A DNA stretch of 64,000 nt, taken from Setoptus koraiensis. Taxonomy: Eukaryota; Animalia; Arthropoda. Both the position numbers and the translations under genes were made by a program. The first letter of the stretch is position 1, and every line of letters starts with the position of its first letter. The notes beneath the pieces were generated by a model. It did not search any database. It was not told where the DNA came from and saw nothing but the letters and a program-made list of their open reading frames with translations. Below, piece after piece: positions 1 to 64,000 of the stretch. Where the stretch lies: positions 11,346,001 to 11,410,000 of the forward strand of contig CM106585.1 in assembly GCA_048013815.1 (NCBI GenBank), in the 5' to 3' direction.

Positions 1-1126
1 GATTCGAAGTATCTATTTGGTCTTGATCACGAGTTATTGCGTGTTTGTGTGTGTTGCGCTAATGATGATTGCAGTGCCATTGTGCACCTTTTGCACCTTC
101 GTAAATCATTGGCCACCAAACGAGCAACAAACAGTGAAATAGATAAAAAACAGACAGCAAAGGGCAACCTTGACCAGACAATTCTGGCTACGGCTTGCCA
201 GCAAATCGCATCTCGCTCTTATGAACACCAGCTCGTTAGCTGGTTGATTAGTGGCAAAAGATTAATGACACCTATAAATTTAGTTGCACGCGAAGTGTCA
301 ATGAGTGAGCCAGAGAGAGGCCACTTGTCGAATGAATCTCGCCCGCAAAGCAATCGTGAAATCGACAAACAAACAGATAGACTCATCGGCCATCGATCGG
401 TTGACGTATTTTGAGTGAGTCAGCCTTCAACGCGGTCCTCTCTTTGTATGGATATGGGCAATATCTGTTGTTGTGACGGCATATTGTCGTGCTAAATTAC
501 AGATTGTCTTAAATCTTTATTTTTTTTTTTTTTGCAGTACAATGTCGCACTCTCACTCTCAGTATTACTGACAGCGAGAGTCAGTATCAATATTTTGAAT
601 CTTGTCACTGTGAAGGAATAGCGTCACAGAGCGAAAATCTGAATGAAATCTGTGTATTGTTCGGCAACTTGTACGACAATTTCGGAAGGGATTATAGCTG
701 CTGCTTGCTGTTGGCAACTCCGACAGAATCGCTCACTATTTCAGCAAGTATTGCCCAGGTATGGATAGTGTGAACTTGAAAACAACAATGGCTCTTTCTT
801 GCCTTTAACTTCCTCAATCGTTCTCATCTGAAATTTTGTGGAAAACTTGAAGTCCTCGTTTCCTTGAAACGAGCACCTATATATGAATATGGCGATATCT
901 CAATATCGTCGACAGTTCATTTATCGATTAGCACCAATTGACTCCGTTGGACTAAGTGGTTTCGAATTCGAATTGCCAGCAAGTTTAAAATTGCAAGTTC
1001 TGTTGCTGCACTTACTAACGTTACCTGATAATTTAATTGGCTCTATTATCTCGCGTTCATATCTCATGTGATAGAAATTGCGATTAGAGCAACCCCCACA
1101 GACAGTACACAAATATTGATAAAATC

Positions 1127-2073
1127 ATGAATTTAGGTGAGTAATAATGACAATGCGAAACGTTTGTCTTTCTCTCTCTCTCTATCTCGAGATAATTGGC
1201 GACACGACTAAACGCTCACTATCCTCACGCTCATGATATGCGGCAACTTATTGTTGGTTAAAACGTCCAATTTGAACAATATTGGCAGATCTTTGTCTTT
1301 TGGTTGCCCTACTGGCACTGCTACACAACAGCTTCTCAGTGGGCGCCGAACGACAAGACAATGAATCTGATCGAGAGCGATCCCTACCCGCCAACATAGA
1401 GGAGGGTTTCACCTGTCATTTGAGAACAATCGATTTGTGTTATGCTGGCTTGCTGGCCTCAATGCAGAAACCTCTGCCAACAAGTGACGAAGAGATCGAG
1501 ATTAAATGCGAAGAGGTGCAAGCTGCCCTGGATTGCATAACAACTTATAATTCGCGCTGTGCGACATTGCAAATATTTGGCGGTGCCATGTCGCCGGTGG
1601 ACATTTACGAAGACGCACCGAAGGGCTTCAAATTTTGTGGCAACAGCACAGATCCAGAATCAAAATTATTGCGAAAGAAAGTCAAAGAATTGGCACCTTG
1701 TGTCAACGAACGAATGAACATGCTGAAAAAATGCTTTGCTGATTTCCAAACGGCAGTGGTGATATTTCACGAACCACCAAAACCGTTGCCCACAAAACCG
1801 CTCTGCTGTAGCCTGGACAGATTTCGCATTTGCTCCCAGGATGTGTTAGATGGGGCCTGTGGTTTTGGCTCGTTTAAGGAACTTGAGGCCACCATGATGA
1901 ACTCAATGCCGCGAGTTTTTGACACCGTCTGTCGTCAGGCTAAATACAAGACTAAGTTTTGCAATGACATTCTACCGCCGCCGGGCACACCAACACCCGT
2001 TAAGCGAGGTAAGAATGCGTCGAAAATAGGAAAGATACTAGGCTGGTTTTCAATGAACGCAGGCTCCCAATAA
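1127..2073 (+). CDS. Secreted cysteine-rich protein (264 aa; chelicerate-type family, possibly DUF19-like); exons 1127-1136 and 1289-2073
   Basis: The ORF-track start at 1282 is TTG. An ATG AAT TTA G|GTGAGT donor at 1127-1142 and a ttggcag| acceptor at 1288 join in frame to give MNLDLCLLVALLALLHNSFSVGA, a signal peptide. About 14 Cys including a CC pair, ending in PPPGTP. AATAAA near 2130. Confidence 0.8.
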
Positions 2074-3748
2074 ACAAAAGGATCACTCTGTCTAATTATT
2101 ATTGTTACGATCTAATGATGTTGTCAACGAATAAAAGTAGATTGATTCGTCAACGCACATTCTGCAATAACATCCTGCTCTGTGTCTAGCTCCATCTAGC
2201 AAGAGCGATCATTTAGCAATGTTTGACTCGTGATATGATAATTAGTAATGCAAAGACTAAAACTGATCTTTGTCGGAACAGACAACTCGTGTCTCAAAGC
2301 TGAAATCTCAAAGCCTTCCTTTTGTCGCTGGCATTAAGATCATCTTCTTCAACAATCTTCAACAATCTGAATAACCAAAACCTGATATCGTTCATAATCT
2401 CTAATGTCCGGGTACCGAGCAAAGAACGGCATCCGATTGAAAAATAAAAGATTTATTCGGTTACTCTTATTAAGATTCAGCGCACACAAATTATGTTTGG
2501 TGGTGCCAAACAATACAAACAAGCCAGATATACAAGATAGCGAGATATTCAATATCATCCACTAGCCAATCATATCCGACAGACAAAGAGATTACAAACG
2601 AAAGAGAGTCTAGGATAGAAGCTATAATACTGGTTGTTGGAGTAGTTGTAGTTCACTACGGTAACAATCGTGCAGTAGGCATTCTTTTTTGAATCAGTAG
2701 TCTGCCCAAATAGTAGTCAGTCAGGTAGGACAGGTACAAGTTGGGGTGCAGCTAACAAAGTGCTTGCTGGCCAGACAATTATCATCTCTCTTTCATTATT
2801 ATTTGTCTGACTGCTCAAACTGTTTCTTCTCATGTAACCTTGCCTGTTAACTGTAACTGCCTACACAATAGGACGTACAATTAACAACAACAACAGCAAC
2901 TAAATTTAATTTAATTCTGCCACTCAATTAAATTGAAAAATCACCAAATCTACTCTTGCGGTTGTTCTATTTTAGGCTGCGATCTCGACGAATGCGAAAC
3001 GTTCCTTCAAAACGCCATGAGCGTCCATTCGCCAGGTGACAATCGTCACCCAGGTCCCATTTCCAAATAGAAAAACTCTAGTCTTATATAAGTTAAATTA
3101 CTGACATTGTTGCCTGAGAAGCAGAAATGCAGAATGCGAAACTAACATCAATCTATGAACAAATTTTTGCTAAATAAATTTTTAGTTTAGTGATTTTCCG
3201 TTGCACTCGAATTATCGATAAACTCAAACGGCGCATTCACCTTGATCTAATACTGAGAAGTAATTAAAAATCTTTCTATAATTTATTGGGAGGATTCCAC
3301 ATGAATAGTGGGATTGGCTCAGATTTAACATAAATTGCATCATATTCCATAAATTTATGTGACGCAAAGAACACAAAATGATTGCAACTTCCCAGATGCA
3401 GAAATCACTAGCGAAATCATAGTTTTTCTCATGATTGGTTGGCATAGAATTTCATTGGTTAAAGTGATCTACTGCTTTAGGTTGATAAAATCAATTTTGA
3501 TAAATAAAGCTAGCGTCATTCAATCGATCGTTTGCATAGGGAATAGTTTCAACTATAATCTTGAGTGACTCCACATTTTTTTAGTTAACAAGTGTTAATA
3601 GTATTATTGTTGATGTAAAATTATATACATTTTGTCTAATATTTCATAAAATTACTCTAATCATCTCAATTTGGCATAGACTGTGTCAAATTATTTACAC
3701 ATATGTACACTTTCTTTTTCATATATTACATCCGGGCACATGATTTCA

Positions 3749-6243
3749 TCAGTGCTTATATGTCGGGTTCTTAAATGTAGATGTGGCTTGTTTGAAGATT
3801 GGATTTTCACCCTGGTTATTTGATTGATTAGGCATGATTGGAAGGAATAAAGTTTCATTAGCATTATGTATTACAAAACAGATTATGATGAGAGATTGTC
3901 AAGTGTTTCAACCCGATTACTTACGGTATCCCATTTGGCAGTTAACCTTTCTTGTTCAAATTTGGCAATCTCACGTCGATCGTGATACATTGTGAAGCAC
4001 TTCCATAATAAAAGGCCGAGAAGTCCCAACAAGAGTATCAAAAGTGCCAATATAAGCATAATTAGGAATATGGGTATAGGCGTTGGACAATCCTTCTCTT
4101 CGAGAGCATAAATTTGTGTGATGGGAGTATCGGAAGCTGGTTCAAGTGTTCGATATGTGAATTGATATTTGCAGTCGTCGTCATCAATAAATACACACAA
4201 AGTATCTAGATCGGTCACTTCTAATCTTGTGACATTATCAATATGAAAAGTACTGTTAACACAATGAACGCAATCCTCGGGTTTAATGGGGCCAGTTCCA
4301 AATGTCCTACAACGGACACAGTCCTTATATTGATCACATAATGTGGGACACGTAGGACATTCTTCGCAAAATTGTCCAGTATATTGGCGCTCTTCTGTCT
4401 GGTTACATCTACATTGACCACAAATACATTCACCATTTCCGGCACAGATTTTACCTGATTTTGGATCTCTGCATGTTGCGTCAGATTTGAGACACTCGCA
4501 AGCCTGGCCAGTCCAATCCTTTGTACATTGGCATACTCCACATTCGCAAGTTCCGTGATCTGGACCCGAACAGATCTTGTTGTCATGATGGAAACAACTG
4601 AAATTGTCACATTCACAATGTTTGCCATAAATTCTACTATCGGGGTCATTCTTCTTTTGTTGGCAATCACAAACTCCACACATGCAAACACCGCGACCAG
4701 AACACACTCTAGTGTCGTTACCGTGAACACATCCAAGCAAATCTTTGGTAGGATCACTCTCTTTTGCGTCACATTCACACAAGTGACCATAACGGGACGG
4801 TTCACAAGCGCAAATACCACAAGAATATGTACCGTGATTGGAACATTTGGGGCTCTGTTCAACACCCTGTTTATCACATTCACACTCGCACAAGATCTCT
4901 AAATCTATGATGAGGGCTTCATTCAATCCGACTGGATATATTTGAATAGTTTGAAACAGGTCACTGTTGCGTTTGGGACATGATTTAACCTCTATGTCTA
5001 TGTCAAATGAGACAGTTGTTCCAACTTTGAGTCCGTTGCATGAGTTAGTTTCGCGACGTTTCTCATTGACACAATGCGAATGATAGGTTAGCTGCACATT
5101 ACTAGTTGCGTTATCTTTGAGCTCAACACCTGAGGTAATTTCATGATATTGCTGTTCTATTAGCTGAACAATATTAGATGAGTCATTGTCTAGTCTACCG
5201 GCCGAGGAACCCTCTATGAGCGGAGTGAGTTTTTTGTAAATGTGATGCTGGTTAGCCGTAGAGGCAAAAATGATGTTCACATGGTGCTCTTGAGCTTTTT
5301 GATTAATCTGACTAATAGATGGATAATCCTGTTCACTGCTCATGGTGTACATTCCATTTTGATCTAGGTGACATTTTCCATCATTTGGATCTACAACACC
5401 GCCCAATTTGCCATCGCCGGCAGTGTGAACGCTAGCATCGGTTGTGTATAATAGCATCTTTCTTGATTTTGTTCTCCAGTTAACCTCTTGTTGACACACA
5501 ATACATTGCATGACGGCGTCTAGGCCACCCTCTGGCGCGTCCAAATTACCAGAGATTTGACTGGCGCTAACCTCGCGAGTAAAGCCTGATGTGTCTGTGT
5601 TGAGTGGCATGTGATTTCTAAAGCCATATGGTGCGGCACAGTCTGGGCAGGGTGCCTTGAGTTTCTCTGGTACAGTGCTGACATAGGGCATTAGAACTTT
5701 GTCGACAAACGAACCAAATCCTAACCTAAAATTACTGGTTATACGTTGCATATTTGCCGCCAATTGATTACCTAATTCAGCCAATTTGGCCTTGTCGTCG
5801 GCCATAGATTTAGACAGGTCCATCAGATAGTACAGATCAACGGGATAATCAACAACTTGTTTATATTGTAGTGTTACGGTCTTTGGCGAGTGTGGTGGCA
5901 GCTTTAGAGAGATCCTTTGCGGTTTCAATTGAATAACGTCCTCTTCGCTATCCGTTTTGTTGCTCAGCTCCGAGTCTATGAGGGTTGACATTTCTGGAAG
6001 TGGCCGAACAATGTCGGCCTCGTTACATTTGCCGGCTTTTAGATTGACCACGCTATCACATCTTGATTTGCTTCCATCGCCAAAGTTGTCCTGTTTGCAC
6101 CAGGCACATTCTGGCCCGGTGATAATACAATTGCGACACGATGTCTTGGATGTGCAATCGTTGGCTGTGACTTGATTAAAAGAGTATTGCAAGCATAACA
6201 CAATTGATAATAACAACAGTAATATTATTGACGGGCGTCGCAT
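3749..6243 (-). CDS. mys: Integrin beta subunit (betaPS/myospheroid-like, 793 aa); exons 6243-3925 and 3811-3749
   Basis: Signal peptide, PSI domain (CRNCIITGPECAWC), vWA MIDAS DLSKS, GNLDAPEGG, four Cys-rich I-EGF repeats and a TM helix. KWDT|GTAAGT donor and ccag| acceptor add the tail GENPIFKQATSTFKNPTYKH*. Confidence 0.95.
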
Positions 6244-6689
6244 GTTGTTGTTGTTGCTGTTGTCGTCTCTCTGTTATGTATATTGCCAAACAACAATTGT
6301 GTTACTAAAATAATAATAAAAAAAAATGTGATAATAATGATTGAATAAAAATGATGCGAGATGCTGGCGAGTATGTTCTGCAGTGTGGGTGCAAATAACT
6401 AATAATTAATAATAATCGATCACAGTGTTGCAGCTACAACATTTGTCATAATGATTTGCCTCGGCTCTGTCCGACTGTTGCTGTGTGCTGGCTTCTGTGT
6501 GCTTGAGTATATTAGGTAACAAGTGTATAAAATATTCAACTACTACAGTGTCGATCGGATATTATCGGCGATAAAGTTGGTGGCAAGTTTGTTGTAATTG
6601 TTGTAGTTTCACCTGCTGCTTTTACTTTTGCTGTTGCTGCTACAATTCACAATTTTTACTGGTATTACTACTGGCCGTCTGGCAGACTG

Positions 6690-9600
6690 GCTGGCTGGCT
6701 GTGTGTGTGTGTGAGTGAGTGAGTGTGTGTGCGTTCGTGCAAACAAAACTATGGGGCTCACGTAAATAAATATATTGATTTGTGCCTCAAACACTCATGG
6801 TCAGTTTGTGTTGTGACTTTGATAATTATATTCACTGGATGATGGTGCAATGAGAAAAAGAATTAATCATTTTGGTTGCATAATATCGGAGATAAGGTAA
6901 TTTTAAAACACAGATGGTGCATTGTAAAAGTGCAACAAAATGTGATGCTGCCGCTGCTGCTGCTGCTGTTGGTGCTTGCGCTGTGCGCACACATTGGAAC
7001 AAAAACATGGGATAGAGAGCGAATGAGAGAGCGAGAGAGAAATAGAAGCCAGTTAGTGGCATCAGTAATAATAATAAACAAACCGCAACAAAATCTCAAG
7101 GAATTCGCGATAAGTCGACTAGAGCACACGGTTGTTTTGTTCCGCCTTCTGTTGCGAGCGGCAACACTGCAAGGAGGCCAGCTCTCGTTTGTGTGTGTGT
7201 TGCTCTAGTGTAATTTTCAGTCATTTCTCCTTATAGGAGGCAATGTTTCCAAGAAATGCAACATGCGACTAGCGCTCCATTACAAGGAAAAGCATCATGA
7301 TGAATAAGTAAATGAGTTGCAATTGGACTTGATCCAAGTCGTTGATCTTACAAATTCGGTTGGCCCAATAGTTCATGGACCCAAATCCGAAGCGCTGGCT
7401 CCCCGCGTATGCCGCGGATATACGGAACGCCAGTGTACTGCTATGGGTAGTTAGCAGCACAATTAGTCAGAGCAGCTAGCACAACAGCGACAAGTGCATC
7501 AGTGAGTAAGCTGCGACTTGAGTTGTTGTTTGTTGTTGTGCACAAACACACACACACACACTCTTCCACTATCCATATATGGAGGATTGGCGCAAACACA
7601 CACACTCACACACAAACAGATGCTCATGGCGACGCTCATGGGCACAGGCGCACATGTTCCTATTCGATCGAATGGCAGTTGTTTATTAATTTTTAATTGG
7701 CCTGCGTCCTGCATCGCACTCGCTCTGCGCAACCGGTCCCCAACCTGTGCCGCTCAAACTGCGCCCCAGACTGCTAGGCGACGGCAGCGAACGAGCGAAC
7801 GAACGCAGAACGAACGAACGAGCGACGAACGAACGAGCGACGAACGACGAACAAGCGATAAACATCGAACGAACGACGAACACCGAACGACCAACGAACC
7901 GCTGTGCGAATTCGAAGAAACCAAAGGCAACAAGCAGGCTGTACATTGTTCATTTATTTCTCATTTCGTGATATTGTGCGTGGGTGAAACCATATATGGG
8001 CTACGGTACATGACCCGAAAGTCCACGGCTCAACTCGGCTCATGAGTTAAGTTGGCCAGCGCTGGCATCGGCAAGCCATACGTACAAGTGCGCCAAGGCA
8101 ATTGGGTGTGACAAAGCTCCGCTTCGCCATGCCAGCGGTAACAGTTTGCACAACGCAGCAGATGTAATTCATATGACTATGTGTTGTTTGATGTAACACA
8201 AACACAGTTAGTCTGTGTGCGTTCGCGTCTTTAAAAATCGAAATCTCTCAATGTGTGAGCACCGCTCGCAGGTCCATCAAGACCGGTGTGTGTGTGTGTG
8301 CGTTGACGAACGCAAACGCCATCTGATTCATATTAATCTCTAGCTCTCCTCATCGTTGCCATCATATTCCATTCTTTGCGTCTCGCCACTATCTGTCAGC
8401 CGTTTGATTGGTCCCTCCCAATGGCAGACCCACACACACACACACACACACAGAGTGTGTTAATAGAGCGAGCGTTCACACGAAGAGAGCACACTGCCGG
8501 CCGACTGCTGCTGGTAACTGCGCCTTAATCTATATGGTCGCTATCCCCTGAAAGTGTTATATTAGTTTTTCATGTTATGTAACGCATTGAAACAATACAT
8601 TAGTGCCATTTTGTGATGATAACCTTGTCTGTGTGTGTGCGTGTGTGCCAGCGTTAGACAGTGTGATAGACAGTCCATGTTGGTAAGCTCACAAAGAACC
8701 AGCATGTGCGAGTGTGTGTGTGTGCGGCGCTAGCTCGGCGACGGTGTCGGCATCGTGCGGCGCCTCTTGCAATCAGCGTGGAACCAGCTCCAATGTTTAT
8801 ACACATTATGAGTTTGCGCGCTGACTAGGCGCTTCGTTGGCATTATTATTAAGTAATTTCGGTTAACTATTATGTGCAGCACGTACGTAGAGCGCTCGAT
8901 GCGCACGCGCACTTGTCAACCCAAAGTAAGAGCTGCATACAGCGGCTCGGGTTGAGGGGGGGGGGCCACCATTGCTAATGAGAACTGTGAACAAGTGATT
9001 GGACAATCGAGCTGTGTGCGTGCCACAATATCGCCACCACCAGCCATTGCTGCTGCTGCTGCTGCTGCTATAATGTGCACGATCAACATTATTGTTCGGT
9101 TAGAGTCTACGCGTTTCGTGGCCGTCACCACCGACGACTGCCCAAGTGTGTATACACAGTTCCTCTGGGGGGAAACCAAGCGGGTGCGCGCGCGCGCCTG
9201 CATGACACACACACACGTCCAAAATGGCCCCAGAGAGCCAGAGAGCATAGACTCTATGCCATAGAGGGTACAGTAGTGGTGCAGCACAGTAGTAGCCTGA
9301 ATGCAATAGAATGAATTAGATGTAGAACGAACGTAACAGTAGCCCGAGCGCCACACACAATGGCGTGTGTGTGTGTGTGCGTGTGCTTGTAGTGTGCACA
9401 AAAGCGTGTTGTGGAAATAGCTGTAGTAACCATTGGGATCTTTCAAGTTGCGCTCAATTTCGCGCTAGTTTGTGTGATCTATCTATTGCAATATGTATAA
9501 GTGTTTGGAGCAGCAGTCCTCTGAGGGCTGGCTGCCAGGCTGGCATGTTGAGATTCCATCACTTCCAGCACACACACACACAGGCAGACAGGCAACAACA

Positions 9601-9943
9601 CGCAGCACGCAACACGCAGATACGCACACACACACATACACGCGCGCGGCGCGTTTGGGAATTCGATTCGTTAAGACGAATTGGATGGACTGCTTCTTTA
9701 GATCCTCTGGAGCCTATGCAGCCACAGCAGCAATAATAGCGCGCAAATGGCTCTAGCGGTAGTAGTAGTGGCATAGCGTAGGCACCAAACAGCCCGACAA
9801 TAAATAGAATTAACTCAGTCACACAGACACATAGGCGCACACACACACTCACACATAGGGGAAAGATCGGGGCAAAATATATTCAGACATCGTCTTAGTT
9901 ATGACCGAATAATACAAATTTTGGCCGCTTCTATCCTGCACAC

Positions 9944-9985
<42 letters not shown>

Positions 9986-10240
9986 ACTCACAGGAAATAC
10001 ACAAAATCGAACAACTGATTCGTTTGTGGCCGAATCGTCGAACTATCGAGCCGGATTAATTACCAATCACTCTCTGGCCAGCGACAATTTAGTGTCACAC
10101 AGACACAAATTGCAAATATTTTAACGGCAACATTTTTACATGGTTGTTACATCAAATAGTTTTATTATCGCATTGGATTGAGCCCCAACACGCGCTAGGA
10201 ACCACCTTACACAGAAACACTCGCTCACGCACGCACACAT
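6690..10240. repeat. Dense cluster of (CA)n/(TG)n microsatellites and CAG/GCT runs in a long non-coding interval
   Basis: Visible CA/TG tracts near 6700, 7545, 7595, 8286, 8430, 8630, 8712, 9200, 9365, 9570, 9625, 9840 and 9939-9982 (the longest). The low-complexity HTHT/CVCV ORFs in the track are by-products of these tracts. Confidence 0.9.
7788..7899 (+). repeat. Degenerate (GAAC/GAGC/GAC)n short tandem repeat
   Basis: Direct read: cgaacgagcgaacgaacgcagaacgaacgaacgagcgacgaacgaacgagcgacgaacgacgaac... Confidence 0.85.
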
Positions 10241-10873
10241 ATTAAATTTGCATCTAGTCATCGTCGTCGGCCCCCCAAATTCGAACAACAACAATGTGAT
10301 AAACAAAGCAATAATATATCGGCACAATTATTACTAACATCATAATTAGAATACATTACAATGTTGCAATTATATAATAATTTATTACATTAATTTATCG
10401 ATGCCCCCTCCCACCGAATGCACACCTACGCACGCACAATAACCTAGATGCACACCAGCGAAACGGGTGAATGAGGCCGGGACTAACCAAAGTTGAAGCT
10501 TATCTGTCAATCTCTTCCGACCTGTGTATGCATTATCGTCGCCTGGCACCTCAGAACGGCATATACGCAACATTGGGCAATATACGCAATTCTTGTTATG
10601 GAACAATATTCATAAAGTATTTAATCAAATCTAACTGACCCATCATTATCTAATAAGTGACCGCGGTATACACGCAAATTATTTCTCACATACTATTATT
10701 ATTATTATTATTTATATCTAAAAATCTACCATCTACTATTGGCTGACCGGATGCAGCGACGCCGCTATCATCACTAGATGTCTCCGCTTATGCTTGTTAT
10801 ACATGTTATTAATTAATGCCCAATGAATTGAACTGAATCAACTGTATTGAGCTAATTACCAAATATCAACAAA

Positions 10874-13800
10874 ATGACTAAACGACGAAAGATGTTCGAC
10901 GAACAAAATGAGGACAACGACTATGTCCCATTGCCTTTACAAATTTTTCTATGGCGACAAGCGAACCCATTTGTCAAATATTTGGGCAAGGCGCGCGGCA
11001 CCGCCGTCTTGGAGCAACAAGAAGCTTGCAAATCCTACGAGAAGGTCATTGTACAAAATATACTATTTGGCCAGTCGCCCAGTCTCACTGATGCCATTAA
11101 AAGTATTGATAGGTGGCGACTAATTAAAATATCATTCCCATTTGTTTTGCAATGCTGCTCGGCGCTATTGTGCAATAGGCGCAATGTTAACTTTGATAAA
11201 TTGGGATCATGCGAAACAAAACTATTGTATACACTTCATTGGATCATTATGGATGCCGCTGAAGAGTGTGCAGATAGCGAGGGTGATTCGGCCAATGCAT
11301 CGGCAGTGGCCGCCGGAGTTGGTGTTCAAAGTATAGCAGATGCCGTGGCCGCCGTTACTGCAGCCTCTAATGCCAATAAGCGCCGCCTCAATCAAGTTGC
11401 TACCAAAGCTACTAAAGGCACCACAACACCTGGCTGTAAACCAAAACAAGCCGACTCGTATCTATTACCAATATCATCTTTGGCAACTTTTATCCACTAT
11501 TTTGCACCCATTATCGATGATCTCAAGCGATCGAATTTCTTATCTAGTTTTAGACTCGAGAATGGAGCGAAAATTTGGGAGCCTCTATTTGCACATCAGC
11601 ATCCGGATATTCCCTGTTTCACAGCACAAGTTAGACCGAAAGGTGAATTGCCAAAAGTGAGATTAATTCATGATCAACTGCTTACACAGCAACAACAGCA
11701 AAACAAACAATTGGGACACAATCACGTGTTTGGAGATGTATTTTTAGGTGTGTCAGCTTCTTCCAGAGAAAAATGTGATTATCAACGTGATATAAATATT
11801 GAATCAGGTTCTCCATTGACCAGAAAAGCCTCTGGCAGAGATAAAACATTGGCAACATATCTCGATATTGCAGTTTTAAAGTGTTTATTCAATAGTATGT
11901 GGCAGGAGCAAGGCGTCGATTGGGCCCTCAAATTTATTATCAATCGTTTGTTGGACCTCCAAGAGAATTTCAATCAGCCAATGATCTCTAGACCGAGAAG
12001 CAAGTCATTGCCTAACCTTTTTTATACACAAGACGAAGATGTTAAAGATGAAACTCAAAGCGAACAAATTGATTCACAGAGCGCCTCTTTAGATCAGCGA
12101 CAAAACGACGACAAGCCCTTAGATATAACCTACAACGATGCTTCCGAGCCTTCTAACGAACTTCTATCAACATCAAGTTACTTGAATGTAACTCAAACAC
12201 AGGATGTTTCAAATAATAATAATGAATTAGCAGCTAGTGGTCAAGATTTACTTCAAACACCAAAGAATTCTAGGAGATTATCATTTTCATCCGGAATAAA
12301 TACACTAGCTAATCAGATAAGAAAAACTTCAAAACGAATGAAAAAGTCTAATGAAATCATGCAAAATCAGAACAATAGTGACATCAAGACAGACAGGGCA
12401 ACACTTGTTTCGGGCCGTCAGCGCTTCCTTCTCGGCAGTTTCACAAGTGATGATTTCAACAACAAAAGAATTAAAAAAAGAGACGAACTGAAAGAATCTT
12501 TGGTGAACGATAAACCTTATGCGCGAAGACGATCATCCAGCATAGACGACCTCTCCTCAGGTCAGGTGATTATTCCTAGTGAAGATATAGACCACCATAA
12601 TGTTAGGCTAGTTAAATCAACAGAGGAACAAGTATCTGTAGTCTTGAAGTCTTCCGATGCGCCCAATCGGATAACACATCCCAAAATTACAGTAACAAAG
12701 CAAAAATTCCAAGATAGCATCAAAAAATCATCCGATCCTCTCAACGATATGCGAGAAGATTTTCTCAACGATCTTCCATATGTCGACGACAACGATGAGA
12801 ACTCTGATCTTCCATACGAGCTTAAAGTTTCACACATGACAAGAAGCCAAACTGTTCCCAGAAATATAAGCTATTTCAATATGCCCATCGCTGAATCGCC
12901 AGGCGCTAGCAATTACGTCAATCAGATGGGTCAGCTTGATTTGAACGTAATCTTAAAGGCACTTCATTCCATATCGATGAGAGAAAGTATTTGCTCTATA
13001 CAAGTTTGCGATGATTTACTTACCATATTAGTAAAACTTAACAACTTAGATATATTGAAGGATCATAACCACTCAAATAATCAGCAGCAGAGCTCGACGG
13101 TTAGAGATAAAGATGAGAAAGGGAACCCTCGGAACATTCTTCGTTGTAGAAATTCCACTTGTGAACAAAGTGCAGATAAATCTCCAGCTAGAGCCTCAAG
13201 CTTGTGCAACCATAATCTCTTCACCGATATCTTACTCAGGCTAAGTAGACATATGGGCTGTGCCAATGATTGCAGTACAGAAACTTTAGCTTCAATGACT
13301 GATAACAACAAAGACCATCAAAAAGTTCAAAATCTACGTGTTAGATTGCATTCCTTACTTAAACATATTAGTCGTCATAACAAAATAGAATTTATTGAAT
13401 TCATGCAAGATTTTGTCTGCAACAGACCACTCCAAGAAGTTATTGACACTTATCATAGTATATTTAGCTTTTGTAGAGAGCAGCATTGTGTTCCTCAATC
13501 AATGAATCTACCTGTGCCAGCTACTGTTCATTTTTTACCTACAAGTGCCTCAAACGCTGGCCTGATATCTCAGTTAGCACAACAGGGCCTTAATTCTACA
13601 GTATCATCAACATCCATCGCTGCATCCGCTACATCAGGTTCGTCTACAGCACATGGTGTCAAACACCAGCAAACATATCAGGCCAGAGATAGTGGTTCTA
13701 TTGGGTCGCCTAGATCAGACGCGTCGTCCATTCTTGGTCCAACAGGCCAGACGGACAAAGTTGGCCAACAATCTGGTGCGAATAAGCAATTTGGGGGATA

Positions 13801-16800
13801 CATCGGGTATGCAAATAATTTTGGTAGTGGATTTGATGTATGCCAGCAGAACAAATCACACCAACAACAAAGATCTCTAGAAAGTATAATAATTAGTCAT
13901 ACATTTCGACCACTGATTAATCGTATATCAAAGATCACAAAAGAACTCAAACTTCAAGAAAATACCTCCCTCTACTGTGACATAAGGCGTTTTATTGCCT
14001 CTGTTAGAGATAGTTACGGGGGAACCTTCAGAAACGTTGTTTTGTCTGCTTTAATCGATAGTGCAAAACTGATTAATTCAGGACATGTCCGAGCTCAAAG
14101 GCAACATCTCAAGTATATAATCAATAAGAATAACGTAAAGGCGCAACAGCAGCAAGCTTACATCAATTCAAAGATGAACAATCACGAGTCTGACGATGTC
14201 AACATGAGCGAATCTCCTGTGGCTGGCCAGAGTAATGTGAGCGGTGCACCCTGCAACGATAGCGCCGCAGAGGATGCAACAGAGCCTATGCCCAGCGTCG
14301 AGCAAACTCAAAATGATCCATCTGCAAATAGATACATGCCAGAAGGTTTCCGTATCCAATCCAAGGCTGCCAGGCTCGCCGGTCTTGATGGTTCCTCCGC
14401 CCAGGAACTCTTCATGAGTCCAGATGAATCTAATCAGCGAGCATATTCCGAAAGTAACCAGCATAACAATTTTGGTTCTATGAGGTTTGGTAGCCCAAAG
14501 ACCTCACCTTCTCAAGGAATTCTGTCGTTCTCCAAAGCAAAGAAAAAATTCGAAGATCAATTCAAGCTTGTTTTCGGCAAAACAACCAAACTTAAACCAT
14601 CTGCTGATGATGATTTAGCTGACCATAGTCGCCGAACTTCATTTGCCGATTATGCCAACCAACAATCCGGTGACGACAACTACATGCTTCAAGGAGATTT
14701 CATTGGGCCTGAAACAGCTCTCAATCTGCACGAACAGCAGCTACTATTTGCATCCACTCGAGAGGGTATGACTCGTTTTTCTTTTCTCATGGAATCTTGT
14801 GCACCAGGAAATTTCTTAGATGCACCATTAATGGCAGCTCTACTCGATCTAAAAAGTTCGGTAGCTGTGCGAGCGGCAATTTATTTCGAATGTGCAAATT
14901 TCGTTCATCGTTGCAACAGAGGCCAATGGCCAGCATGGATGAAATTGAATGTTTCGATTCATAGACCTTCCAACAGCGGAACATCTGCAAGCAATGGCGC
15001 AACGAGATTGGGAAAATCAAGCTCGATCCAGAGAAGTGCCCGAACCAACACGCTTATGTATCGGGCCGCGGGTAAAGCTTTCTATGCTTGGGCCGAGGCC
15101 ATTGGAGCGAGACTGGAGGAATTAATAACCACTGAACGCCAGCAAGCAGCGGATTCTTCGCTTGAACGGGCCAATGCACCACAAAAGAGTAGTGTTTCCG
15201 CCGGTGATGATACGAGTCTCCAAGAAAGATTTGGTTCAGAAAATGGTCACCTAAGAAATCAAGAGCTAGAACAAATGAACATAGATGATGAAATGATGGA
15301 TAAATTTAGCACACAAGACAGAGCAGGTTCGGCACATAGTATAAATAACAATGTGGAATCTGAATTCTTGACTCAAGACCCATTAGATTGTGACTTGTTC
15401 CAAGACAATATCTGTGGATCGACTAGTCCATTCTGTTTGAAAGTTGCCGCTTGTCAACTACTCCTCGAAATAACCTCATTTCTAAGGGAGACATACCGAT
15501 ATCTTCCACCTAAGGTGGCGCGTCATGTGTCAGCGAGAGCCGGCGATAAGATGGCTGCAATTTATGATGTATCACGAGCAGTAACAGCCAATAGAAGATG
15601 GAGTATGGCTCTAAGTAGCTTGGGATTCGGTCAGTTACCCGCCAGTTTAAGCGCCATATCTGCAAATACTGGTCGCCAGCCAGGCGCTCACGGGGGTCAG
15701 GCATCCAACGTGAATGATCACCCAGAACGACGCATAAGTTTCATTTTGCATGAAACGAATGATGAAAACGAGCAATCTAGTAGCTCTAATACGGGTACAA
15801 TCCAGCACACCGCTCCTCAAACGTCAACACTGTCAGCAACCGGAGCTGTGATTGATGCCAGTGTAGCTGCAGCTCAAGCGGCAGCATCCGCCGTCGCATC
15901 TCCTCTAGCCGCCGTATCGGAGTCCGATGCAATTAAGAAGCTCGCCACAAAGAGACTCTCACAATCAAGTGCCTCCTCTTCAGGGGTGGCTGCAACAGCA
16001 ACAAGTCTGTTGAGATCAAGTGGCGTCATCGATAGTTCCTCACATAGACGCAAGAGTATCAAACTTAGAAGACCCAATGATCGAGACAGAAAGACAAAAT
16101 TTCGTCCATCCATAGTCCAACAAGATTTTGATGAGGAACCAGAGAGTATGAACGGGCCGGATAGTTTTAATTTGATTCGCCGTGCCGATAGTTTGCGATC
16201 TCGACGGAAGGTTAGTGGTATAAGCGAGAGGAGTGATACAAGTGAAAGGATAGGTGAACTTAGTGGCGATGAATCTACAGGAAATCTCAGTGGGGAGGAA
16301 CAAACACAGGAGAATATTGATCAAGCGGAGGCTGACGAAAGTAAAATCATGTCGAACATGCCTTGGTTCCGGGCCATAGGAATGGTTAATAGCTCTATAG
16401 ACTGTGCTTGCAATCACTACCCTAACTGCAATGCCAATTGTTATAAAGTACAGCAAACAATGTGCAAGAGGCTCGTTTCAGCAATACAATCCGTGTACGA
16501 GGATCCAGATGATGACCAGGGGGCCGCTTATGCAGCTAACCTCTTTGATAGTCAATTTGGTAATTTGATGAATATTGGTGCATGTACAACTGGTGCGAAT
16601 TTACCAGGTTCTGGTGCATGCAATGCAGCGGGACAGAATTTTCCATCCGATACTCCAAATCTCAATCTAGACAATAGGAGTGAAGTCGATGCCGGAGGAA
16701 AAATCAATGACGGCGCTGGAAAGAAGAGGGAGAGAAAGATGAAAAAACTTGTGGGTTCAAACACAATGATCAATTCCAACAGCACGCAGTCCAATCACTT

Positions 16801-19800
16801 ATTGACACAAATCCAATCACCCAGCAAAAGGAGAGTGAGTGCTGTCAGTCATGATCAGCATCATAATATAATGAACTTTGGCCAGCAGGCATATCTTGCT
16901 GCTCAAGGCATTGCAGCAAGTTCCCAACCAACAAACTACAGTTATGACTACGGTGAGACTCCCGTGAATAGCTGCAATGGACCTCAATCTGGTTACATCG
17001 CCGATGCGGTCAAAGCATTCACCATCGCCAAAGCTAAAAAGCATGCAACAGCCAGAAAAGCTCAAGAAGAGGCTCAAATGATCAAATATATACATAATCA
17101 TGTCAAGACTCTACTTCACTGTCCAATGTCGTCGTTCTTGAAGGGTGCTATCATATTACAGCGGCCTCATTTTGTCGACATGATTCAATTTTCTTGGAAT
17201 TTGCTACTTGAGGATGATCAACAATTATCGCGAACAGCAGCAGTTGCCTTTATAATATCGTCGGTGAAATGTCCGGCCGAGGCCTCTAAGATCCTACTCG
17301 AGGAACTAGAGAGCGATGATGCTTCCAGAAAATTGGCTGCAATCAATAAATTCTATGTCATTTGGGACGCTCGTTATCAATGCTGGCAACGCATGGAAGA
17401 GGGTGCATATATACATTTTAAGATGGCTCCACCATCCATAGAGTTCACCCTTCCATCGCCGAAGATTGCTCAAGAGTCGAAGCCGGTTGTGGACCCTCCA
17501 TGGCTGCCGAGGAAGACCAGCAAAGTGGAAGAGGTCACCATAGGCCAAGATCAAACACTTCAAAGGTCTTTCGTAACCGCAACGAAAACAAGAAGAAAAC
17601 AACAGATAGAGCTTGTGTCCAGAGCATTGAAAGAGAAGCATAACAAACTACGCGAAGAGAGAGAAGAGTATCATATTACTTCTGTGCCGGTCAATTATCA
17701 TGCTGCCTTTGAACCGACACTATCACATTCAACCAACGAAGAAATGGAGGGAGGTGGTGTCGATGACGATCCACAGTCCGAAAATAGAACATTGCATCAC
17801 ATGAAGATGGCTCACGCTCTGTTTCCGTCTTGCTTATGTCAAGGGGCAGTGGTGATGATAAACCTTTTGGAAGATTCCAGGGTAACGTACGAAGGTAGTG
17901 CAGTCTATGAAGTTGCGAGCAAGGTGATATGGTATTGTCTTGTAGAGGATTCATCTTTGTTTTTGCGACATTTCTTTGAGAGACTCACCCGTCAAAATCA
18001 GAATACCATATTCCAAGTTCTTAGGCGATTAATTCGATTTATGCCACGTTTGCCTCCACAAGCGGCTTATACATTATACAACTACCTCATTGGCTTCATA
18101 ATATTCTACATCCGATGTCCGATGGAAAACAGCCAGAAGTTGATCTCTGACACATTATCTGTACTATGCTTAGTGGTGCCTAGTGTCTATGGTTTGTTCT
18201 TGAAAGATCTCAAACAGATATTAAGGAAAGAGCAGTGCGACCATAATCTTCTGATAACAGCTAATGTGCCCAGTGCAAAGAAAATAATCATTCATGGGTC
18301 TGATTCGAGCGGCATACCATCTCAGTTTCCCATTGATGAGGCGACACAATTCTACCATATTCTAACCGACTCATTGGAATTTTTCGGTATAGAGAAATCT
18401 AAGCAAAATGAATATTTTCTGGTGGATGCAAGAACGAATCAAATGCATAATCTGCATTCATTCGTTCGAGATTATTACTCATTTAAAAGATCCCAGCATC
18501 CACAATTGCAGCTGGTCAACATGGAGCCTACCAAAGCATTCGAAATATTACAAAAACAAGCGTTGACCAACCAGTTTTTGGAATTTGGGAAAGTTTTGAT
18601 GAGTCTTTCAATCGTCAAATCTCCATATTTGGCAGTCCAACGAGTCCTTTTTCTTCACGAGGAGCTCATGAAGCTACCCACTTTTCCAAGGAAAGCGTTA
18701 GATACAAATTTTCATTTATTCAGAGGACCCCTAGGTCATCAAGTTCTAAGTATGGATAGATTGCATAAAATTTGTTGGGTGCGTTTGGTAGCTCGAATGT
18801 TCGAATTAACGTCCAATTTCTTCTTACAACTCAGCGACCTTCATCTATTTTTGAACGTTGTGAGCGGAGTTTTCGTTCTGCATTGCGAAGAAGCGTCCGT
18901 AACAAGATTATGCCTTGCAACGTTCATCGATGCAGCTTACCAGTTCAAGAATATTTTCGCAACTGAAGGATTTATGCCAATAATGCCGACTATTGTGAGA
19001 ATATATTCAAATCACCAAAATAATGAACTCCTGTGTCGCAGCATAGAATTCGTTTGCAAGCAATTTTACATTATGCATAGAAAACCGTTTTTATTACAAT
19101 TATTTGGAAGCGTTGCACCTCTTTTGAATACTGAATCTATGAAAGGCAGCAATCAAAGCCATGATCCTCACCGAGTGTCCGCAACAGCCTTCTTCAAGTT
19201 GCTCAAGTCGCTAGAGGAGGGTTTCAAAGATCGGCTGGATATTCTGGAGTTAGTAGACGCAGAAAAACCTTTGAAAGCAATCGATTTTTGTTATCAGCAA
19301 GATAAAGAAGCTATCGAGATTCTCGACATCATATCATTGTGTGTGACAGTGACGGCTTATGCTTCCGATTCGCCTAGGTCGACACAGATGCTGATTATTT
19401 TGGAGGCCATAATACCCTTGTACATGAAACATCTGCAAGCGAGCTCATCAAAAAAGTCCGGAAGGCAGGGTCACAAAGATGAACTCCACAAGATACAGAG
19501 TATTTCTATCTGCATCAGAACATTGATTGTCAACTGTGAAGGACTTACTCGAACATTCAGTGGACCGCAAAAGTCGATTGATTTAAGGGGCTCTAGCATA
19601 AGAAGAGGCCAGCAATCTAAGATGAATGCGAATTCACCCCAAATGGATGCGAATGATGATGCTCAAACAGGTCCATCAAAATCAGGTAGACATGCTAGAC
19701 GACTTAGCAGCGACGAAGGCGTTATAACCAGAGCCGAGTTCATCATACCACGAGACACATTGCTGAATTTGGTAGCTGAATTTCTAACGATGAGCACTGC

Positions 19801-22393
19801 GCGCCTGATTGAATCAGCAAAAAAGTATGTCGATCTCCACCAGAAACATTCATCGTATGAGCTACTTGATGTCAAATCTCACTTACGTCTAGCAGAGATA
19901 GCAAACAGTTTATTGAAACTAGCATCAAATGATCCATCAGTAATGGCTTGCAAAGGACTCACAAGGTACATTAATGAAGTGTTGCCAAACTCTGAATGGC
20001 GCCAGGAAGCTATAAGGCCTGCCCTCATAATGATTCTAAAACGCTTGGATAAAACATTCAATAGAATTGCAAAAAAGAATTGGGTCAAACGCTCTACCGA
20101 CTGGGAGGCAGCAAAGCAACTTCTGAAAGGTGCCTATCTAACATTCATTAAGCATCCATATATAGTTCATCTGCCTCACTTGAAGTCGCTGATTGGTTGT
20201 TGTCAGAACATCATATTGAACGATGGAATACCACAGGGACAATCTTCAACTGGATTGTTGCATTTGCCGGGCGTTGGCAGCGGTATCTCCAATCAGTTAT
20301 CAGTCGGACCTCATGTCATTGCGCCCTCATTAAGTGCGTCTGGGGCCACTGCCGGTGCTCTATTAAGCGCACCACCTACGTCTTTCTCTGTTTACAACAG
20401 TATGACCAACAGTTCAATCATAACGTCGCCAGGATTTGGACTAGTTACAGTTCGTCTTATTGCAATGCAACTTCTTCAAACCGGAGATAGTCAAACACTG
20501 GAAAGCTTCATTGGCACTAATATGAATACTCCAGACAAACTCGAATCACTCATGCTAAATATGATTTATCCGATGTGTATCAGGGTTTGTAGTGGTGCTA
20601 AAGAGGCTCCGAAACTGCGTCAATGTGACATAATGTACATACTCAATGTTGTTTTAAATCTATTAGCGCCTAATTCTGCATCAAGCAAAACTTCGTCTGC
20701 AGCAGCGACATCGCCCAAGTCAACAACAGACACATCGCAGTTCATTCTATCGAAAATAACTACAACTATTGGAAATACTAATACTGGGGCCACACTTGGA
20801 ATAGTGGGTGCTGGAAATGTTTCAGGCAATGTACAAGTATATCATCATCACGAAGGACTAAAAATAGGTTTCTTAGGATTGAAGATATTGTGTGTCTGTT
20901 TCGAGTCTCAGTTAGCCACAGAATGGGTAAGAATCTCACGTTGCATAAGAGATTTAGCCATGCAAAAGGGTCAACCGTGCGGACCGTTGTGGGACTTCTT
21001 AGATTTTGTCGTCACATATCGCTTTCCATTATTCGTACTTTTGCTACCGCTGATAAGGTGCCAGTTATCGCAAAAAGTGAAAAATGAGGCAACCAATGGA
21101 AACACAACTCATCAACTCAATAGTCAATTGATAGACGCTAAAATACAAGGCTGCACTCCGACTGTGTGCCGAAGCAAGTCCTTCTTGTTTGTGTCTCTAA
21201 CTGCAGAGCTGAGAATGCTCAAAGAGCACCTTATCAATCGACGTAGGGCTCTAACTGAAGGAGAACGATTTACAGTTAATGTGGGCCCAGCAGAATTGAG
21301 CTCACAACAGACATCTGCAGATCATTTCCATGCCTATCACAGACTGAGTGCTGCAATTGCATCACTTGCTAATCAGTCTCAAGGGAAGCAATCATCTGGT
21401 AGTGGAGCAAATCTAGAATCGGGACCAAGTAGCTCAGGAATCAAAACACCTGGACTTCCGAACAAGCTATGTCCAACTGACAATTCGCCGCCAATTGGAG
21501 GCGATAATTCATCCGTGACAGGCAGTTTAACAGGGGGACTGCTTAGAGTAGATAGTGTATGCCGACCACAACAACCCCGAAGCTCGGTGAGACTGTCATC
21601 AGCACAAAGTCGAGAGGAGGCACGCAGGGTCATTAATACCCTTTTGAGGCGCACCAGTTATCCTCACAACCACGTATGTTCAGTTGATACGAGCCAAGAG
21701 TCAAGCTCACCTAAGAGCCCAACGAGCAAAGGAACTTCAAAGAAACAAGATTCGCCACCTGAGATTTCAAACAACCACAATGGCACTGCCCAACGCGCGC
21801 CACCCGTCATTATAGATCCCACCCTGCTGATGGCCTCGTTTCCAATGCACCAGAAACACAACCCAGAGCCAAAGTTGCTAGAAAGGCTCATTCAAACGAT
21901 CGACAAAACAAATAGTGAGCAACAATCTATGAACCAAATGAAAAAATCTGCCTCCACTGTTGCCGGTGAGCTACCGTCAGCAAGCAGAGCAAGCCACCTC
22001 CATTCTGATTTTATTCCAGCTTCAAAAAGTGACTTTAGCGTCACAATAGAGGGTGACACAAGCCATAGCATGAAATTCAAGTCACCCGTGTCTAGCCATT
22101 CTTCAAGCACGATAGGTAGCGTAGCGAGAGGGCGTAGAATATCAGCCTCCATATCCCCGGCAAGTTTAGTACATTGCAGCAGTGACGGAAAGCATGCTCA
22201 TATCTATAAAGTGGGCCAAGGTATGGATTTTGAAACTTCTATGCAGAACGTGACGGGTTCCTTGCAAGACCCAACGCACACAATAAAACATCATCATGGC
22301 GTTATATCTAGGACAAAATTACCAGAGCAGCAATCAAATAAATCAATAGAAAAAGATACGGATGAGAAACCCAAGAATTGGATTCAATCATAG
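10874..22393 (+). CDS. unc-80: UNC-80 (NALCN channel complex subunit), 3839 aa, apparently intronless
   Basis: The N-terminus matches UNC80 motifs (PLPLQIFLWRQ, ETKLLYTLHWII). Further conserved blocks include YLDIAVLKCLF, ANFVHRCNRGQWPAWMK, RYQCWQRMEEGA..FKMAPP and RHFFERLTR. One uninterrupted 11,520 nt ORF. Confidence 0.95.
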   Translation: MTKRRKMFDEQNEDNDYVPLPLQIFLWRQANPFVKYLGKARGTAVLEQQEACKSYEKVIVQNILFGQSPSLTDAIKSIDRWRLIKISFPFVLQCCSALLCNRRNVNFDKLGSCETKLLYTLHWIIMDAAEECADSEGDSANASAVAAGVGVQSIADAVAAVTAASNANKRRLNQVATKATKGTTTPGCKPKQADSYLLPISSLATFIHYFAPIIDDLKRSNFLSSFRLENGAKIWEPLFAHQHPDIPCFTAQVRPKGELPKVRLIHDQLLTQQQQQNKQLGHNHVFGDVFLGVSASSREKCDYQRDINIESGSPLTRKASGRDKTLATYLDIAVLKCLFNSMWQEQGVDWALKFIINRLLDLQENFNQPMISRPRSKSLPNLFYTQDEDVKDETQSEQIDSQSASLDQRQNDDKPLDITYNDASEPSNELLSTSSYLNVTQTQDVSNNNNELAASGQDLLQTPKNSRRLSFSSGINTLANQIRKTSKRMKKSNEIMQNQNNSDIKTDRATLVSGRQRFLLGSFTSDDFNNKRIKKRDELKESLVNDKPYARRRSSSIDDLSSGQVIIPSEDIDHHNVRLVKSTEEQVSVVLKSSDAPNRITHPKITVTKQKFQDSIKKSSDPLNDMREDFLNDLPYVDDNDENSDLPYELKVSHMTRSQTVPRNISYFNMPIAESPGASNYVNQMGQLDLNVILKALHSISMRESICSIQVCDDLLTILVKLNNLDILKDHNHSNNQQQSSTVRDKDEKGNPRNILRCRNSTCEQSADKSPARASSLCNHNLFTDILLRLSRHMGCANDCSTETLASMTDNNKDHQKVQNLRVRLHSLLKHISRHNKIEFIEFMQDFVCNRPLQEVIDTYHSIFSFCREQHCVPQSMNLPVPATVHFLPTSASNAGLISQLAQQGLNSTVSSTSIAASATSGSSTAHGVKHQQTYQARDSGSIGSPRSDASSILGPTGQTDKVGQQSGANKQFGGYIGYANNFGSGFDVCQQNKSHQQQRSLESIIISHTFRPLINRISKITKELKLQENTSLYCDIRRFIASVRDSYGGTFRNVVLSALIDSAKLINSGHVRAQRQHLKYIINKNNVKAQQQQAYINSKMNNHESDDVNMSESPVAGQSNVSGAPCNDSAAEDATEPMPSVEQTQNDPSANRYMPEGFRIQSKAARLAGLDGSSAQELFMSPDESNQRAYSESNQHNNFGSMRFGSPKTSPSQGILSFSKAKKKFEDQFKLVFGKTTKLKPSADDDLADHSRRTSFADYANQQSGDDNYMLQGDFIGPETALNLHEQQLLFASTREGMTRFSFLMESCAPGNFLDAPLMAALLDLKSSVAVRAAIYFECANFVHRCNRGQWPAWMKLNVSIHRPSNSGTSASNGATRLGKSSSIQRSARTNTLMYRAAGKAFYAWAEAIGARLEELITTERQQAADSSLERANAPQKSSVSAGDDTSLQERFGSENGHLRNQELEQMNIDDEMMDKFSTQDRAGSAHSINNNVESEFLTQDPLDCDLFQDNICGSTSPFCLKVAACQLLLEITSFLRETYRYLPPKVARHVSARAGDKMAAIYDVSRAVTANRRWSMALSSLGFGQLPASLSAISANTGRQPGAHGGQASNVNDHPERRISFILHETNDENEQSSSSNTGTIQHTAPQTSTLSATGAVIDASVAAAQAAASAVASPLAAVSESDAIKKLATKRLSQSSASSSGVAATATSLLRSSGVIDSSSHRRKSIKLRRPNDRDRKTKFRPSIVQQDFDEEPESMNGPDSFNLIRRADSLRSRRKVSGISERSDTSERIGELSGDESTGNLSGEEQTQENIDQAEADESKIMSNMPWFRAIGMVNSSIDCACNHYPNCNANCYKVQQTMCKRLVSAIQSVYEDPDDDQGAAYAANLFDSQFGNLMNIGACTTGANLPGSGACNAAGQNFPSDTPNLNLDNRSEVDAGGKINDGAGKKRERKMKKLVGSNTMINSNSTQSNHLLTQIQSPSKRRVSAVSHDQHHNIMNFGQQAYLAAQGIAASSQPTNYSYDYGETPVNSCNGPQSGYIADAVKAFTIAKAKKHATARKAQEEAQMIKYIHNHVKTLLHCPMSSFLKGAIILQRPHFVDMIQFSWNLLLEDDQQLSRTAAVAFIISSVKCPAEASKILLEELESDDASRKLAAINKFYVIWDARYQCWQRMEEGAYIHFKMAPPSIEFTLPSPKIAQESKPVVDPPWLPRKTSKVEEVTIGQDQTLQRSFVTATKTRRKQQIELVSRALKEKHNKLREEREEYHITSVPVNYHAAFEPTLSHSTNEEMEGGGVDDDPQSENRTLHHMKMAHALFPSCLCQGAVVMINLLEDSRVTYEGSAVYEVASKVIWYCLVEDSSLFLRHFFERLTRQNQNTIFQVLRRLIRFMPRLPPQAAYTLYNYLIGFIIFYIRCPMENSQKLISDTLSVLCLVVPSVYGLFLKDLKQILRKEQCDHNLLITANVPSAKKIIIHGSDSSGIPSQFPIDEATQFYHILTDSLEFFGIEKSKQNEYFLVDARTNQMHNLHSFVRDYYSFKRSQHPQLQLVNMEPTKAFEILQKQALTNQFLEFGKVLMSLSIVKSPYLAVQRVLFLHEELMKLPTFPRKALDTNFHLFRGPLGHQVLSMDRLHKICWVRLVARMFELTSNFFLQLSDLHLFLNVVSGVFVLHCEEASVTRLCLATFIDAAYQFKNIFATEGFMPIMPTIVRIYSNHQNNELLCRSIEFVCKQFYIMHRKPFLLQLFGSVAPLLNTESMKGSNQSHDPHRVSATAFFKLLKSLEEGFKDRLDILELVDAEKPLKAIDFCYQQDKEAIEILDIISLCVTVTAYASDSPRSTQMLIILEAIIPLYMKHLQASSSKKSGRQGHKDELHKIQSISICIRTLIVNCEGLTRTFSGPQKSIDLRGSSIRRGQQSKMNANSPQMDANDDAQTGPSKSGRHARRLSSDEGVITRAEFIIPRDTLLNLVAEFLTMSTARLIESAKKYVDLHQKHSSYELLDVKSHLRLAEIANSLLKLASNDPSVMACKGLTRYINEVLPNSEWRQEAIRPALIMILKRLDKTFNRIAKKNWVKRSTDWEAAKQLLKGAYLTFIKHPYIVHLPHLKSLIGCCQNIILNDGIPQGQSSTGLLHLPGVGSGISNQLSVGPHVIAPSLSASGATAGALLSAPPTSFSVYNSMTNSSIITSPGFGLVTVRLIAMQLLQTGDSQTLESFIGTNMNTPDKLESLMLNMIYPMCIRVCSGAKEAPKLRQCDIMYILNVVLNLLAPNSASSKTSSAAATSPKSTTDTSQFILSKITTTIGNTNTGATLGIVGAGNVSGNVQVYHHHEGLKIGFLGLKILCVCFESQLATEWVRISRCIRDLAMQKGQPCGPLWDFLDFVVTYRFPLFVLLLPLIRCQLSQKVKNEATNGNTTHQLNSQLIDAKIQGCTPTVCRSKSFLFVSLTAELRMLKEHLINRRRALTEGERFTVNVGPAELSSQQTSADHFHAYHRLSAAIASLANQSQGKQSSGSGANLESGPSSSGIKTPGLPNKLCPTDNSPPIGGDNSSVTGSLTGGLLRVDSVCRPQQPRSSVRLSSAQSREEARRVINTLLRRTSYPHNHVCSVDTSQESSSPKSPTSKGTSKKQDSPPEISNNHNGTAQRAPPVIIDPTLLMASFPMHQKHNPEPKLLERLIQTIDKTNSEQQSMNQMKKSASTVAGELPSASRASHLHSDFIPASKSDFSVTIEGDTSHSMKFKSPVSSHSSSTIGSVARGRRISASISPASLVHCSSDGKHAHIYKVGQGMDFETSMQNVTGSLQDPTHTIKHHHGVISRTKLPEQQSNKSIEKDTDEKPKNWIQS

Positions 22394-22878
22394 ACTTCTT
22401 GAGACCAATACATGAAAGCATTTTCAACCTACCAATTTATTGTACAATTGATATTACTATTGTAAGCTTGTTGATTATTATTGATGCAGATTTACATATT
22501 ATATTAATAAAAAGAAAAGAATTCGCGATAGACACGAGAAGCGCTTCGAAAGGCACGACACCAAGTGAAAAATGTTCCAACAACCACTCCGTTTCTTTTT
22601 TATCTACTCAACGATTGCACAATCCAACATACACATATTGTTGAAGCGCTAATTGCGCCTCTATTATCAGCTTGAGAGTTTGAGTTCGCCGAATGAAACA
22701 GGTTCATACAGTATCTAGTTAACAGTAGTTTTATTTGTCACGACTTGAGAAAAATTGATGACCATAACAACGGAATTGCACTGACTACATATATTTTGTT
22801 ACATACATAATTATGCCCACGTGTAATTGCCTCGAAATATATCTACATCTAGTGGCTTGAATTCTTGAATTGATTCAT

Positions 22879-23919
22879 CTACGTTCTTGAATTAACGAAT
22901 TCGAGTATAGATTCACCGACACCAAGATAATAAACAGTTTGCGCTATGCCAAACAGGGGCGCAATGTACATCACTCTACAAGCGGCACCCTTAAAAAAAG
23001 CAGAGGGTGTCTCTTTTTTGTATATTTTCCTAAATGCATCGCCCATACCGGTATACGATTCCTCTAAGCTATTGTTCAAAAGTTGCAATCTAGTTTTGAC
23101 GACATCGATTGGATTTACGGCGATAGCAGCAATGGATCCTGCAGCGCAGCCAGCCAAAAAACTGGCCCAGAATACTGACGTCTTTTCACCATCTTTGCGT
23201 TTTGGTCCTAGTGAATTGAGGTGGGCAAAAAGAGGAAAATAAATAATCGAGAATGAGACGTCTCTGAACATTGTGGCGCTCGCTCCTTTATAAAGACCAG
23301 CTATTCCTTTAGTTTTAATTAGATTCAATGCCAATCTAGTTGACGATGTAGGCTTTACGACTGTTGTATTCGATCCCACGTTTGGATGTGTCTTAGTATC
23401 CGATAATCGTCCGGCATCCTGAGATTGAATTTTAAGTAGTTCCATGGGCGTTGTGACAATAATCTGACACATTCCGGCCAATCCACCCGCAAGCATCTCT
23501 TTAGGTAGGGTAATTTTTTTTGTTGGACCCATGTCGGTTAATTTGTGCCTAAATAAATCATTGCAGGTTAATTTGATGGCTTTCTCCGGTGTAATCAATA
23601 ACAGATTGACTGCTGAACCTCTGTACATACCGAAATAGCCCTCACTTTTAATCACCTTTCTGAGACAATCAAACATTGACTTGTAGGCAAGCTCTCCATT
23701 TGGGCCAACTCTCTGATTCTGTAATCTTGTCTTAGCCAGATCAATAGGAAATACGCTGGCCACTCCGACAACACCCGCTATACCACCATTAATTATTTTG
23801 GCATATAAAGGAAATTTAGAGCCTGGAGTAATATTATTATTTTTGCTATTAGTTAACATTGTGCTTTGTCGAATTTGTTTTTTGTCTTCAGATTGGTCCT
23901 CATGTTCTGCGTTACTCAT
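22879..23919 (-). CDS. SLC25A22: Mitochondrial glutamate carrier (SLC25A22/GC1-like), intronless
   Basis: Three PX[DE]XX[KR] carrier motifs (PIDLAK, PMELLK, PIDVVK) plus [20 protein letters not shown] and [13 protein letters not shown], typical of GC1. Confidence 0.92.
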
Positions 23920-24672
23920 GTTAAATGAATGAGTAGATAATCAGTGCTATGGCTTGAAATTGTTAATAATAAGAATCCTAGGTAGCTATCAATACATTGA
24001 ATGCTTTCTCATACGTTTTTCCTATCTGGATAGATAACAACTCTCTGGTGGAGCTTTTGTTTAATAATGAAATTGTTTGCGTTTCCCGATGATATCAGGG
24101 TGTCAAATTTGTGTGTGATAGAGGATGAGAATCATAGATGCGAATAATGGGTCTCATCATCTAACGTATGTAATGAGGAATAACACTTACAAGTTACTGT
24201 AAGAATTTGTAATTGATTTCATGTCCTTGAAATTAGGTCTTTGAACAGAGAGAGAGGCGAAATCCTTTTTATCCTCTGATCCTTCTGAGGGGTAGAACGA
24301 GTGAACTAGTGACACTAACTTGTTACTCTAGGCATTGGTGACGTTCAATGTACGTAATTGTTGTTGTTCCCATGGTAAATATATAAATATTAGGAACAAC
24401 AATGAGTGACATTTTGGATGTCTACACTTTTACACTGTATTGCGCGCTGCCTAATCAGCTGAGGGAATATGGACCTATATGTCATGTGTGTTGCGTGCTT
24501 GTCCTATTCACAATGGCTCATGTTGTGTTTGTATGGTCGCCCTCTAGCTCGGCAAAACAAAATATATTATTATTATGCCAACATATACGTTATTAGCTCA
24601 CTTTAATTGCACAATCCCCTAACATAGTACACATTACATCATTTAATATAATCATTGTCATGCAATTCAGTC

Positions 24673-25817
24673 TCAGTAAAATTGAACTCTTCTTATGCTG
24701 ATATTTCTCAATTTATCATTAATTAGGCAGTCGTAATCAATGAAATGCAAGAGACTCCCTGCAATGAAATTGTAATTGAGTTAATTATTAGTATGTAACA
24801 TATTAAACGTTATCACTAGAGACTAAAAGTCATAAGTCACACTGTACACTTACCCCAATTGAGGTGCTGGCGACAATCTGAATGATAGAATTTGACCTGT
24901 AACGGTAACACAAGAGTTTGGCCATCCTCAAACCTTAGCGTCATTTGCACCTCAGTTCTGTCCTTGTTCTTGTTCGCATCAAACCTGCTTGCCGACCAAT
25001 CGAAAGCGTATATCAATTGGTCGGTGTTGTGTGTCGACAAAGGAGCATTTTGGAAATATTGAGCCACATTTGTCTGCGAGGTTTTGCTTTCATTTTGCTG
25101 GTCATCACTAGTTGCTGATTGTGTACATTCGTAAAAACTGATATCACTACCCTGGATGGAGATACTTCTCAATGAAATTGATGGTTTGATTTTAAGTCGG
25201 CATTTGTAGGAACAATCAACCGAAAGTTTCAGAGTGAACTCATGGCCAAACCGTTGACCGTCTCTCTTGAAGTATATGGATTCGTCGCACCTTTCCTTGG
25301 ACAAAGATGGACTGTTGTTGCCGGAAGATATTAAATTACCACTATTGACAGCACTGGTGCTGGTTCGAACACTACTCGTTCTTTTAAAGCTACCGTAGCT
25401 AGAGCTTCGGGACGATGAGTGGTTGAAGCGCTTCTCGGTGGCACAAAATTCTTCTCGTTTGTCGTAGTAATCACTTGTCGTTGTTGTTGTCGTTGTCGTG
25501 TAACTGTCTAAATTGACGCCAATTGTTGTGCTCGGTCTTAGCCTGTGCGCTCTCTTGAATTCTAGCTGGCTATATCCGGCTTGGTGCACTTGATTTGCGT
25601 TACCTGCAAGAGGTTCTGCAGGCTGATGGCAATCCCTTAATAATTGCACTCGCAAACAGTCCTCGTGGTTGTTGTTGTTAGATTTTTCACATATTGACGC
25701 CGAGGCTGATTTTACCAGTGGATACTCCCGTTTTCTGTAAGCAGGCAACGGTGGGCTAAGTGAGATGCTTGAGGGAGCCTCTTTAGCAGTTGCTATTTGA
25801 AACTGTACTCTCATCAT
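24673..25817 (-). CDS. CNRIP1: CB1 cannabinoid receptor-interacting protein 1 homolog (CNRIP1/CRIP1a) with a long Ser/Thr-rich N-terminal extension; exons 25817-24854 and 24758-24673
   Basis: YFKRDGQRFG..TLKL..YKCRLKIKP and QVKFY..HLNWG resemble CRIP1a (FYKVDGQRFG..TIKL..YKVEVKIKP; QVKFY..HCQWG). The TGGG|GTAAGT donor and ttgcag| acceptor add GSLLHFIDYDC...QFY*. The first ATG is at 25817; an upstream exon is not excluded. Confidence 0.85.
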
Positions 25818-27641
25818 AACTGTTTTCTTGCCGTCGCACTTGGCGAGCCTTCTCTCCCGCACTTCAGTGAGAATATTGTCAAATAACTATTGTTGCTGTC
25901 CAGACAATTGTCTAACATGACCGTCTTCATTATAGCGACACTGTCGCGACAAGTTGCAAATTGTTTCATTTCAATCAGTTGCTTCAATTCAAAACTCGAA
26001 CGACGTCTCTTGCAGTTTTGAGCTTGGTAGTAAGTGCTGACAGACATAGTAATTAATCCATTTGAACTGTGTGTGTTTGTGTGTATCTTAGCACTCACTT
26101 ATGTGAAAATGATTTGTGGTAAGTGATAGGATAAAATCATCATTTTTGATATAGTTAGTCGATCCGAACTTGTTTATTTCACTCAATTCTCGAGCCATCA
26201 TTCGAGTTACCATGCAATCTGCTATGCGCTAATTATTCTTCTAAATCGATAAATTTCAGTCTTCTTCCCAATGAATGGTATTGTAGCTCATAGACTCTGG
26301 CAAAGACTCAGCTACGCAAAATGTGTTTGCAAGTATGTTTGTAAATAGCTACTGGGCCAATGTAAATAGGCTGGCTCTCATGTGGCAAGAGACTAGGCAC
26401 AAAAATAAATGGAATTGTTACACAATGTTAATTGAAGACGAAGACGAGTGAGGCTTCGACTCAAACGGAGTCACATCTAAAAGGTATCTCATGATGTCTG
26501 TCACACACAAATTTGTTTTCATACAGATACTATGACGAGAAGTTGGCTATCATTAGTGACATAACTAAATATGTGTACGTTCAGTAAATATAACGCTAAT
26601 TTCGCGCTAATAGAGATCAATTTATCAATACTTGGCCTCGTACACAACTGACTGTGGCATACAATTAGCAACTGACAAATCTTCATTCAAAAACAAGATA
26701 TTTATTATTTATAGTGGAGCGAACTACTGTTATCTCCTCATAATTCAATCACATTGGAGCTTCTCAGTGAACTCCAAACTCTCAAAGAAAATCTTGCGAA
26801 AGCTTCAGTGTGATCTCACAAGAGTTCCTTTGGTTTACAGTCTATGACGTACTTAACGTCTCTCGAGGCTTGCCATTTCTTCTCGTATCGCACATAGTCG
26901 GCAATAGGCAATTGGTGAAAATAGGGATGCGATATATCCGCATGAATTCAGGCCAATAATAACGACAAGTACTGCATTAGTGCAGCATGCACTAGCGATG
27001 TTCCAATCAAGAGCTAAAGTGTAAAGAACTTTTTTTTTGCTACAATGGTGTCGGTTGGCATATCTCATCGACAATAATCGAGTGATTCGTCGCTAGAAAC
27101 TATGTGGAGACTCTTCCTCAAAATACAATAAATGTTTCCCTTCTGCATAGTCAAACTGACCCGGATTGCTGCTGGGAGTGATCACCTTTTTTGTCGCTCC
27201 ATGTATATACATCGATGAATTGATTTACGGGGCGGCTATCATCGTCGGAATAATGCTATCTAATGCTCGGATTTGATTTAAATAATTGCAATGTGATGTC
27301 GACAGAAATTGTCAAACAAAATCATCCAACTGCAACTGGATCAATCTCATTCTATTCTGTCGATCTCATCTCATGTCCTCGGTCTGGTCACCTCCAAGTT
27401 TCAACACTTTTATCTGGGTTGTATCTACTGGCTCATTCAAGTTTTGTGTGTCACTCGGAACTCATCATGTCCAAGGGGAACAACAAAATATCGCAACACC
27501 TTTACAATGATGATAATGACTTTTTTCCACTTCATACTCTCTGTATGAAGAATAACAATTTTTGAAATGCTGCGTGATTGGGAATTAATTCTTTAACTAC
27601 ATTTGAAATATTCTATGGTTTTCACGCTGCCCATCTACTCG

Positions 27642-27649
27642 TATATAAA
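27642..27649 (+). promoter_or_regulatory. TATA box upstream of the serpin gene
   Basis: TATATAAAG about 100 nt upstream of the ATG at 27746. Confidence 0.45.
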
Positions 27650-27745
27650 GAGCTGTCTCTTTCGTTGAGAGGCCACATATTGGAGATCCTTTTGTTTGGT
27701 TTTGTCTATTTTCAAGCATAGTCACAACTTTTGTCGATTGACAAC

Positions 27746-30019
27746 ATGGCTAGTTTTAACGCGCATTCGGTCGTTATCATCAGCTATTTATTGATTTCAA
27801 TTGTACAATTGCATAATTGTGTAGTAATTTGTACTGCAAACTCCAATCAATCAACAAGTCAATCAAGTCTGATCACAGCCTCAAAACATGATACATTCAA
27901 TGCGCAAGATGTCAGTGAACAAACTTTAGATGATTCTCATGCCAGAAATGGCCAGCAACTTGCCTCAGCACCCTATCAACTCGACAGTCATGCAAATTTC
28001 GTGTCACCAGATGGACAACTCATAGCCTCTGTGCCGGCCAGTATGCTTCAGGAGATGGCCTCCGGTTCAAATGATGACCCTGTAAGACAACCGTCGGAAA
28101 GTTTCAATCTCAGAGAGATGCTCGATCAATTTTCTTCCAACATAAGACAGAATGTAACTTTTGCACCATCGTCTTCAAATGGCCCACCTCCCACTGTTGT
28201 TGAATCTTCCCAGAATGTTATGGTTATAGACGGTGAAAATGTTCTGAGCACGTTGGCCAATAATCATCGACTCAAACCGCAACCAATTAGAAACAAGGCG
28301 GCAACAGTGATCAATCTGATGCCTATGGTTCCAACTAGAAGCTCAATAATTGAGGTAGCGGCGGAAAATTTCACAATGCGCAAGATAAGCGAACAAGCAA
28401 ACATATTTTCCATGAGACTTCTCAGTCAAATAGACCAAGAGCAATTGTACGCGAACAATTTAATTGTGGCCCCATTTGCTGTCTACCAGGGTTTGGCATT
28501 GTTGTTGTCGGGTGCTCAAGGCGAAACTGCTCAACAACTCGATCAGCTTTTATTAGGCAGCGAGTCCACGTACACCGAGCTGGCTAAACAATCGTCGTCT
28601 TTGAATCAAGATAGGCCACGTCTTATGGTTTCCTTGAATGAGATTATTAAAAATTTGAGACAAAATTCAACAAGAAACAGTAACTATGGCCTATCTGTAC
28701 AACAAAACACCCAATTACTCAAGCCACTAATAACAGCCAACCATCTTCTCATTTCGCCTTCTACCGAGATATCAAATGAGTTCAAGCATATAGTTGAAAA
28801 TTACTACGACGAGGTACCATTGACGAAAATGGAAATTGGCAGTTTAGAGTCGGTGCTCAATGTCAATAATTGGATCAGATCTGTCACCAATGGTATCATA
28901 CCGAACATTTTGAATAGGAAGACAACGTTTGATGAATTCAATGTGATGACTCTATTAAGCACTGCGTGGATGCAACAGGAATGGTTGGACAACTTTCAAA
29001 GAGTTACATCACAAACTAAACAGTTTGTGCGCTTGAAATCCGGTAGAGGTGTTATAGCCACTACCGGCCAACCGCAACAGCAATCTAGTTCGCAGCAACC
29101 TGTCAAGGCACCAATTCTTATGGAATTCGTCGATGATAATAGACAATCGCATTTTGTCGAGTACATAGTATCGCAACCAAGCAAGAATATTAAGCGATTC
29201 AAAGTAGAGGTGGCATCAACGCTGAAGGTTGACGTCGTTGAGGTTCCCTTCAAGTATAGCGATTACAAGATGGTGGTTCTTATGCCACAACAGCTCAACA
29301 ATCTGCCAATCATCACCAATAATGTTGAGGGAGCCCAATCGACAAATCAGGCTTCGTCGGCCACATCTAACAGTGTTGCAAATGGAGGCTTAACTAAACT
29401 GATACAGTTACTTGCCAATAATCCAAGGGATTCTCTCAGAGACATTTTCAATTTGATTGATCCAGATATGCTCACCAAATCCATTTATGACAGTCAGCAA
29501 TCGTCGAGAAAATCTAATTTTTCCAATTTCGTTGTTAGAGACGACGAATTGGATGACAGCGATGCCGATTCAAACGATTATGCCAGGGTGCCTAGTGGAA
29601 TAAAACTCTCCATGCCACTGCTCAAAACAGAGGCCGACTTAACTCTATCGGCATCACTCAATAAGCTAGGTATTACCAGTGCACTCGATCCATATCAAGC
29701 AAATTTTATAGGCATTAATGGTCATCCATTCAACTACTACAAGCTGCATTTGAGCAAGGTGCTGTTCAAATCGAATATGAATATAGATGAGCGAGGCATA
29801 AACTATGATAAAACCATTCAAACACTCGAGGCTCTGCGATTAGCGGCCCAAATGGACCGGAATCGTATAGCCTCTTCACTGGAGCCGGCCGGCGGTTTAA
29901 ATCTGCCCAATATCGAAGAGTTCAGCCTGAACAGACCCTACATGTATTTGATCCGCGACTACAAAACAAAATTGATATGGTTCGTGGGCACCGTCAGAGA
30001 TCCATCACTCGGGATGTAA
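27746..30019 (+). CDS. Large secreted serpin-fold protein, probably non-inhibitory (757 aa), intronless
   Basis: Signal peptide after the first ATG (27746). Serpin motifs: NLIVAPFAVYQGLALLLSGAQGETAQQL, VNNWIRSVTNGII, VVEVPFKY, FSLNRPYMYLIRD..LIWFVGTVRDP. The hinge reads ERGINYDK instead of EEGTEAAA. Confidence 0.88.
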   Translation: MASFNAHSVVIISYLLISIVQLHNCVVICTANSNQSTSQSSLITASKHDTFNAQDVSEQTLDDSHARNGQQLASAPYQLDSHANFVSPDGQLIASVPASMLQEMASGSNDDPVRQPSESFNLREMLDQFSSNIRQNVTFAPSSSNGPPPTVVESSQNVMVIDGENVLSTLANNHRLKPQPIRNKAATVINLMPMVPTRSSIIEVAAENFTMRKISEQANIFSMRLLSQIDQEQLYANNLIVAPFAVYQGLALLLSGAQGETAQQLDQLLLGSESTYTELAKQSSSLNQDRPRLMVSLNEIIKNLRQNSTRNSNYGLSVQQNTQLLKPLITANHLLISPSTEISNEFKHIVENYYDEVPLTKMEIGSLESVLNVNNWIRSVTNGIIPNILNRKTTFDEFNVMTLLSTAWMQQEWLDNFQRVTSQTKQFVRLKSGRGVIATTGQPQQQSSSQQPVKAPILMEFVDDNRQSHFVEYIVSQPSKNIKRFKVEVASTLKVDVVEVPFKYSDYKMVVLMPQQLNNLPIITNNVEGAQSTNQASSATSNSVANGGLTKLIQLLANNPRDSLRDIFNLIDPDMLTKSIYDSQQSSRKSNFSNFVVRDDELDDSDADSNDYARVPSGIKLSMPLLKTEADLTLSASLNKLGITSALDPYQANFIGINGHPFNYYKLHLSKVLFKSNMNIDERGINYDKTIQTLEALRLAAQMDRNRIASSLEPAGGLNLPNIEEFSLNRPYMYLIRDYKTKLIWFVGTVRDPSLGM

Positions 30020-30444
30020 AAGTTTATCAGTTATTTATTTATAACCATTAGAAAATTAAGCACCAATCAAAGCTAGATAGCTAAATCAACAATAAAAGAC
30101 CCAATAGACTATCGACCGTAAATTATTTTCAACCTACTTTACCGGAATTAATTCATGATGTTATGTAACATCTCATTTGCAACAACATTTCAACGACATT
30201 CAAATGTTGTTGCTGCAGAAACGCGCCAAAATTTCGAATTTTCTTTTGCGCAACTTATACAGCTGTTGGCAATTAAACCATTTTGAATGAACTTCAATAT
30301 GGAATCATCATCATATTTTTTTGATTATTATCAGGCCGAGACGTTTCTAGTTGATAGAACAATCTCAGATTAAATTGCACAGTTAATCATCAGCAATAAT
30401 AGTTATCAGGGCAACTGGATAAATCATAAATTCAGCCATCATCT

Positions 30445-31011
30445 ATGACATTGTTGGACGACGCCAAGCTCTTGTTCGGATCATCCAATCTCTACGATGT
30501 CTTAGGTGTCAAGAGCGATGCCAATAGTGAGGAAATTAAGAGAGCTTACCATTTATTGTCATTGAGGGTTCATCCTGATCGAATCAAAGGACAACATGAC
30601 AAGAAGGACTACACAACAAAATTCCAACTTCTAACTCAAATATATCTTATACTCAGTGACAATGATAGACGTCTTGCCTACGACGATCACAATTATGGTA
30701 GCGCCTTTAATCTGAGTAGTGGAGCCACTCATGAATCGGAAAAAGAATCAGAGTATTACAGATTCAAGAAGAATAAATTCAAGGCTGAAGACTCTATTTT
30801 TCAGGAAGAGATGCCGTTATCGTTACTAGATTACAATCAATCAACGAATCTATACACTTACGAGTGTAGATGTTCGGGGAATTTCAGCATACAGAGCGAG
30901 ACTATCAATAGCTTACTGGCATCATCAGACAAGAGGACAGATTCAGACAATGATATTTTTGTAATTGTAGACTGCGAATCTTGTTCTTTAAGGCTGAAAG
31001 TTTGTGTATGA
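30445..31011 (+). CDS. J-domain (HPD) protein with a C-terminal CSL zinc finger; DPH4/DNAJC24 architecture with a DNAJC9-like J-domain
   Basis: HPD motif (SLRVHPDR). C-terminal YTYECRCSGNFSI...VDCESCSLRLKV is a zf-CSL pattern. The N-terminus MTLLD....FG...LYDVLGV is DNAJC9-like. Confidence 0.85.
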   Translation: MTLLDDAKLLFGSSNLYDVLGVKSDANSEEIKRAYHLLSLRVHPDRIKGQHDKKDYTTKFQLLTQIYLILSDNDRRLAYDDHNYGSAFNLSSGATHESEKESEYYRFKKNKFKAEDSIFQEEMPLSLLDYNQSTNLYTYECRCSGNFSIQSETINSLLASSDKRTDSDNDIFVIVDCESCSLRLKVCV

Positions 31012-31225
31012 AAGCGACACTATTGTTTGCTCGATCGACCAATTTTTATTGTGCATAAAACTTTATGCAATACCTCTTGTCAGTGATAGATCAATGATTG
31101 ATAATAAGAATGAGGACCAATTAACATGTAGGGACGAGAATAATCCTGTCACTGAACTACATTAGAATAATTACTTCCTGTCAATATTTTCGATCAAAAG
31201 AATTTTGTCACCAATTGCCAGTTTA

Positions 31226-31766
31226 CTATGACCAATATTGGTTGTCACAGTTGAGTTCATTGATTGTAATAGGTGACTCTTTGTTCCATGGCTGATGAAA
31301 CAATGTTGTTTGACATTTGTGCGCCTTCTAATGTTTGGAAAAACAAGAACAAGATCATCAAATTATTAGTTAAATGATTAGTCAAGCAATGAAGATTGGA
31401 TGTTTCAGTCATTGGTCAACTTACTTTTGATCTGTCATGTTCGCACTTGTCAAATTCGGATCTCGACAAATATATCGCTTCCCTCTTGCATTTCGTATGC
31501 AGGAAATCGAAATCGATAACGTATTTCATACCTGCAACAACCTGTTGTCTAGCTTCTCTTACTTTGCCCAATCTCATATGATGGGTCAGGCCTGGATGTT
31601 CCTGCTTGTTGTAGACATAGATGGCTTCATTCAAGACTTTCAGCATTCGCTCATCATTTGGTTCGATATTGCTAACACCGCCGGGAACTTGACCGTTTAT
31701 TGTTTTAACAATCAGAATGGTTGCGACGATTGTAAAAAGCAAAGATATTGCTAATCGGAAGGACAT
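31226..31766 (-). CDS. Secreted type-2 cystatin (147 aa); exons 31766-31425 and 31327-31226
   Basis: Signal peptide, N-terminal VPGG and QVVAG. The TCAAAA|GTAAGT donor and cattag| acceptor add KAHKCQTTLFHQPWNK...NCDNQYWS*, supplying the PW loop and second disulfide. Confidence 0.9.
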
Positions 31767-33523
31767 TTTGAAGTGTTTTTCTTGAAAATTGATTGATTTT
31801 GTCTTATATTATGAATTGCAACGGATACATGAACAATGATGCTTAGATTCTCAATGTATTATGAGATAATTGACACAAAGTAAAGAATTCTACGTCGCGG
31901 TCAAAAAGTTGCGCATGCAATCGAGAAGTATAGTGAGACTTGTTTACACGATGTATCTAATTGTTGTTTATCCGCATTCCATATCTATCTACTTTCCGTA
32001 TCGGCAAATCTTGTTTATTACTTTCGAAATGTCATACCATACACTCGCCCCCACCGTAGCAATCACAAGCCATTGCCAATCTGATAGATAATTAATCACT
32101 TGAATAGTAGATTTCATCGGATATGTCTGATATGGTGTTTAGCAGTATGACATATCGTTTTTTTTTTTGCTGCAGAGACATTGTAGAATGATATCTCAAT
32201 AATAACTAACCAGTTCTCACAAAGAAGTTAAACAAGTTTCGACAGCATAATTAATGTCTTTAAGAGTGGCTTTCATTGTAGAAGTACACGAATAATAGCG
32301 ATATCAATTAAATCCTATGAATTAACACAGCAGTCTATTGAAGCGAAACCTAGCTAATCACTTGACGTGTCATTATTGAATTGAAAGGAACTGAGCTGAC
32401 TATAGTGCTTTCTTTTCTCTGTATCCATTTCCAACTTCATGTTATTGTTGGATGGCAAGTACCTGTGGCAATCACAAGGTTGCCAATCGACGTAAACAAC
32501 ATGTATGATACAATGATTACATTTGGAAATCAAAATGACAAACATTCGAAGCAAATTGATGAATATATTCGATATGTTACATGTATTAGCTAAAGGCGCC
32601 ACGAAGCTTCTTCGACACAGACTACCGAGCCCTTATGTCGAGATTCCATTCCTGCCCATAATATTTTATCCTAAATTCCACAATATCTTATTTCCAGCAC
32701 ACGGCTCGAAATTTAGATTGATCTGAGCGTAATTTCGCAAGTGTTTACCCTTTCTGGTTTGGATTCAACATTGTCTAGTTGTGGACAGCTGAAATAAATA
32801 TGAAACATCTGGACATCTCACCTATTTATCACGGAAGTTTGAACAGATTCTCATTTGCATTTTGTCTGTTTTCTATCCATAGCATTCTTTTTGATACAAA
32901 AAGTATTTTGTTCAAAGAAACCGAGGTCAAATCAGTGAGCTATCTTCGATTTGGACATGTTCCACAGGCAAGTTGGAGACTATCTCCACAACCTCTTCCT
33001 GCTGCCCATTGGTGTCAAGCACCGCGAGGTAGAGCACCTTCAAATATCCTGGAACCGAATCGAAACTTGGCAATATCACTGCATTCACCTCATTCGTGCA
33101 CGGAAATAAGTATGAATAGATATTAAGTCATGACATTGATAACTATCGGGAAACGAGGAACGAAGCTATAGGTTTTATTCGCATGTTAAGATTTCTAAGC
33201 CTGTTTTCTCTTGCTCTAAAAAAGACAAAAGATTGGATAACAGGTAAAGCTTTGGGAGCTTGGTTTCATAATTGAAAGAGGCGCAATAACTTCGCATACA
33301 ATCAACTAGATAGCAGATAATCAAGCTCGACTGATAAATACCTATTCTTGATTTGATCATTCTTTAACGCAGCATGCAACACCGGAAGTGGCACCAGGGC
33401 TAAAGCCTTGAGACGTTTAGCTGGTTGCCATGGCTGCCGATATTTGAGTAAAAAGAAAGGTTGACTGCTGGTTGAAAAAATCTGTTCTCTGCACGAAGAC
33501 AACGATAATACTGTCGAGAATGT

Positions 33524-33531
33524 TATATAAA
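33524..33531 (+). promoter_or_regulatory. TATA box for the His/Lys-rich protein gene
   Basis: TATATAAA followed about 30 nt later by an Inr-like TCACTT, about 220 nt before the ATG at 33751. Confidence 0.4.
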
Positions 33532-33750
33532 GATCTGCGTCGCTCAGATCTCGATTTATCACTTGTAAGATGGGGTGAGAGTGATAGTTTTCCTGTAATA
33601 TTTATTATTTACGAGTGGAGCAATCTGTCTCTAGCAGCCAAATATTGCAAACGTGTTAATAAGTCAACTGCCTGTGTCCAAAACTCCAACCAACTAAGGT
33701 GAAGCGTAGTGAAAGTTTCCCTCAATGTAGTAAGAAAACATCATTCCGCC

Positions 33751-34806
33751 ATGACATCCATCAGCAATCTCTTTATTCTGAGTTCGGTGACTAGATCCTT
33801 AATTATTACAGTATTATTAGAGTTTTGCCTGTTAGGAACATTGAGGTGCTCGATCACTACCTTAGCTAATATCACTATAGCGACAAAAGCCTCTTCTCTC
33901 AGTGACATCACAATCGACAATCAAATCAGCACTGTGACATTGCCAAATGATGAGGCCAATCAAACGTCGACTGCGAAAGCTCTGTCTAATAGAACAACTG
34001 AAACAGAGAACAAAAGCGAAACTAAGTTATTGAAGGATTCTAAGATCGAAGCAATTAAGCAAACTGTTTCGGCTGAACACTCCGATACCAGGAACACGAA
34101 TGTTACCTCAAGTTCAAACGTAATTGAAGAGTCGTCAACACCACTTGACACATCGGCCACATTTCACCTATTGTCTCGGCCAGTTGTAATCATATACCAC
34201 GGACATCATGATAAAAAGAAGAAAGGTTATCATGGTAAGGATTTCAATAATTTTTATCATGTTAAGAAGAATGGCGAAAAAGCAAAAAAGAAATATAGTT
34301 TGGAAATGACTAAAGTAAAAAAGTATCACCATGGTCATGGTAAGCACGATAAGTCATCGTACTATGATAGTTACGAATGGGCCGTTGTGAAACACCACAG
34401 CGGTGGACATCACCATAGTAAAAAAAATAAACACTATGTGAAGGAATACCATTATAGTTATTCAGATAAACATAAGCCACATTACAAAAAGAAATACTAC
34501 CACAGTAAAGATGATCATCATGATGATCACGATGATTATGATGATCATGATCATTATAGTCATGGACACAAAAAACACAAACATGATGGTGACCACTATC
34601 ACCATGACAAGTATCATCACCATGATAAACATGGCAAGAAAACTTATGTGAAGATTCTGAGACCAAAAAAGAAGAAGGTCGTGTACCCTAAAGTGATAGT
34701 AATCAAAAGTCATAAGCCTAAACATAAAGACCACAAAAAGAAACACCATCACAAACATGATGATACAGATTGTTCCAGCGATGATGAGAAAGATTCGAAA
34801 TATTAA
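33751..34806 (+). CDS. Secreted or membrane-targeted His/Lys/Tyr-rich low-complexity protein with a Ser/Thr-rich stalk (351 aa)
   Basis: First ATG at 33751 (the track start is GTG). Hydrophobic leader (LIITVLLEFCLLGTLRC), an S/T/E-rich segment, then about 190 aa dominated by H, K, Y and D (HHDDHDDYDDHDHY, HKKKHHHKH). Confidence 0.8.
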   Translation: MTSISNLFILSSVTRSLIITVLLEFCLLGTLRCSITTLANITIATKASSLSDITIDNQISTVTLPNDEANQTSTAKALSNRTTETENKSETKLLKDSKIEAIKQTVSAEHSDTRNTNVTSSSNVIEESSTPLDTSATFHLLSRPVVIIYHGHHDKKKKGYHGKDFNNFYHVKKNGEKAKKKYSLEMTKVKKYHHGHGKHDKSSYYDSYEWAVVKHHSGGHHHSKKNKHYVKEYHYSYSDKHKPHYKKKYYHSKDDHHDDHDDYDDHDHYSHGHKKHKHDGDHYHHDKYHHHDKHGKKTYVKILRPKKKKVVYPKVIVIKSHKPKHKDHKKKHHHKHDDTDCSSDDEKDSKY

Positions 34807-35160
34807 GGCAGTATGATGTAATTGTAGCCTCAACTGTAACATTTAAATTTAGACTTCGCACTCTGAATAGGAAGTGCAGTTGTTCTCGCTATGATTTAAT
34901 CAATTTATGGATTAATAAAGATCAAAGTAATTTAAGTATTTTGTATTGTTGCTCCTACGGGCTAACAGAATGACACGAAACATAGAAATCTCAATTTAAT
35001 ATGTCATCTGATCACACTGAAGTTTGCTTGATTATCAGTGAGACACAGATGGCGTTCTTTTTTTTTTCTCATTTGATATGCTTAAGAGGGTATCTACCTG
35101 ACAAACAACCTCACCATTTTATGTAGTTTCTAGGTAGATAACTTATGCTTTTTACACCTA

Positions 35161-37421
35161 TTATTCTTGACATACAGGCAATCTAGTGAATTCAAAATCG
35201 TTCTGCTGCAAATTCACTATTTGATACCAGCAATAAATATAGATCAGTATGCACCAAAAGAATGGGAATGATGTCAAGAAAGTTAGTGTCCCATAGGCAC
35301 TGTAGAATATCGTGCTGACTAGAATTTGTATCACTGTCAAGATGAGATAAGCAATGAATTTAGCATCAATAAATCGAATATTTTTCCTCCGGTCTGTTGA
35401 TGCCAAAAATTTACGATATTCGTTAACTTTTGAAGATAGCATCACAGTTATAAATATGTGAATGATCATGGCAATTGACCCGACAGTGTAGGTTATTCCA
35501 GTATGAATGAATGATCCATCAATCCAGATGCCCCAAACAAAACAAATGCCTATCATATCATCTATGAATTTTCCAATGAATAGCGGTCCTGTAATAGAAT
35601 AAAATGAAACAAAACAAACATATACTTAGAGAAAACAAAATTCATGGTGTGATGAATTGATCGATAAAGAACCTATGTTACGATAGCTCACCTATGGCCA
35701 TCCACAGAGGAATAATGATAAGAGGTACACAAAGTCTGTCGATATTTGCTGTCAAATATATCTTATATATCAGGGTACCACGATATATTTGTTTCATGCA
35801 ACAATCTCCACCACTATGTCTGACAATCCTCATTAGTACTAGAGGCAATGTGGCAATGGTAACAAGAAAGAGAAACATACTCATGACCTACACAAAGCGA
35901 TGATTATATGAATTAAGAGAATAGATTAGAGATTATTCGATTTCATCCGTATAGTGTTGATTTAATGATATATTATACTTACGTAAGCCTTGAAATAGAG
36001 TCGGATAAGAATCCTCGCCCCAAGATCATGCTCGCTTTTGGAACCATCCAATGAAAATTCTTGTTGAAAAATTCTTTGCTGTCTCCTTACATCAGAAACC
36101 AAAATTTTTGCTACATGGAGTCCTTCCTTGTAGAGATCTGGGGTCCATTCTAGAACATAGAGTGGGCCTTCTTTATGCTTTGCCTCGAACCAGGGCCCAT
36201 TGTCCATCTTAATGCGCACACTTTTTATCTCGGCATCTGAAAAAGCTATGACGCGAATGTGAGTTGATTTCGATATCCTATCCAAGGGCTCATACTTAGG
36301 CATCGCGTATTCGGGTCCCTTCGGGTTCGTCATGAGAGCTATAGGCCACTCATTGAAGTTGAAATCAAGAAAAGAAAAGAGTTGGTTGTCAACAGCGGCC
36401 AATCTCAATCTTCGATTATACTTCCAATCACCCAACTCTAATTCAGCAAAACCAGGTTGCTGTGTAGCGTGCATCTTCTTGATTAGATTCGCGGTTGTGT
36501 GATAGTGACCGCAGAGGTAAGGTCCATTGATCAAGCTACGCAATCCAACGCCTGGTGATGCTATAGATGAAGTAGGATAATGCCCAAACCAAATGGTGTA
36601 ATCACTCTTGTTTTGAGTGCTTTCATCAACAAATGACTGCAATTCATCCAAGTCGGTTTGATTAACAATACCAATAAAATTGAATGGTATCTTGAGCCCA
36701 GGAGTTTGAACACCATCAACTCCAATAAAGGTATAGATGTGACCATTTTTCTCTAGTTTTTGCATATAATTACGTGGGTGTTTCTTGCCCTGCATCGAGT
36801 ATTGTCTGTACATAGTAGAGGGATCTTGTGGTCTGTAGACATTGAAATTGTCATGATTACCACGAATATCTAGCCAAATTGTTTCATTCAAATTGGATTG
36901 CTTGAGAATATCTGAATAGGCTTTCCATTCCTCCAGTTGAGGGCCTGTGTTAAACAGAGTTCCTGGCTTACGACCATCAGTGAGGTCTCCAGTGGCTAAC
37001 ACAACAGATGGTTTAATGATGGATATGTAATCGGTAGTGAACTTCAAGAAATCTGTCTTCCTGTTCTCGTGGCCGATACAACTCAGATGAAGATCTGTGA
37101 TCTAATAGAACAATAGAAATATGTGTGTGCGTTCAATAGTATGTTGAAATGTCTTGGTTATTGATTGGTTCATCGAAAGCAAAATATTAAAGATAGCTCA
37201 CCACTCGTACTTACTTGTAAGAACCACATTAATCTTTCAGGAGAATCATCTATTGTCACATTGTTCTGGTAGCTGAGGGGAGGGTGGCTATATTGAAAGT
37301 TGTCAATAGTGACAGCATGGAATATGAGAGCCACCAAAACGGAGATAAAGGTAACAATTACTAAAAGGATAGGTCCGACTTTAATGAGCATCCTGAATAT
37401 CCTGTTCTGAGGCCAGTCCAT
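35161..37421 (-). CDS. TMEM62: TMEM62 (metallophosphoesterase domain plus multipass membrane region), 649 aa; exons 37421-37215, 37101-35983, 35887-35692, 35588-35161
   Basis: Metallophosphoesterase motifs DLH, TGDLTD, DIRGNHD, FGHYP and CGHYH, then ELELGDWK and several TM helices. Three GT-AG introns (113, 95, 103 nt) keep the frame. Confidence 0.9.
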
Positions 37422-37442
37422 GCACCAGCTTATTATGTTGTT

Positions 37443-37450
37443 TATCGATA
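37443..37450. promoter_or_regulatory. DRE-like element (TATCGATA) in the divergent TMEM62/GLYCTK spacer
   Basis: Exact DREF-type palindrome between two divergent housekeeping genes. An 8-mer can occur by chance. Confidence 0.3.
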
Positions 37451-38004
37451 AGATTTCTAGTCTCGCAGTTCGAGTGCTAAGAGTATATTGAGCGTTGTGG
37501 ATTGATATTAATCTGACATTTGTTCAGTTTTTCAATAACAATATAACCGTCTAATCACTTGATGTCCATAATTACAGATTACATAGTCCGTGTCCAAGGT
37601 GATTCGTCCCATTTTGAGCTGACAGTCGAATAGCTTGTTGTAATGCAATCTTTAGTGATTTTTCGCTGATTTTTTGCTTTTTGTTGTTTTTCTATTCCGA
37701 GAGAAGCACACAGCCTCGGGCAAAAGTCTGGAGACGTGAGAAGTATGATCTTTACACGCTGCGCGGCGCGTCAGTACCTTTGGAACTTGAGCTGGTTCCA
37801 TTTATTTTACTTTACACCGTCACCGACTGTAAAAGTAAATATTTATCTAGCATCACAACGCATCTATCCATCTATTCGGACCCCAGAGGAATGTGACCAA
37901 TGTATGACAATACAAAAATTATTTAAGGAATCCCCCATCTTGCATTATTTCGAGATGTTAACGATGATTTGATTTGGTATTTTTGCCGTATCGAATCATC
38001 AGCC

Positions 38005-39591
38005 ATGGCATCCCCATCATCGCTTAGGCAAGATGCGCTCCGAATATTTCGGAGCGCTCTCAATGCCGTCAAAAGTGACGCCTTGCTACGAAATTCAGTC
38101 CAGTTCAAAGATGGAAAACTTATTGTTAATCCGTTCAGTATCCAAAATAAAAAATCGGATACACCCGAAAAGGAATTCAGTATTGATCTCAATCAAACAA
38201 CTTTACATATTATCGGCGGCGGAAAATCCGTCTTGCCAATGGCTGGCTCTCTTCTGGAGCAAATAGAGCTCAGTTCAGGACTCAATCCGAACTATGTCAA
38301 TGGCTGCCTGAGTCTACCCTTTGGGTCTAAAAAAATTGATAATTTCAGAGGACACAACCAAGCAACAAATGGTTCTGGCAAAGATCTCTTTAAATACTTC
38401 AATGTTGAGTGCCACTATGGTGCCATGAACAACTTGCCAGACAAGAGCTCCGAGCATGCCACAAAAAGAATTATGCAATTGATAGATGAGACCTGCAATA
38501 AGTCACCAGAAGAAAACCATCTTAGGAAACCTTTGTTCATTGTACTATTATCTGGTGGGGGTTCAGCTTGTCTGACGATGCCCAAGGGAATTAGTTTAGA
38601 GGAGAAGTTGAGAGTTATCGTGTCACTGGTATCAAATGGTGTGGACATCAAGAAATTGAACTCAGTCAGACAGTGTTTGTCAGAAATCAAGGGAGGAAAG
38701 TTAGCCTCTAGTATTGTTGGAAGAAACAAAGATGCGCAAATTGTAACTCTCATCATAAGTGATGTGATAGGAGATCCCATAGAGTTCATTGCCAGCGGTC
38801 CTACTTACATCAACCCCGATCTTACTGAGCCAGAACTCATACCCCATGGCACATCTCTGTCCAGTAGGAACGCATTGGATCTTCTAACTAATCTCAACAT
38901 TGACATGAGTCCTCAGTTGATTAAAATGTTGAAATCTTCTGATGACGGACTAGATCCTCGATTGAATGATAGAGTGCATAACTTCATTATTGGTAACAAT
39001 AGGCTAGCTTTGGAAGCGGCAATCAAGGATGCAAAATATCTAGGGTACGAAATCGAGTACCTTGGAAACGAAATGCATGGTGATGTCGATTTGATTTTGG
39101 ACAAATTATTGAATCAAGTAGATAATGTCGCACAACGACGTGATAAGAACTCCGATAAAGTTTGCGTAATCGGTGGTGGAGAGGCAACTGTCAATCTAAA
39201 GACGAAGACAGTCGGTCAAGGAGGCCGAGCTCAAGAAATGGCGCTGAGGTATTTAAGCAGGAAATTTGAGCAAGATACCAAAGCATTAGTTTCGAGTAGT
39301 AACATATACGACGATATATTTCTGGCAGCTGGCACGGATGGGCAAGACGGTCCCACGAAGTTTGCTGGTTGTTTATCGTCCTGGTCGCTGTGGGGCGATT
39401 TAAATTGTACGAAAGTTAAAAGTGAGATACAGTATTATGTTGATACACATGATTCGACCAATTTCTGGCTTAAAAACAAGAAAGAATGGCTCATCGAAAC
39501 AGGTCTAACAGGAACTAATGTGATGGATATTTATATGATTCTGTTAAATAAAAGAACGGATCTCTACGTCAAGCAGAAAAGTCACTTGTGA
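38005..39591 (+). CDS. GLYCTK: Glycerate kinase (GLYCTK, MOFRL family), intronless
   Basis: GGGKS, LLSGGGSACL, NSVRQCLSEIKGGKLA, ISDVIGDPIEFIASGPT, GGEATV, GQGGRAQEMAL, AGTDGQDGPT, TGLTGTNVMD. First ATG at 38005. Confidence 0.95.
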   Translation: MASPSSLRQDALRIFRSALNAVKSDALLRNSVQFKDGKLIVNPFSIQNKKSDTPEKEFSIDLNQTTLHIIGGGKSVLPMAGSLLEQIELSSGLNPNYVNGCLSLPFGSKKIDNFRGHNQATNGSGKDLFKYFNVECHYGAMNNLPDKSSEHATKRIMQLIDETCNKSPEENHLRKPLFIVLLSGGGSACLTMPKGISLEEKLRVIVSLVSNGVDIKKLNSVRQCLSEIKGGKLASSIVGRNKDAQIVTLIISDVIGDPIEFIASGPTYINPDLTEPELIPHGTSLSSRNALDLLTNLNIDMSPQLIKMLKSSDDGLDPRLNDRVHNFIIGNNRLALEAAIKDAKYLGYEIEYLGNEMHGDVDLILDKLLNQVDNVAQRRDKNSDKVCVIGGGEATVNLKTKTVGQGGRAQEMALRYLSRKFEQDTKALVSSSNIYDDIFLAAGTDGQDGPTKFAGCLSSWSLWGDLNCTKVKSEIQYYVDTHDSTNFWLKNKKEWLIETGLTGTNVMDIYMILLNKRTDLYVKQKSHL

Positions 39592-39763
39592 TACACCACA
39601 TACTGTTGTGTATACCATAAACATTTAGATCGTTGTTTTATGAATAAATTTGTTACAAAATATGTTCGTTATATTTAGTTAATGTTTGAATGTGTGTGAG
39701 TAATCTATTCTATCCATTGATGGCAGTTGATCTTAACAGTCATTATTTGTAATTATGTCGAAA

Positions 39764-42700
39764 TCAAGCTTGGCATTCTCTATAGAATTGAGCTTTCAAA
39801 TCTATGTCCTTATTGTATTGATCCATCTGACGATGGAGATCATCAATCAAATCCTGGTAGTCTTTAATCCTTCTCTCGTACTCATCAAAAGTGTCATCTA
39901 CCTCTCTCAATAGGTCCAACTTGATTAGGATATCACCCGCTAGTTGATGTGCATCATTCTTAAGTTTCTCGGCCCGGTCTTTCATTTCGCCACTATGCTT
40001 GGCTTTATTGCGCAATTTTTCTTCCGCTAATTTGGCCTTCAACGCTAGCTCATCAGTATATTTGCCCGCCTGATCGGCCAACTTGGTTGCATCTTGAACA
40101 GCCCCTTGAGCTTGAGATACATATAACTCGTTTTGAGCATATATCTGTCTCAATTTGTCCAATCTGTCGCGCAATTTTTTAACCGCCTCATCCAACTGAT
40201 GCACTATTGACACTAGATACTCCGCTTGCTGGCTGATTTCAGTCAGATCGGCATGGGCCCCATCTAACTCCATTTGGGCAGCTGCAATAGCCTGAGCTGC
40301 CCTCGTTTGTTCTATTGCGGCCAATTTAAGCATATTTAACACTTGTTCGACGATGTCCAAAATGTTGTCCGCTAATTCTTTAGCTCTGTCCGCTTGTTGG
40401 TGCAACTGTTGGGCTGTATTTAGATCGCCAGCGGTTTCTTTCAAAATCTTGTCTATGTTTGTGAGGCTAGATATTGTCTCATTTATCTTCCTGGCCAAAT
40501 CTAAAATTTGTTCTGGTTTCAGAGATGTTTGCAATTGAAGACACTCGGTACCATAGACTCTCACCTCGGCCGGTCTAGAGCCATGCAACACAATAAATTT
40601 TTCTATGTCATCCATGATACCGCCCATATCTTTGCCAACCTTGTCGAATTTAGACTTAGATATCTCACAATCGCTTAAAACTAACTTCGATTGGCGTAGA
40701 GCGATCTCGCTAAGATTTCTTGCATCGCCCAGGCGATCAAAGAGTGATTTCGTGATATTATACTTTTGATCGATTAGTGTCATAGCTTGTTGAGCCAAAT
40801 CCAGAGCATTACTTGCTCGAGTTGTGGCTCCCTCGGAGCAACTCAATCCACCTGTGCCAGACGATAAAATAAATTGTTGTTAATATACTCGAAATGTACT
40901 TACACAACGGACACTCATGTCAATCAGAGATTGTAATGACACTTACCGCATTTATTACAGCCGGCGCCACCGCATAACTGATCGCACGTATTAATCGATG
41001 CATTCGAGGCACAAACTTGCTGATTGATACCTGGTATGTTAGCCTCAAGTTCGGATATGCGCTTGGCAAATTGGGCCAGTAGAGCTTCGTTTTGTAAGCT
41101 AGAGCTGTTGTACTTGGCCGCCGCCGTTGCCAGCATATTCTCTGTGGCTCGTCGCTTTTGTTCTGATTCCAGCAGTATTGGTTTCGACTCTCTGGCTCTC
41201 TTTTCCGCTTCACGACTCTTATTTTGTGAATCTAAAATAATGGCGTAGGCCCCATCAACATTGGCCTCCTGCAGTTGTGTGGCACTCTCCCTCAACTTAT
41301 CAGTTTCAAGGGCCAACAGTTCTGCCATCCTCTCCATTTCACGAAGTGACGCCATTACCGCATTTGTCCTGTTAGTTGTAGATTCGGCATCTCTCTCGTA
41401 TTCCACCAATAGTTTCTCGATTGCCTTTAATTTGGCCGACAACTCAGCTATCTGTCTGGCCAGTTCGCTAATGACATTTGGATCAAGCTTTTGATTGTCC
41501 AATATCTCTTGAATACGATTCAATTTTGCCTCAATGTCAGCAAACTCCTTGGCGTATGCCCCCGGAGTACCTATCTCCATCAATAGTTTTACCTTGTCCA
41601 AAAGAGCTTGAGTTTCATTACGCATTGCTTGAATAATTTTGTCCCACTGTTCGAAGCATTCGCCACACGATTCACAATTTGGCCACCTACCAATATATCC
41701 GCGAGCACATTTGTCACATTTGGCCCCACCAATACCAGTCAAACAACGACAAGCGCCTGTTTTATTGTCACACACTAAACTCAGAGAGCCCTCGCGATTA
41801 CATTGACAAGTTTGACAGCGCTGTTTTGGGTCGCCATAGGTACCGTCGGCGCATTGATCACATCGGCGGCCACCGAAGCCGGGTTTGCATTGGCAAGCAC
41901 CATCAAAGTCGTTACAATCCTGAGACAATGAACCTTGCAGATCACAATTACAAGCTTCACAGCCCTTACCACTAGAGAATTTATAATAATGCGCTTGACA
42001 TTTTCCACAATCCAATCCAGTTACATTTGATAGGCACGGGCACTGACCAGTTAGGTGATTACAAACGCCACCATTGGCATCTGTACCCAACTTGTTGCAT
42101 AAACATTGTCTGCACTGCTGCTTTGTTGCGTCGCCAGCAAATCCCGATTTGCATCTTTCACAACTGTCACCTTCGGTATTGTAAAGACATTTTAAACATT
42201 TACCTGTATCTGGATCACAATTTCCTAAATCCGTAACATCAACATTGTTATTGCAGGTACATTTCTTGCATCCACTAATTGGACTTCCGTATGAGTTGGC
42301 GGGACACGTTGTTGGTTGCAAATCAACGTTTGCTTGATCTGGTGATGCTGTCGGAGATGTGAAACTATTTAGCAATGAAGTGGAAATATATTCTTCCTTC
42401 GCAGGGGGGCTGCTACTACCACTTTTGGGGTTCTTAGGAACAATTGGCTTGCTGTCAACCACGTTTTCCTCAGTGATTGTTGTTATTCGTCTAATAATTT
42501 CTTCAGAGTATTGATTGTTATTGTTATTGACGACTCCTGTTGGCAATTGGTTAGCTTGCTGAGATTTTGGCTCTACGGAGCCACCTAAAGCGGTATTAGT
42601 TGACCAAGAGTACCTCGTTTCAATAGGTAATTGGTCATCCTGCTGTGTAGTAACGGTCTTTTTATATGTTGTAGTAGAATAAGATTTATCCGGCTGACCG

Positions 42701-42876
42701 CCTGTTTGTCGTTTTTGATTATTAGAGCTTCTATAATGAGCATCGTGATTAGATTCCGTATAATCGATATGATTTGATTTGAATTGGTGATAGCTAGACT
42801 CCGAGATATTTATGGTGTAGCCTATTGATAGATAAATTACCAGAAGATGGTATGTGCAAAATTTTATGTCCATCAT
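39764..42876 (-). CDS. Short laminin beta-chain protein (1005 aa): signal peptide, novel low-complexity N-terminus, about 4.5 LE repeats and a full coiled-coil; exons 42876-40947 and 40851-39764
   Basis: LE repeats (CTCNNNVD..GNCDPDTGKCLKCLYNTEG..C) lead into CGECFEQWD. The beta-specific alpha/knob segment CGGAGCNKCG|GLSCSEGA is joined across a 95 nt GT-AG intron. C-terminus ends in YRECQA. No LN or L4/IV domain is present. Confidence 0.88.
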
Positions 42877-44250
42877 TGTTCGTAATGTTTTCCCTCGCAG
42901 GGATTCTCAGAGTTTAAATCTTCAACGACAATATAAATGCCTCCGAATAACTAGCGATTATTCGCAATAGCATCTTATGGAGCGTCTATGATTACGCTTT
43001 CAATTACATGGAATAACTTTATCCATATGTCCAAATATAGCTTTCGCTCAGTTGCTTGTTAGCTCAATCACTTATACAACAGATGGTTATTCTATGGCTT
43101 GGATTGTAATACCAAGATTCAAGTGAAGAGGGAGGAAGAAACTAGTTTGTATATAAGAATGCTCGCGCTAAAAAGTCGTGGGCGTCATGGGCTGAGCTCT
43201 TTAAAGTTCGCAGTGCTTATAGTTATAAATGCTAACCGAAGATTTAGATTTGCTATGTTCGATAAAGGGCTCTTTTCTTTTATATCTAGTTTAATTTCAA
43301 TCGCCCATAGCTCTCGTAACCCATCACGAGATATATGGCCCTAAAATTTAACACCCTATAAGCTTGGTGGAATCTAATCTTATTATCGAGATGTAGGGTA
43401 AGTTGTATGTTGATGTCCATGGTCCGGCTATTCAACCAATATTTGTTTAGCCCGTTGTGTGGGACTGTAAATTATCTAAAAAAGTTCTTAACAACAGCCT
43501 GATTGATTCTCATGACAAGACACTTCTAACTCTAGGAAGAAAACGCTCTTTGAGAGCAATCGACACACATGATTTGAATGAAGTTAAATCCAACTACTGT
43601 TATCGCCCCGGATACTGTTAAGCTATACTGAGGCCCATGATCGGAGGCAGATCATAAGTGTCTAGGATAGGTCACAAGATCTTACGAAAGAACCGAATGC
43701 AATAATCTATAATTTTCACCAAGGATTCTTCTGACAAGATTTTCTAACAGCAGGTGGAAGTTAACTACAAAAGATAGTTTCGGTACTCCACTTAATTGAA
43801 ACAAGACGCGCCTCTCTCAACAACTTGTTCATTCTGGACAAAAGTGATTGACACGGTTAAGAATTTCGCTTCAATTTCAGAATTGCACGTAGCTCCCAAG
43901 TTGATTGGCATTGTAATTTAAAATATCTAGGACAAATTAAAATTAAGTCAAAGAAAGTGTCACGTAAAGGAATGATTGAGTAGTATTTGGAGCCCAAATC
44001 ATATTGAAATGTAATGAACAAGAATTTCTTTGAAACAATTTCATATTCTTTATTTATGTAGGGGCAATAAAATAGGATGATCATTTGTCACATTTAGGCT
44101 AGTTATTGTCCAACAGAGAGGACACTCTCACGTATGACAAAAGTTGATGTTATCAATCTATATATAATCTACTTTCGAGTTGGTAGTAAAACGACGATGA
44201 GTCAACAGTGTAATAAAAATATTTCATTATGTTGAGATTGTGTGAATAAG

Positions 44251-45753
44251 CTAGTTGACCTCACGAATACCATTAGTATTGGTGATTAACAAATCGTTAA
44301 TACAATCTATTGTCTTCTTCAAATCTAGATCCGATGGTGAACTATCCCTAGAGGTAATAGGACTCTCTTTGACTTCAATGCGATCATCCTTTTCATTGAA
44401 TATAGTTAGCTTGCTATCCACACTGGATTCGAGCGGAGAAATCACACTTTGTCTGGCATCATGAAGATGAGGTTCGCTATTGTTTAGGTGAGTCATTGTA
44501 GCTTGTCTTTCATTTTGATCAAGCGCCTCTGAGCTAGTATACAAAACTTCATTATTCTGATCATCATCAATCTGTGTCACAATATCATGATTCATCATGT
44601 CATCTGATATGATATTCAAAAAACCATCGCATGCTGAACCAAGGCCAGAATCGCACTCCGACGAAGACGGATCCAATAAATGATTGTATCGCCTTTCAGC
44701 ATGTATCTCTTCACTAAGTGACTCTAGATCATTGAGGGTAGCCGCATATTTTCTCTTAGTTGAGACTATCTCCCGTGTTATGAGATCTATCTCAGCTTTG
44801 ATAGAATTTAGTCTCGCATTGAACCTGTTTGCTTCATCGAAATAAGGTTTTGATCTTCTAATGGAGTTGCTGAATTCTCTCTCAAGCTTACTGACGTGAT
44901 TTTGCGCGAGCAACATCTTCTTTGTTTTATCTTGATGCCTCAATTGACTTTCAGCTTTTAGTTTTTCAGCTTCAAGTAACCTTTGGATGGCCTGATTCAT
45001 TTCCTCACTACTTACATTGAGATTTTCTGAATGTAAAGCATGCATTGAGCATTTAGTTGCAGGGCTTTTAGACGGCAAATCGTTTGTTGTATTATCTGTA
45101 ATAAGATTTGACTCGGGGGCGTTTTGATCATTCACGACGATATCATTGTTATTGTCGGATTGATTTATAGTTGATTTGTCTGCAGCATTACACTTTGCTA
45201 TGGATTCTTTGAAACTTGAATTGGCATCATTAGTATTGTTTTCTTCATTTTTTGGAGTATTTTCATTAGTCAGTGCTGATGCTGCGCATTTGAATTTCTT
45301 TTCAGCTAATCTTATAGCTTCCTTGGCATCTGAGTGAAAGTTGTTGGCTTGTTCAAACTGAACACATGCCTCTTGACATTCAATTTGAGTTTGTTCAGCG
45401 GACAATTTGGCTGCAAGATATTGACGGCCTCTCTTAATTGATTGAATTCCTAGGGTCTGAGAGATAATTTTGAGTCGATCGGTGGATTGTTTCAGAGCAT
45501 TTCTGAATGTATTGTTGGATTCATCAAATTGTTTCTCCAACAAATTGATCCTAGCGGCCAGTTTATTGAGCAACTCGAGTCCGTCGCTGATTTTTACATC
45601 TACTTGTCCGCCGGCATCGGTGTCTGACTGACCGAGACCGGCTAATCTGGAGGTCGAAGCAGTTTCATTTGACTGAACAGATTGAGGCCTGCTCAACTGA
45701 TCATGATCATTGTCGCTAATAGTTACTTGTTCCTGACTTTTTTGATTGATCAT
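44251..45753 (-). CDS. SH3BP5: SH3 domain-binding protein 5 homolog (SH3BP5/parcas, Rab11 GEF), intronless
   Basis: LELLNKLAARINLLE, FEQANNFH..AKEAIRLAE, IRRSKPYFD and YAATLNDLESLSEEIHAERR match the SH3BP5 coiled-coil blocks. Confidence 0.9.
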   Translation of the reverse strand: MINQKSQEQVTISDNDHDQLSRPQSVQSNETASTSRLAGLGQSDTDAGGQVDVKISDGLELLNKLAARINLLEKQFDESNNTFRNALKQSTDRLKIISQTLGIQSIKRGRQYLAAKLSAEQTQIECQEACVQFEQANNFHSDAKEAIRLAEKKFKCAASALTNENTPKNEENNTNDANSSFKESIAKCNAADKSTINQSDNNNDIVVNDQNAPESNLITDNTTNDLPSKSPATKCSMHALHSENLNVSSEEMNQAIQRLLEAEKLKAESQLRHQDKTKKMLLAQNHVSKLEREFSNSIRRSKPYFDEANRFNARLNSIKAEIDLITREIVSTKRKYAATLNDLESLSEEIHAERRYNHLLDPSSSECDSGLGSACDGFLNIISDDMMNHDIVTQIDDDQNNEVLYTSSEALDQNERQATMTHLNNSEPHLHDARQSVISPLESSVDSKLTIFNEKDDRIEVKESPITSRDSSPSDLDLKKTIDCINDLLITNTNGIREVN

Positions 45754-47742
45754 ATTAATGCATCAGTGAAGATAAATAAATTCATAAAGATTCTTGAGGA
45801 CAAGTGGCTGGGAGTGCTTCATATTGTAAAACTAAGATTATGCTATTCCTGATTGGTTGTAATATATTCTTGCTTCCTAATATAATATGTTGATCCTTGC
45901 AATAGTGCCGCTAACTTGATTCAGTTCCATTCCCTCGTCTTAAAGAGTAAAGAGTATTGTGTAACGAAGCGACTATTTTCATGGTTCAGCTTGTGGTTAT
46001 GCTAGAAGGATGGCTTATGGGTTGTAAATGCGTAATGATGATGATGTGATAGAATAAATAATACAAGCGTAAAAATGCAATTTAAACGTAGATAAGATGA
46101 TAATGAAGTGAAGATAAAAACAAAAAGGGGCAGTGCAATAATAATATCAATCGTAGTGTTAGTGGTATCTTGTTAGTCAGCTCATATTAGTTGACATCGT
46201 TGCCTTCGTGTAGCCAGTATCCAGTTCTGATGATGAAGTCATGCAACTGTTGATGATTGTTAGTAGTGTAGTTTATGTGGCATTCGTGTGTTTGTCTGTA
46301 TATACCAATTCATATAATACATGTAGTAGTTGGTAGTAATGGATTAATAGTTCATGACTTAATAACAAGCTTGTAAGTTGCGGTCGCGCATCGTAGTATA
46401 ATTGTAGCGTGTTGACTGCTAGAAAGGAAGAATTCTCAAACTGGTAAATCTTCTCCGAAAATGGTACCTGGAAGAATTTAAAATAAATCTAATATAATCA
46501 TAACATCTCTCAGTGGAAGTTCTACATCATTCGGGACAGATATGTAGAATAGAGAAAAGGCACCGGTTAGGTGAGAATATTTGTACGATATAATTTCAGA
46601 GTGGTCAGAGGACATGAGAGATAGGACAAGAGAAAAATGTTGATTTTTATTTATTTATACTGTCGCCTACTTTGTTTATTTATGTTTTTCAATGCGCAAT
46701 GCGCACATTTTTGGAAAATTTTTCTTCGCGCCACCTACTTTCGAGTGGAGCAACTAAGACTTTGGTTTTGCAATGACACTACTATGACCTAATCTTGAGT
46801 GTCTGATTGTTGTTGTTGCTATACTAATGGATAACTAGTTGTTATTAGATTTAGATAAATCTTTAGAGATATCAACCAGCCTTAAGTGTATCTTGTATTT
46901 TGCATGCTTAAGAAAGAGTTCCGTAGTTAGGCACTAAGAATACAGTCAAATAGAAGGGAATGAAACAGTGGTTACACAGAACTGTGCGCGACGGCGACGA
47001 GTAAAAATAAATCTTTGCCAAGCATTCACTCTGACTGAAGAATTCCAAAACTGGTAACTTTCCACACAGATGATCCATTCTATTCCTCAAACAAGTCGTT
47101 TGTGGCAAGCGTGTGCAAGTTGTAAGAGTGATGCAATAGATGACATATTGAAAGTTTATTCAGGTTCTATAGGCTATGAATAATAAGCCAGTGTTATCAC
47201 CTGTAGCAAGCATATTGTCGGTGACGTATATGTTGAAATATAAAACAGTACCACTACATCGCGAGTAAAGCTGATATGACTGCTTTGACAGATCATGCAA
47301 TCGACAAACAAACAATTGAATGGCTTTAAGTTTGATGAGTCATGTGTTGCTCACATGACTCCATTGCGAAGTTCTCATTTATAAACTACACCGTACCCTG
47401 TCGCACTACTCATGATCGATGAACTATACATGGCCATTATCAAATCAATTGATTGTTGGCGCCCTCGTGGAAGTTTTGCCAAGATTTTTATCGTATACTT
47501 TTCTTTAGTTAAAACAATCACTCGGAGTATGATTGTGTTGGTCACAATGATAAAAGGTTCATTTTACGTGGCTGGATCGATCGTGATGCCGATGAGAAAC
47601 AAGAACGTCGTCTTGCTCTCTTAAATAATATAGAGTCGGCACTCAAAGTGATCCAGGGATTGTTTGGAGATAGTTCGCGCTCACGGTAGTGATCAAGTTC
47701 ATTATATTGAACTCTTTGTGGAAAAGTGTACCTCCATGGAGA

Positions 47743-49044
47743 TTACCGATCCGTAATGTAAAGACTACAAAATTCAAAAGCGTTCACAAACATCTTGTTC
47801 CAGGGGCTCACGTCGATACGCTTCTCGCCGGTTTTCCACTCTGGCAAAACGTAAGGCCACTGCCACATTTGGGTGCATCTTTCCGGATGAGGCATCATGG
47901 CCAAATGTCTGCCATCGGTGCTGCATATTGCAGCCACAGCAAATTTGCTTCCATTTGGATTTAATGGATATTGTTGTGTTGGCTCCCCAAAGTCGTCAAC
48001 ATATTTCATGGCGATACGTTCGTCTTGCTCTGCTTTATATTTGTCCTTGCCACTGAGCTCAAACTTGCCCTCGCCATGAGCCACCCAAACACCAAAACAA
48101 CTTGACTGCATCTGTTTAAGCATAATAGAATTAGTGTTAGCCTCAATTTTGACCGGTTCTTTGATATTTTTGAGCGAGGCCTCCTTGCTGAAATTACAAT
48201 CTAGACCAGAGTGACTCGCCAGGGCCATTTCTATGAGACAAACCAACAGTCCTCCGTCGCTGATGTCATGGCCGGCAGTGCAAATTCCGTCTTTAATCAG
48301 TTGTTGAACCATGTTAAAGCCAGATTTCAGCAGAGAGGCATCGTTGATTTCGGGCGCTTCATCCACGGCCAGCTGGCCAAATGATTGAGCCAGAGCTGAG
48401 CCTCCCAATCTTGGCTTAAAATGCTCTTGAGCGTTACAATTGTGCGACATATTCAGCCAGATTAAGCGACTAGTTGGCAGACACTCCATAATGGGTGTCA
48501 CTTTACATCTGATATCGGGCACCGGCGCATAGGAGCTTATAACCAACGTACCAGGCGATTTCACTATCTCTTGTTCGGGCCTCTCACTGTCTAGCTCATC
48601 ACTACTTGATGATTTTTCTGATCTTTCGGGTGCTTTAATCAGGCTAGAGTTATTCCTATCCACTGTGGCCATCATAGACAGAGAATCTTTGCCACCGTCA
48701 ACGGCAATACCAAGCTCTGACATTAGCTGACACATGGCCTGGCAAGCGTCCACCAGCTTGGCCCCTTCGCCCGGCAACTTGGCCGCCCACATCCAATTAG
48801 CGCTGCACTTGACATCCTCCAAACAGGTGACTACACAAAACATCATGTTTGTGAGAGCCTCGGCAACGCTCATGTGTGCGTTTGCCTTGGGACTGAGCAG
48901 GCCCTTGATCGGTTGTTCGCCAATTGATGTAACAGAACCTCGAAAATCGAAATGACTCAGCAATATCAGTCCATAGTCACCGATTGGCGTATGCAACGGG
49001 CCCAAACATTGTTGGCCGGCTATCAAACCGGTGACACAACGGAC
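47743..49044 (-). pseudogene. PFAS: 5'-truncated, internally deleted phosphoribosylformylglycinamidine synthase (PFAS/FGAMS) fragment
   Basis: RCVTGLIAGQQCLGPLHTP, GEQPIKGL, DVKCSANWMWAAKLPGEG, VDGGKDSLSM, GHDISDGGL, WVAHGEG, YPLNPNGS and MPHPER are present. The N-terminal about half and the glutaminase segment with the GVCNG nucleophile are absent. There is no natural ATG. The frame is open over about 1.3 kb. Confidence 0.8.
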
Positions 49045-50536
49045 CACTTCGCGGAAGAAAAGTTCAGCATCCTCGTCTTTACCACCGCCGAATCGGGGAA
49101 GATCCGAAAGCACCAGGGTTGGGTTCTGACCTAAAGCGGTAACTAGGTCACTGACCGCTGACTCACAAGGTAAACCTCCTAGGTCGGACACTCAGAATAC
49201 GCCCACTATAGTCTTTTTGAACTCTCCAGTGTACCCAGAACAAGAAAACGCTAGTCTCATGCTCAACTTCGGCCAAAAAAATTCTAAATTTTTCTTGGGA
49301 TTTTCTGAAATTAGACCTTGTCAGAGAGATTTACACTTGTTGTGTTCATGTTTACATCGGCCTTATTATCGATCGTATTCCTACGGGGTCTTGACATGTT
49401 CAACTTGAGCTTGGACTTCGATGAACCACGCTCTGCTACCAAAAATGTCGTGCCTAAGGAGCAGAGTATGTAGTTTATACCTCGGGCAGCGACGTTTATG
49501 CGTTGGATTCAGAATACCCTTCGGTACGGGCGTGCGGGAGTGAACCGCGGTGAATATTAGATGGTGAATATCAGAAATGGCCGAGCGGTAACCTAACGCG
49601 AGGCACTGTTTGTTTTACCCTGTGTATATACGCTAGCAAGTGACTTTCCTCGGGATGCGTTATGTGTCGGTAGAATTGTATCGAATAAGCGTGATATTAT
49701 AGAGGAAATCAGGCTGGAATTTTACACCGAAAGAGATTGGCGGTCCGAGGCAGATTTTGGTATAGGAGTCGTTGTATATGACAATAAATGAGTATCTCAT
49801 GGAAACTAGGTCTGCATTTATTTCTATGCCTTGGAAAGGCGAAGTCTATCGACAAGTGTGTTCGTTAATGCGCTGCCGTTGGTGCTGTTTTGTTAAGTTC
49901 GGAAGTCACCGACTTGTAGTTGAATCTGAGGCAACGAAGATTCTTGGTATGGGATGTGATATTACAACTTAGTTAGCCTCGAATACCCGATTGTATCGGT
50001 GGATACGTACAGCAATGGTGTGACTGAGTAGGTAACAATATATGTGAATTATCTGCCGAAAAGGTCCGTTCCTTTGAGGCAGTTCTTAGTGTTGATTGGT
50101 TGGTGTATCAGTTTGCATTTATGTCAGAATTTCTGCATTGGAATAATAAGCGGGGGTGTCGTGGTATTTGGGTTTCGAGCAACGCTAATTAGCGGATTTA
50201 CTGAATTTTATTGGGTACATGTATTATATCGTTATATGTTTTTCGAGTTATGTCTTACTCCTGCGTGTCGATAATCGGTACTGATTCCTAGTCTCCTTTT
50301 TGGGATCCAACTTATCACGACAACTTGAAAAGTTGTTAGTCATCCTCTTTTGAGTCTCTATTCTTAATTTCAACCGTCGTCTCGGCGCCAAAGCATTGCG
50401 TTATCTGTGTTTGTTATGGTCATACGCGCTCCTTGTGTTGAGCAGTGGCATGGTCGTATCCGCTCATGGATATCCGCGCGGAGGGGCGTGTTAGCTAGAC
50501 CGGCTATGTGCTACCGATGCCCATCGCGGCATCACA
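49045..50536 (-). mobile_element. Putative truncated Ty3/gypsy-like LTR retrotransposon: short LTR (about 50391-50536), PBS-like TGGCGCCGAGAC (50390 downwards), about 1.2 kb leader, gag N-terminal fragment
   Basis: On the minus strand the element begins TGTGATG. TGGCGCC follows about 145 nt later. LPRFGGGKDEDAELFFREV resembles gypsy/Arc-type capsid starts (F.G...D...F). The composition differs from the flanking CA-rich DNA. I saw no second LTR, TSD or pol. Confidence 0.5.
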
Positions 50537-51939
50537 TTGTAAACACAAACAACAACAACAACAACAACAGCGGCAACATTTTTGCGCACCGTGTGCTTGT
50601 GTAGCACTGCAGAAAGTGTTTGTGTCCAAATATATAATTCAAATCTGCGGCAGCAGCCTCACCAGTGTATCATTTATGATACAGGGTGCACCGAATAGAG
50701 TGAAGTGCACAAAACGCCGTGTATTGTGTGTTTGTATGTGTGTGTGTCTGTGTGAAAGAGGCTGCCGACAAGGTGTGTGTAGGCCACTTCTCTAGGTGAG
50801 CTGCTTGTTTGTGTGTTCGTCTGTGTCTTATCTGGACTGGCTCTCCGGCATTGGCCAGTTCTGACATTCATGGCTTGTCTGTGTGTGCGTTTGTCCAAGA
50901 ATTGTTGTAATGTCGACAGGGTGTAGCAATCAAAACAGACATTCTCATTGAATAAGCTAGACGAGGCCAGGCCGGGCAAAGTTCTTCACAGTGCATTCTT
51001 AGTTCACATCGATGAATAAAAGTATCGCGCTCGAGCTTAGTTCTAGTTGAGCCCAGAAGAAGGCGCACGAAACGATTCGCTCGAGCCGCAGAAACGATGC
51101 GGTACCCTGGGGTATTATTCTTCACACGCCAGGCGCCTCTGCTGCTGTCTGCCATTGGCAGTGTACTGAACAATGGCAATGGACATTCCTTTAGGCACAG
51201 CAAGTTGTAAACTGTGCCACAGCTGTCCTGTTTGCCGCATGGGAATCCATGTATGAGCCACGTTGCTGATGCATGCTATCTGCAGGCACGAGATGGCCCG
51301 GCTGCACATTACGCACCACAGTGGTGTAGTTCTTTGCACAGGACATGTGTGCCCATACTATGCACTAGTGTTGCTCACAGGACCTTTAAGTGATTCCGTG
51401 CGTATCTCCATCTGTACCCAAGCAACATAATACCCTCATCGGAATTAGACCTAACGCCAACCACCATAAACATCATTGCATCGAACAGCGACATCTACGC
51501 TCCGGATCGGCCGCAATAAACATGAAACACTGTAGAGATAAAGAAGAAATACCACTATTGCATCCTCAATAAATACACTATACACAATATATATTTATAT
51601 ACATGTATAAATACATAGTACTAACGCATGCACAAATGATATGTACTGTGGGAAATGCCACAGCTTGCACAGGGGTTCCACTATTGGCCAGACCAGCGTA
51701 TAGCTTGTACAATTTTTAGACATATAAATGATGCTATCAATATAATGACATAGCATACAGGAACATTGTTAATTCCAATGATAGTATATACATTACATAA
51801 GCCGCAGCGCACAATATATGCACTGCATGAAGCACATCTCGCCTAATATTGTGACAATTTACCTACATCTCCATTCTAGCTAAATACAGCACATTCCACT
51901 CTTGTACAAGCGACTCTAACACACAAAGATTAACAATCA

Positions 51940-52045
51940 TAAACAGGCAAACACACACACACACACACACACTAACACACACAAATATTCCTACAAACGC
52001 ACACTCACACACACACACACAAACAGACACACACACACACACGCA
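51940..52045. repeat. (CA)n-rich microsatellite block upstream of RXR
   Basis: Several interrupted CA tracts directly visible. Confidence 0.85.
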
Positions 52046-52173
52046 CATATTGTGGCGTACACATTCACACAAGCTCAATATCGATCACCATGTACCACCT
52101 TACCACTATTATTACTATTATTATTAATAGCAATTAGAGGGAATTTATTAATAAGGATTTTTTTTCAAAAATT

Positions 52174-53637
52174 ATGAGCGAAGGAAATTATTTAAGTCCT
52201 AATGCGTTCGCCGCCTCACCTATGTCTTTAAAAGTCGAAAGCCTGGGATTAGAAAATTTACCCATGTCTGGCCTAACATCTCCACCTAGTGTTGCGCCAT
52301 GCACTTCACCTCAGACAAGTGGACAAACTATTAGAAATACCAGTGCCGATAGCGGCAATAGTTCAATTGGGGGATTACCACAGCAACAACAACAGATTCC
52401 ACAACAGAATGGACTATCAGTTAATAGTCACAGTTCCGCAAATAATAATAACAACGATATAAACAATAATGGAAATTCAAATAACTCCACTACCAATTCA
52501 TCAACTAATGGATTCTACCCTCAAGGTCACCCCCTTTATAACAGTAAACATTTATGCTCCATATGTGGCGATAAGGCTAGCGGAAAACATTATGGTGTTT
52601 ACAGTTGCGAGGGCTGTAAAGGTTTCTTCAAGCGCACTGTCAGAAAGAACTTAACCTATCAATGCAGAGAAGAACGAAACTGTCTAATTGACAAAAGGCA
52701 GAGGAATCGCTGTCAATGTTGTAGATATCAAAAATGTCTTGCCACGGGGATGAGACGCGAGGCTGTTCAGGAAGAAAGACAACGAACGAAAGAATCAGAA
52801 GATAATGAAGTTGAAAGCACTAGCAATTCCCATGTTGATTTCGACAGATTGGTCGGTTCGGTAGTCCATGGAGGCGTTAATGGTTGTACTCCTGATACAA
52901 ACTCAAATAACATGAACGTAGACAGTGTTATCAAAATGGAAACTATCCAAATGGATGATGTAAAGAATGTTCTATCACCATCGCCTCTAGCTACGCGAGA
53001 ACTAAGTTCATCGCTTGTGCAAGCAGCACAAAATCAAATAGACTCATTAATCAAATGGGTATTGGACGAACCAAGATTCACATCTTTGTTAATCGAGGAT
53101 AGGTTGCAATTGTTGAAGACTTATTGGAATGAGTTACTCATCGTAGACATAGCCTACAAGTCTATGGCACTACCAAATTCTGAAGATGACCCAAATTTGA
53201 TGATCTGGCCTGATATTGTTATAAACAGAGCTACGGCCAACCAAGCTGGATTAAGTACAATGTTTGATAGACTGACGACGGAAATCGTTGTCAAATTCAA
53301 GGAAATGAAATTCGACTCAAAAGAACTGAATTTGTTGAAACTGATAATATTATTTAACCCAGAAACACAAGGCTTGAAATCAAGCCAACCTATAGAGAAT
53401 GTACGAACTTTGATATTCTCTGAATTAGAACAACATTGCAGATTTTATTACTTACAGGAACAACCTAATAGATTTGGGAAGTTATTATTAAGATTACCCG
53501 CTTTAAGAAGTATTGGATTGAAATGTGATGACACACAACAGTTGATGTTTGTTCAAATGTGTTGCGGAGGACTCAATATTGACTCTTACCTACTCAGAAG
53601 GTTTCAAACACCCACACACCCATCGCCACGAAGTTAG
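52174..53637 (+). CDS. usp: Retinoid X receptor / ultraspiracle (NR2B), intronless, with a divergent ligand-binding domain
   Basis: [35 protein letters not shown]-box [10 protein letters not shown], and H10 [19 protein letters not shown]. Confidence 0.93.
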
Positions 53638-53798
53638 GTGACCAGTACCACTCCCCAAATCAAATGAAGTTCAACGATTCGTAGGTTATATTTATCATCA
53701 GTATTTCTTGATTGAGACATATTTCGAAAATCGATGTACATTAGATTAAATTTGCCTGTACAATACATTATAACCAAGTGTTGAGAATTAAAAAACTG

Positions 53799-55355
53799 CT
53801 AACTCTGGTTATCACATAATAATAAATCGGGATCACGAGAAGTTAGGACAGTATATACTCTTTTGGAAAGGGTTGGACCTATGTTTCTTTGACTAATATT
53901 CCTTTGAACTCTAATTTCAGATAATAAATCTTGAGCTTCTATCTGTGGCAATTTTTGGTACGTAGTTAACAACGCCATTGGACAGGGATATGCATCCGAG
54001 ATCGCCACCGCCATGGTGGGAGTAATCTGAGGTATCATCTGTAACTGGTTAATCCAGAGACTCTTTAAGTCGTCTGTAGAAGCTGTAGGATCATAGGCCT
54101 TCAGCTTCTCCATACCCACAGATACGTCCAGTCCTTTGAGAACAGTGTTGGTTTGTTTGAAAGGTGCGCTAGCTATTGATCGTGTGAAACGGCTAAATGC
54201 CTCCACAATGTCCTCTGTTTTTTCGAAGAATCTAAATTGGACTTTCCAAGTGGGATGTAATTTTTTCAGCTCTAGATCTATGAGGAATCTAAGCGAGTCG
54301 GCTTCTTCTTGGGTTGTCACAGTTGAATGCAAGTTGTCAGGTTCAGCTGAGGGTAATCTAGCATCCAAATGATTGAATCTATCCTGGAAGTTACGCCTGT
54401 AGTTCCGAGTCTCCTTAGCCCTCTCTGATTTGAAGAAACTGCTTAAATTGAAAATCATTATTGTCAAGTATTTTCCTCCACTAGAAGACTTCACTCTTCT
54501 AATAAATTCATCCAAAGGCTGTTCATCACTGCAAGGCCTTCCAATCTTTTTAGATCTAAAGGCTGTTATCTTGGCGATATATTCTTTGCCTGTCATGACT
54601 AAAATAAGTCGATTTTCTTCTTTTTCAAACTCTCTGACTTTGAATGAAGTGTTACAATCTGATATACAAGGCTGGCTAGAGCTGAAGGAGGTCTCAAATT
54701 GGTTGGTCTTATCTATTACCTCTTTGTCTATTCGAACCCAAGATATCGATCGAGGTATGGGTGGATTGTTGACGAGTCTATGGCGAATTTCATTCTCATC
54801 GAAAACTGTATTTATAAAATTCCCCTGAGGGTCGCCTATGGATGGTAGTATTTCCTGATCAATTATAGGTATACAATAGAAAATAGCTCTTGATGCGGTA
54901 TGAGTAAGTTGTACCTCTTTTTCTGCCTTTTTGCGTTTTTCTTCAATCTCTTTTTGCTGCTTGAGAAGTTGGCGTTGTCTTCTATTTTCATTGGCTTGCT
55001 TTTTTTGAACCCCTGTCTTACTGAGTGTTTTATTAGTATTGGATACAGAGAAACACTGTAACTGTTCAATATTTCCATCGTCTGATTTATCATCCTGTGA
55101 GTTATCCCCAATTATGTCCTGATCATAATCAACCTGATCTTCTGGATCCCAAACAAAATCATTTGGATCATCAACTTTAACTAGCTTGGCTTTCTTCGGG
55201 GATATCACAAAAAAGTCTTCGATTATGTCAGGTGAATCGTTCTGAGGTGGAACGTTATCATCTTCGATAACTATGCAACTGTCGTTTGTAGGTGGGGGAC
55301 GTGGTGGGATATGGCTGTCATCGTCGAGGATAATACAGCTGTCTTCAAAGGACAT
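53799..55355 (-). CDS. EME1: Crossover junction endonuclease subunit EME1 (MUS81 partner), intronless
   Basis: Acidic disordered N-terminus and coiled coil, SISWVR segment, degenerate ERCC4 region, then C-terminal HhH LWINQLQMIPQITPTMAVAISDAYPCP and RNIGPTLSKRVY. Confidence 0.85.
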   Translation of the reverse strand: MSFEDSCIILDDDSHIPPRPPPTNDSCIVIEDDNVPPQNDSPDIIEDFFVISPKKAKLVKVDDPNDFVWDPEDQVDYDQDIIGDNSQDDKSDDGNIEQLQCFSVSNTNKTLSKTGVQKKQANENRRQRQLLKQQKEIEEKRKKAEKEVQLTHTASRAIFYCIPIIDQEILPSIGDPQGNFINTVFDENEIRHRLVNNPPIPRSISWVRIDKEVIDKTNQFETSFSSSQPCISDCNTSFKVREFEKEENRLILVMTGKEYIAKITAFRSKKIGRPCSDEQPLDEFIRRVKSSSGGKYLTIMIFNLSSFFKSERAKETRNYRRNFQDRFNHLDARLPSAEPDNLHSTVTTQEEADSLRFLIDLELKKLHPTWKVQFRFFEKTEDIVEAFSRFTRSIASAPFKQTNTVLKGLDVSVGMEKLKAYDPTASTDDLKSLWINQLQMIPQITPTMAVAISDAYPCPMALLTTYQKLPQIEAQDLLSEIRVQRNISQRNIGPTLSKRVYTVLTSRDPDLLLCDNQS

Positions 55356-55830
55356 GATTGAAGATTTGTCTTTCTAGTAGAGCATTCCAATATTGTTGGT
55401 ATATTTATTTCATGCCTAGTCACAAATGTCCAAATGTGTAAATGTGTTTTAAAAAAGCAGTAATGTTTTAAGACTGTCAATACTAAAAAAAATGTTGCAC
55501 GTTCACATGCACAACATTTCTTTTCGACCGTTAGATGTAAGTTTAAAAAAACGAGTGAAGTCAGCTGACACTTAAATAGCTACAAATATTGAAGAGAATG
55601 AGAATCAAATCGATCAACTAACAAGAACTCCTGATGAACTCATTTCACAAACACGAGGGAAGTCACAGGCAAAAATACTATCTTGGCGTGGAGAAGGAAA
55701 TAAGAGTTCTTAAGACAGAGTTCATACTACATTCTACTAGAAGTTGGTACAACTAAATCCAACTTTGTTTAATAGGAATCACTAGCGATGAGTACAATCA
55801 TAAGTCGGTCGATTGCCGACAGTCTAGTGA

Positions 55831-56327
55831 TTAATTGTTTGTTGGGGCTTGGGACATCTGATAAGTTCGTATGGTATAACGAGTGAACATGGCGATTGAC
55901 ATTGTTGCCACAAGTCCTGATGGCATGAATTTCTTTGATTTTAGAAATCGGGGTAGCATCATAGCCCCCAACAGGCCAGACGCGCCATAAGTCAACCAGA
56001 AATTACTATTGTCCATGACATTTATAAGATTGTTAGGAGATTCATTAGAATAATTGTGAGAGGACTGAAGTGTTTTGCCGATTGCAATTTAGCTTTTCGA
56101 ATTGGAGTAACTTACTCTTGTGTGGCCTCTAAATAGCTGCCAGCACATATCAAGGTACCAAATGTCAAACCGGCAGCGAGTGATGGAACAGATTGAGCCT
56201 TGACATAACCGAGAATTCCTCCTGCAGCCACCAAGATTCCATAAGAAGCGCTGAAAATATCAAAAGGCATTCTGGTGCCAAGAACGGTGATTGCTGTCGC
56301 AGAGTTGTCGGAGGACGACGAGGACAT
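55831..56327 (-). CDS. TMEM14C: Transmembrane protein 14 family (TMEM14C-like, 128 aa); exons 56327-56116 and 56005-55831
   Basis: DIFSASYGILVAAGGILGYVKAQSVPSLAAGLTFG and RFLKSKKFMPSGLVA are joined by a 110 nt GT-AG intron in frame. Confidence 0.92.
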
Positions 56328-56854
56328 TCTAAGATTTGACGGGTGAGCTTGGATAATTAATTAATAATAGTACAATTTTTGTCATTAATGGTAGTTGAGC
56401 AAGTTGAGATGGACAACAATGTCTAGTAGAACACCACAAGTAGTATGGGAGTGCACAGTCTAATTGGCCGGGTTTCTGGCCAACCCATTTTCAATTTTCC
56501 GCAGTTGTCGCGCCCCCGCGCTATCCGATTGTACAATACAATCGGCATGACCGTCTCGCGATGCCACAACATGCCAACATTGCTACACGCAACCGGCTTC
56601 CGAGAAAGGTTTCAATTTTGATGATACAATTTGTATCATTTCAAAAAGTAAATATAGCTGCAGAAAGAAGGAATTTTATTTTTTGAAGTAACCGCTTATT
56701 CATTTGGAGTGCCCATGTTCATGCTTTTCTCTCTCAACGTGCAAGGAAATCAACACACTTATAGCATCCATCCTCCGGATAAATTTACTATTGGAATTTA
56801 TTTTTGACTTCTTTTACTAAAATTGATCATTATTTTTATTAATTATAGTTCAAC

Positions 56855-59353
56855 ATGCCCGTCATTAAAGTAAAAAGAGAAGTTTTGTTCGACCTGCTCG
56901 GGAAGCGATATACGGACGAAGAATTTAGCTCACTATGCTTCAGATTTGGTCTGGAACTCGAGGAAATCACCTCTGAGAAAAAGATAGCCGCTAAAGAGAG
57001 AGGCTTAAAAATATCGGACCTAGCATCCGACGAAATTATTTATAAAATAGATGTTCCAACCAGTCGAAATGATTTTCTATCCTTGGAAGGAATTGCACAA
57101 GCGATTAAGATGTTCGAAGGACTTCAACCACCACCTAATTATGTGACCAACAGATCCCGTGTAGAATTTCATGTTGACGCCCATGCTCTATCTGTTAGAC
57201 CAATACTTGTTGGAGCCGTTGTACGAGATTTAAAACTCACCCAAGATGTTTACGACAGCTTTATTGATCTTCAAGACAAGATACACCAAAATCTAGGACG
57301 AAAACGTTCTCTAGTGTCAATTGGCACACATGATTTAGATAAAGTTCAAGGTCCATTCTATTATACTGCTTGTCCTCCGAATGAGTTAAAATTCGTGCCT
57401 CTGAATCACACTGAGGAATTCACGGGACTAGAGCTGATGGATTTATACGCCGATAGCCACTTGAAACAATATTTGCCATTAATAAAAGATAAGCCGAGAT
57501 ATCCACTGATCTACGATAAAAACAAGGTCGTTCTTTCGATGCCGCCCATCATCAACGGGGACACCTCCAAAATTACTCTAGATACCAGAAACGTACTCAT
57601 CGAGATCACAGCAACCAACTTGTGGAGGGCTACCATAGCTCTTGACACCATAGTAACAATGTTGGTGAGTTCCGCAGCGGCACAGAACAAGTATCAGGCT
57701 GAATCTGTCACCATATACACTGGCTCCGAGGAAAGAGTCACTCCCAATCTAGACTACTACAAAGCAACTGTCGATAGGGATTATTTCAATAAGAGCATGG
57801 GTGCCGATTTGAGCGGCAAAGAGATTTCCGAACTCCTTCTGAGAATGGGTTACAAGGCTAAATCTGAACGAGACAGCATATTGATTGAAGTTCCACCTAC
57901 GAGACACGATGTCATCGATAAACAAGATGTTATGTCTGATGCGACTACCGCCTATGGGCTCGATAATATACGCGGAACTGTTACAAAATCTTGGATCATA
58001 CCAACACAGAAAAGATTGAATAAGTTGGTCGACGCACTTCGCCTGGAAATTTTAGCCTCTGGCTACACTCAAGTCCAAAATTCAAACAAATGCTCCAAAG
58101 AACTAATCTCAGCAACAATAAGAGACGGGGATGAGGTCGATAAAGCAGTCATTCTTGAGGATACACGCCAAGTAGCTCGAACAAGTCTCATACCTGGTAT
58201 TCTTCAGAACATTCAATTAAAACCACCTGTATGCTTACCTGTGAAATTATTCGAGATTGGTGATGTATATCTCAAGGCTGCTGATGATTCCAAAGCGAAA
58301 CACGAAGTTCGTCTTGCGGCCGCTTTCTTCAATGACAAAGGATCAGGACTTGAAGTAGTCCACGGATTGCTCGACAGAATCATGAAACTTTTGGGGATAC
58401 CCCACACTCACGGTACTGACGTTGGTTATTATTTGAAGCCTACTGATAGGGCATTCTTTCTCCCTGGGAGATGCGCATCAATCATCTGCAGAGGTAAATC
58501 AATAGGCTACATGGGTACTGTTCACCCTGAAGTCGTCATCAATCTCCAATTAAAATCTGTGTGTTCAGCATTTGAAATTCGATTAGAAGAAGCTTTAAAC
58601 AATATAGATAGAATAGAAGAAATTATCAATAGAGGGGACATTCTAGAGTTCGGTTCTACCGCTTTTGCTGTTGATAATGAAGCCGAATCAACGGAGAGGG
58701 GAATTGAAGATCCATTCAATAAACTTACTGGCAGCCTTCGTGAGGAGATGAGACAGTGCGGCTACACTGGAGCTTACACTTTCACATTATGCTCGGAAAA
58801 CCAGATTTCAACCATGATACAAGACGAGAATGGGCTCAATGATGCAATCATAGTTCAAAATCCAAAGTCGTCAGATTGTCAAGTAGCTCGAACATGTCTC
58901 ATAACTGGTTTGCTCTTAACTATCCAATCGAACTCACATGTAGCCCAACCTATAAAAATATACGAGGTTGATGATGTAATTTTGAGGGATGATCGATATG
59001 ACGTCAGAGCGAGAAACGAGCGTCGCGTAGCTGCTGTCATTTATGGTAGAATTGCCGTCGAACTTGAGCATATCAAAGGATTGTTGCAAAGAATCATGCA
59101 ATTCTTGTCGATACCTCACACTGACAACGCCGACAACGAAGGTTATTATTTGGTGTCCAGTGATAATGGATTATATCTCACTGGAAGTTGCGCATCCATT
59201 ATGTTTCGAGGTAAAGCCATAGGTTATATAGGTACTATCCACCCCGAAGTCATTGATAACTTCAAACTCAAAATGCCCTGTTCAGGATTTGAATTTCAAT
59301 TAGAAGAAGTTTCCAAGCTTAAGCGACATAGAATCAATAAAAACTCTTTGTGA
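56855..59353 (+). CDS. FARSB: Phenylalanine--tRNA ligase beta subunit (cytoplasmic) with a tandem duplicated C-terminal domain, 832 aa, intronless
   Basis: MPVIKV, FGLELEE, YKIDVPTSRNDFLSLEG, FIDLQDKIHQNLGRKRSLVSIGTHDLD, SMPPIING, B5 segment VPPTRHDV. Two successive ART.LI.GLL...HPEV..F modules follow. Confidence 0.93.
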   Translation: MPVIKVKREVLFDLLGKRYTDEEFSSLCFRFGLELEEITSEKKIAAKERGLKISDLASDEIIYKIDVPTSRNDFLSLEGIAQAIKMFEGLQPPPNYVTNRSRVEFHVDAHALSVRPILVGAVVRDLKLTQDVYDSFIDLQDKIHQNLGRKRSLVSIGTHDLDKVQGPFYYTACPPNELKFVPLNHTEEFTGLELMDLYADSHLKQYLPLIKDKPRYPLIYDKNKVVLSMPPIINGDTSKITLDTRNVLIEITATNLWRATIALDTIVTMLVSSAAAQNKYQAESVTIYTGSEERVTPNLDYYKATVDRDYFNKSMGADLSGKEISELLLRMGYKAKSERDSILIEVPPTRHDVIDKQDVMSDATTAYGLDNIRGTVTKSWIIPTQKRLNKLVDALRLEILASGYTQVQNSNKCSKELISATIRDGDEVDKAVILEDTRQVARTSLIPGILQNIQLKPPVCLPVKLFEIGDVYLKAADDSKAKHEVRLAAAFFNDKGSGLEVVHGLLDRIMKLLGIPHTHGTDVGYYLKPTDRAFFLPGRCASIICRGKSIGYMGTVHPEVVINLQLKSVCSAFEIRLEEALNNIDRIEEIINRGDILEFGSTAFAVDNEAESTERGIEDPFNKLTGSLREEMRQCGYTGAYTFTLCSENQISTMIQDENGLNDAIIVQNPKSSDCQVARTCLITGLLLTIQSNSHVAQPIKIYEVDDVILRDDRYDVRARNERRVAAVIYGRIAVELEHIKGLLQRIMQFLSIPHTDNADNEGYYLVSSDNGLYLTGSCASIMFRGKAIGYIGTIHPEVIDNFKLKMPCSGFEFQLEEVSKLKRHRINKNSL

Positions 59354-59552
59354 TTTGTCTATCATCATGTCATGGTTCAAAATTTATACGATTTATTAAT
59401 CAAGTTTACACACATCACTCAATCGCCACAAGATCATCTTTGTCATCGTCCCAATCGAGTTTGCGATGACAGCGTTCAAACCCCAAGCTGTTGTGGCTTG
59501 TAAAAGCAATCCTCTCGACGATGTGTCCTGATATATGTTTTTTGTCCGTAAT

Positions 59553-60042
59553 TCAGTACCCACCGTTCACTTGACCGCCACCACTGCCATAGGAGCCAGA
59601 AACCGGACGTGGACCGCTTCCGTAACCAGATTGTATTGGTCTAGGTTGATGATAACCAGCATTTCCGTAGGTTCCCCCAGTCGGTATCGGTGGTCCATGA
59701 GAGGGGGCGTAACCTCCACTTCCTTGGAATCCAGGCTCATCTATATCGGGTAACAGAGGTGATTCAGAAACTTTAGTTTCACAATCACTAGTAGCACAAA
59801 TATACAGTTTATGTTTTCATACTTACAGCAATCACACCTGCACGCTGGTTGAACGGGACCTACACCACCTCCATGGTAGCTGTTAAAAAATAGAATTTAA
59901 GATTTAGTTGATTTGGTATTCAAGTTGCTATAAGGGAATGAAAACTCTTTCATAATCCTAGTTGTGAGTACCTCTTGTGAGCCTGAACAGCCGCTACCAA
60001 GACCAACAATAGTATGGGTAGGATCAACTTGATTGAAGACAT
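59553..60042 (-). CDS. Small secreted Gly/Pro/Tyr-rich protein (103 aa) with a CRCDC motif; exons 60042-59972, 59879-59827, 59740-59553
   Basis: Not in the ORF track. Signal peptide MSSIKLILPILLLVLVAAVQA. Canonical AAGAG|GTAC, taacag|, T|GTAAGT and atatag| junctions all keep the frame. Mature part: HKSYHGGGVGPVQPACRCDCYEPGFQGSGGYAPSHGPP...GGY*. Confidence 0.85.
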
Positions 60043-60169
60043 CTTGTTCTCTTTGCGTATGCTGATTTATTGGAAAAGTTTGAGGATTGTCTATTTTGAT
60101 AGATTTTCTTAAGTTTGGTTCTTTTTCACTACTTTTGTAAACTAATGATAGTTCGTATACTACATCCTA

Positions 60170-60177
60170 TTTATATA
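60170..60177 (-). promoter_or_regulatory. TATA box plus Inr for the Gly/Pro/Tyr-rich gene
   Basis: Minus-strand TATATAAA with an Inr-like TCATT about 25-30 nt downstream (near 60144-60149), about 100 nt before the ATG. Confidence 0.55.
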
Positions 60178-61130
60178 CTTCTGGCCCGCCTGACGCAGCA
60201 TACGACGAAGAATATGGGAAAACTCAAGTTCAAGGTTAACACTTTAATTCGATAGCAAGTTTATTGACGATAATAGCTGCTAACATTTTAGCAGCTATCC
60301 TCTGGGGATATCGTCGTTGATTACAAATCGGTCGTGATCGAACAATAATTGATTGATTGGACGGTTGAAAGAACACAATGAGTTATCTCTATACAGATTG
60401 TATTTCTTGTTTATGTTATGCGATTCCAAAAACTATAAACAAGTGATTTCGAAAATCGAAAGCAGTTATGTGTCTGATGTAAAGGGGTGGAAAGGAAATT
60501 TCCAAAACTTTAGTATTTCCTTCATGTTGTGTGTTTGATATGAGATGAAAACAACAATGAAGTACCTAAGAAGAATTCCTACTATTTCTTGCACAGGGTT
60601 GCAATACAACACTTCGGAGTTTATAACTCATAACTCAACTCTTGTATGATATGGGCAAGTCATTCGAATTCAATTCTCTACAACAACTCTGACAAGATTG
60701 ATCATGCAAATACTTTATAAAATGCACAGTGATGTAACAAACAACTTTCATTACTCGATAGTCGCCTTTGCTATTTCAAATTGCATCGAGGGGTGAGTGG
60801 GAATGAGAGAGATACAATAATGGCTGGATAATTGATGTGAAATTTGGATTATTGTTTAATTCTAGTTTTACGTGGAACTATACAAGTCATTCTTCTGCCA
60901 CATCATAGTTGAATACTTATAAATTGCTTAGCAACAACAAATTAACAGTTTAGACTGATCACTGCTTTTGAGATAATGATTGCATAATAATAAAGGATTT
61001 TGACACTCGTCCATAGAATCTATTCACATTGTAATCACTTTGGGTTATCCAGATCTGATCGATAGCAAAGGGTAATCTGTCCAACTCAACGATAATGGAG
61101 TATTGGGCTCTCGCTTTGAGCTAGTATTCC

Positions 61131-62196
61131 CTAGAAAGGGCGCGCAGTCGGGCCTATTCTGGTGACATGTTTCTTTTCGCCAAACTGGTCTGTCTGCATC
61201 CTCAGATCATCACATACTTCTACCACAATTCGTGGCTGAGATTCGGTGGCCTCATGAATCAGATGCGCTTTTCCTGGAAATGAATTGGTTTAAAGAAAAA
61301 GTATTGATTATTAGTATATTGATCCTCTATGAAACAGCAAACTGAGAGTCAAAATTTTACTTATTTTAAACAATAATCTTTTTTTTTTGGGGTGGGGGCA
61401 TGTAGAACTCACCAGGAACTAAGTTTGCTATAGCTGAAATCAATTGAACATCTATACAGGGTGAATTTTCTGTGACTGGTTCCCAGCCGACTGGCGGTGA
61501 AGCAGGAGGCGAGATGAGAAATTGTCTGGTAGGTTTAGGAGGCAGTAGATAATTTGAGGAGCATGAGCCTTGATTGGATTTGATCATTCGAACAGCATAG
61601 CATTTAGATGCTGCACCAACTGCAAAATTATTATAGTTAAGACGAGCCGCCTCGGCCTGCTCGGGTGTGCTGAAATCTATGCGAATTCTTCTGAAACTTC
61701 TCAGATATCTGAATGTTATATTGGGGTCGTAAACATTAAATAAAGATTCAAATTGCTGTTGAAGTTCGCGGTTAATAAACAGCCTACTGTCCACATTTGT
61801 AACAACCAATATATTCGATGATTCTTCTCTTTCAGAAAAATTTTCAATTTGCGAAACATCGTCATCAATATCATCAGTCTTTAAACTACTGCTGTCAGAT
61901 AGTTCCACTTGGGCATTGAAACGACTCTTGATGTAATCCTCACAAGAATCCATAAAACAATCGAATGTATTGCTATCCGAGTGTCTTTCTATATTTATAC
62001 ACGGGCCGACTGTTGTGTCATTAATATTATTGCCAGTGCTTGATTCATCCATACACATATCATGAAGCTGATTTGATATCTCCTCCATGGCTAAGGAATT
62101 AGGAAATATTGCATTTGTCTGTTGCTGTTGGCCAACGGGAAACTGTGTGGTACCATCAGAAGGTGAAGTGTTAGGGGGCGAATGATGGCTAGTCAT
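61131..62196 (-). CDS. RCAN: Calcipressin / regulator of calcineurin (RCAN, sarah-like), 308 aa; exons 62196-61413 and 61273-61131
   Basis: RRM-like FRYLRSFRRIRIDF and the FLISPPASPPVGWEP signature. The CCTG|GTGAGT donor and ttccag| acceptor add HEATESQPRIVVEVC (PxIxIT-like) and terminal TARP. Confidence 0.93.
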
Positions 62197-63358
62197 TTTC
62201 ACTCACGGCTGGATGTTAAATTAAAATGAATTCATCAATCTAGACTATGAGCATAGCATCAGTTTATTCGGGCTATGAATTGAGTTCCTGATAGCTAGGC
62301 GTCTTAAACTAAATTACACCATATTTTTTGAGAAGAAATGGATTGCCTCAATATCGATGGATGCCTCAAAAGAAATTAAGCATACTCCAATAAAATCGTA
62401 AGTAAGTAAGACTGATGCAATTTCAACAAAAAATGAGGACTGCAGTCGTAATGCATTTGAATTCGCTTGATAGTTGGAACATCAACTAAACTGGCGCCAG
62501 TTTCGAACGTACTTAATCGAATAGAATTAACAGAATGTCTGATGGAATTCTATATTGCAGAGCCTACATCAGTTAACGAACCAGTTTATACCGATAATCA
62601 TTCACCAAGACATCATATACGTTTTCAATCTATTTGAGCACATTCGACAACTTTTATAAGTTTACCGAGACATCGTTAGGTGGTTAGAATAAAATATACG
62701 GTGTACACAATTTGCAGCTCTATATATATCATATTTTCAATATCGATATCCATCTAAATTATACTTTCATGAAAAATAATCGAGAGAAAAGGCTGGCCGT
62801 TTGTAGAGACTCCCAAGGAATCTGTTTTCATTTAATATCGAACTAAGACTTTTAATTATGTTACAAAGAATTTACTTTGAAGATATTATAGATTCAAGCA
62901 ATGGACATTGGTGCGATATCTCGATCTCACAACTCCATGTAATACGCTTGAATTTCGATTTTGTCTCAAGAAAAGATTGACCAGGATTTGAGCGATTTGC
63001 ATGGCGATGAAACAGTAAGGCCTGTCGTTATCTCCTTCCGTCTATTTGGTACATCTGATATGTTCTTTGCTTGACTGCACCAGGTGCTGGAGTACTATTC
63101 GAAAGTCCCCTTGATTCGGAAATCCATTGCGCAAATGTATTTGGTTCAAATTAGGTAACAAACAGTCTGGTATGGAGAGAGTTTATAAAACTTTGGCCTC
63201 TTTCTTTCCCCATGACCCGTTTACAATATTGCGACATTTCTTCTGATTACAGAATCAATTGTTTAAAAAGTGTTCTAGTTACATAAACATTCAACATAAA
63301 TATAAATCTATATACAACAGCAACAATAATCAACAATGACAGAAAAATTACAATTCCT

Positions 63359-64000
63359 TCAATGAGCAGTAACATTCAGACTACTACTAGTCGCGGTACT
63401 ATTGACATTATTACCATTTCCATTATTGACAGAAATGTTCGAACTAACAACCATATGGGAAGTAATACCGGGACTAGTACTCCCGATAGAGTCGGAGTTA
63501 GAACTATCACTATCTTCTACAAGCATTATACTATTGAAGGATGAACTTGCAGTGGATATGGCATCCGAATTAATAGTAGCCGATTGAAGCGGGTCAGTAG
63601 TTGTCTTTTGAGAACATTGACTTGATGATGATTCCGTATTCATGTTTAAATCATCAGTCCGAGAAATAGCCTCGGTGGCATTGATAGAGCCGGATATATT
63701 AGATGAAGTATCATCATTTGAAGAGGTAGTGGATATGCTATCGCTCAATGACGACGATGACATGGATGATTCGCCAACAGAATTTGAGCTTGTATCTTGT
63801 TTGTTGACTGTTGTTGATGGTGATGACATCATTTCTTTTAGTCGACATGAACATGGGCGCAACAATTTAGGAAATATAGCTACTTCGTCATTAAGGCCCC
63901 GGAATATTATCCCACAGCAAATTTTTTCTTTCTTCCATAATGCCATGTCAAGAAACGATGTTATCTTGGAACTATCAGAAGATTTTCTTCTTGATCTATT
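63359..64000 (-). CDS. 3' part of an unidentified gene with a Ser/Thr-rich C-terminus; runs off the window end
   Basis: The frame stays open from 64000 (NRSRRKSSDSSKITSFLDMALWKKEKICCGIIFRG...PCSC) to the stop at 63359. I do not recognise the family. Confidence 0.6.
   Translation of the reverse strand, partial: NRSRRKSSDSSKITSFLDMALWKKEKICCGIIFRGLNDEVAIFPKLLRPCSCRLKEMMSSPSTTVNKQDTSSNSVGESSMSSSSLSDSISTTSSNDDTSSNISGSINATEAISRTDDLNMNTESSSSQCSQKTTTDPLQSATINSDAISTASSSFNSIMLVEDSDSSNSDSIGSTSPGITSHMVVSSNISVNNGNGNNVNSTATSSSLNVTAH

What the first reader, a model, noticed from the sequence alone, without database searches (positions are those of the whole stretch)
39764..42876. Laminin beta chain without the polymerisation domain, rebuilt with a new N-terminus
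A normal beta chain (about 1790 aa) begins LN-LE-L4-LE. This 1005 aa protein has its own signal peptide and about 190 aa of T/S/N/P-rich sequence, then enters laminin mid-LE module (TCPANSYGSP) and keeps the whole trimerisation coiled-coil. It could still join alpha and gamma chains but could not form the LN-dependent network. That parallels vertebrate short-arm chains such as alpha3A and gamma2 of laminin-332, and I do not know of an equivalent in arthropods. It is either an extra paralog or a radically reduced sole LanB1.
Basis: partly seen in the sequence, partly recalled or inferred. Interest (0 to 1): 0.75.

Follow-up and report, generated by a model that had tools for sequence, protein, structure and literature searches.

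The report
Short laminin beta chain in mites
A tiny plant-feeding (eriophyoid) mite has a real, expressed and conserved laminin beta gene that lacks the network-forming head. The same genome also keeps a fast-evolving full-length beta, so the short chain is an extra paralog and not the only beta.

Summary
A two-exon gene on the minus strand (42876-40947 and 40851-39767, with a 95-nt GT..AG intron) encodes 1005 aa. The parts are a signal peptide, about 165 aa of new sequence, the last disulfide loop of LE9, LE10-13, and the complete beta coiled coil with its cysteine knob and interchain cysteines.

There is no LN exon within 5 Mb. A spliced RNA contig confirms the intron, and other contigs match the genome across the start codon and the N-terminus/LE junction.

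At least 23 protein clusters of 877-1106 aa share this architecture and the new N-terminus. One is a UniRef entry from Aceria tosichella. Against a sister species, dN/dS is 0.05 overall and 0.17 in the new N-terminus.

The genome also has a 2012-aa beta with an LN domain at C1:20.34 Mb. Its coiled coil is barely recognisable and it evolves about 7 times faster. There is also a third beta-like gene that is coiled coil only. So the window gene is an extra paralog, and it is the most constrained of the two beta copies whose rates were measured.

Trimer assembly with alpha and gamma is inferred, not shown. LN-less alpha and gamma chains are known; I found no described LN-less beta. I class it as a new variant of a known kind.

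Earlier notes from this scan describe shortened gamma and alpha chains elsewhere in this genome.

The parts
42799..42876 (-). Start codon and signal peptide (about aa 1-26)
   Evidence: This is the first ATG after an in-frame stop, with only 10 open codons upstream. There is a hydrophobic helix at residues 5-23 in the AF2 model. Orthologs also start with Met followed by a hydrophobic stretch. RNA contig X5 record 18 (42643-42892) matches the genome across the ATG.
42307..42798 (-). New N-terminal region (aa 27-190). It is mostly disordered but carries conserved motifs: KRQ, YKKTVT..P.ET.YSWS, IRRITT..TE.N, and in most orthologs SERISYNISI.
   Evidence: No Pfam hit at E <= 10 and no usable Atlas hit. 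The motifs are conserved in 21-23 orthologs, with T133 and N138 invariant. dN/dS is 0.17 against the sister species. AF2 gives a beta-hairpin at 67-95 with pLDDT about 82; the rest is below 50.
42262..42306 (-). Remnant of LE9: the C7-C8 disulfide loop (C191...C203), followed by the linker to LE10
   Evidence: C191, P192, N194, G197, G202 and C203 are invariant in the family. The stretch aligns with beta-1 residue ~955 (Bombina) and 974 (Sitodiplosis). The C7-C8 assignment uses the standard LE cysteine pattern (established knowledge).
41674..42261 (-). Four complete laminin EGF-like modules, LE10-LE13 (aa 206-401)
   Evidence: Pfam EGF_laminin E = 1.6e-34 in 4 stretches, plus EGF_LMN_ATRN. Identity to arthropod LanB1/beta-1 is 50-56% over this region. 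All cysteines are invariant.
41014..41673 (-). Coiled-coil domain II (aa 402-621), opening with the interchain cysteine pair C404/C407 (CESCGEC)
   Evidence: It aligns in order with beta-1 domain II. C401, C404 and C407 are invariant. dN/dS is 0.012.
40947..41013 (-). First part of the beta knob (C622...CGGAGCNKCG), at the end of exon 1
   Evidence: C622, C631, C635, C640 and C643 are invariant. The same cysteine-rich insert interrupts the coiled coil in the canonical beta chains aligned in A4.
40852..40946 (-). Intron, 95 nt, GT..AG, phase 1, inside the beta knob
   Evidence: The sequence is. A contig of run X5 skips exactly 95 nt here, with CT..AC ends on the plus strand. Most orthologs are intronless at this point and read ...CNKCGGLSCSEGATT... 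straight through.
39767..40851 (-). Exon 2: the end of the beta knob (GGLSC), then coiled-coil domain I through the C-terminal ...AQFYRECQA with the interchain cysteine
   Evidence: It is 26% identical over its full length to insect and frog beta-1 (E = 2e-34 and 8e-34). Residues 286-358 match the laminin beta-1 chain of the integrin-binding E8 fragment, 5xau_B. It is 68% identical to ortholog P0003.
39764..39766 (-). Stop codon
42877..44250 (-). Upstream intergenic space reaching the stop of the neighbouring SH3BP5-like gene. It holds no laminin-coding sequence.
   Evidence: The only ORF of 60 aa or more on this strand is 75 aa (43857-44084) and is AT-rich. The upstream gene at 44251-45753 corresponds to an SH3BP5-family gene in the syntenic sister contig. 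No LN match lies anywhere in the window.

Best explanation
This is a functional, secreted laminin beta paralog ('short beta'). It keeps only the C-terminal 47% of a LanB1-type chain: one disulfide loop of LE9, LE10-13, and the full coiled coil with the beta knob. A lineage-specific, largely disordered N-terminus of about 165 aa replaces the LN, LEa, LF and LE6-9 domains.

Shown: the gene structure, its transcription and splicing, the absence of LN exons, its conservation across many eriophyoid-like samples, purifying selection on every part, and the coexistence of an LN-bearing long beta.

Inferred: it assembles through its coiled coil with the mite's gamma chain and one of its alpha chains, forming a heterotrimer with no beta short arm. 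Such a trimer cannot by itself complete the alpha-beta-gamma LN node and so cannot polymerise. It may terminate or dilute a network built by trimers that contain the long beta.

The short beta evolves about 7 times more slowly than the long beta. I found more than 20 clusters of it against one ortholog of the long form. It is therefore probably the main beta chain of these mites, but I hold this last point with lower confidence.
For: - **Gene model and RNA.** See: a spliced contig in X5, contigs that match the genome across the ATG (42643-42892), and one across the N-terminus/LE junction (X3, 42211-42474).
- **No nearby LN.** LN domains lie only at C2:1.58, C1:16.65, C1:20.34 and C1:21.17 Mb, all at least 5 Mb from the window.
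- **Beta identity.** The protein aligns in order with beta-1 from residue ~955 to the C-terminus. It matches the beta-1 E8 C-terminus and sits inside the beta clade with 100/97 family support.
- **Assembly hallmarks.** C404/C407, the knob cysteines and the C-terminal Cys are kept. C404, C407 and the exon-1 knob cysteines are invariant in A1, and the C-terminal Cys is invariant in A4.
- **Family.** There are 23 clusters of 877-1106 aa at 45-61% identity covering the new N-terminus, including Aceria tosichella A0A6G1S5Q3. P0003 is a single intronless 1002-aa ORF with unrelated genes upstream.
- **Selection.** dN/dS is 0.054 overall: N-terminus 0.17, LE 0.049, coiled coil 0.012.
- **Long beta.** Its LN matches beta-1 at E = 1e-72. 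dN is 0.266 against 0.039 for the same species pair.
- **Polymerisation.** It needs all three LN domains (PMC11260871).
Against: - Trimer assembly is not demonstrated. The single complex prediction (alpha, gamma and short-beta C-terminal segments) scored 0.28, below the mark of 0.34, which counts as no verdict.
- It is unknown which alpha chain it pairs with.
- RNA evidence comes from assembled contigs only, which cannot define the 5' end or exclude rare isoforms.
- The function of the new N-terminus is unknown.
- The tree does not resolve whether the short and long beta arose by an eriophyoid-specific duplication (AU p = 0.077).
- The long beta may look rare in other samples because of the length filter and short contigs.
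Confidence: 0.72

Rival explanations
1. Artefact: the true transcript splices distant LN/LEa/LF exons into the LE region, or the junction near 42300 is a misassembly, so the real protein is a normal full-length beta.
For: There are no raw RNA reads and no long-read cDNA. Contigs cannot exclude rare isoforms.
Against: - No LN match lies within 5 Mb.
- The upstream 1.37 kb has no laminin-like ORF, and the next gene is an SH3BP5 homolog.
- Independent contigs from runs X3 and X5 match the genome across the junction and the ATG.
- The same N-terminus and junction occur in 20+ orthologs on separate contigs. One is a single intronless ORF with different neighbours.
- The N-terminus is under purifying selection.
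- Introns here are about 95 nt.
Confidence: 0.02
2. It is a radically reduced sole LanB1: the only laminin beta of this mite.
For: It is the beta copy with the best-conserved coiled coil and LE10-13. For the long beta, only one ortholog was found elsewhere.
Against: This genome encodes a 2012-aa uninterrupted beta with LN (beta-1 E = 1e-72), LEa, LEb, CxxC and a beta-type C-terminus (hhalign E = 3e-5). That gene is under purifying selection (dN/dS about 0.17). A third beta-like gene exists at C1:6.89 Mb.
Confidence: 0.03
3. Neofunctionalised protein: the short beta no longer enters laminin trimers. It acts alone or as a homo-oligomer, for example as a secreted coiled-coil matrix or cuticle-associated protein, or as a decoy that holds back gamma chains.
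For: Assembly is not shown. The new N-terminus carries conserved motifs of unknown function. The rest of the laminin set is heavily remodelled.
Against: Every cysteine that in canonical beta chains makes interchain disulfides is kept, along with the beta knob. The coiled coil is the most constrained part (dN/dS 0.012), as expected when three chains must keep fitting together. The C-terminal 73 residues still match the beta-1 segment of the integrin-binding E8 fragment.
Confidence: 0.15

Closest known systems
Canonical laminin beta-1 / Drosophila LanB1 (about 1790 aa: LN, LE1-5, LF, LE6-13, coiled coil with beta knob)
   Same: LE10-13 are 48-56% identical. The coiled coil aligns in order to the last residue. 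The beta knob, the CxxC pair at the coiled-coil start and the C-terminal cysteine are all present. It falls inside the beta clade in both trees.
   Different: It lacks LN, LE1-5, LF and LE6-8, plus most of LE9. These are replaced by a signal peptide and about 165 aa of unrelated, mostly disordered sequence.
Vertebrate LN-less laminin chains: alpha3A, alpha4, gamma2 (PMC11260871)
   Same: It is a chain from a separate gene that keeps the trimerising coiled coil but has a truncated short arm without LN. It coexists with LN-bearing paralogs, which predicts non-polymerising trimers (for the vertebrate facts).
   Different: Those are alpha and gamma chains. The review lists alpha3A, alpha4 and gamma2 as the LN-less subunits and names no beta. 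The mite chain arose independently in an arthropod and has a new N-terminal region.
Vertebrate laminin beta-3 (short beta of laminin-332, about 1170 aa)
   Same: It is a shortened beta chain without the LF domain.
   Different: Beta-3 keeps its LN domain: the hits named beta-3 carry PF00055. The mite chain has none.
The mite's own long beta (C1:20.34 Mb, 2012 aa) and mini beta (C1:6.89 Mb, about 684 aa)
   Same: All three have the CxxC start of the coiled coil and a Y..C C-terminus. The mini beta shares the intron position in the knob and is 30% identical over exon 2.
   Different: The long beta keeps LN and LEa, but its coiled coil is unalignable apart from the last 70 residues, and it evolves about 7 times faster. 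The mini beta has no LE modules at all.

Membership tests
Laminin beta chain | N-terminal LN (domain VI) polymerisation domain | tested here: not met
   No PF00055 in the protein. No Pfam hit in residues 1-192 at E <= 10. The nearest LN-coding DNA is 5 Mb away.
Laminin beta chain | Tandem LE (laminin EGF-like) modules before the coiled coil | tested here: met
   There are four complete modules plus one C7-C8 loop, with PF00053 at E = 1.6e-34. They align in order with LE10-13 of beta-1.
Laminin beta chain | LF domain (laminin IV type B, PF21199) | tested here: not met
   Absent from the protein, and no six-frame hit anywhere in the genome. The canonical beta chains all carry it.
Laminin beta chain | Beta-type coiled coil interrupted by the cysteine-rich beta knob | tested here: met
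   Full-length alignment to beta-1 domains II, knob and I. Knob cysteines C622, C631, C635, C640 and C643 are invariant in A1, and the exon-2 knob cysteine is invariant in A4.
Laminin beta chain | Interchain disulfide cysteines: a pair at the coiled-coil start and one at the C-terminus | tested here: met
   C404/C407 (CESCGEC) and ...YRECQA are present. Their role is taken from established knowledge of laminin assembly.
Laminin beta chain | Groups with beta chains, not gamma or alpha, in a tree | tested here: met
   The beta/gamma split is supported at 99-100. The short family sits among bilaterian beta chains.
Laminin beta chain | Forms a disulfide-linked heterotrimer with alpha and gamma chains | tested here: inconclusive
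   The complex prediction gave no verdict (score 0.28, mark 0.34). This needs biochemistry.
LN-less (non-polymerising) laminin subunits, such as alpha4 and gamma2 | No LN domain, but an intact trimerising coiled coil, encoded by its own gene | tested here: met
LN-less (non-polymerising) laminin subunits, such as alpha4 and gamma2 | Trimers containing it fail to self-polymerise | not testable with these tools
   This follows from the three-LN requirement (PMC11260871). It has not been measured for this protein.

The most novel reading that the evidence does not exclude
In most eriophyoid mites the short beta is the only laminin beta chain, and LN-node polymerisation of laminin has been abandoned. 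The window's species, which still has a fast-evolving LN-bearing beta and an LN-bearing gamma, preserves a transitional stage.

Several results fit this. The short beta was found in 23+ clusters, against a single ortholog of the long beta. An earlier scan note (s1-370759) says related gall mites have lost the whole gamma short arm. This genome gives no six-frame hit for the nidogen G2F or collagen IV NC1 domains.
Probability: 0.3. Interest if true: 0.8.

Novelty: new variant of a known kind. Interest (0 to 1): 0.6.

Why it matters
Laminin polymerisation through the alpha-beta-gamma LN node is regarded as the first step of basement-membrane assembly in animals. The LN-less subunits listed in the review I read are alpha and gamma chains.

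A conserved, strongly constrained beta chain without LN in the smallest arthropods shows that the beta short arm can also be dispensed with. It sits beside a decaying LN-bearing beta, a shortened gamma, two reduced alpha chains, and no detectable nidogen or collagen IV NC1 domain. Together these give a natural series for asking how little basement-membrane machinery an animal needs.

It also gives a concrete gene set for testing, by recombinant expression, whether a trimer with only two LN domains caps or weakens laminin networks.

Tried and rejected
- **Complex prediction.** I folded the alpha C-terminal coiled coil (L024:7064-7966), the gamma C-terminus (L021:6830-7624) and the short-beta C-terminus (window:39767-40516). 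The result was no verdict: 0.28 against a mark of 0.34. This is not evidence either way.
- **AF2 model of the N-terminus** (alignment A2). Mean pLDDT was 49.7, too poor for a fold search. Only a hairpin at 67-95 is confident.
- **ESM Atlas and Pfam on the new N-terminus.** Nothing found.
- **Word search with mini-beta exon 2.** No relatives found. The length filter means this says little.
- **Scan of JGI metagenome contigs for long-beta LN relatives.** 322 pattern matches, none confirmed.
- **Timing of the short/long duplication.** The trees did not resolve it. The long beta is pulled toward the outgroup on a 1.9-2.3 branch. Holding short and long together costs 4.06 lnL, AU p = 0.077, so it is not rejected.
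- **Second alpha candidates.** I checked C2:19.787 Mb and C1:19.35 Mb as possible second alpha chains. The first has a Caspr/neurexin-IV-type domain set, and the second looks like perlecan from its N-terminal sequence.
- **Literature.** The eriophyoid genome paper and preprint that I opened do not mention laminin, and the other paper searches found nothing on laminin in these mites.
- Following the operators' rule, I searched the spliced protein exon by exon and sent no joined exon 1 + exon 2 sequence to any search or fold tool.
Full report
**1. What is in the sequence**

On the minus strand there are two adjacent ORFs, 40924-42876 (650 aa) and 39764-40846 (360 aa). The sequence between them has a GTAAGT donor at 40946 and a CAG acceptor ending at 40852. 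Joining 40947 to 40851 keeps the frame (phase 1) and reads ...CNKCG|GLSCSEGATT....

Pfam finds four laminin EGF stretches (E = 1.6e-34) plus EGF_LMN_ATRN in exon 1, and no LN domain. The first 192 residues match no family even at E <= 10. The frame is open for only 10 codons upstream of the ATG.

**2. It is a beta chain, cut at a clean boundary**

From residue 191 the protein aligns in the same order with canonical beta-1 chains all the way to their C-terminus. Examples are frog beta-1 955-1411 and 1426-1780, and midge beta-1 974-1408 and 1430-1789.

- The last 73 residues match the beta-1 chain of the integrin-binding E8 fragment, 5xau_B.
- The coiled coil is interrupted by the cysteine-rich beta knob.
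- The cysteine pair at the start of the coiled coil (C404/C407) and the C-terminal cysteine (...YRECQA) are present. C404 and C407 are invariant in A1, and the C-terminal cysteine is invariant in A4.
- The laminin part starts with C191-PANSYGSPISG-C203. By the standard LE pattern this is the C7-C8 loop of the preceding module (LE9), so no cysteine is left unpaired. This assignment rests on established knowledge of LE disulfides.
- Four complete modules (LE10-13) follow.

**3. It is not an artefact**

- A six-frame search of the whole 48.8-Mb, two-contig assembly finds LN domains only at C2:1.58, C1:16.65, C1:20.34 and C1:21.17 Mb. The window is C1:11.35-11.41 Mb.
- The 1.37 kb upstream holds no laminin-like ORF. 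The next gene matches an SH3BP5-family gene in the syntenic contig of a sister species.
- Contigs of public runs laid on 39400-45300 show one contig in X5 that skips exactly the 95-nt intron, so X5 holds RNA and the gene is transcribed and spliced.
- An X5 contig at 42643-42892 matches the genome across the ATG. An X3 contig at 42211-42474 matches it across the N-terminus/LE junction with no differences. No joint from upstream was seen. Contigs cannot exclude rare isoforms.

**4. The architecture is a conserved family**

The exhaustive representative search and the word search found at least 23 clusters of 877-1106 aa. They are 45-61% identical and cover 78-100% of exon 1, plus a 92%-identical sister-species copy. 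One is UniRef A0A6G1S5Q3 from the eriophyoid Aceria tosichella, automatically named 'Laminin subunit beta-2'.

Ortholog P0003 is a single intronless 1002-aa ORF whose upstream neighbours are unrelated genes on the opposite strand. P0200 is similar.

The alignment shows that the new N-terminus is not mere low complexity. It carries these conserved motifs:

- KRQ
- YKKTVT.Q..G..P.ET.YSWS
- ETIRRITTTTLTEDNVIDNKP
- SERISYNISI

Against the sister species, dN/dS is 0.17 in the new region, 0.049 in the LE modules and 0.012 in the coiled coil, and 0.054 overall. The AF2 model predicts a signal helix and one confident beta-hairpin (67-95, pLDDT about 82) in an otherwise disordered region.

**5. The rest of the laminin set: this gene is an extra paralog**

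- **Long beta.** At C1:20.34 Mb a 2012-aa uninterrupted ORF has an LN domain that matches laminin beta-1 best: 4aqs at 1e-72, against gamma-1 at 2e-24 and alpha-5 at 3e-24. It has many LE modules, a CxxC motif and a ...YEKCQ end.
  - Its 780-aa C-terminal region finds nothing but its own ortholog by BLAST. A profile comparison recovers only the last 70 residues as beta-like (E = 3e-5).
  - It has no LF domain.
  - Its ortholog P0132 lies in the same sample as the 92%-identical short beta. For the same species pair the long beta has dN 0.266 and dN/dS about 0.17, against dN 0.039 for the short beta.
  - A search with the long beta found only that one close ortholog. All other hits were canonical beta-1 chains at about 30% identity, including those of other mites (Oppia, Leptotrombidium) and a tick.
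- **Gamma.** The chain at C1:16.65 Mb keeps an LN domain (gamma-1, 8e-41).
- **Alpha.** The chain at C2:1.58 Mb keeps an LN domain (alpha-5, 7e-85) but has only one recognisable LG domain. A second alpha-like gene at C1:7.56 Mb has Laminin_B, Laminin_I and two LG domains, but no LN or LE.
- **Mini beta.** A third beta-like gene at C1:6.89 Mb has a signal peptide, no LE modules, the CxxC motif, a coiled coil 30% identical to window exon 2, the same intron position and a ...YRECQP end.

**6. Phylogeny**

In trees of LE10-13 the short family is monophyletic (100/97-100) and sits among bilaterian beta chains. The long beta forms its own very long branch (1.9-2.3). Gamma chains are clearly separate. 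Holding the short and long beta together is not rejected (AU p = 0.077). An eriophyoid-specific duplication is therefore compatible with the data but not shown.

**7. How it most likely works**

Polymers form only when laminins carry the three different LN domains. The known LN-less subunits are alpha3A, alpha4 and gamma2 (PMC11260871).

The short beta keeps every feature needed to enter a trimer, and its coiled coil is its most constrained part. The best reading is therefore a heterotrimer without a beta short arm. Such a trimer would not polymerise on its own and could cap or dilute networks made with the long beta.

Assembly itself is an inference. The single complex prediction gave no verdict. 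Which alpha it pairs with, and what the new N-terminus does, are both unknown.

**8. Novelty**

The eriophyoid genome paper and preprint that I opened do not mention laminin, and the other paper searches found nothing on laminin in these mites. The sequence family is in public databases under automatic names.

It is a new variant of a known kind: an LN-less laminin subunit, but of the beta type, in an arthropod, with a new conserved N-terminus.

Two earlier notes from this scan, on a shortened gamma (s1-370759) and a half-size alpha (s1-338149) in the same genome, agree with what I saw. I confirmed only the parts stated above.

**9. Limits**

- No raw RNA reads were available.

Noticed in passing
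G000:C1:6889637-6891772, minus strand (L019:4631-5725 and 5810-6772): A third beta-like gene ('mini beta', about 684 aa). It has a signal peptide, no LE modules, the CxxC motif, a coiled coil 30% identical to window exon 2, an intron at the same knob position and a C-terminus ...AQHYRECQP. No relatives were found by word search.
   Followed up: partly
G000:C1:20334627-20340662, minus strand (L022:3627-9662): A full-length laminin beta (2012-aa ORF) with LN and many LE modules but no LF domain. Its coiled coil is diverged beyond BLAST recognition and has poly-Q and low-complexity inserts. It evolves about 7 times faster (dN) than the short beta for the same species pair. Only one close ortholog was found.
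   Followed up: partly
G000:C1:7557222-7560986, minus strand (L033:4222-7986): A second alpha-like laminin chain of 1255 aa: signal peptide, Laminin_B (L4), Laminin_I coiled coil and two LG domains, with no LN or LE modules. This is an alpha4-like layout in an arthropod.
   Followed up: partly
G000:C2:1576987-1582689 (L024:2987-8689): An LN-bearing alpha chain (LN best match alpha-5) with about six LE modules and only one recognisable LG domain before the stop.
   Followed up: partly
Whole assembly G000: Six-frame HMM searches found no collagen IV NC1 (PF01413) domain and no nidogen G2F (PF07474) domain, while LN, LG and collagen triple-helix repeats were found readily. Collagen-repeat ORFs at C1:9852485-9857989 (1835 aa) and C1:9882447-9887901 have no C4 domain. 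The tool warns that a blank is not proof of absence.
   Followed up: partly
window 42700-42720 (aa ~53-58) and alignment A1: A His-rich stretch followed by a conserved KRQ motif sits just after the signal peptide in most orthologs. It could be a dibasic processing site or a metal-binding stretch. This was not tested.
   Followed up: no
window 40852-40946 compared with orthologs P0003 and P0179-P0200: The 95-nt intron in the beta knob is present in this species, its sister species and the mini beta paralog. It is absent from most other family members, which are single ORFs. This could be either intron loss or intron gain within the family.
   Followed up: no

Follow-up and report, generated by a model that had tools for sequence, protein, structure and literature searches.

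A young gag–PFAS chimera in Setoptus koraiensis and its probable origin by reverse-transcriptase template switching

Chimeric retrocopies mediated by long terminal repeat (LTR) retrotransposons have been catalogued in Drosophila, mosquito, zebrafish, chicken and mammals (Tan et al. 2016, Genome Res 26:1663, PMC5131818). Such retrocopies carry part of a host mRNA, truncated at its 3′ end, in place of the coding sequence of the element, possess neither a poly(A) tail nor an L1-type target-site duplication (TSD), and display short overlaps at the fusion points; products with more than two template switches are documented, and a product made by integrase is expected to carry both LTRs (PMC5131818). 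Maize Bs1, the gene-capture products of yeast Ty1 and HERV-K/FAM8A1 are LTR elements that contain pieces of cellular genes, and retroviral gag-onc transduction has been attributed to non-homologous recombination by reverse transcriptase (RT) (cited in PMC5131818). Gene-capture chimeras of this type are already described in flies, plants and yeast. In yeast, Ty1 cDNA fragments are also said to be captured at chromosome breaks by end-joining, as Moore & Haber and Teng et al. reportedly found in 1996.

Here we describe a chimera of an LTR element and the host enzyme gene PFAS in Setoptus koraiensis. The window, by which we mean the whole stretch of DNA analysed, comprises 64,000 nt (GCA_048013815.1 CM106585.1:11346001-11410000) and is eukaryotic DNA; the chimera occupies 50536-47743 on its minus strand, between a USP/RXR-type gene and an SH3BP5 gene. 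Read along the minus strand, the order is LTR, primer-binding site (PBS), gag start, nested repeat, gag resumed, PFAS piece A, PFAS piece B and a unique tail. The chimera is single-copy in the assembly, a six-frame genome search having returned this locus, the parent PFAS and two gag loci only. The features, including the three junctions J1 to J3, are as follows.

52174-53637, plus strand: single-exon gene for a USP/RXR-type nuclear receptor, neighbour of the chimera
50536-49446, minus strand: complete 5′ LTR, 1091 bp, TGTGATG...CACGACA, its ends shared by three other copies
49441-49424, minus strand: PBS, TGGTAGCAGAGCGTGGTT, 18 nt, 5 nt past the LTR end, complementary to tRNA-Met
49397-49321, minus strand: gag start, codons 1-25 and two bases of codon 26, aligning with the gag start of the element on C2 described below
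49320-49166, minus strand: nested copy of a dispersed repeat, 155 nt, absent from the gag of the C2 element
49165-49048, minus strand: gag codons 26-64 (ESAVSDLV...LPRFGGGKDEDAELFFRE), similar to gag in DNA and protein
49049-49047, minus strand: J1, gag to PFAS, in frame, with a 2-nt overlap (AA) in a three-way comparison of window, gag and parent
about 49049-48143, minus strand: PFAS piece A, 49047-48148 when the junctions are counted apart, parent residues ~668-970, a PurM_N-like domain and part of AIRS_C
48147-48143, minus strand: J2, piece A to piece B, an in-frame gap of 816 bp (272 codons), with an overlap of GA and one odd base
about 48147-47768, minus strand: PFAS piece B, 48142-47768 when the junctions are counted apart, parent residues ~1243-1366, the second half of the GATase domain
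47767-47743, minus strand: J3 and new tail, eight unrelated codons and TAA in unique DNA
44251-45753, minus strand: SH3BP5 gene, neighbour of the chimera
G000:C1:22519036-22523148 (L006 3037-7149): parent PFAS, 1370 codons within a 1403-codon open frame

Similar to the retrocopies of Tan et al., the chimera has a partial copy of a host mRNA, to all appearance, in place of element coding sequence, and more than two switches are possible; it differs from them in its 5′ LTR only, its 2-nt overlaps and its intronless parent. With Bs1, the Ty1 products and HERV-K/FAM8A1 it shares host pieces fused to gag-side sequence and the possibility of an open gag-host frame, but those chimeras lie between two LTRs and Bs1 has multiplied, whereas the chimera in the window is single-copy with one LTR. 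The gag-onc fusions likewise place a gag N-terminus in frame with truncated host coding sequence via RT template switches; unlike them, the enzyme fragment captured here is devoid of catalytic parts, and there is no sign of a mobile or expressed product. The locus offers a clean, young case of a host gene captured by an LTR retrotransposon, and one open to full dissection, in an organism other than the insects and vertebrates in which such chimeras are catalogued, with the parent gene, the source family and every junction readable to the base level. Apart from the anatomy of the capture, it is an ordinary pseudogene.

An earlier note on this DNA had placed the LTR at 50536-50391. An LTR is indeed present, but three copies with the same ends give it an extent of 1091 bp (50536-49446), within which fall both the PBS position and the long leader claimed in that note. 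The actual PBS is located at 49441-49424, and the comparison with tRNA ends that had been suggested gave a match of 18/18 nt: the PBS is complementary, without a mismatch, to the 3′ terminus (CCA included) of an initiator-type tRNA-Met from the same genome (L022 1500-1572). The suggested genome-wide search for paired LTRs yielded a two-LTR element (C2:24059199-24066886) and a solo LTR (C2:13284931-13286021). Accordingly, the upstream segment is not single-copy, its LTR occurring in three other copies and its gag similarity being found as well. The LTR of the chimera is 100% identical over 1091 bp to the solo LTR (G000:C2:13284931-13286021), which is flanked by the TSD CCTG/CCTG, and 96% identical to both LTRs of the two-LTR element, of which the TSD is AGTG/AGTG.

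The C2 element contains the full 18-nt PBS, a polypurine tract (PPT; AAGAGAGGGTGAAA) ahead of its 3′ LTR, and a 344-aa gag ORF that ends in a Cys/His zinc-knuckle-like motif (CX2CX4HX4C) and scores 23.9 bits on PF03732 (Retrotrans_gag), just under the cutoff of 24.1. Its pol is almost all gone, leaving a 53-aa trace, and its internal 2.9 kb is single-copy in the genome; a search of this element for host-gene fragments found none, the pol trace being all that was recovered from the internal region. By comparison, C1:~8.505-8.514 Mb carries an autonomous relative. Its direct repeats show no difference over at least 300 nt, its 373-aa gag reaches 25.9 bits on PF03732 (cutoff 24.1), and gag is followed by a 1558-aa pol in the order RT, RNase H and integrase. 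A 13-nt core of the PBS is present in both the C2 element and this relative (C1:8.505 Mb). Given the RT-RNase H-integrase order of the relative, the shared PBS core and the gag kinship, the source family is, to judge by its sequence, an LTR retrotransposon of Ty3/gypsy gene order that is primed by initiator tRNA-Met and makes a 4-bp TSD. The lineage to which the element in the window belongs is low-copy and non-autonomous in this assembly.

The gag part of the chimera is split into two segments by the nested repeat. The short ORF starting with MSRPRRNT (49397-49311), to which the earlier note had drawn attention, turns out to be the true gag start, and its ATG at 49397 now reads into TAA 49313-49311 inside the nested repeat. 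Codons 26-64, previously described as gag-like from the segment LPRFGGGKDEDAELFFRE, share 92% of their nucleotides with gag of the C2 element (G000:C2:24.06 Mb; L007 7931-8048) and, as protein, 49% of their residues with gag of the autonomous RT-RNaseH-integrase element (E=2e-12, tblastn), in agreement with that description. The repeat between the two segments is bordered by TGA 49323-49321 and TGA 49165-49163. It belongs to a family with at least 28 copies in the genome at 72-98% identity, the other copies of which share a common 3′ end and have variable and longer 5′ ends. An ATG at 49260 had been proposed to be in frame and cut by a TGA at 49194-49192; this is correct as to the frame and the stop, but both lie in the nested 155-nt repeat and not in gag. 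In total, the insert adds 158 bases to gag, namely the 155 nt and a 3-base duplication. Arithmetic on the coordinates, together with the intact gag that the C2 element retains, suggests that prior to this insertion the fusion frame read straight through from the gag ATG. Removal of the nested repeat by splicing (GT 49316, AG 49163-49162) was considered and judged unlikely, the splice-site matches being weak.

The parent PFAS lies ~11 Mb from the chimera on the same contig. It consists of one uninterrupted open frame without introns and contains all five eukaryotic PFAS Pfam families, including a complete GATase_5. Piece A is 98.7% identical to L006 5039-5945 and matches PF22689 and, in part, PF02769, whereas piece B, away from the junction, is identical to L006 6763-7134 over 372 nt. 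Altogether, the chimera has three Pfam PFAS domains from VVRCVTGL onward, with E=1e-98 to human PFAS (9n9w), which upholds the earlier description of a PFAS reading frame running from RCVTGL to 47743 without a stop; the frame is unbroken over 49191-47743. The central proposal of the earlier note, gag fused in frame to a captured host PFAS, is borne out: one side belongs to a multi-copy LTR element and includes its PBS and gag, and the other is PFAS sequence 98.7-100% identical to the parent. Beyond that description, the PFAS part consists of two pieces with the 816-bp in-frame gap between them, and it ends 13 nt before the parent stop. The parent residues missing from the copy are the N-terminal 1-667 and an internal block of 272 (816 bp, in frame). 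This block takes away GATase_5 profile positions 1-137, corresponding to the first half of the glutaminase domain, and the GATase_5 match of the copy is limited to positions 138-260; relative to human PFAS, residues 1-681 and 933-1215 are without counterpart. As residues 1-667 and the 272-residue block are missing, the copy is predicted to be unable to act as a working PFAS; the intact parent remains in the genome. The in-frame loss of glutaminase sequence is thus confined to this copy, and the locus offers no hint of a decaying purine pathway.

All three junctions are abrupt. At J1, gag codon 64 runs straight into PFAS residue ~668: gag reads ...TTCCGTGAA|TACAAG, the parent ...ACCAAA|GTGGACCGT and the window ...TTCCGCGAAGTGGTCCGT, with one substitution, GAC to GTC (D to V), 3 nt into the PFAS side. 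The conserved PFAS motif that had been inferred at this junction is found exactly in the parent, which reads AAAGTGGACCGT. On the other hand, GTGGTCCGT, which had been taken for microhomology, is PFAS sequence with one substitution, and the true overlap of gag and PFAS is 2 nt (AA). At J2, ...AAAATTGA|CGATTG and ...GGATAGA|AGCTAAC are joined to give ...AAAATTGAGGCTAAC in the window. At J3, the PFAS match ends at 47768, 13 nt short of the parent stop codon, where ...GAATTTTG|CACACAATGTTAG of the parent is replaced by ...GAATTTTG|TAGTCTTTACA. The 2-nt overlaps at J1 and J2 are close to chance; the median overlap at fusion points in Drosophila is 6 bp (PMC5131818). Past 47768 the DNA is unique in the genome, and a word-7 blastn search against all element loci revealed no 3′ LTR or retroelement remnant beyond this point; nor is there a second LTR in the window. 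The 3′ end of the copy bears no poly(A) tail. No target-site or flank duplication was detected, the flank alignment being no better than that of shuffled sequences (313/500 reach its score), and by the same comparison an apparent flank match, GT.TTTACA, was dismissed as chance.

The minus-strand frame stays open from 49191 to 47743, over 482 codons, and its first ATG is at codon 106. Because the nested repeat separates the gag ATG at 49397 from the fusion frame, no ATG-started chimeric ORF is encoded at present. Following 12 random substitutions in the parent sequence, the frame remains open with P=0.59, and both internal junctions are expected to be in frame in about 1 of 9 cases by chance; youth thus accounts for the clean frame, without recourse to selection. 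In other words, of the two causes that the earlier note had offered for the clean frame, a recent event suffices, whereas selection on a chimeric product finds no support, since the nested repeat now stands between the gag ATG and the frame. On sequence grounds the chimera is young, and it is almost certainly non-functional. Exact-protein look-up of the 482-aa ORF returned no record. A word-indexed protein search with residues 1-110 (proteins of 265-843 aa) returned no gag or chimeric kin, only PFAS fragments from other taxa at 51-70% identity.

Comparison of the copy with the parent revealed 12 differences, 8 synonymous and 4 nonsynonymous (omega 0.13). This pattern deviates from what neutral evolution of both lineages would give (P=0.0009) and also from what a neutrally evolving copy beside a constrained parent would give (P=0.02). 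Every one of the 12 falls in piece A, leaving piece B without a difference (Fisher P=0.023). Piece A is 1.3% diverged from the parent (dS 0.03), while the LTR shows 0 differences in 1091 bp from the C2 solo LTR (P<1e-4 at the PFAS rate). In three of the four amino-acid changes, the replaced residue is common to the parent and the human or Salmonella enzyme, or is small in all three; the conserved positions changed are the D in VDR, the A in ISAYA and the small residue at position 77. The simplest account of the divergence is a very recent copy from a PFAS allele whose differences from the reference were chiefly synonymous. Alternatively, the capture may be older and have persisted in a master element not seen here, or the copy may have been under selection.

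Taken together, the chimera is probably a young, non-functional partial duplicate of PFAS on the 5′ end of an LTR element, made by RT template switching. Capture by template switching, as proposed in the earlier note, is the best-fitting mechanism, short of proof, and we infer an RNA intermediate and the following order of events. A virus-like particle would have enclosed PFAS mRNA alongside RNA of the element. The nascent minus strand, once it had covered the end of the PFAS coding sequence, would have skipped to a point 816 nt further upstream on that template (J2); after ~900 nt more, it would have switched back to the RNA of the element, at gag codon 64 (J1), and run through to the PBS and the LTR. 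The dispersed repeat may have landed in gag afterwards, or may have pre-existed in the source element. An LTR-mediated retrocopy fits the partial mRNA copy, the 3′ truncation, the replaced element coding sequence and the short overlaps, and the lack of a poly(A) tail or L1-type TSD argues against retroposition of the L1/LINE type. Several features speak against the template-switching account, namely the lack of a 3′ LTR or PPT, overlaps of 2 nt, an intronless parent, and a mostly synonymous divergence with piece A 1.3% diverged while the LTR is identical to another LTR. The divergence of piece A together with the identical LTR calls for an extra assumption, for instance that the source allele was divergent or that a master copy exists unseen. 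Loss of parental introns is the usual proof of an RNA intermediate, and the parent PFAS has none to lose.

The intronless parent, with which no sequence feature demands RNA, equally leaves room for an origin at the DNA level, in which a double-strand break in the gag of a resident LTR element was repaired with pieces of the PFAS locus, copied or ligated in as filler DNA by microhomology-mediated repair, and the rest of the element was lost with its 3′ LTR. This is unlikely in our judgement, yet it has several points in its favor: the chimera is without 3′ LTR, poly(A) or TSD, the 2-nt overlaps are typical of end-joining, and the parent PFAS is on the same contig, 11 Mb off. Set against these, a 1.3-kb filler drawn from 11 Mb away in two collinear pieces would be an unusual break repair, and the copied part lies wholly within the transcribed coding region and in the orientation of gag, as expected for co-packaged RNA. 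Insertion of an LTR element into an older DNA duplicate of PFAS, followed by a deletion that fused gag to PFAS, had been offered in the earlier note as the other possible origin. We regard it as improbable: it would account for J1, with its 2-nt overlap, by a plain deletion, but no PFAS sequence is found upstream of the 5′ LTR, the deletion must have taken the 3′ LTR and yet kept gag and PFAS co-oriented and in frame, and the 3′ end of the PFAS piece needs a separate explanation. Even less credible is an assembly artefact, with chimeric reads or mis-joins putting PFAS beside a retrotransposon. The chimera was read from the assembly; a mis-joined PFAS would match the parent exactly, whereas the copy has 12 differences of its own, the 816-bp gap, a private nested insertion and unique DNA beyond, which makes an artefact very unlikely.

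Two further readings grant the chimera a life of its own. It is doubtful, though conceivable, that it was or is a mobile non-autonomous element carrying a fragment of a host enzyme, a reading that rests on the LTR being identical to a solo LTR on another contig while the PFAS part is 1.3% from the parent. The capture could then be older and followed by recent further jumps, with one copy reduced to the solo LTR and another having lost its 3′ end in the window; in a stronger version, the in-frame product could be, or formerly could have been, expressed and selected. A functional new gene, that is, an LTR-driven transcript encoding a gag–PFAS or PFAS-fragment protein under selection, merits little credence. 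The 482-codon open frame, the two in-frame internal junctions (~1 in 9 by chance) and an omega of 0.13 against the parent, lower than a neutrally evolving copy beside a constrained parent should show (P=0.02), would all suit such a gene. But the chance of an open frame is itself P=0.59, and the synonymous excess is equally well explained by a divergent source allele. Moreover, the gag ATG is cut off by the stop-bearing nested repeat, leaving codon 106 as the first in-frame ATG, and the protein would be without the N-terminal half of the synthetase and the first half of the glutaminase, the site of the nucleophile. The derived changes strike conserved residues, and neither a chimeric relative in the word-indexed protein search nor an identical gene on record was found.

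Under the template-switching account that we prefer, the single LTR of the chimera is informative on the way in which such cDNAs reach the chromosome, by integrase or by end-joining at breaks. A two-LTR chimera may have integrated normally, with a later deletion from inside piece B into the flank removing its 3′ end. Alternatively, a truncated chimeric cDNA may have been end-joined into a chromosome break. The capture of Ty1 cDNA in yeast would likewise give an exact LTR terminus, a ragged end, no TSD and overlaps of 0-3 nt, although those are experimental yeast systems and a natural animal case with a piece of a host gene would be unusual. The end-joining route fits the one exact LTR terminus of the chimera, its other, ragged end and its flanks free of duplication.

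The intact five-domain PFAS gene of the same genome (G000:C1:22519036-22523148), the parent of the PFAS part of the minus-strand chimera (window 50536-47743), lies on the same contig as the chimera. Sequence comparison revealed that seven of the eight synonymous differences pair a G or C in the copy with an A or T in the parent. Three consecutive codons of the gag–PFAS open reading frame (codons 136-138; window 48780-48788) each bear one synonymous third-position difference from the parent. The first half of the glutaminase has been lost in frame at window 48143-48147, a loss that is confined to the almost certainly dead PFAS copy and does not point to a decay of purine synthesis, the intact gene being still present. 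Within the window, the chimera is flanked on its two sides by a nuclear receptor gene and an SH3BP5 gene, and harbors a copy of a dispersed repeat.

Window 52174-53637, plus strand: single-exon USP/RXR-type nuclear receptor gene (zf-C4 and ligand-binding domain)
Window 44251-45753, minus strand: SH3BP5 gene
Window 49166-49320: dispersed-repeat copy, with other copies at L012-L016

The receptor ATG is located about 1.6 kb away from the start of the chimera's LTR, which is directly adjoined by a (TTG)n microsatellite. The dispersed repeat belongs to a family of at least 28 copies, including those at L012-L016, which share a single common 3′ end (...GGTTTACCTTGTTAG) and vary at their 5′ ends, reaching about 600 bp. 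This combination resembles the pattern of a 5′-truncated non-LTR retroelement. The window copy has a TGA on either side and 6-nt inverted ends (CAAGGT/ACCTTG).

A solo copy of the LTR and two relatives of the window element were found on C1 and C2:

G000:C2:13284931-13286021 (L010 4932-6022): solo LTR, TSD CCTG
G000:C2:24059199-24066886 (L007/L009): non-autonomous relative, TSD AGTG
G000:C1:~8504733-8513879 (L025): autonomous relative

The window LTR is 100% identical to the solo LTR over 1091 bp, whereas PFAS piece A, upstream of the 816-bp gap, is 1.3% diverged from the parent. The non-autonomous relative retains an intact gag of 344 aa and only a 53-aa trace of pol; its 5′ LTR is interrupted by a low-complexity insertion of about 1.5 kb, and its PPT is AAGAGAGGGTGAAA. 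The autonomous relative encodes a gag of 373 aa and a pol of 1558 aa (RT, RNase H and IN), and its direct repeats are identical across at least 300 nt. A 710-aa ORF (L025 7163-9295) lies on the strand opposite to these genes.

Follow-up and report, generated by a model that had tools for sequence, protein, structure and literature searches.

The gene for the beta subunit (FARSB) of phenylalanine-tRNA synthetase (PheRS) in Setoptus koraiensis, a tiny mite that feeds on plants, carries an in-frame tandem duplication of the catalytic-like module (CLM), and its product, of the eukaryotic/archaeal type, is predicted to end in two CLMs. At about even confidence, this is read here as a real, lineage-specific, and translated duplication in which the second copy (copy 2) would serve as the main CLM and the first (copy 1) would persist as a trapped, folded module. 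The gene lies in a 64,000-nucleotide stretch of contig CM106585.1 (assembly GCA_048013815.1, positions 11,346,001 to 11,410,000 of the forward strand), referred to below as the window, and coordinates are positions within it. The features of the locus are as follows, where the sister locus is the syntenic locus (L001) of the closest available relative.

56112..56327, minus strand: TMEM14-family exon, upstream neighbour and synteny marker, 92% identical to the sister locus
56855..59353, plus strand: FARSB (PheRS beta), complete ORF (Pfam, phmmer)
56855..57121, plus strand: B1 domain, aa 1-89 (PF18262, E 3e-27)
57248..57619, plus strand: B3/4 (editing) domain, aa 132-255 (PF03483, E 2e-12)
57767..57958, plus strand: B5 domain, aa 305-368 (PF03484, E 1e-14)
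57890..58600, plus strand: duplication unit 1, comprising the B5 end, the native connector, and CLM copy 1 (DNA alignment)
58010..58591, plus strand: CLM copy 1, aa 386-579, the more degenerate (Pfam, 118 bits)
58592..58714, plus strand: inter-copy segment, aa 580-620, the decayed second B5 end and probably a disordered linker (shuffle test, pLDDT)
58601..59310, plus strand: duplication unit 2 (DNA alignment)
58709..59308, plus strand: CLM copy 2, aa 619-818, the more canonical (Pfam, 147 bits)
59309..59353, plus strand: basic C-terminal tail, aa 819-832, and stop codon, matching the tail of the single-CLM orthologue
61366..62202, minus strand: calcipressin, downstream neighbour and synteny marker, 88% identical to the sister locus

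The FARSB gene is a single intronless ORF of 832 codons plus a stop, with no internal stop, and its product has a predicted mass of 93.5 kDa. A Pfam scan matched the PheRS beta CLM (PF17759) in two stretches downstream of B1, B3_4, and B5, giving the domain order B1, B3/4, B5, CLM1, a predicted disordered linker, and CLM2. The protein is colinear with human PheRS beta (3l4g_B; phmmer, 44% identity over aa 1-577, E 3e-156), chain B of 3L4G was also the best Foldseek match of the predicted protein (E 2e-62), and the ORF aligns end to end with orthologues, its N-terminus and C-terminal tail both having counterparts. Membership in FARSB is further indicated by the B1 domain, whose residues at aa 68-75 depart from the conserved P-A-N-R-Y-D-L-L motif, by B3/4 and B5 in canonical order, and by position, the flanking genes being those of the single-CLM FARSB at the sister locus. 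The protein departs from the family in having two full CLMs and 832 aa, where a single CLM and a length of ~570-620 aa are expected. That a normal FARSB measures about 590 aa and has one CLM, as an earlier note on this DNA had stated, agrees with the lengths of 105 of the 120 listed relatives (570-625 aa), and the tandem CLM duplication proposed in the same note is upheld by the two PF17759 stretches and by the 44% identity of the copies (198 aa, E 2e-55, BLASTP).

The duplicated unit spans ~711 nt (57890-58600 versus 58601-59310), corresponding to aa ~345-582, the last ~237 codons. The DNA similarity that the earlier note had seen between the copies extends over the whole unit, in which 426 of 692 aligned bases are the same (62%; 65% in the CLM part), and the four internal indels (12, 12, 3, and 3 nt) are all multiples of three. 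The same note described two CLM copies joined by a linker of about 40 aa; the joining segment is of that length, but it is not a separate element, lying instead inside the repeat as the decayed second copy of the B5 end. This segment (aa 580-620, 41 aa) is homologous to the B5 end at aa 350-387, with an alignment score of 44 that none of 5000 shuffles reached (19.4 +/- 3.8). It keeps only 3 of 15 conserved B5-end columns and has an omega of ~1, in line with neutral decay. In AF2 models aa 594-618 have a pLDDT below 50, and the segment is now probably a disordered linker.

The earlier note took the organism to be a mite, and its nearest named relatives are indeed the eriophyoids Fragariocoptes setiger and Aceria tosichella, which points to a mite of the eriophyoid type. 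At the sister locus the syntenic FARSB has 600 aa and one CLM, is separated from the next gene by 143 nt, and shares with the S. koraiensis locus the neighbours TMEM14, a Gly-rich gene, and calcipressin; synteny of FARSB and calcipressin is common to several other mite contigs. Among the matches listed from searches of 5.8 billion clusters and 1.84 billion representatives, no two-CLM protein was present, nor was one present among the best 150 matches of a CLM-profile search of 1.84e9 representatives (top score 337 bits, in one stretch). Other proteins with apparent two-stretch matches (the long P0051 and P0052, and also P0144, P0185, and P0245) were rejected as single CLMs interrupted by insertions. 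A search with aa 516-832 for relatives carrying the junction returned nothing above 43% identity, and exact look-ups in the sequence collection matched neither the 832-aa protein nor ten other proteins of the window. A literature search likewise found no report of internal catalytic-domain duplication in PheRS or another aaRS. The suggestion that a two-CLM FARSB is unusual is borne out by the single CLM of the syntenic orthologue and by the lack of doubled CLMs among the listed matches. Elsewhere in the window, a suspected internal duplication in a CNRIP1-like ORF (24837-25862) was not confirmed.

The duplication appears to be recent, the synonymous divergence of the copies being close to that of a pair of sister species (4-fold d of 0.38 between the copies; 0.30-0.44 between two closely related species). 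The best tree unites copy 1 with copy 2 (support 94-95 / 85-88), and the AU test also keeps the trees that join copy 2 (p 0.083) or copy 1 (p 0.107) to the sister sequence. Shared-derived residues in the timing analysis numbered 7, 4, and 1.

The reading frame is open through both copies, and these appear to be under relaxed yet still purifying selection. When neutral change was simulated up to the divergence observed, only ~0.1% of runs remained stop-free, and omega, estimated crudely by pairwise NG86, is 0.58 between the copies (95% CI 0.39-0.87). An estimate of dN/dS per copy, which the earlier note had called for, falls below 1 on the copy 1 branch (0.54; 0.32-0.92), but the interval for the copy 2 branch (0.63; CI 0.26-3.4) spans 1. 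The relaxation is specific to the duplicated part, with omega at 0.43-0.58 in the CLMs and ~1 in the linker versus 0.12 in the N-terminal part and 0.11-0.13 in the neighbours. A splice event that would yield a standard-length product, as the earlier note had considered, finds no usable donor-acceptor pair: a scan of 57700-59353 for in-frame GT..AG pairs found none that would excise either unit, and the only GTRAG donor in this interval sits within copy 2, where no acceptor pairing removes a unit. The genome is of an intron-poor type (PMC7738191), and nearby introns are ~90-110 nt with GTAAGT donors (by eye).

Several measures indicate that copy 1 is the more degenerate of the two and copy 2 the more canonical. 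Alone, copy 1 scores 118 bits against Pfam (profile positions 15-214 of 214) and copy 2 147 bits (positions 10-214), where orthologue CLMs score 149-177. Identity to the sister-species CLM is 51.5% for copy 1 and 59% for copy 2, branch lengths are 1.56 versus 0.66, and dN is 0.27 versus 0.16. Copy 1 is without the F..LC signature of the hydrophobic motif-1 strand and without the A-R-N-E-R turn, and a deletion has removed 4 residues from its NPKT.EFQ loop; it retains KLFEI, G.E..HGLLDRIM, and P-G-R-C-A, which are altered in copy 2. Copy 2 retains TFTLCS and NPKSSDCQVART, together with NPKS..CQVART and A-R-N-E-R, and its G-F-E..H-G-L-L-D-R and P-G-R motifs are altered. The motifs that the earlier note named as kept (KLFEI and GLE.VHGLLDRIM in copy 1, TFTLC in copy 2) or as lost from copy 1 (TF.LC and NPK..FQ) are as it described them. 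The long N-terminal motif-1 helix, with its conserved N-K-L...L-R signature, is present in either copy, and both are missing residues that are invariant elsewhere, such as E and L in the G-F-T-E-A-L motif, suggesting that the alpha-beta interface may be remodelled as a whole. The CLM has 67 columns with a conservation of 90% or more among 104 orthologues; both copies keep 39 of these, copy 1 alone keeps 7, copy 2 alone keeps 11, and the other 10 are lost from both. Copy 1 may do more than act as a spacer, since it keeps 46 of the 67 columns, including motifs that are altered in copy 2.

A structural copy of the class II catalytic module, the CLM is catalytically dead but is kept for assembly, with a role in the four-helix-bundle core of PheRS; the (alpha-beta)2 core, with two catalytic and two catalytic-like modules around this bundle, is described as conserved across every cytosolic and bacterial form known (PMC3275996). 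AF2 monomer runs were made with one alignment covering copy 1, on which MAFFT had placed all orthologue CLM fragments, and with another covering copy 2. Both copies are predicted to take the same helix and strand order as a CLM, copy 1 even without alignment depth and copy 2 with pLDDT above 90 when an alignment was supplied. These monomer models contain no confident packing of CLM1 against CLM2 (pTM 0.52-0.54). A literature search on the PDB 8s8b 'domain swap' entry found nothing.

Under the preferred reading, a single 832-aa beta subunit would be translated through both CLMs. CLM2 would fill the canonical role, pairing with the alpha catalytic module and contributing a motif-1 helix to the four-helix bundle at the core of (alpha-beta)2, and CLM1 would be the copy hit first by damaging changes. 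CLM1 could not then be lost, because a premature stop or a shift of frame within it would cost the protein its essential CLM2 as well, and it would therefore persist in frame as a folded, weakly constrained module, needing to fold, to stay soluble, and perhaps to hold contacts with B5 and B1. Such an arrangement would act as a ratchet, as the case in which CLM2 was damaged first would be erased by one stop codon with no trace left. Fast evolution elsewhere in the gene may partly compensate for the changed geometry. Several observations pull against this reading, among them the wide omega interval of the copy 2 branch, the 46 conserved columns that copy 1 keeps, the invariant residues missing from both copies, and the AF2 monomer models, which do not place the two CLMs confidently. 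In addition, it is copy 1 that is joined natively to B5, and on geometry this would make it the likelier canonical module, and the fast evolution of the N-terminal part would also be explained by a redundant paralogue.

It is possible, at low confidence, that both CLMs are engaged, either in an alpha2-beta enzyme with a single editing module or as an obligatory pair that divides the ancestral contacts. The latter, a domain-level subfunctionalisation in which both CLMs are needed and each keeps different ancestral contacts (for example, CLM1 those with B5 and B1 and CLM2 those with the alpha catalytic module, such that neither is losable), is regarded as rather unlikely. It draws on the different motif clusters lost, namely the motif-1 strand, NPKT.EFQ loop, and A-R-N-E-R turn in copy 1 and G-F-E..H-G-L-L-D-R and P-G-R in copy 2, on the columns kept by one copy only, on an omega below 1 for the pair with both frames open and both folds predicted, and on the precedent of trypanosomatid TyrRS, another synthetase (PMC8319005). 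However, column losses in the two copies overlap more than chance (10 in both; odds ratio 5, P 0.007), the opposite of complementarity, and the rate asymmetry suits a main copy with a passenger better. The complementary decay suggested in the earlier note thus holds at the level of motif clusters but not of single sites, where the losses coincide and the copies are unequal.

A canonical FARSB might also be encoded elsewhere in the genome, with the copy at the ancestral locus drifting or acquiring a new function, which would account for the tolerance of the duplication as well as for the acceleration across the gene. That acceleration is gene-specific (N-terminal branch of 0.44 versus 0.007 in the sister; calcipressin next door 0.11 versus 0.046), and, counting columns with 90% or greater conservation among orthologues, 11 of 111 in the N-terminal part and 17-21 of 67 in the CLM are altered, where other mites have 0-6. 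Such a non-housekeeping gene is nonetheless improbable: the gene is the positional orthologue, with synteny to calcipressin that recurs in several mite contigs; its N-terminal omega is like that of its neighbours and all domains are intact; N-terminal synonymous divergence is also raised, such that part of the acceleration looks mutational and not relaxed; and duplicates are few in the streamlined genomes of eriophyoids (PMC7738191).

Least probable among the arrangements with both CLMs engaged, and very unlikely overall, is an alpha2-beta enzyme of the kind suggested in the earlier note, in which one beta chain would occupy both CLM core positions with a single editing module per enzyme. The motif-1 helix that both copies keep with its N-K-L...L-R signature is a builder of the four-helix bundle (PMC3275996), and a predicted disordered linker of ~40 residues connects the CLMs. 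Equivalent positions would, however, need strong and similar constraint, and the copies are both relaxed (omega ~0.5 versus 0.12) and unequal, nor is a confident CLM1-CLM2 arrangement found in the AF2 monomer models. Finally, although the units share length class and frame like mutually exclusive exons, a standard-length product through splicing out one unit, or a tandem structure that is an assembly error, is very unlikely, because no donor-acceptor pair excises a unit, an intronic copy would neither stay open nor show an omega below 1, and the copies, far from near-identical, differ at 36-38% of bases and share 44% of residues, which excludes a repeat-expansion artefact or a duplicated haplotype, in keeping with the doubt that the earlier note expressed about an artefact.

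A beta subunit with two CLMs, open and under selection, suggests that an additional module can be tolerated, or put to use, in the PheRS core. If both CLMs are engaged, the quaternary core of an otherwise invariant essential heterotetrameric synthetase would have been rebuilt in a recent event that can be dated, and the locus would be a naturally occurring case of a constructive neutral ratchet on a housekeeping enzyme. As the event appears to be recent and a single-CLM orthologue is present at the same locus, the case is directly testable. It also carries a warning for annotation, since in intron-poor genomes such an ORF may be truncated or split.

Mutually exclusive exons of arthropods are likewise tandem, same-frame, diverged copies of a coding segment. 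The mite units differ from them in having no flanking introns or splice sites and no introns between them, the copies being read through as one ORF. Relative to human-type cytosolic FARSB (3L4G chain B), the mite protein has the same order of B1, B3/4, B5, and CLM, and differs from eukaryotic FARSB in its second complete CLM and decayed B5-end linker (832 versus ~590 aa); both of its CLMs are unusually diverged from the family consensus. TyrRS of the trypanosomatids Leishmania major and Trypanosoma brucei is double-length and pseudo-dimeric through an internal tandem duplication (PMC8319005), and resembles the mite protein as an essential synthetase with a one-chain tandem duplication whose halves have degenerated differently. 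In TyrRS, however, the duplication covers a complete class I enzyme and the double chain stands in for a homodimer, the condition is clade-wide, and both halves are experimentally required, whereas in the mite FARSB only a non-catalytic class II-like module of a heterotetramer subunit (aa ~345-582) is doubled, in a single lineage, and the losses in the two copies are not statistically complementary. The mite locus repeats, once more, an event of the kind seen in the CAM/CLM pair of PheRS itself; the split between CAM and CLM is ancient, universal, and placed on separate subunits, whereas the CLM duplication in the mite appears to be recent.

An uninterrupted open reading frame in the window encodes every domain of a PheRS beta subunit of the eukaryotic/archaeal type (FARSB), with the catalytic-like module (CLM; PF17759) present as two stretches C-terminal to B5.

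FARSB features (domains by Pfam; CLM copies scanned alone)
56855-59353, + strand: FARSB open reading frame, 832 codons without interruption
aa 1-89, + strand: B1 domain
aa 132-255, + strand: B3/4 domain
aa 305-368, + strand: B5 domain
aa 386-579, nt 58010-58591, + strand: CLM copy 1, 118 bits
aa 619-818, nt 58709-59308, + strand: CLM copy 2, 147 bits

Each copy covers almost the entire 214-position profile, and the two proteins share 44% identity (E 2e-55), confirming the tandem duplication of the C-terminal CLM that an earlier note had proposed. In a search against solved structures, human PheRS beta (3l4g_B) aligned end to end with aa 1-577 (E 3e-156), and aa 611-817 gave a separate second match, 8s8b_C (158 bits). 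Chain C of 8s8b is also the best sequence match of copy 2 alone; this entry, titled 'Phenylalanyl-tRNA Synthetase Domain Swap: evolutionary advantage?' and released in 2025, may bear on CLM plasticity, and a literature search found no paper describing it.

At the DNA level, 57890-58600 and 58601-59310 are 62% identical (426/692 bases), with internal indels of 12, 12, 3, and 3 nt that are all in frame. The earlier note had the copies joined by a linker of about 40 aa; a 41-aa segment (aa 580-620) does lie there, but it is part of the repeat and corresponds by homology to aa 350-387, the B5 end immediately preceding copy 1 (alignment score 44 versus 19.4 +/- 3.8 for shuffles, 0 of 5000 of which reached 44). 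The event was thus a tandem duplication of ~237 codons comprising the B5 end, its connector, and the CLM. The duplication ends just short of the basic C-terminal tail, which is single and follows copy 2. Decay has affected the duplicated B5 piece, which retains 3 of 15 strongly conserved columns, has an omega (dN/dS) of ~1, and is predicted to be disordered (AlphaFold2 pLDDT <50 at aa 594-618).

Among named relatives, two eriophyoid mites are nearest, Fragariocoptes setiger and Aceria tosichella (~50% identity). The window is dense in genes, and its extreme intron poverty matches the description of eriophyoid genomes, in which 84% of genes are intronless (PMC7738191). UNC80 (3839 aa, 10874-22393, + strand) and integrin beta (786 aa, 3883-6243, - strand) are each a single uninterrupted ORF. 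Elsewhere in the window, a 762-aa ORF (27731-30019, + strand), about twice the usual serpin length, carries a serpin domain as two Pfam stretches behind an N-terminal extension of ~220 aa. A 482-aa ORF (47743-49191, - strand) has an incomplete set of FGAR amidotransferase (PurL-type) domains and may belong to a gene that is split or has several exons.

The closest sequence (P0001; 65% identity, 600 aa) has one CLM and comes from contig L001 of the Logan assembly of SRR33593474. Gene order there is as in the window (TMEM14, FARSB, a glycine-rich gene, calcipressin), and identity to the window's genes is 92% for TMEM14 and 88% for calcipressin, which makes L001 the positional orthologue from a closely related species, hereafter the sister. 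A second CLM would not fit there, as the following gene begins 143 nt past the FARSB stop. The glycine-rich gene (59567-60040, - strand; 3805-4278 on L001) has two short introns of ~90-110 nt, one with the donor GTAAGT as read by eye. In several other mite assemblies, FARSB and calcipressin matches share an identically sized longest contig (as on L001; protein pairs P0029/P0292, P0014/P0296, P0026/P0304, P0031/P0310, and P0013/P0313), suggesting long-standing linkage of the two genes in this group of mites.

Divergence at 4-fold sites is 0.38 between the copies, 0.36-0.44 for each copy against the sister CLM, and 0.30-0.42 for neighboring genes between the two species; the duplication therefore dates from around the time of the species split. 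The copies group together in the best tree (support 94-95 / 85-88), which carries a long-branch warning; alternative topologies stand in the AU test (p 0.083 and 0.107), with counts of 7, 4, and 1 for shared-derived residues. The duplication may also have come shortly before the split, with a later collapse in the sister.

No two-CLM protein was found among 120 relatives listed from 5.8 billion clusters; in this set, lengths >800 aa belonged mostly to EF1-beta fusion models from fish, and in one case to a moth model. Moreover, a profile built from 55 CLMs, for which such a protein would be expected to rank top, found none among the 150 top-ranked of 1.84 billion representatives (best match 337 bits in one stretch). 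Multi-stretch entries were short or fragmentary, and those scanned were a single CLM split by insertion. No junction-carrying fragment was found in the sequence collection searched, which does not contain the window's own proteins. This is a real and well-delimited feature that is apparently unique: within a subunit of an essential synthetase, a domain has been duplicated internally, and no other case of this module in duplicate was seen in the databases searched.

Copy 1 is flanked by the N-terminal domains and copy 2 and shares their reading frame. When the sister CLM was mutated neutrally up to the observed divergence, only ~0.1% of simulations remained stop-free; selection has therefore held the region downstream of copy 1 open.

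NG86 estimates against L001 (last line, between the copies)
TMEM14: dS 0.40, omega 0.11
Calcipressin: dS 0.63, omega 0.13
FARSB N-terminal 344 codons: dS 1.31, omega 0.12
Copy 1 vs sister CLM: dS 0.89, omega 0.43
Copy 2 vs sister CLM: dS 0.65, omega 0.43
Copy 1 vs copy 2: dS 0.75, omega 0.58 (bootstrap CI 0.39-0.87)

Three-point estimates of branch omega are 0.54 for copy 1 (CI 0.32-0.92) and 0.63 for copy 2 (CI 0.26-3.4, spanning 1). AlphaFold2 predicts an identical order of helices and strands in both copies, even for the copy lacking alignment depth in a given run. Together, these estimates and models indicate that both copies are probably folded modules under relaxed rather than absent constraint.

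The copies are unequal. Maximum likelihood branch lengths are 1.56 for copy 1, 0.66 for copy 2, 0.08 for the sister, and 0.24 for the common stem of the copies, and seven orthologue CLMs score 149-177 bits. Among 67 CLM columns conserved in >=90% of 104 orthologues, copy 1 keeps 46, copy 2 keeps 50, and other mites keep 64-67. An upstream copy trapped by its position is our favored reading of copy 1, at about even odds. Once duplicated, the two CLMs would have been redundant; the first damaging changes would have built up in copy 1, leaving copy 2 as the working CLM. From then on a stop or frameshift anywhere in copy 1 would also delete copy 2, so that copy 1 could not be lost and would persist as a folded in-frame module; a damaged copy 2, in the reverse case, would vanish by one stop codon. 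Such a history would account for the unequal rates, the frame left open, the neutrality of the linker, and a Pfam score for copy 2 that is close to normal. Against it, the native link to B5 belongs to copy 1, which also keeps several motifs altered in copy 2.

True subfunctionalization of the two CLMs is the next candidate, though an unlikely one. Different motifs are altered in each copy, in line with the complementary decay proposed in the earlier note: copy 1 lacks the hydrophobic motif-1 strand signature, the A-R-N-E-R turn and, through a deletion, 4 residues of the NPKT.EFQ loop, and copy 2 is altered at the start of the G-F-E..H-G-L-L-D-R helix and in the P-G-R strand. Site by site, however, the copies are not statistically complementary: 39 of the 67 columns are kept by both, 7 by copy 1 alone, 11 by copy 2 alone, and 10 by neither, so that losses coincide above chance (odds ratio 5, P 0.007). 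The residues at doubly lost columns mostly differ between copies, and this pattern points to relaxed constraint in both rather than division of labor.

It is less probable still that this FARSB gene is a redundant paralogue of a canonical FARSB elsewhere. The unduplicated N-terminal part is also fast, with a branch of 0.44 in the window lineage versus 0.007 in the sister (nearby calcipressin, 0.11 versus 0.046), and almost all its amino-acid change since the split falls on the window branch (56855-57886, aa 1-344, versus L001 1860-2897). Changes affect 11 of 111 strongly conserved columns, 5 of them within aa 68-75 of B1, where P-A-N-R-Y-D-L-L (in >=90% of the 104 orthologues) reads P-T-S-R-N-D-F-L (57056-57079). 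Silent-site divergence of the N-terminal part is 2-3x that of flanking genes and the CLM region (4-fold d 1.03 versus 0.30-0.44), despite which omega is 0.12; part of the acceleration thus seems to reflect mutation or a local effect rather than relaxed constraint.

The PheRS core comprises two alpha catalytic modules and two beta CLMs, joined at a four-helix-bundle interface (PMC3275996). In each copy here the long N-terminal helix and its conserved signature are retained. It is very unlikely that a single beta chain occupies both core positions; AF2 monomer models (pTM 0.52-0.54) favor none of the readings. Splicing, or an assembly artefact, is the least credible alternative; no donor-acceptor pair able to excise either unit was found, and the sole GTRAG donor between 57700 and 59353 falls within copy 2.

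Judged by its domains and its position the protein is a FARSB, one that departs from the family in lacking the single CLM and ~590-aa length. Functionally, the closest analogy is with trypanosomatid TyrRS, a double-length pseudo-dimer; this is a clade-wide feature in which both halves are experimentally required (PMC8319005). In that case the whole enzyme was duplicated, whereas here one module of one subunit was doubled.
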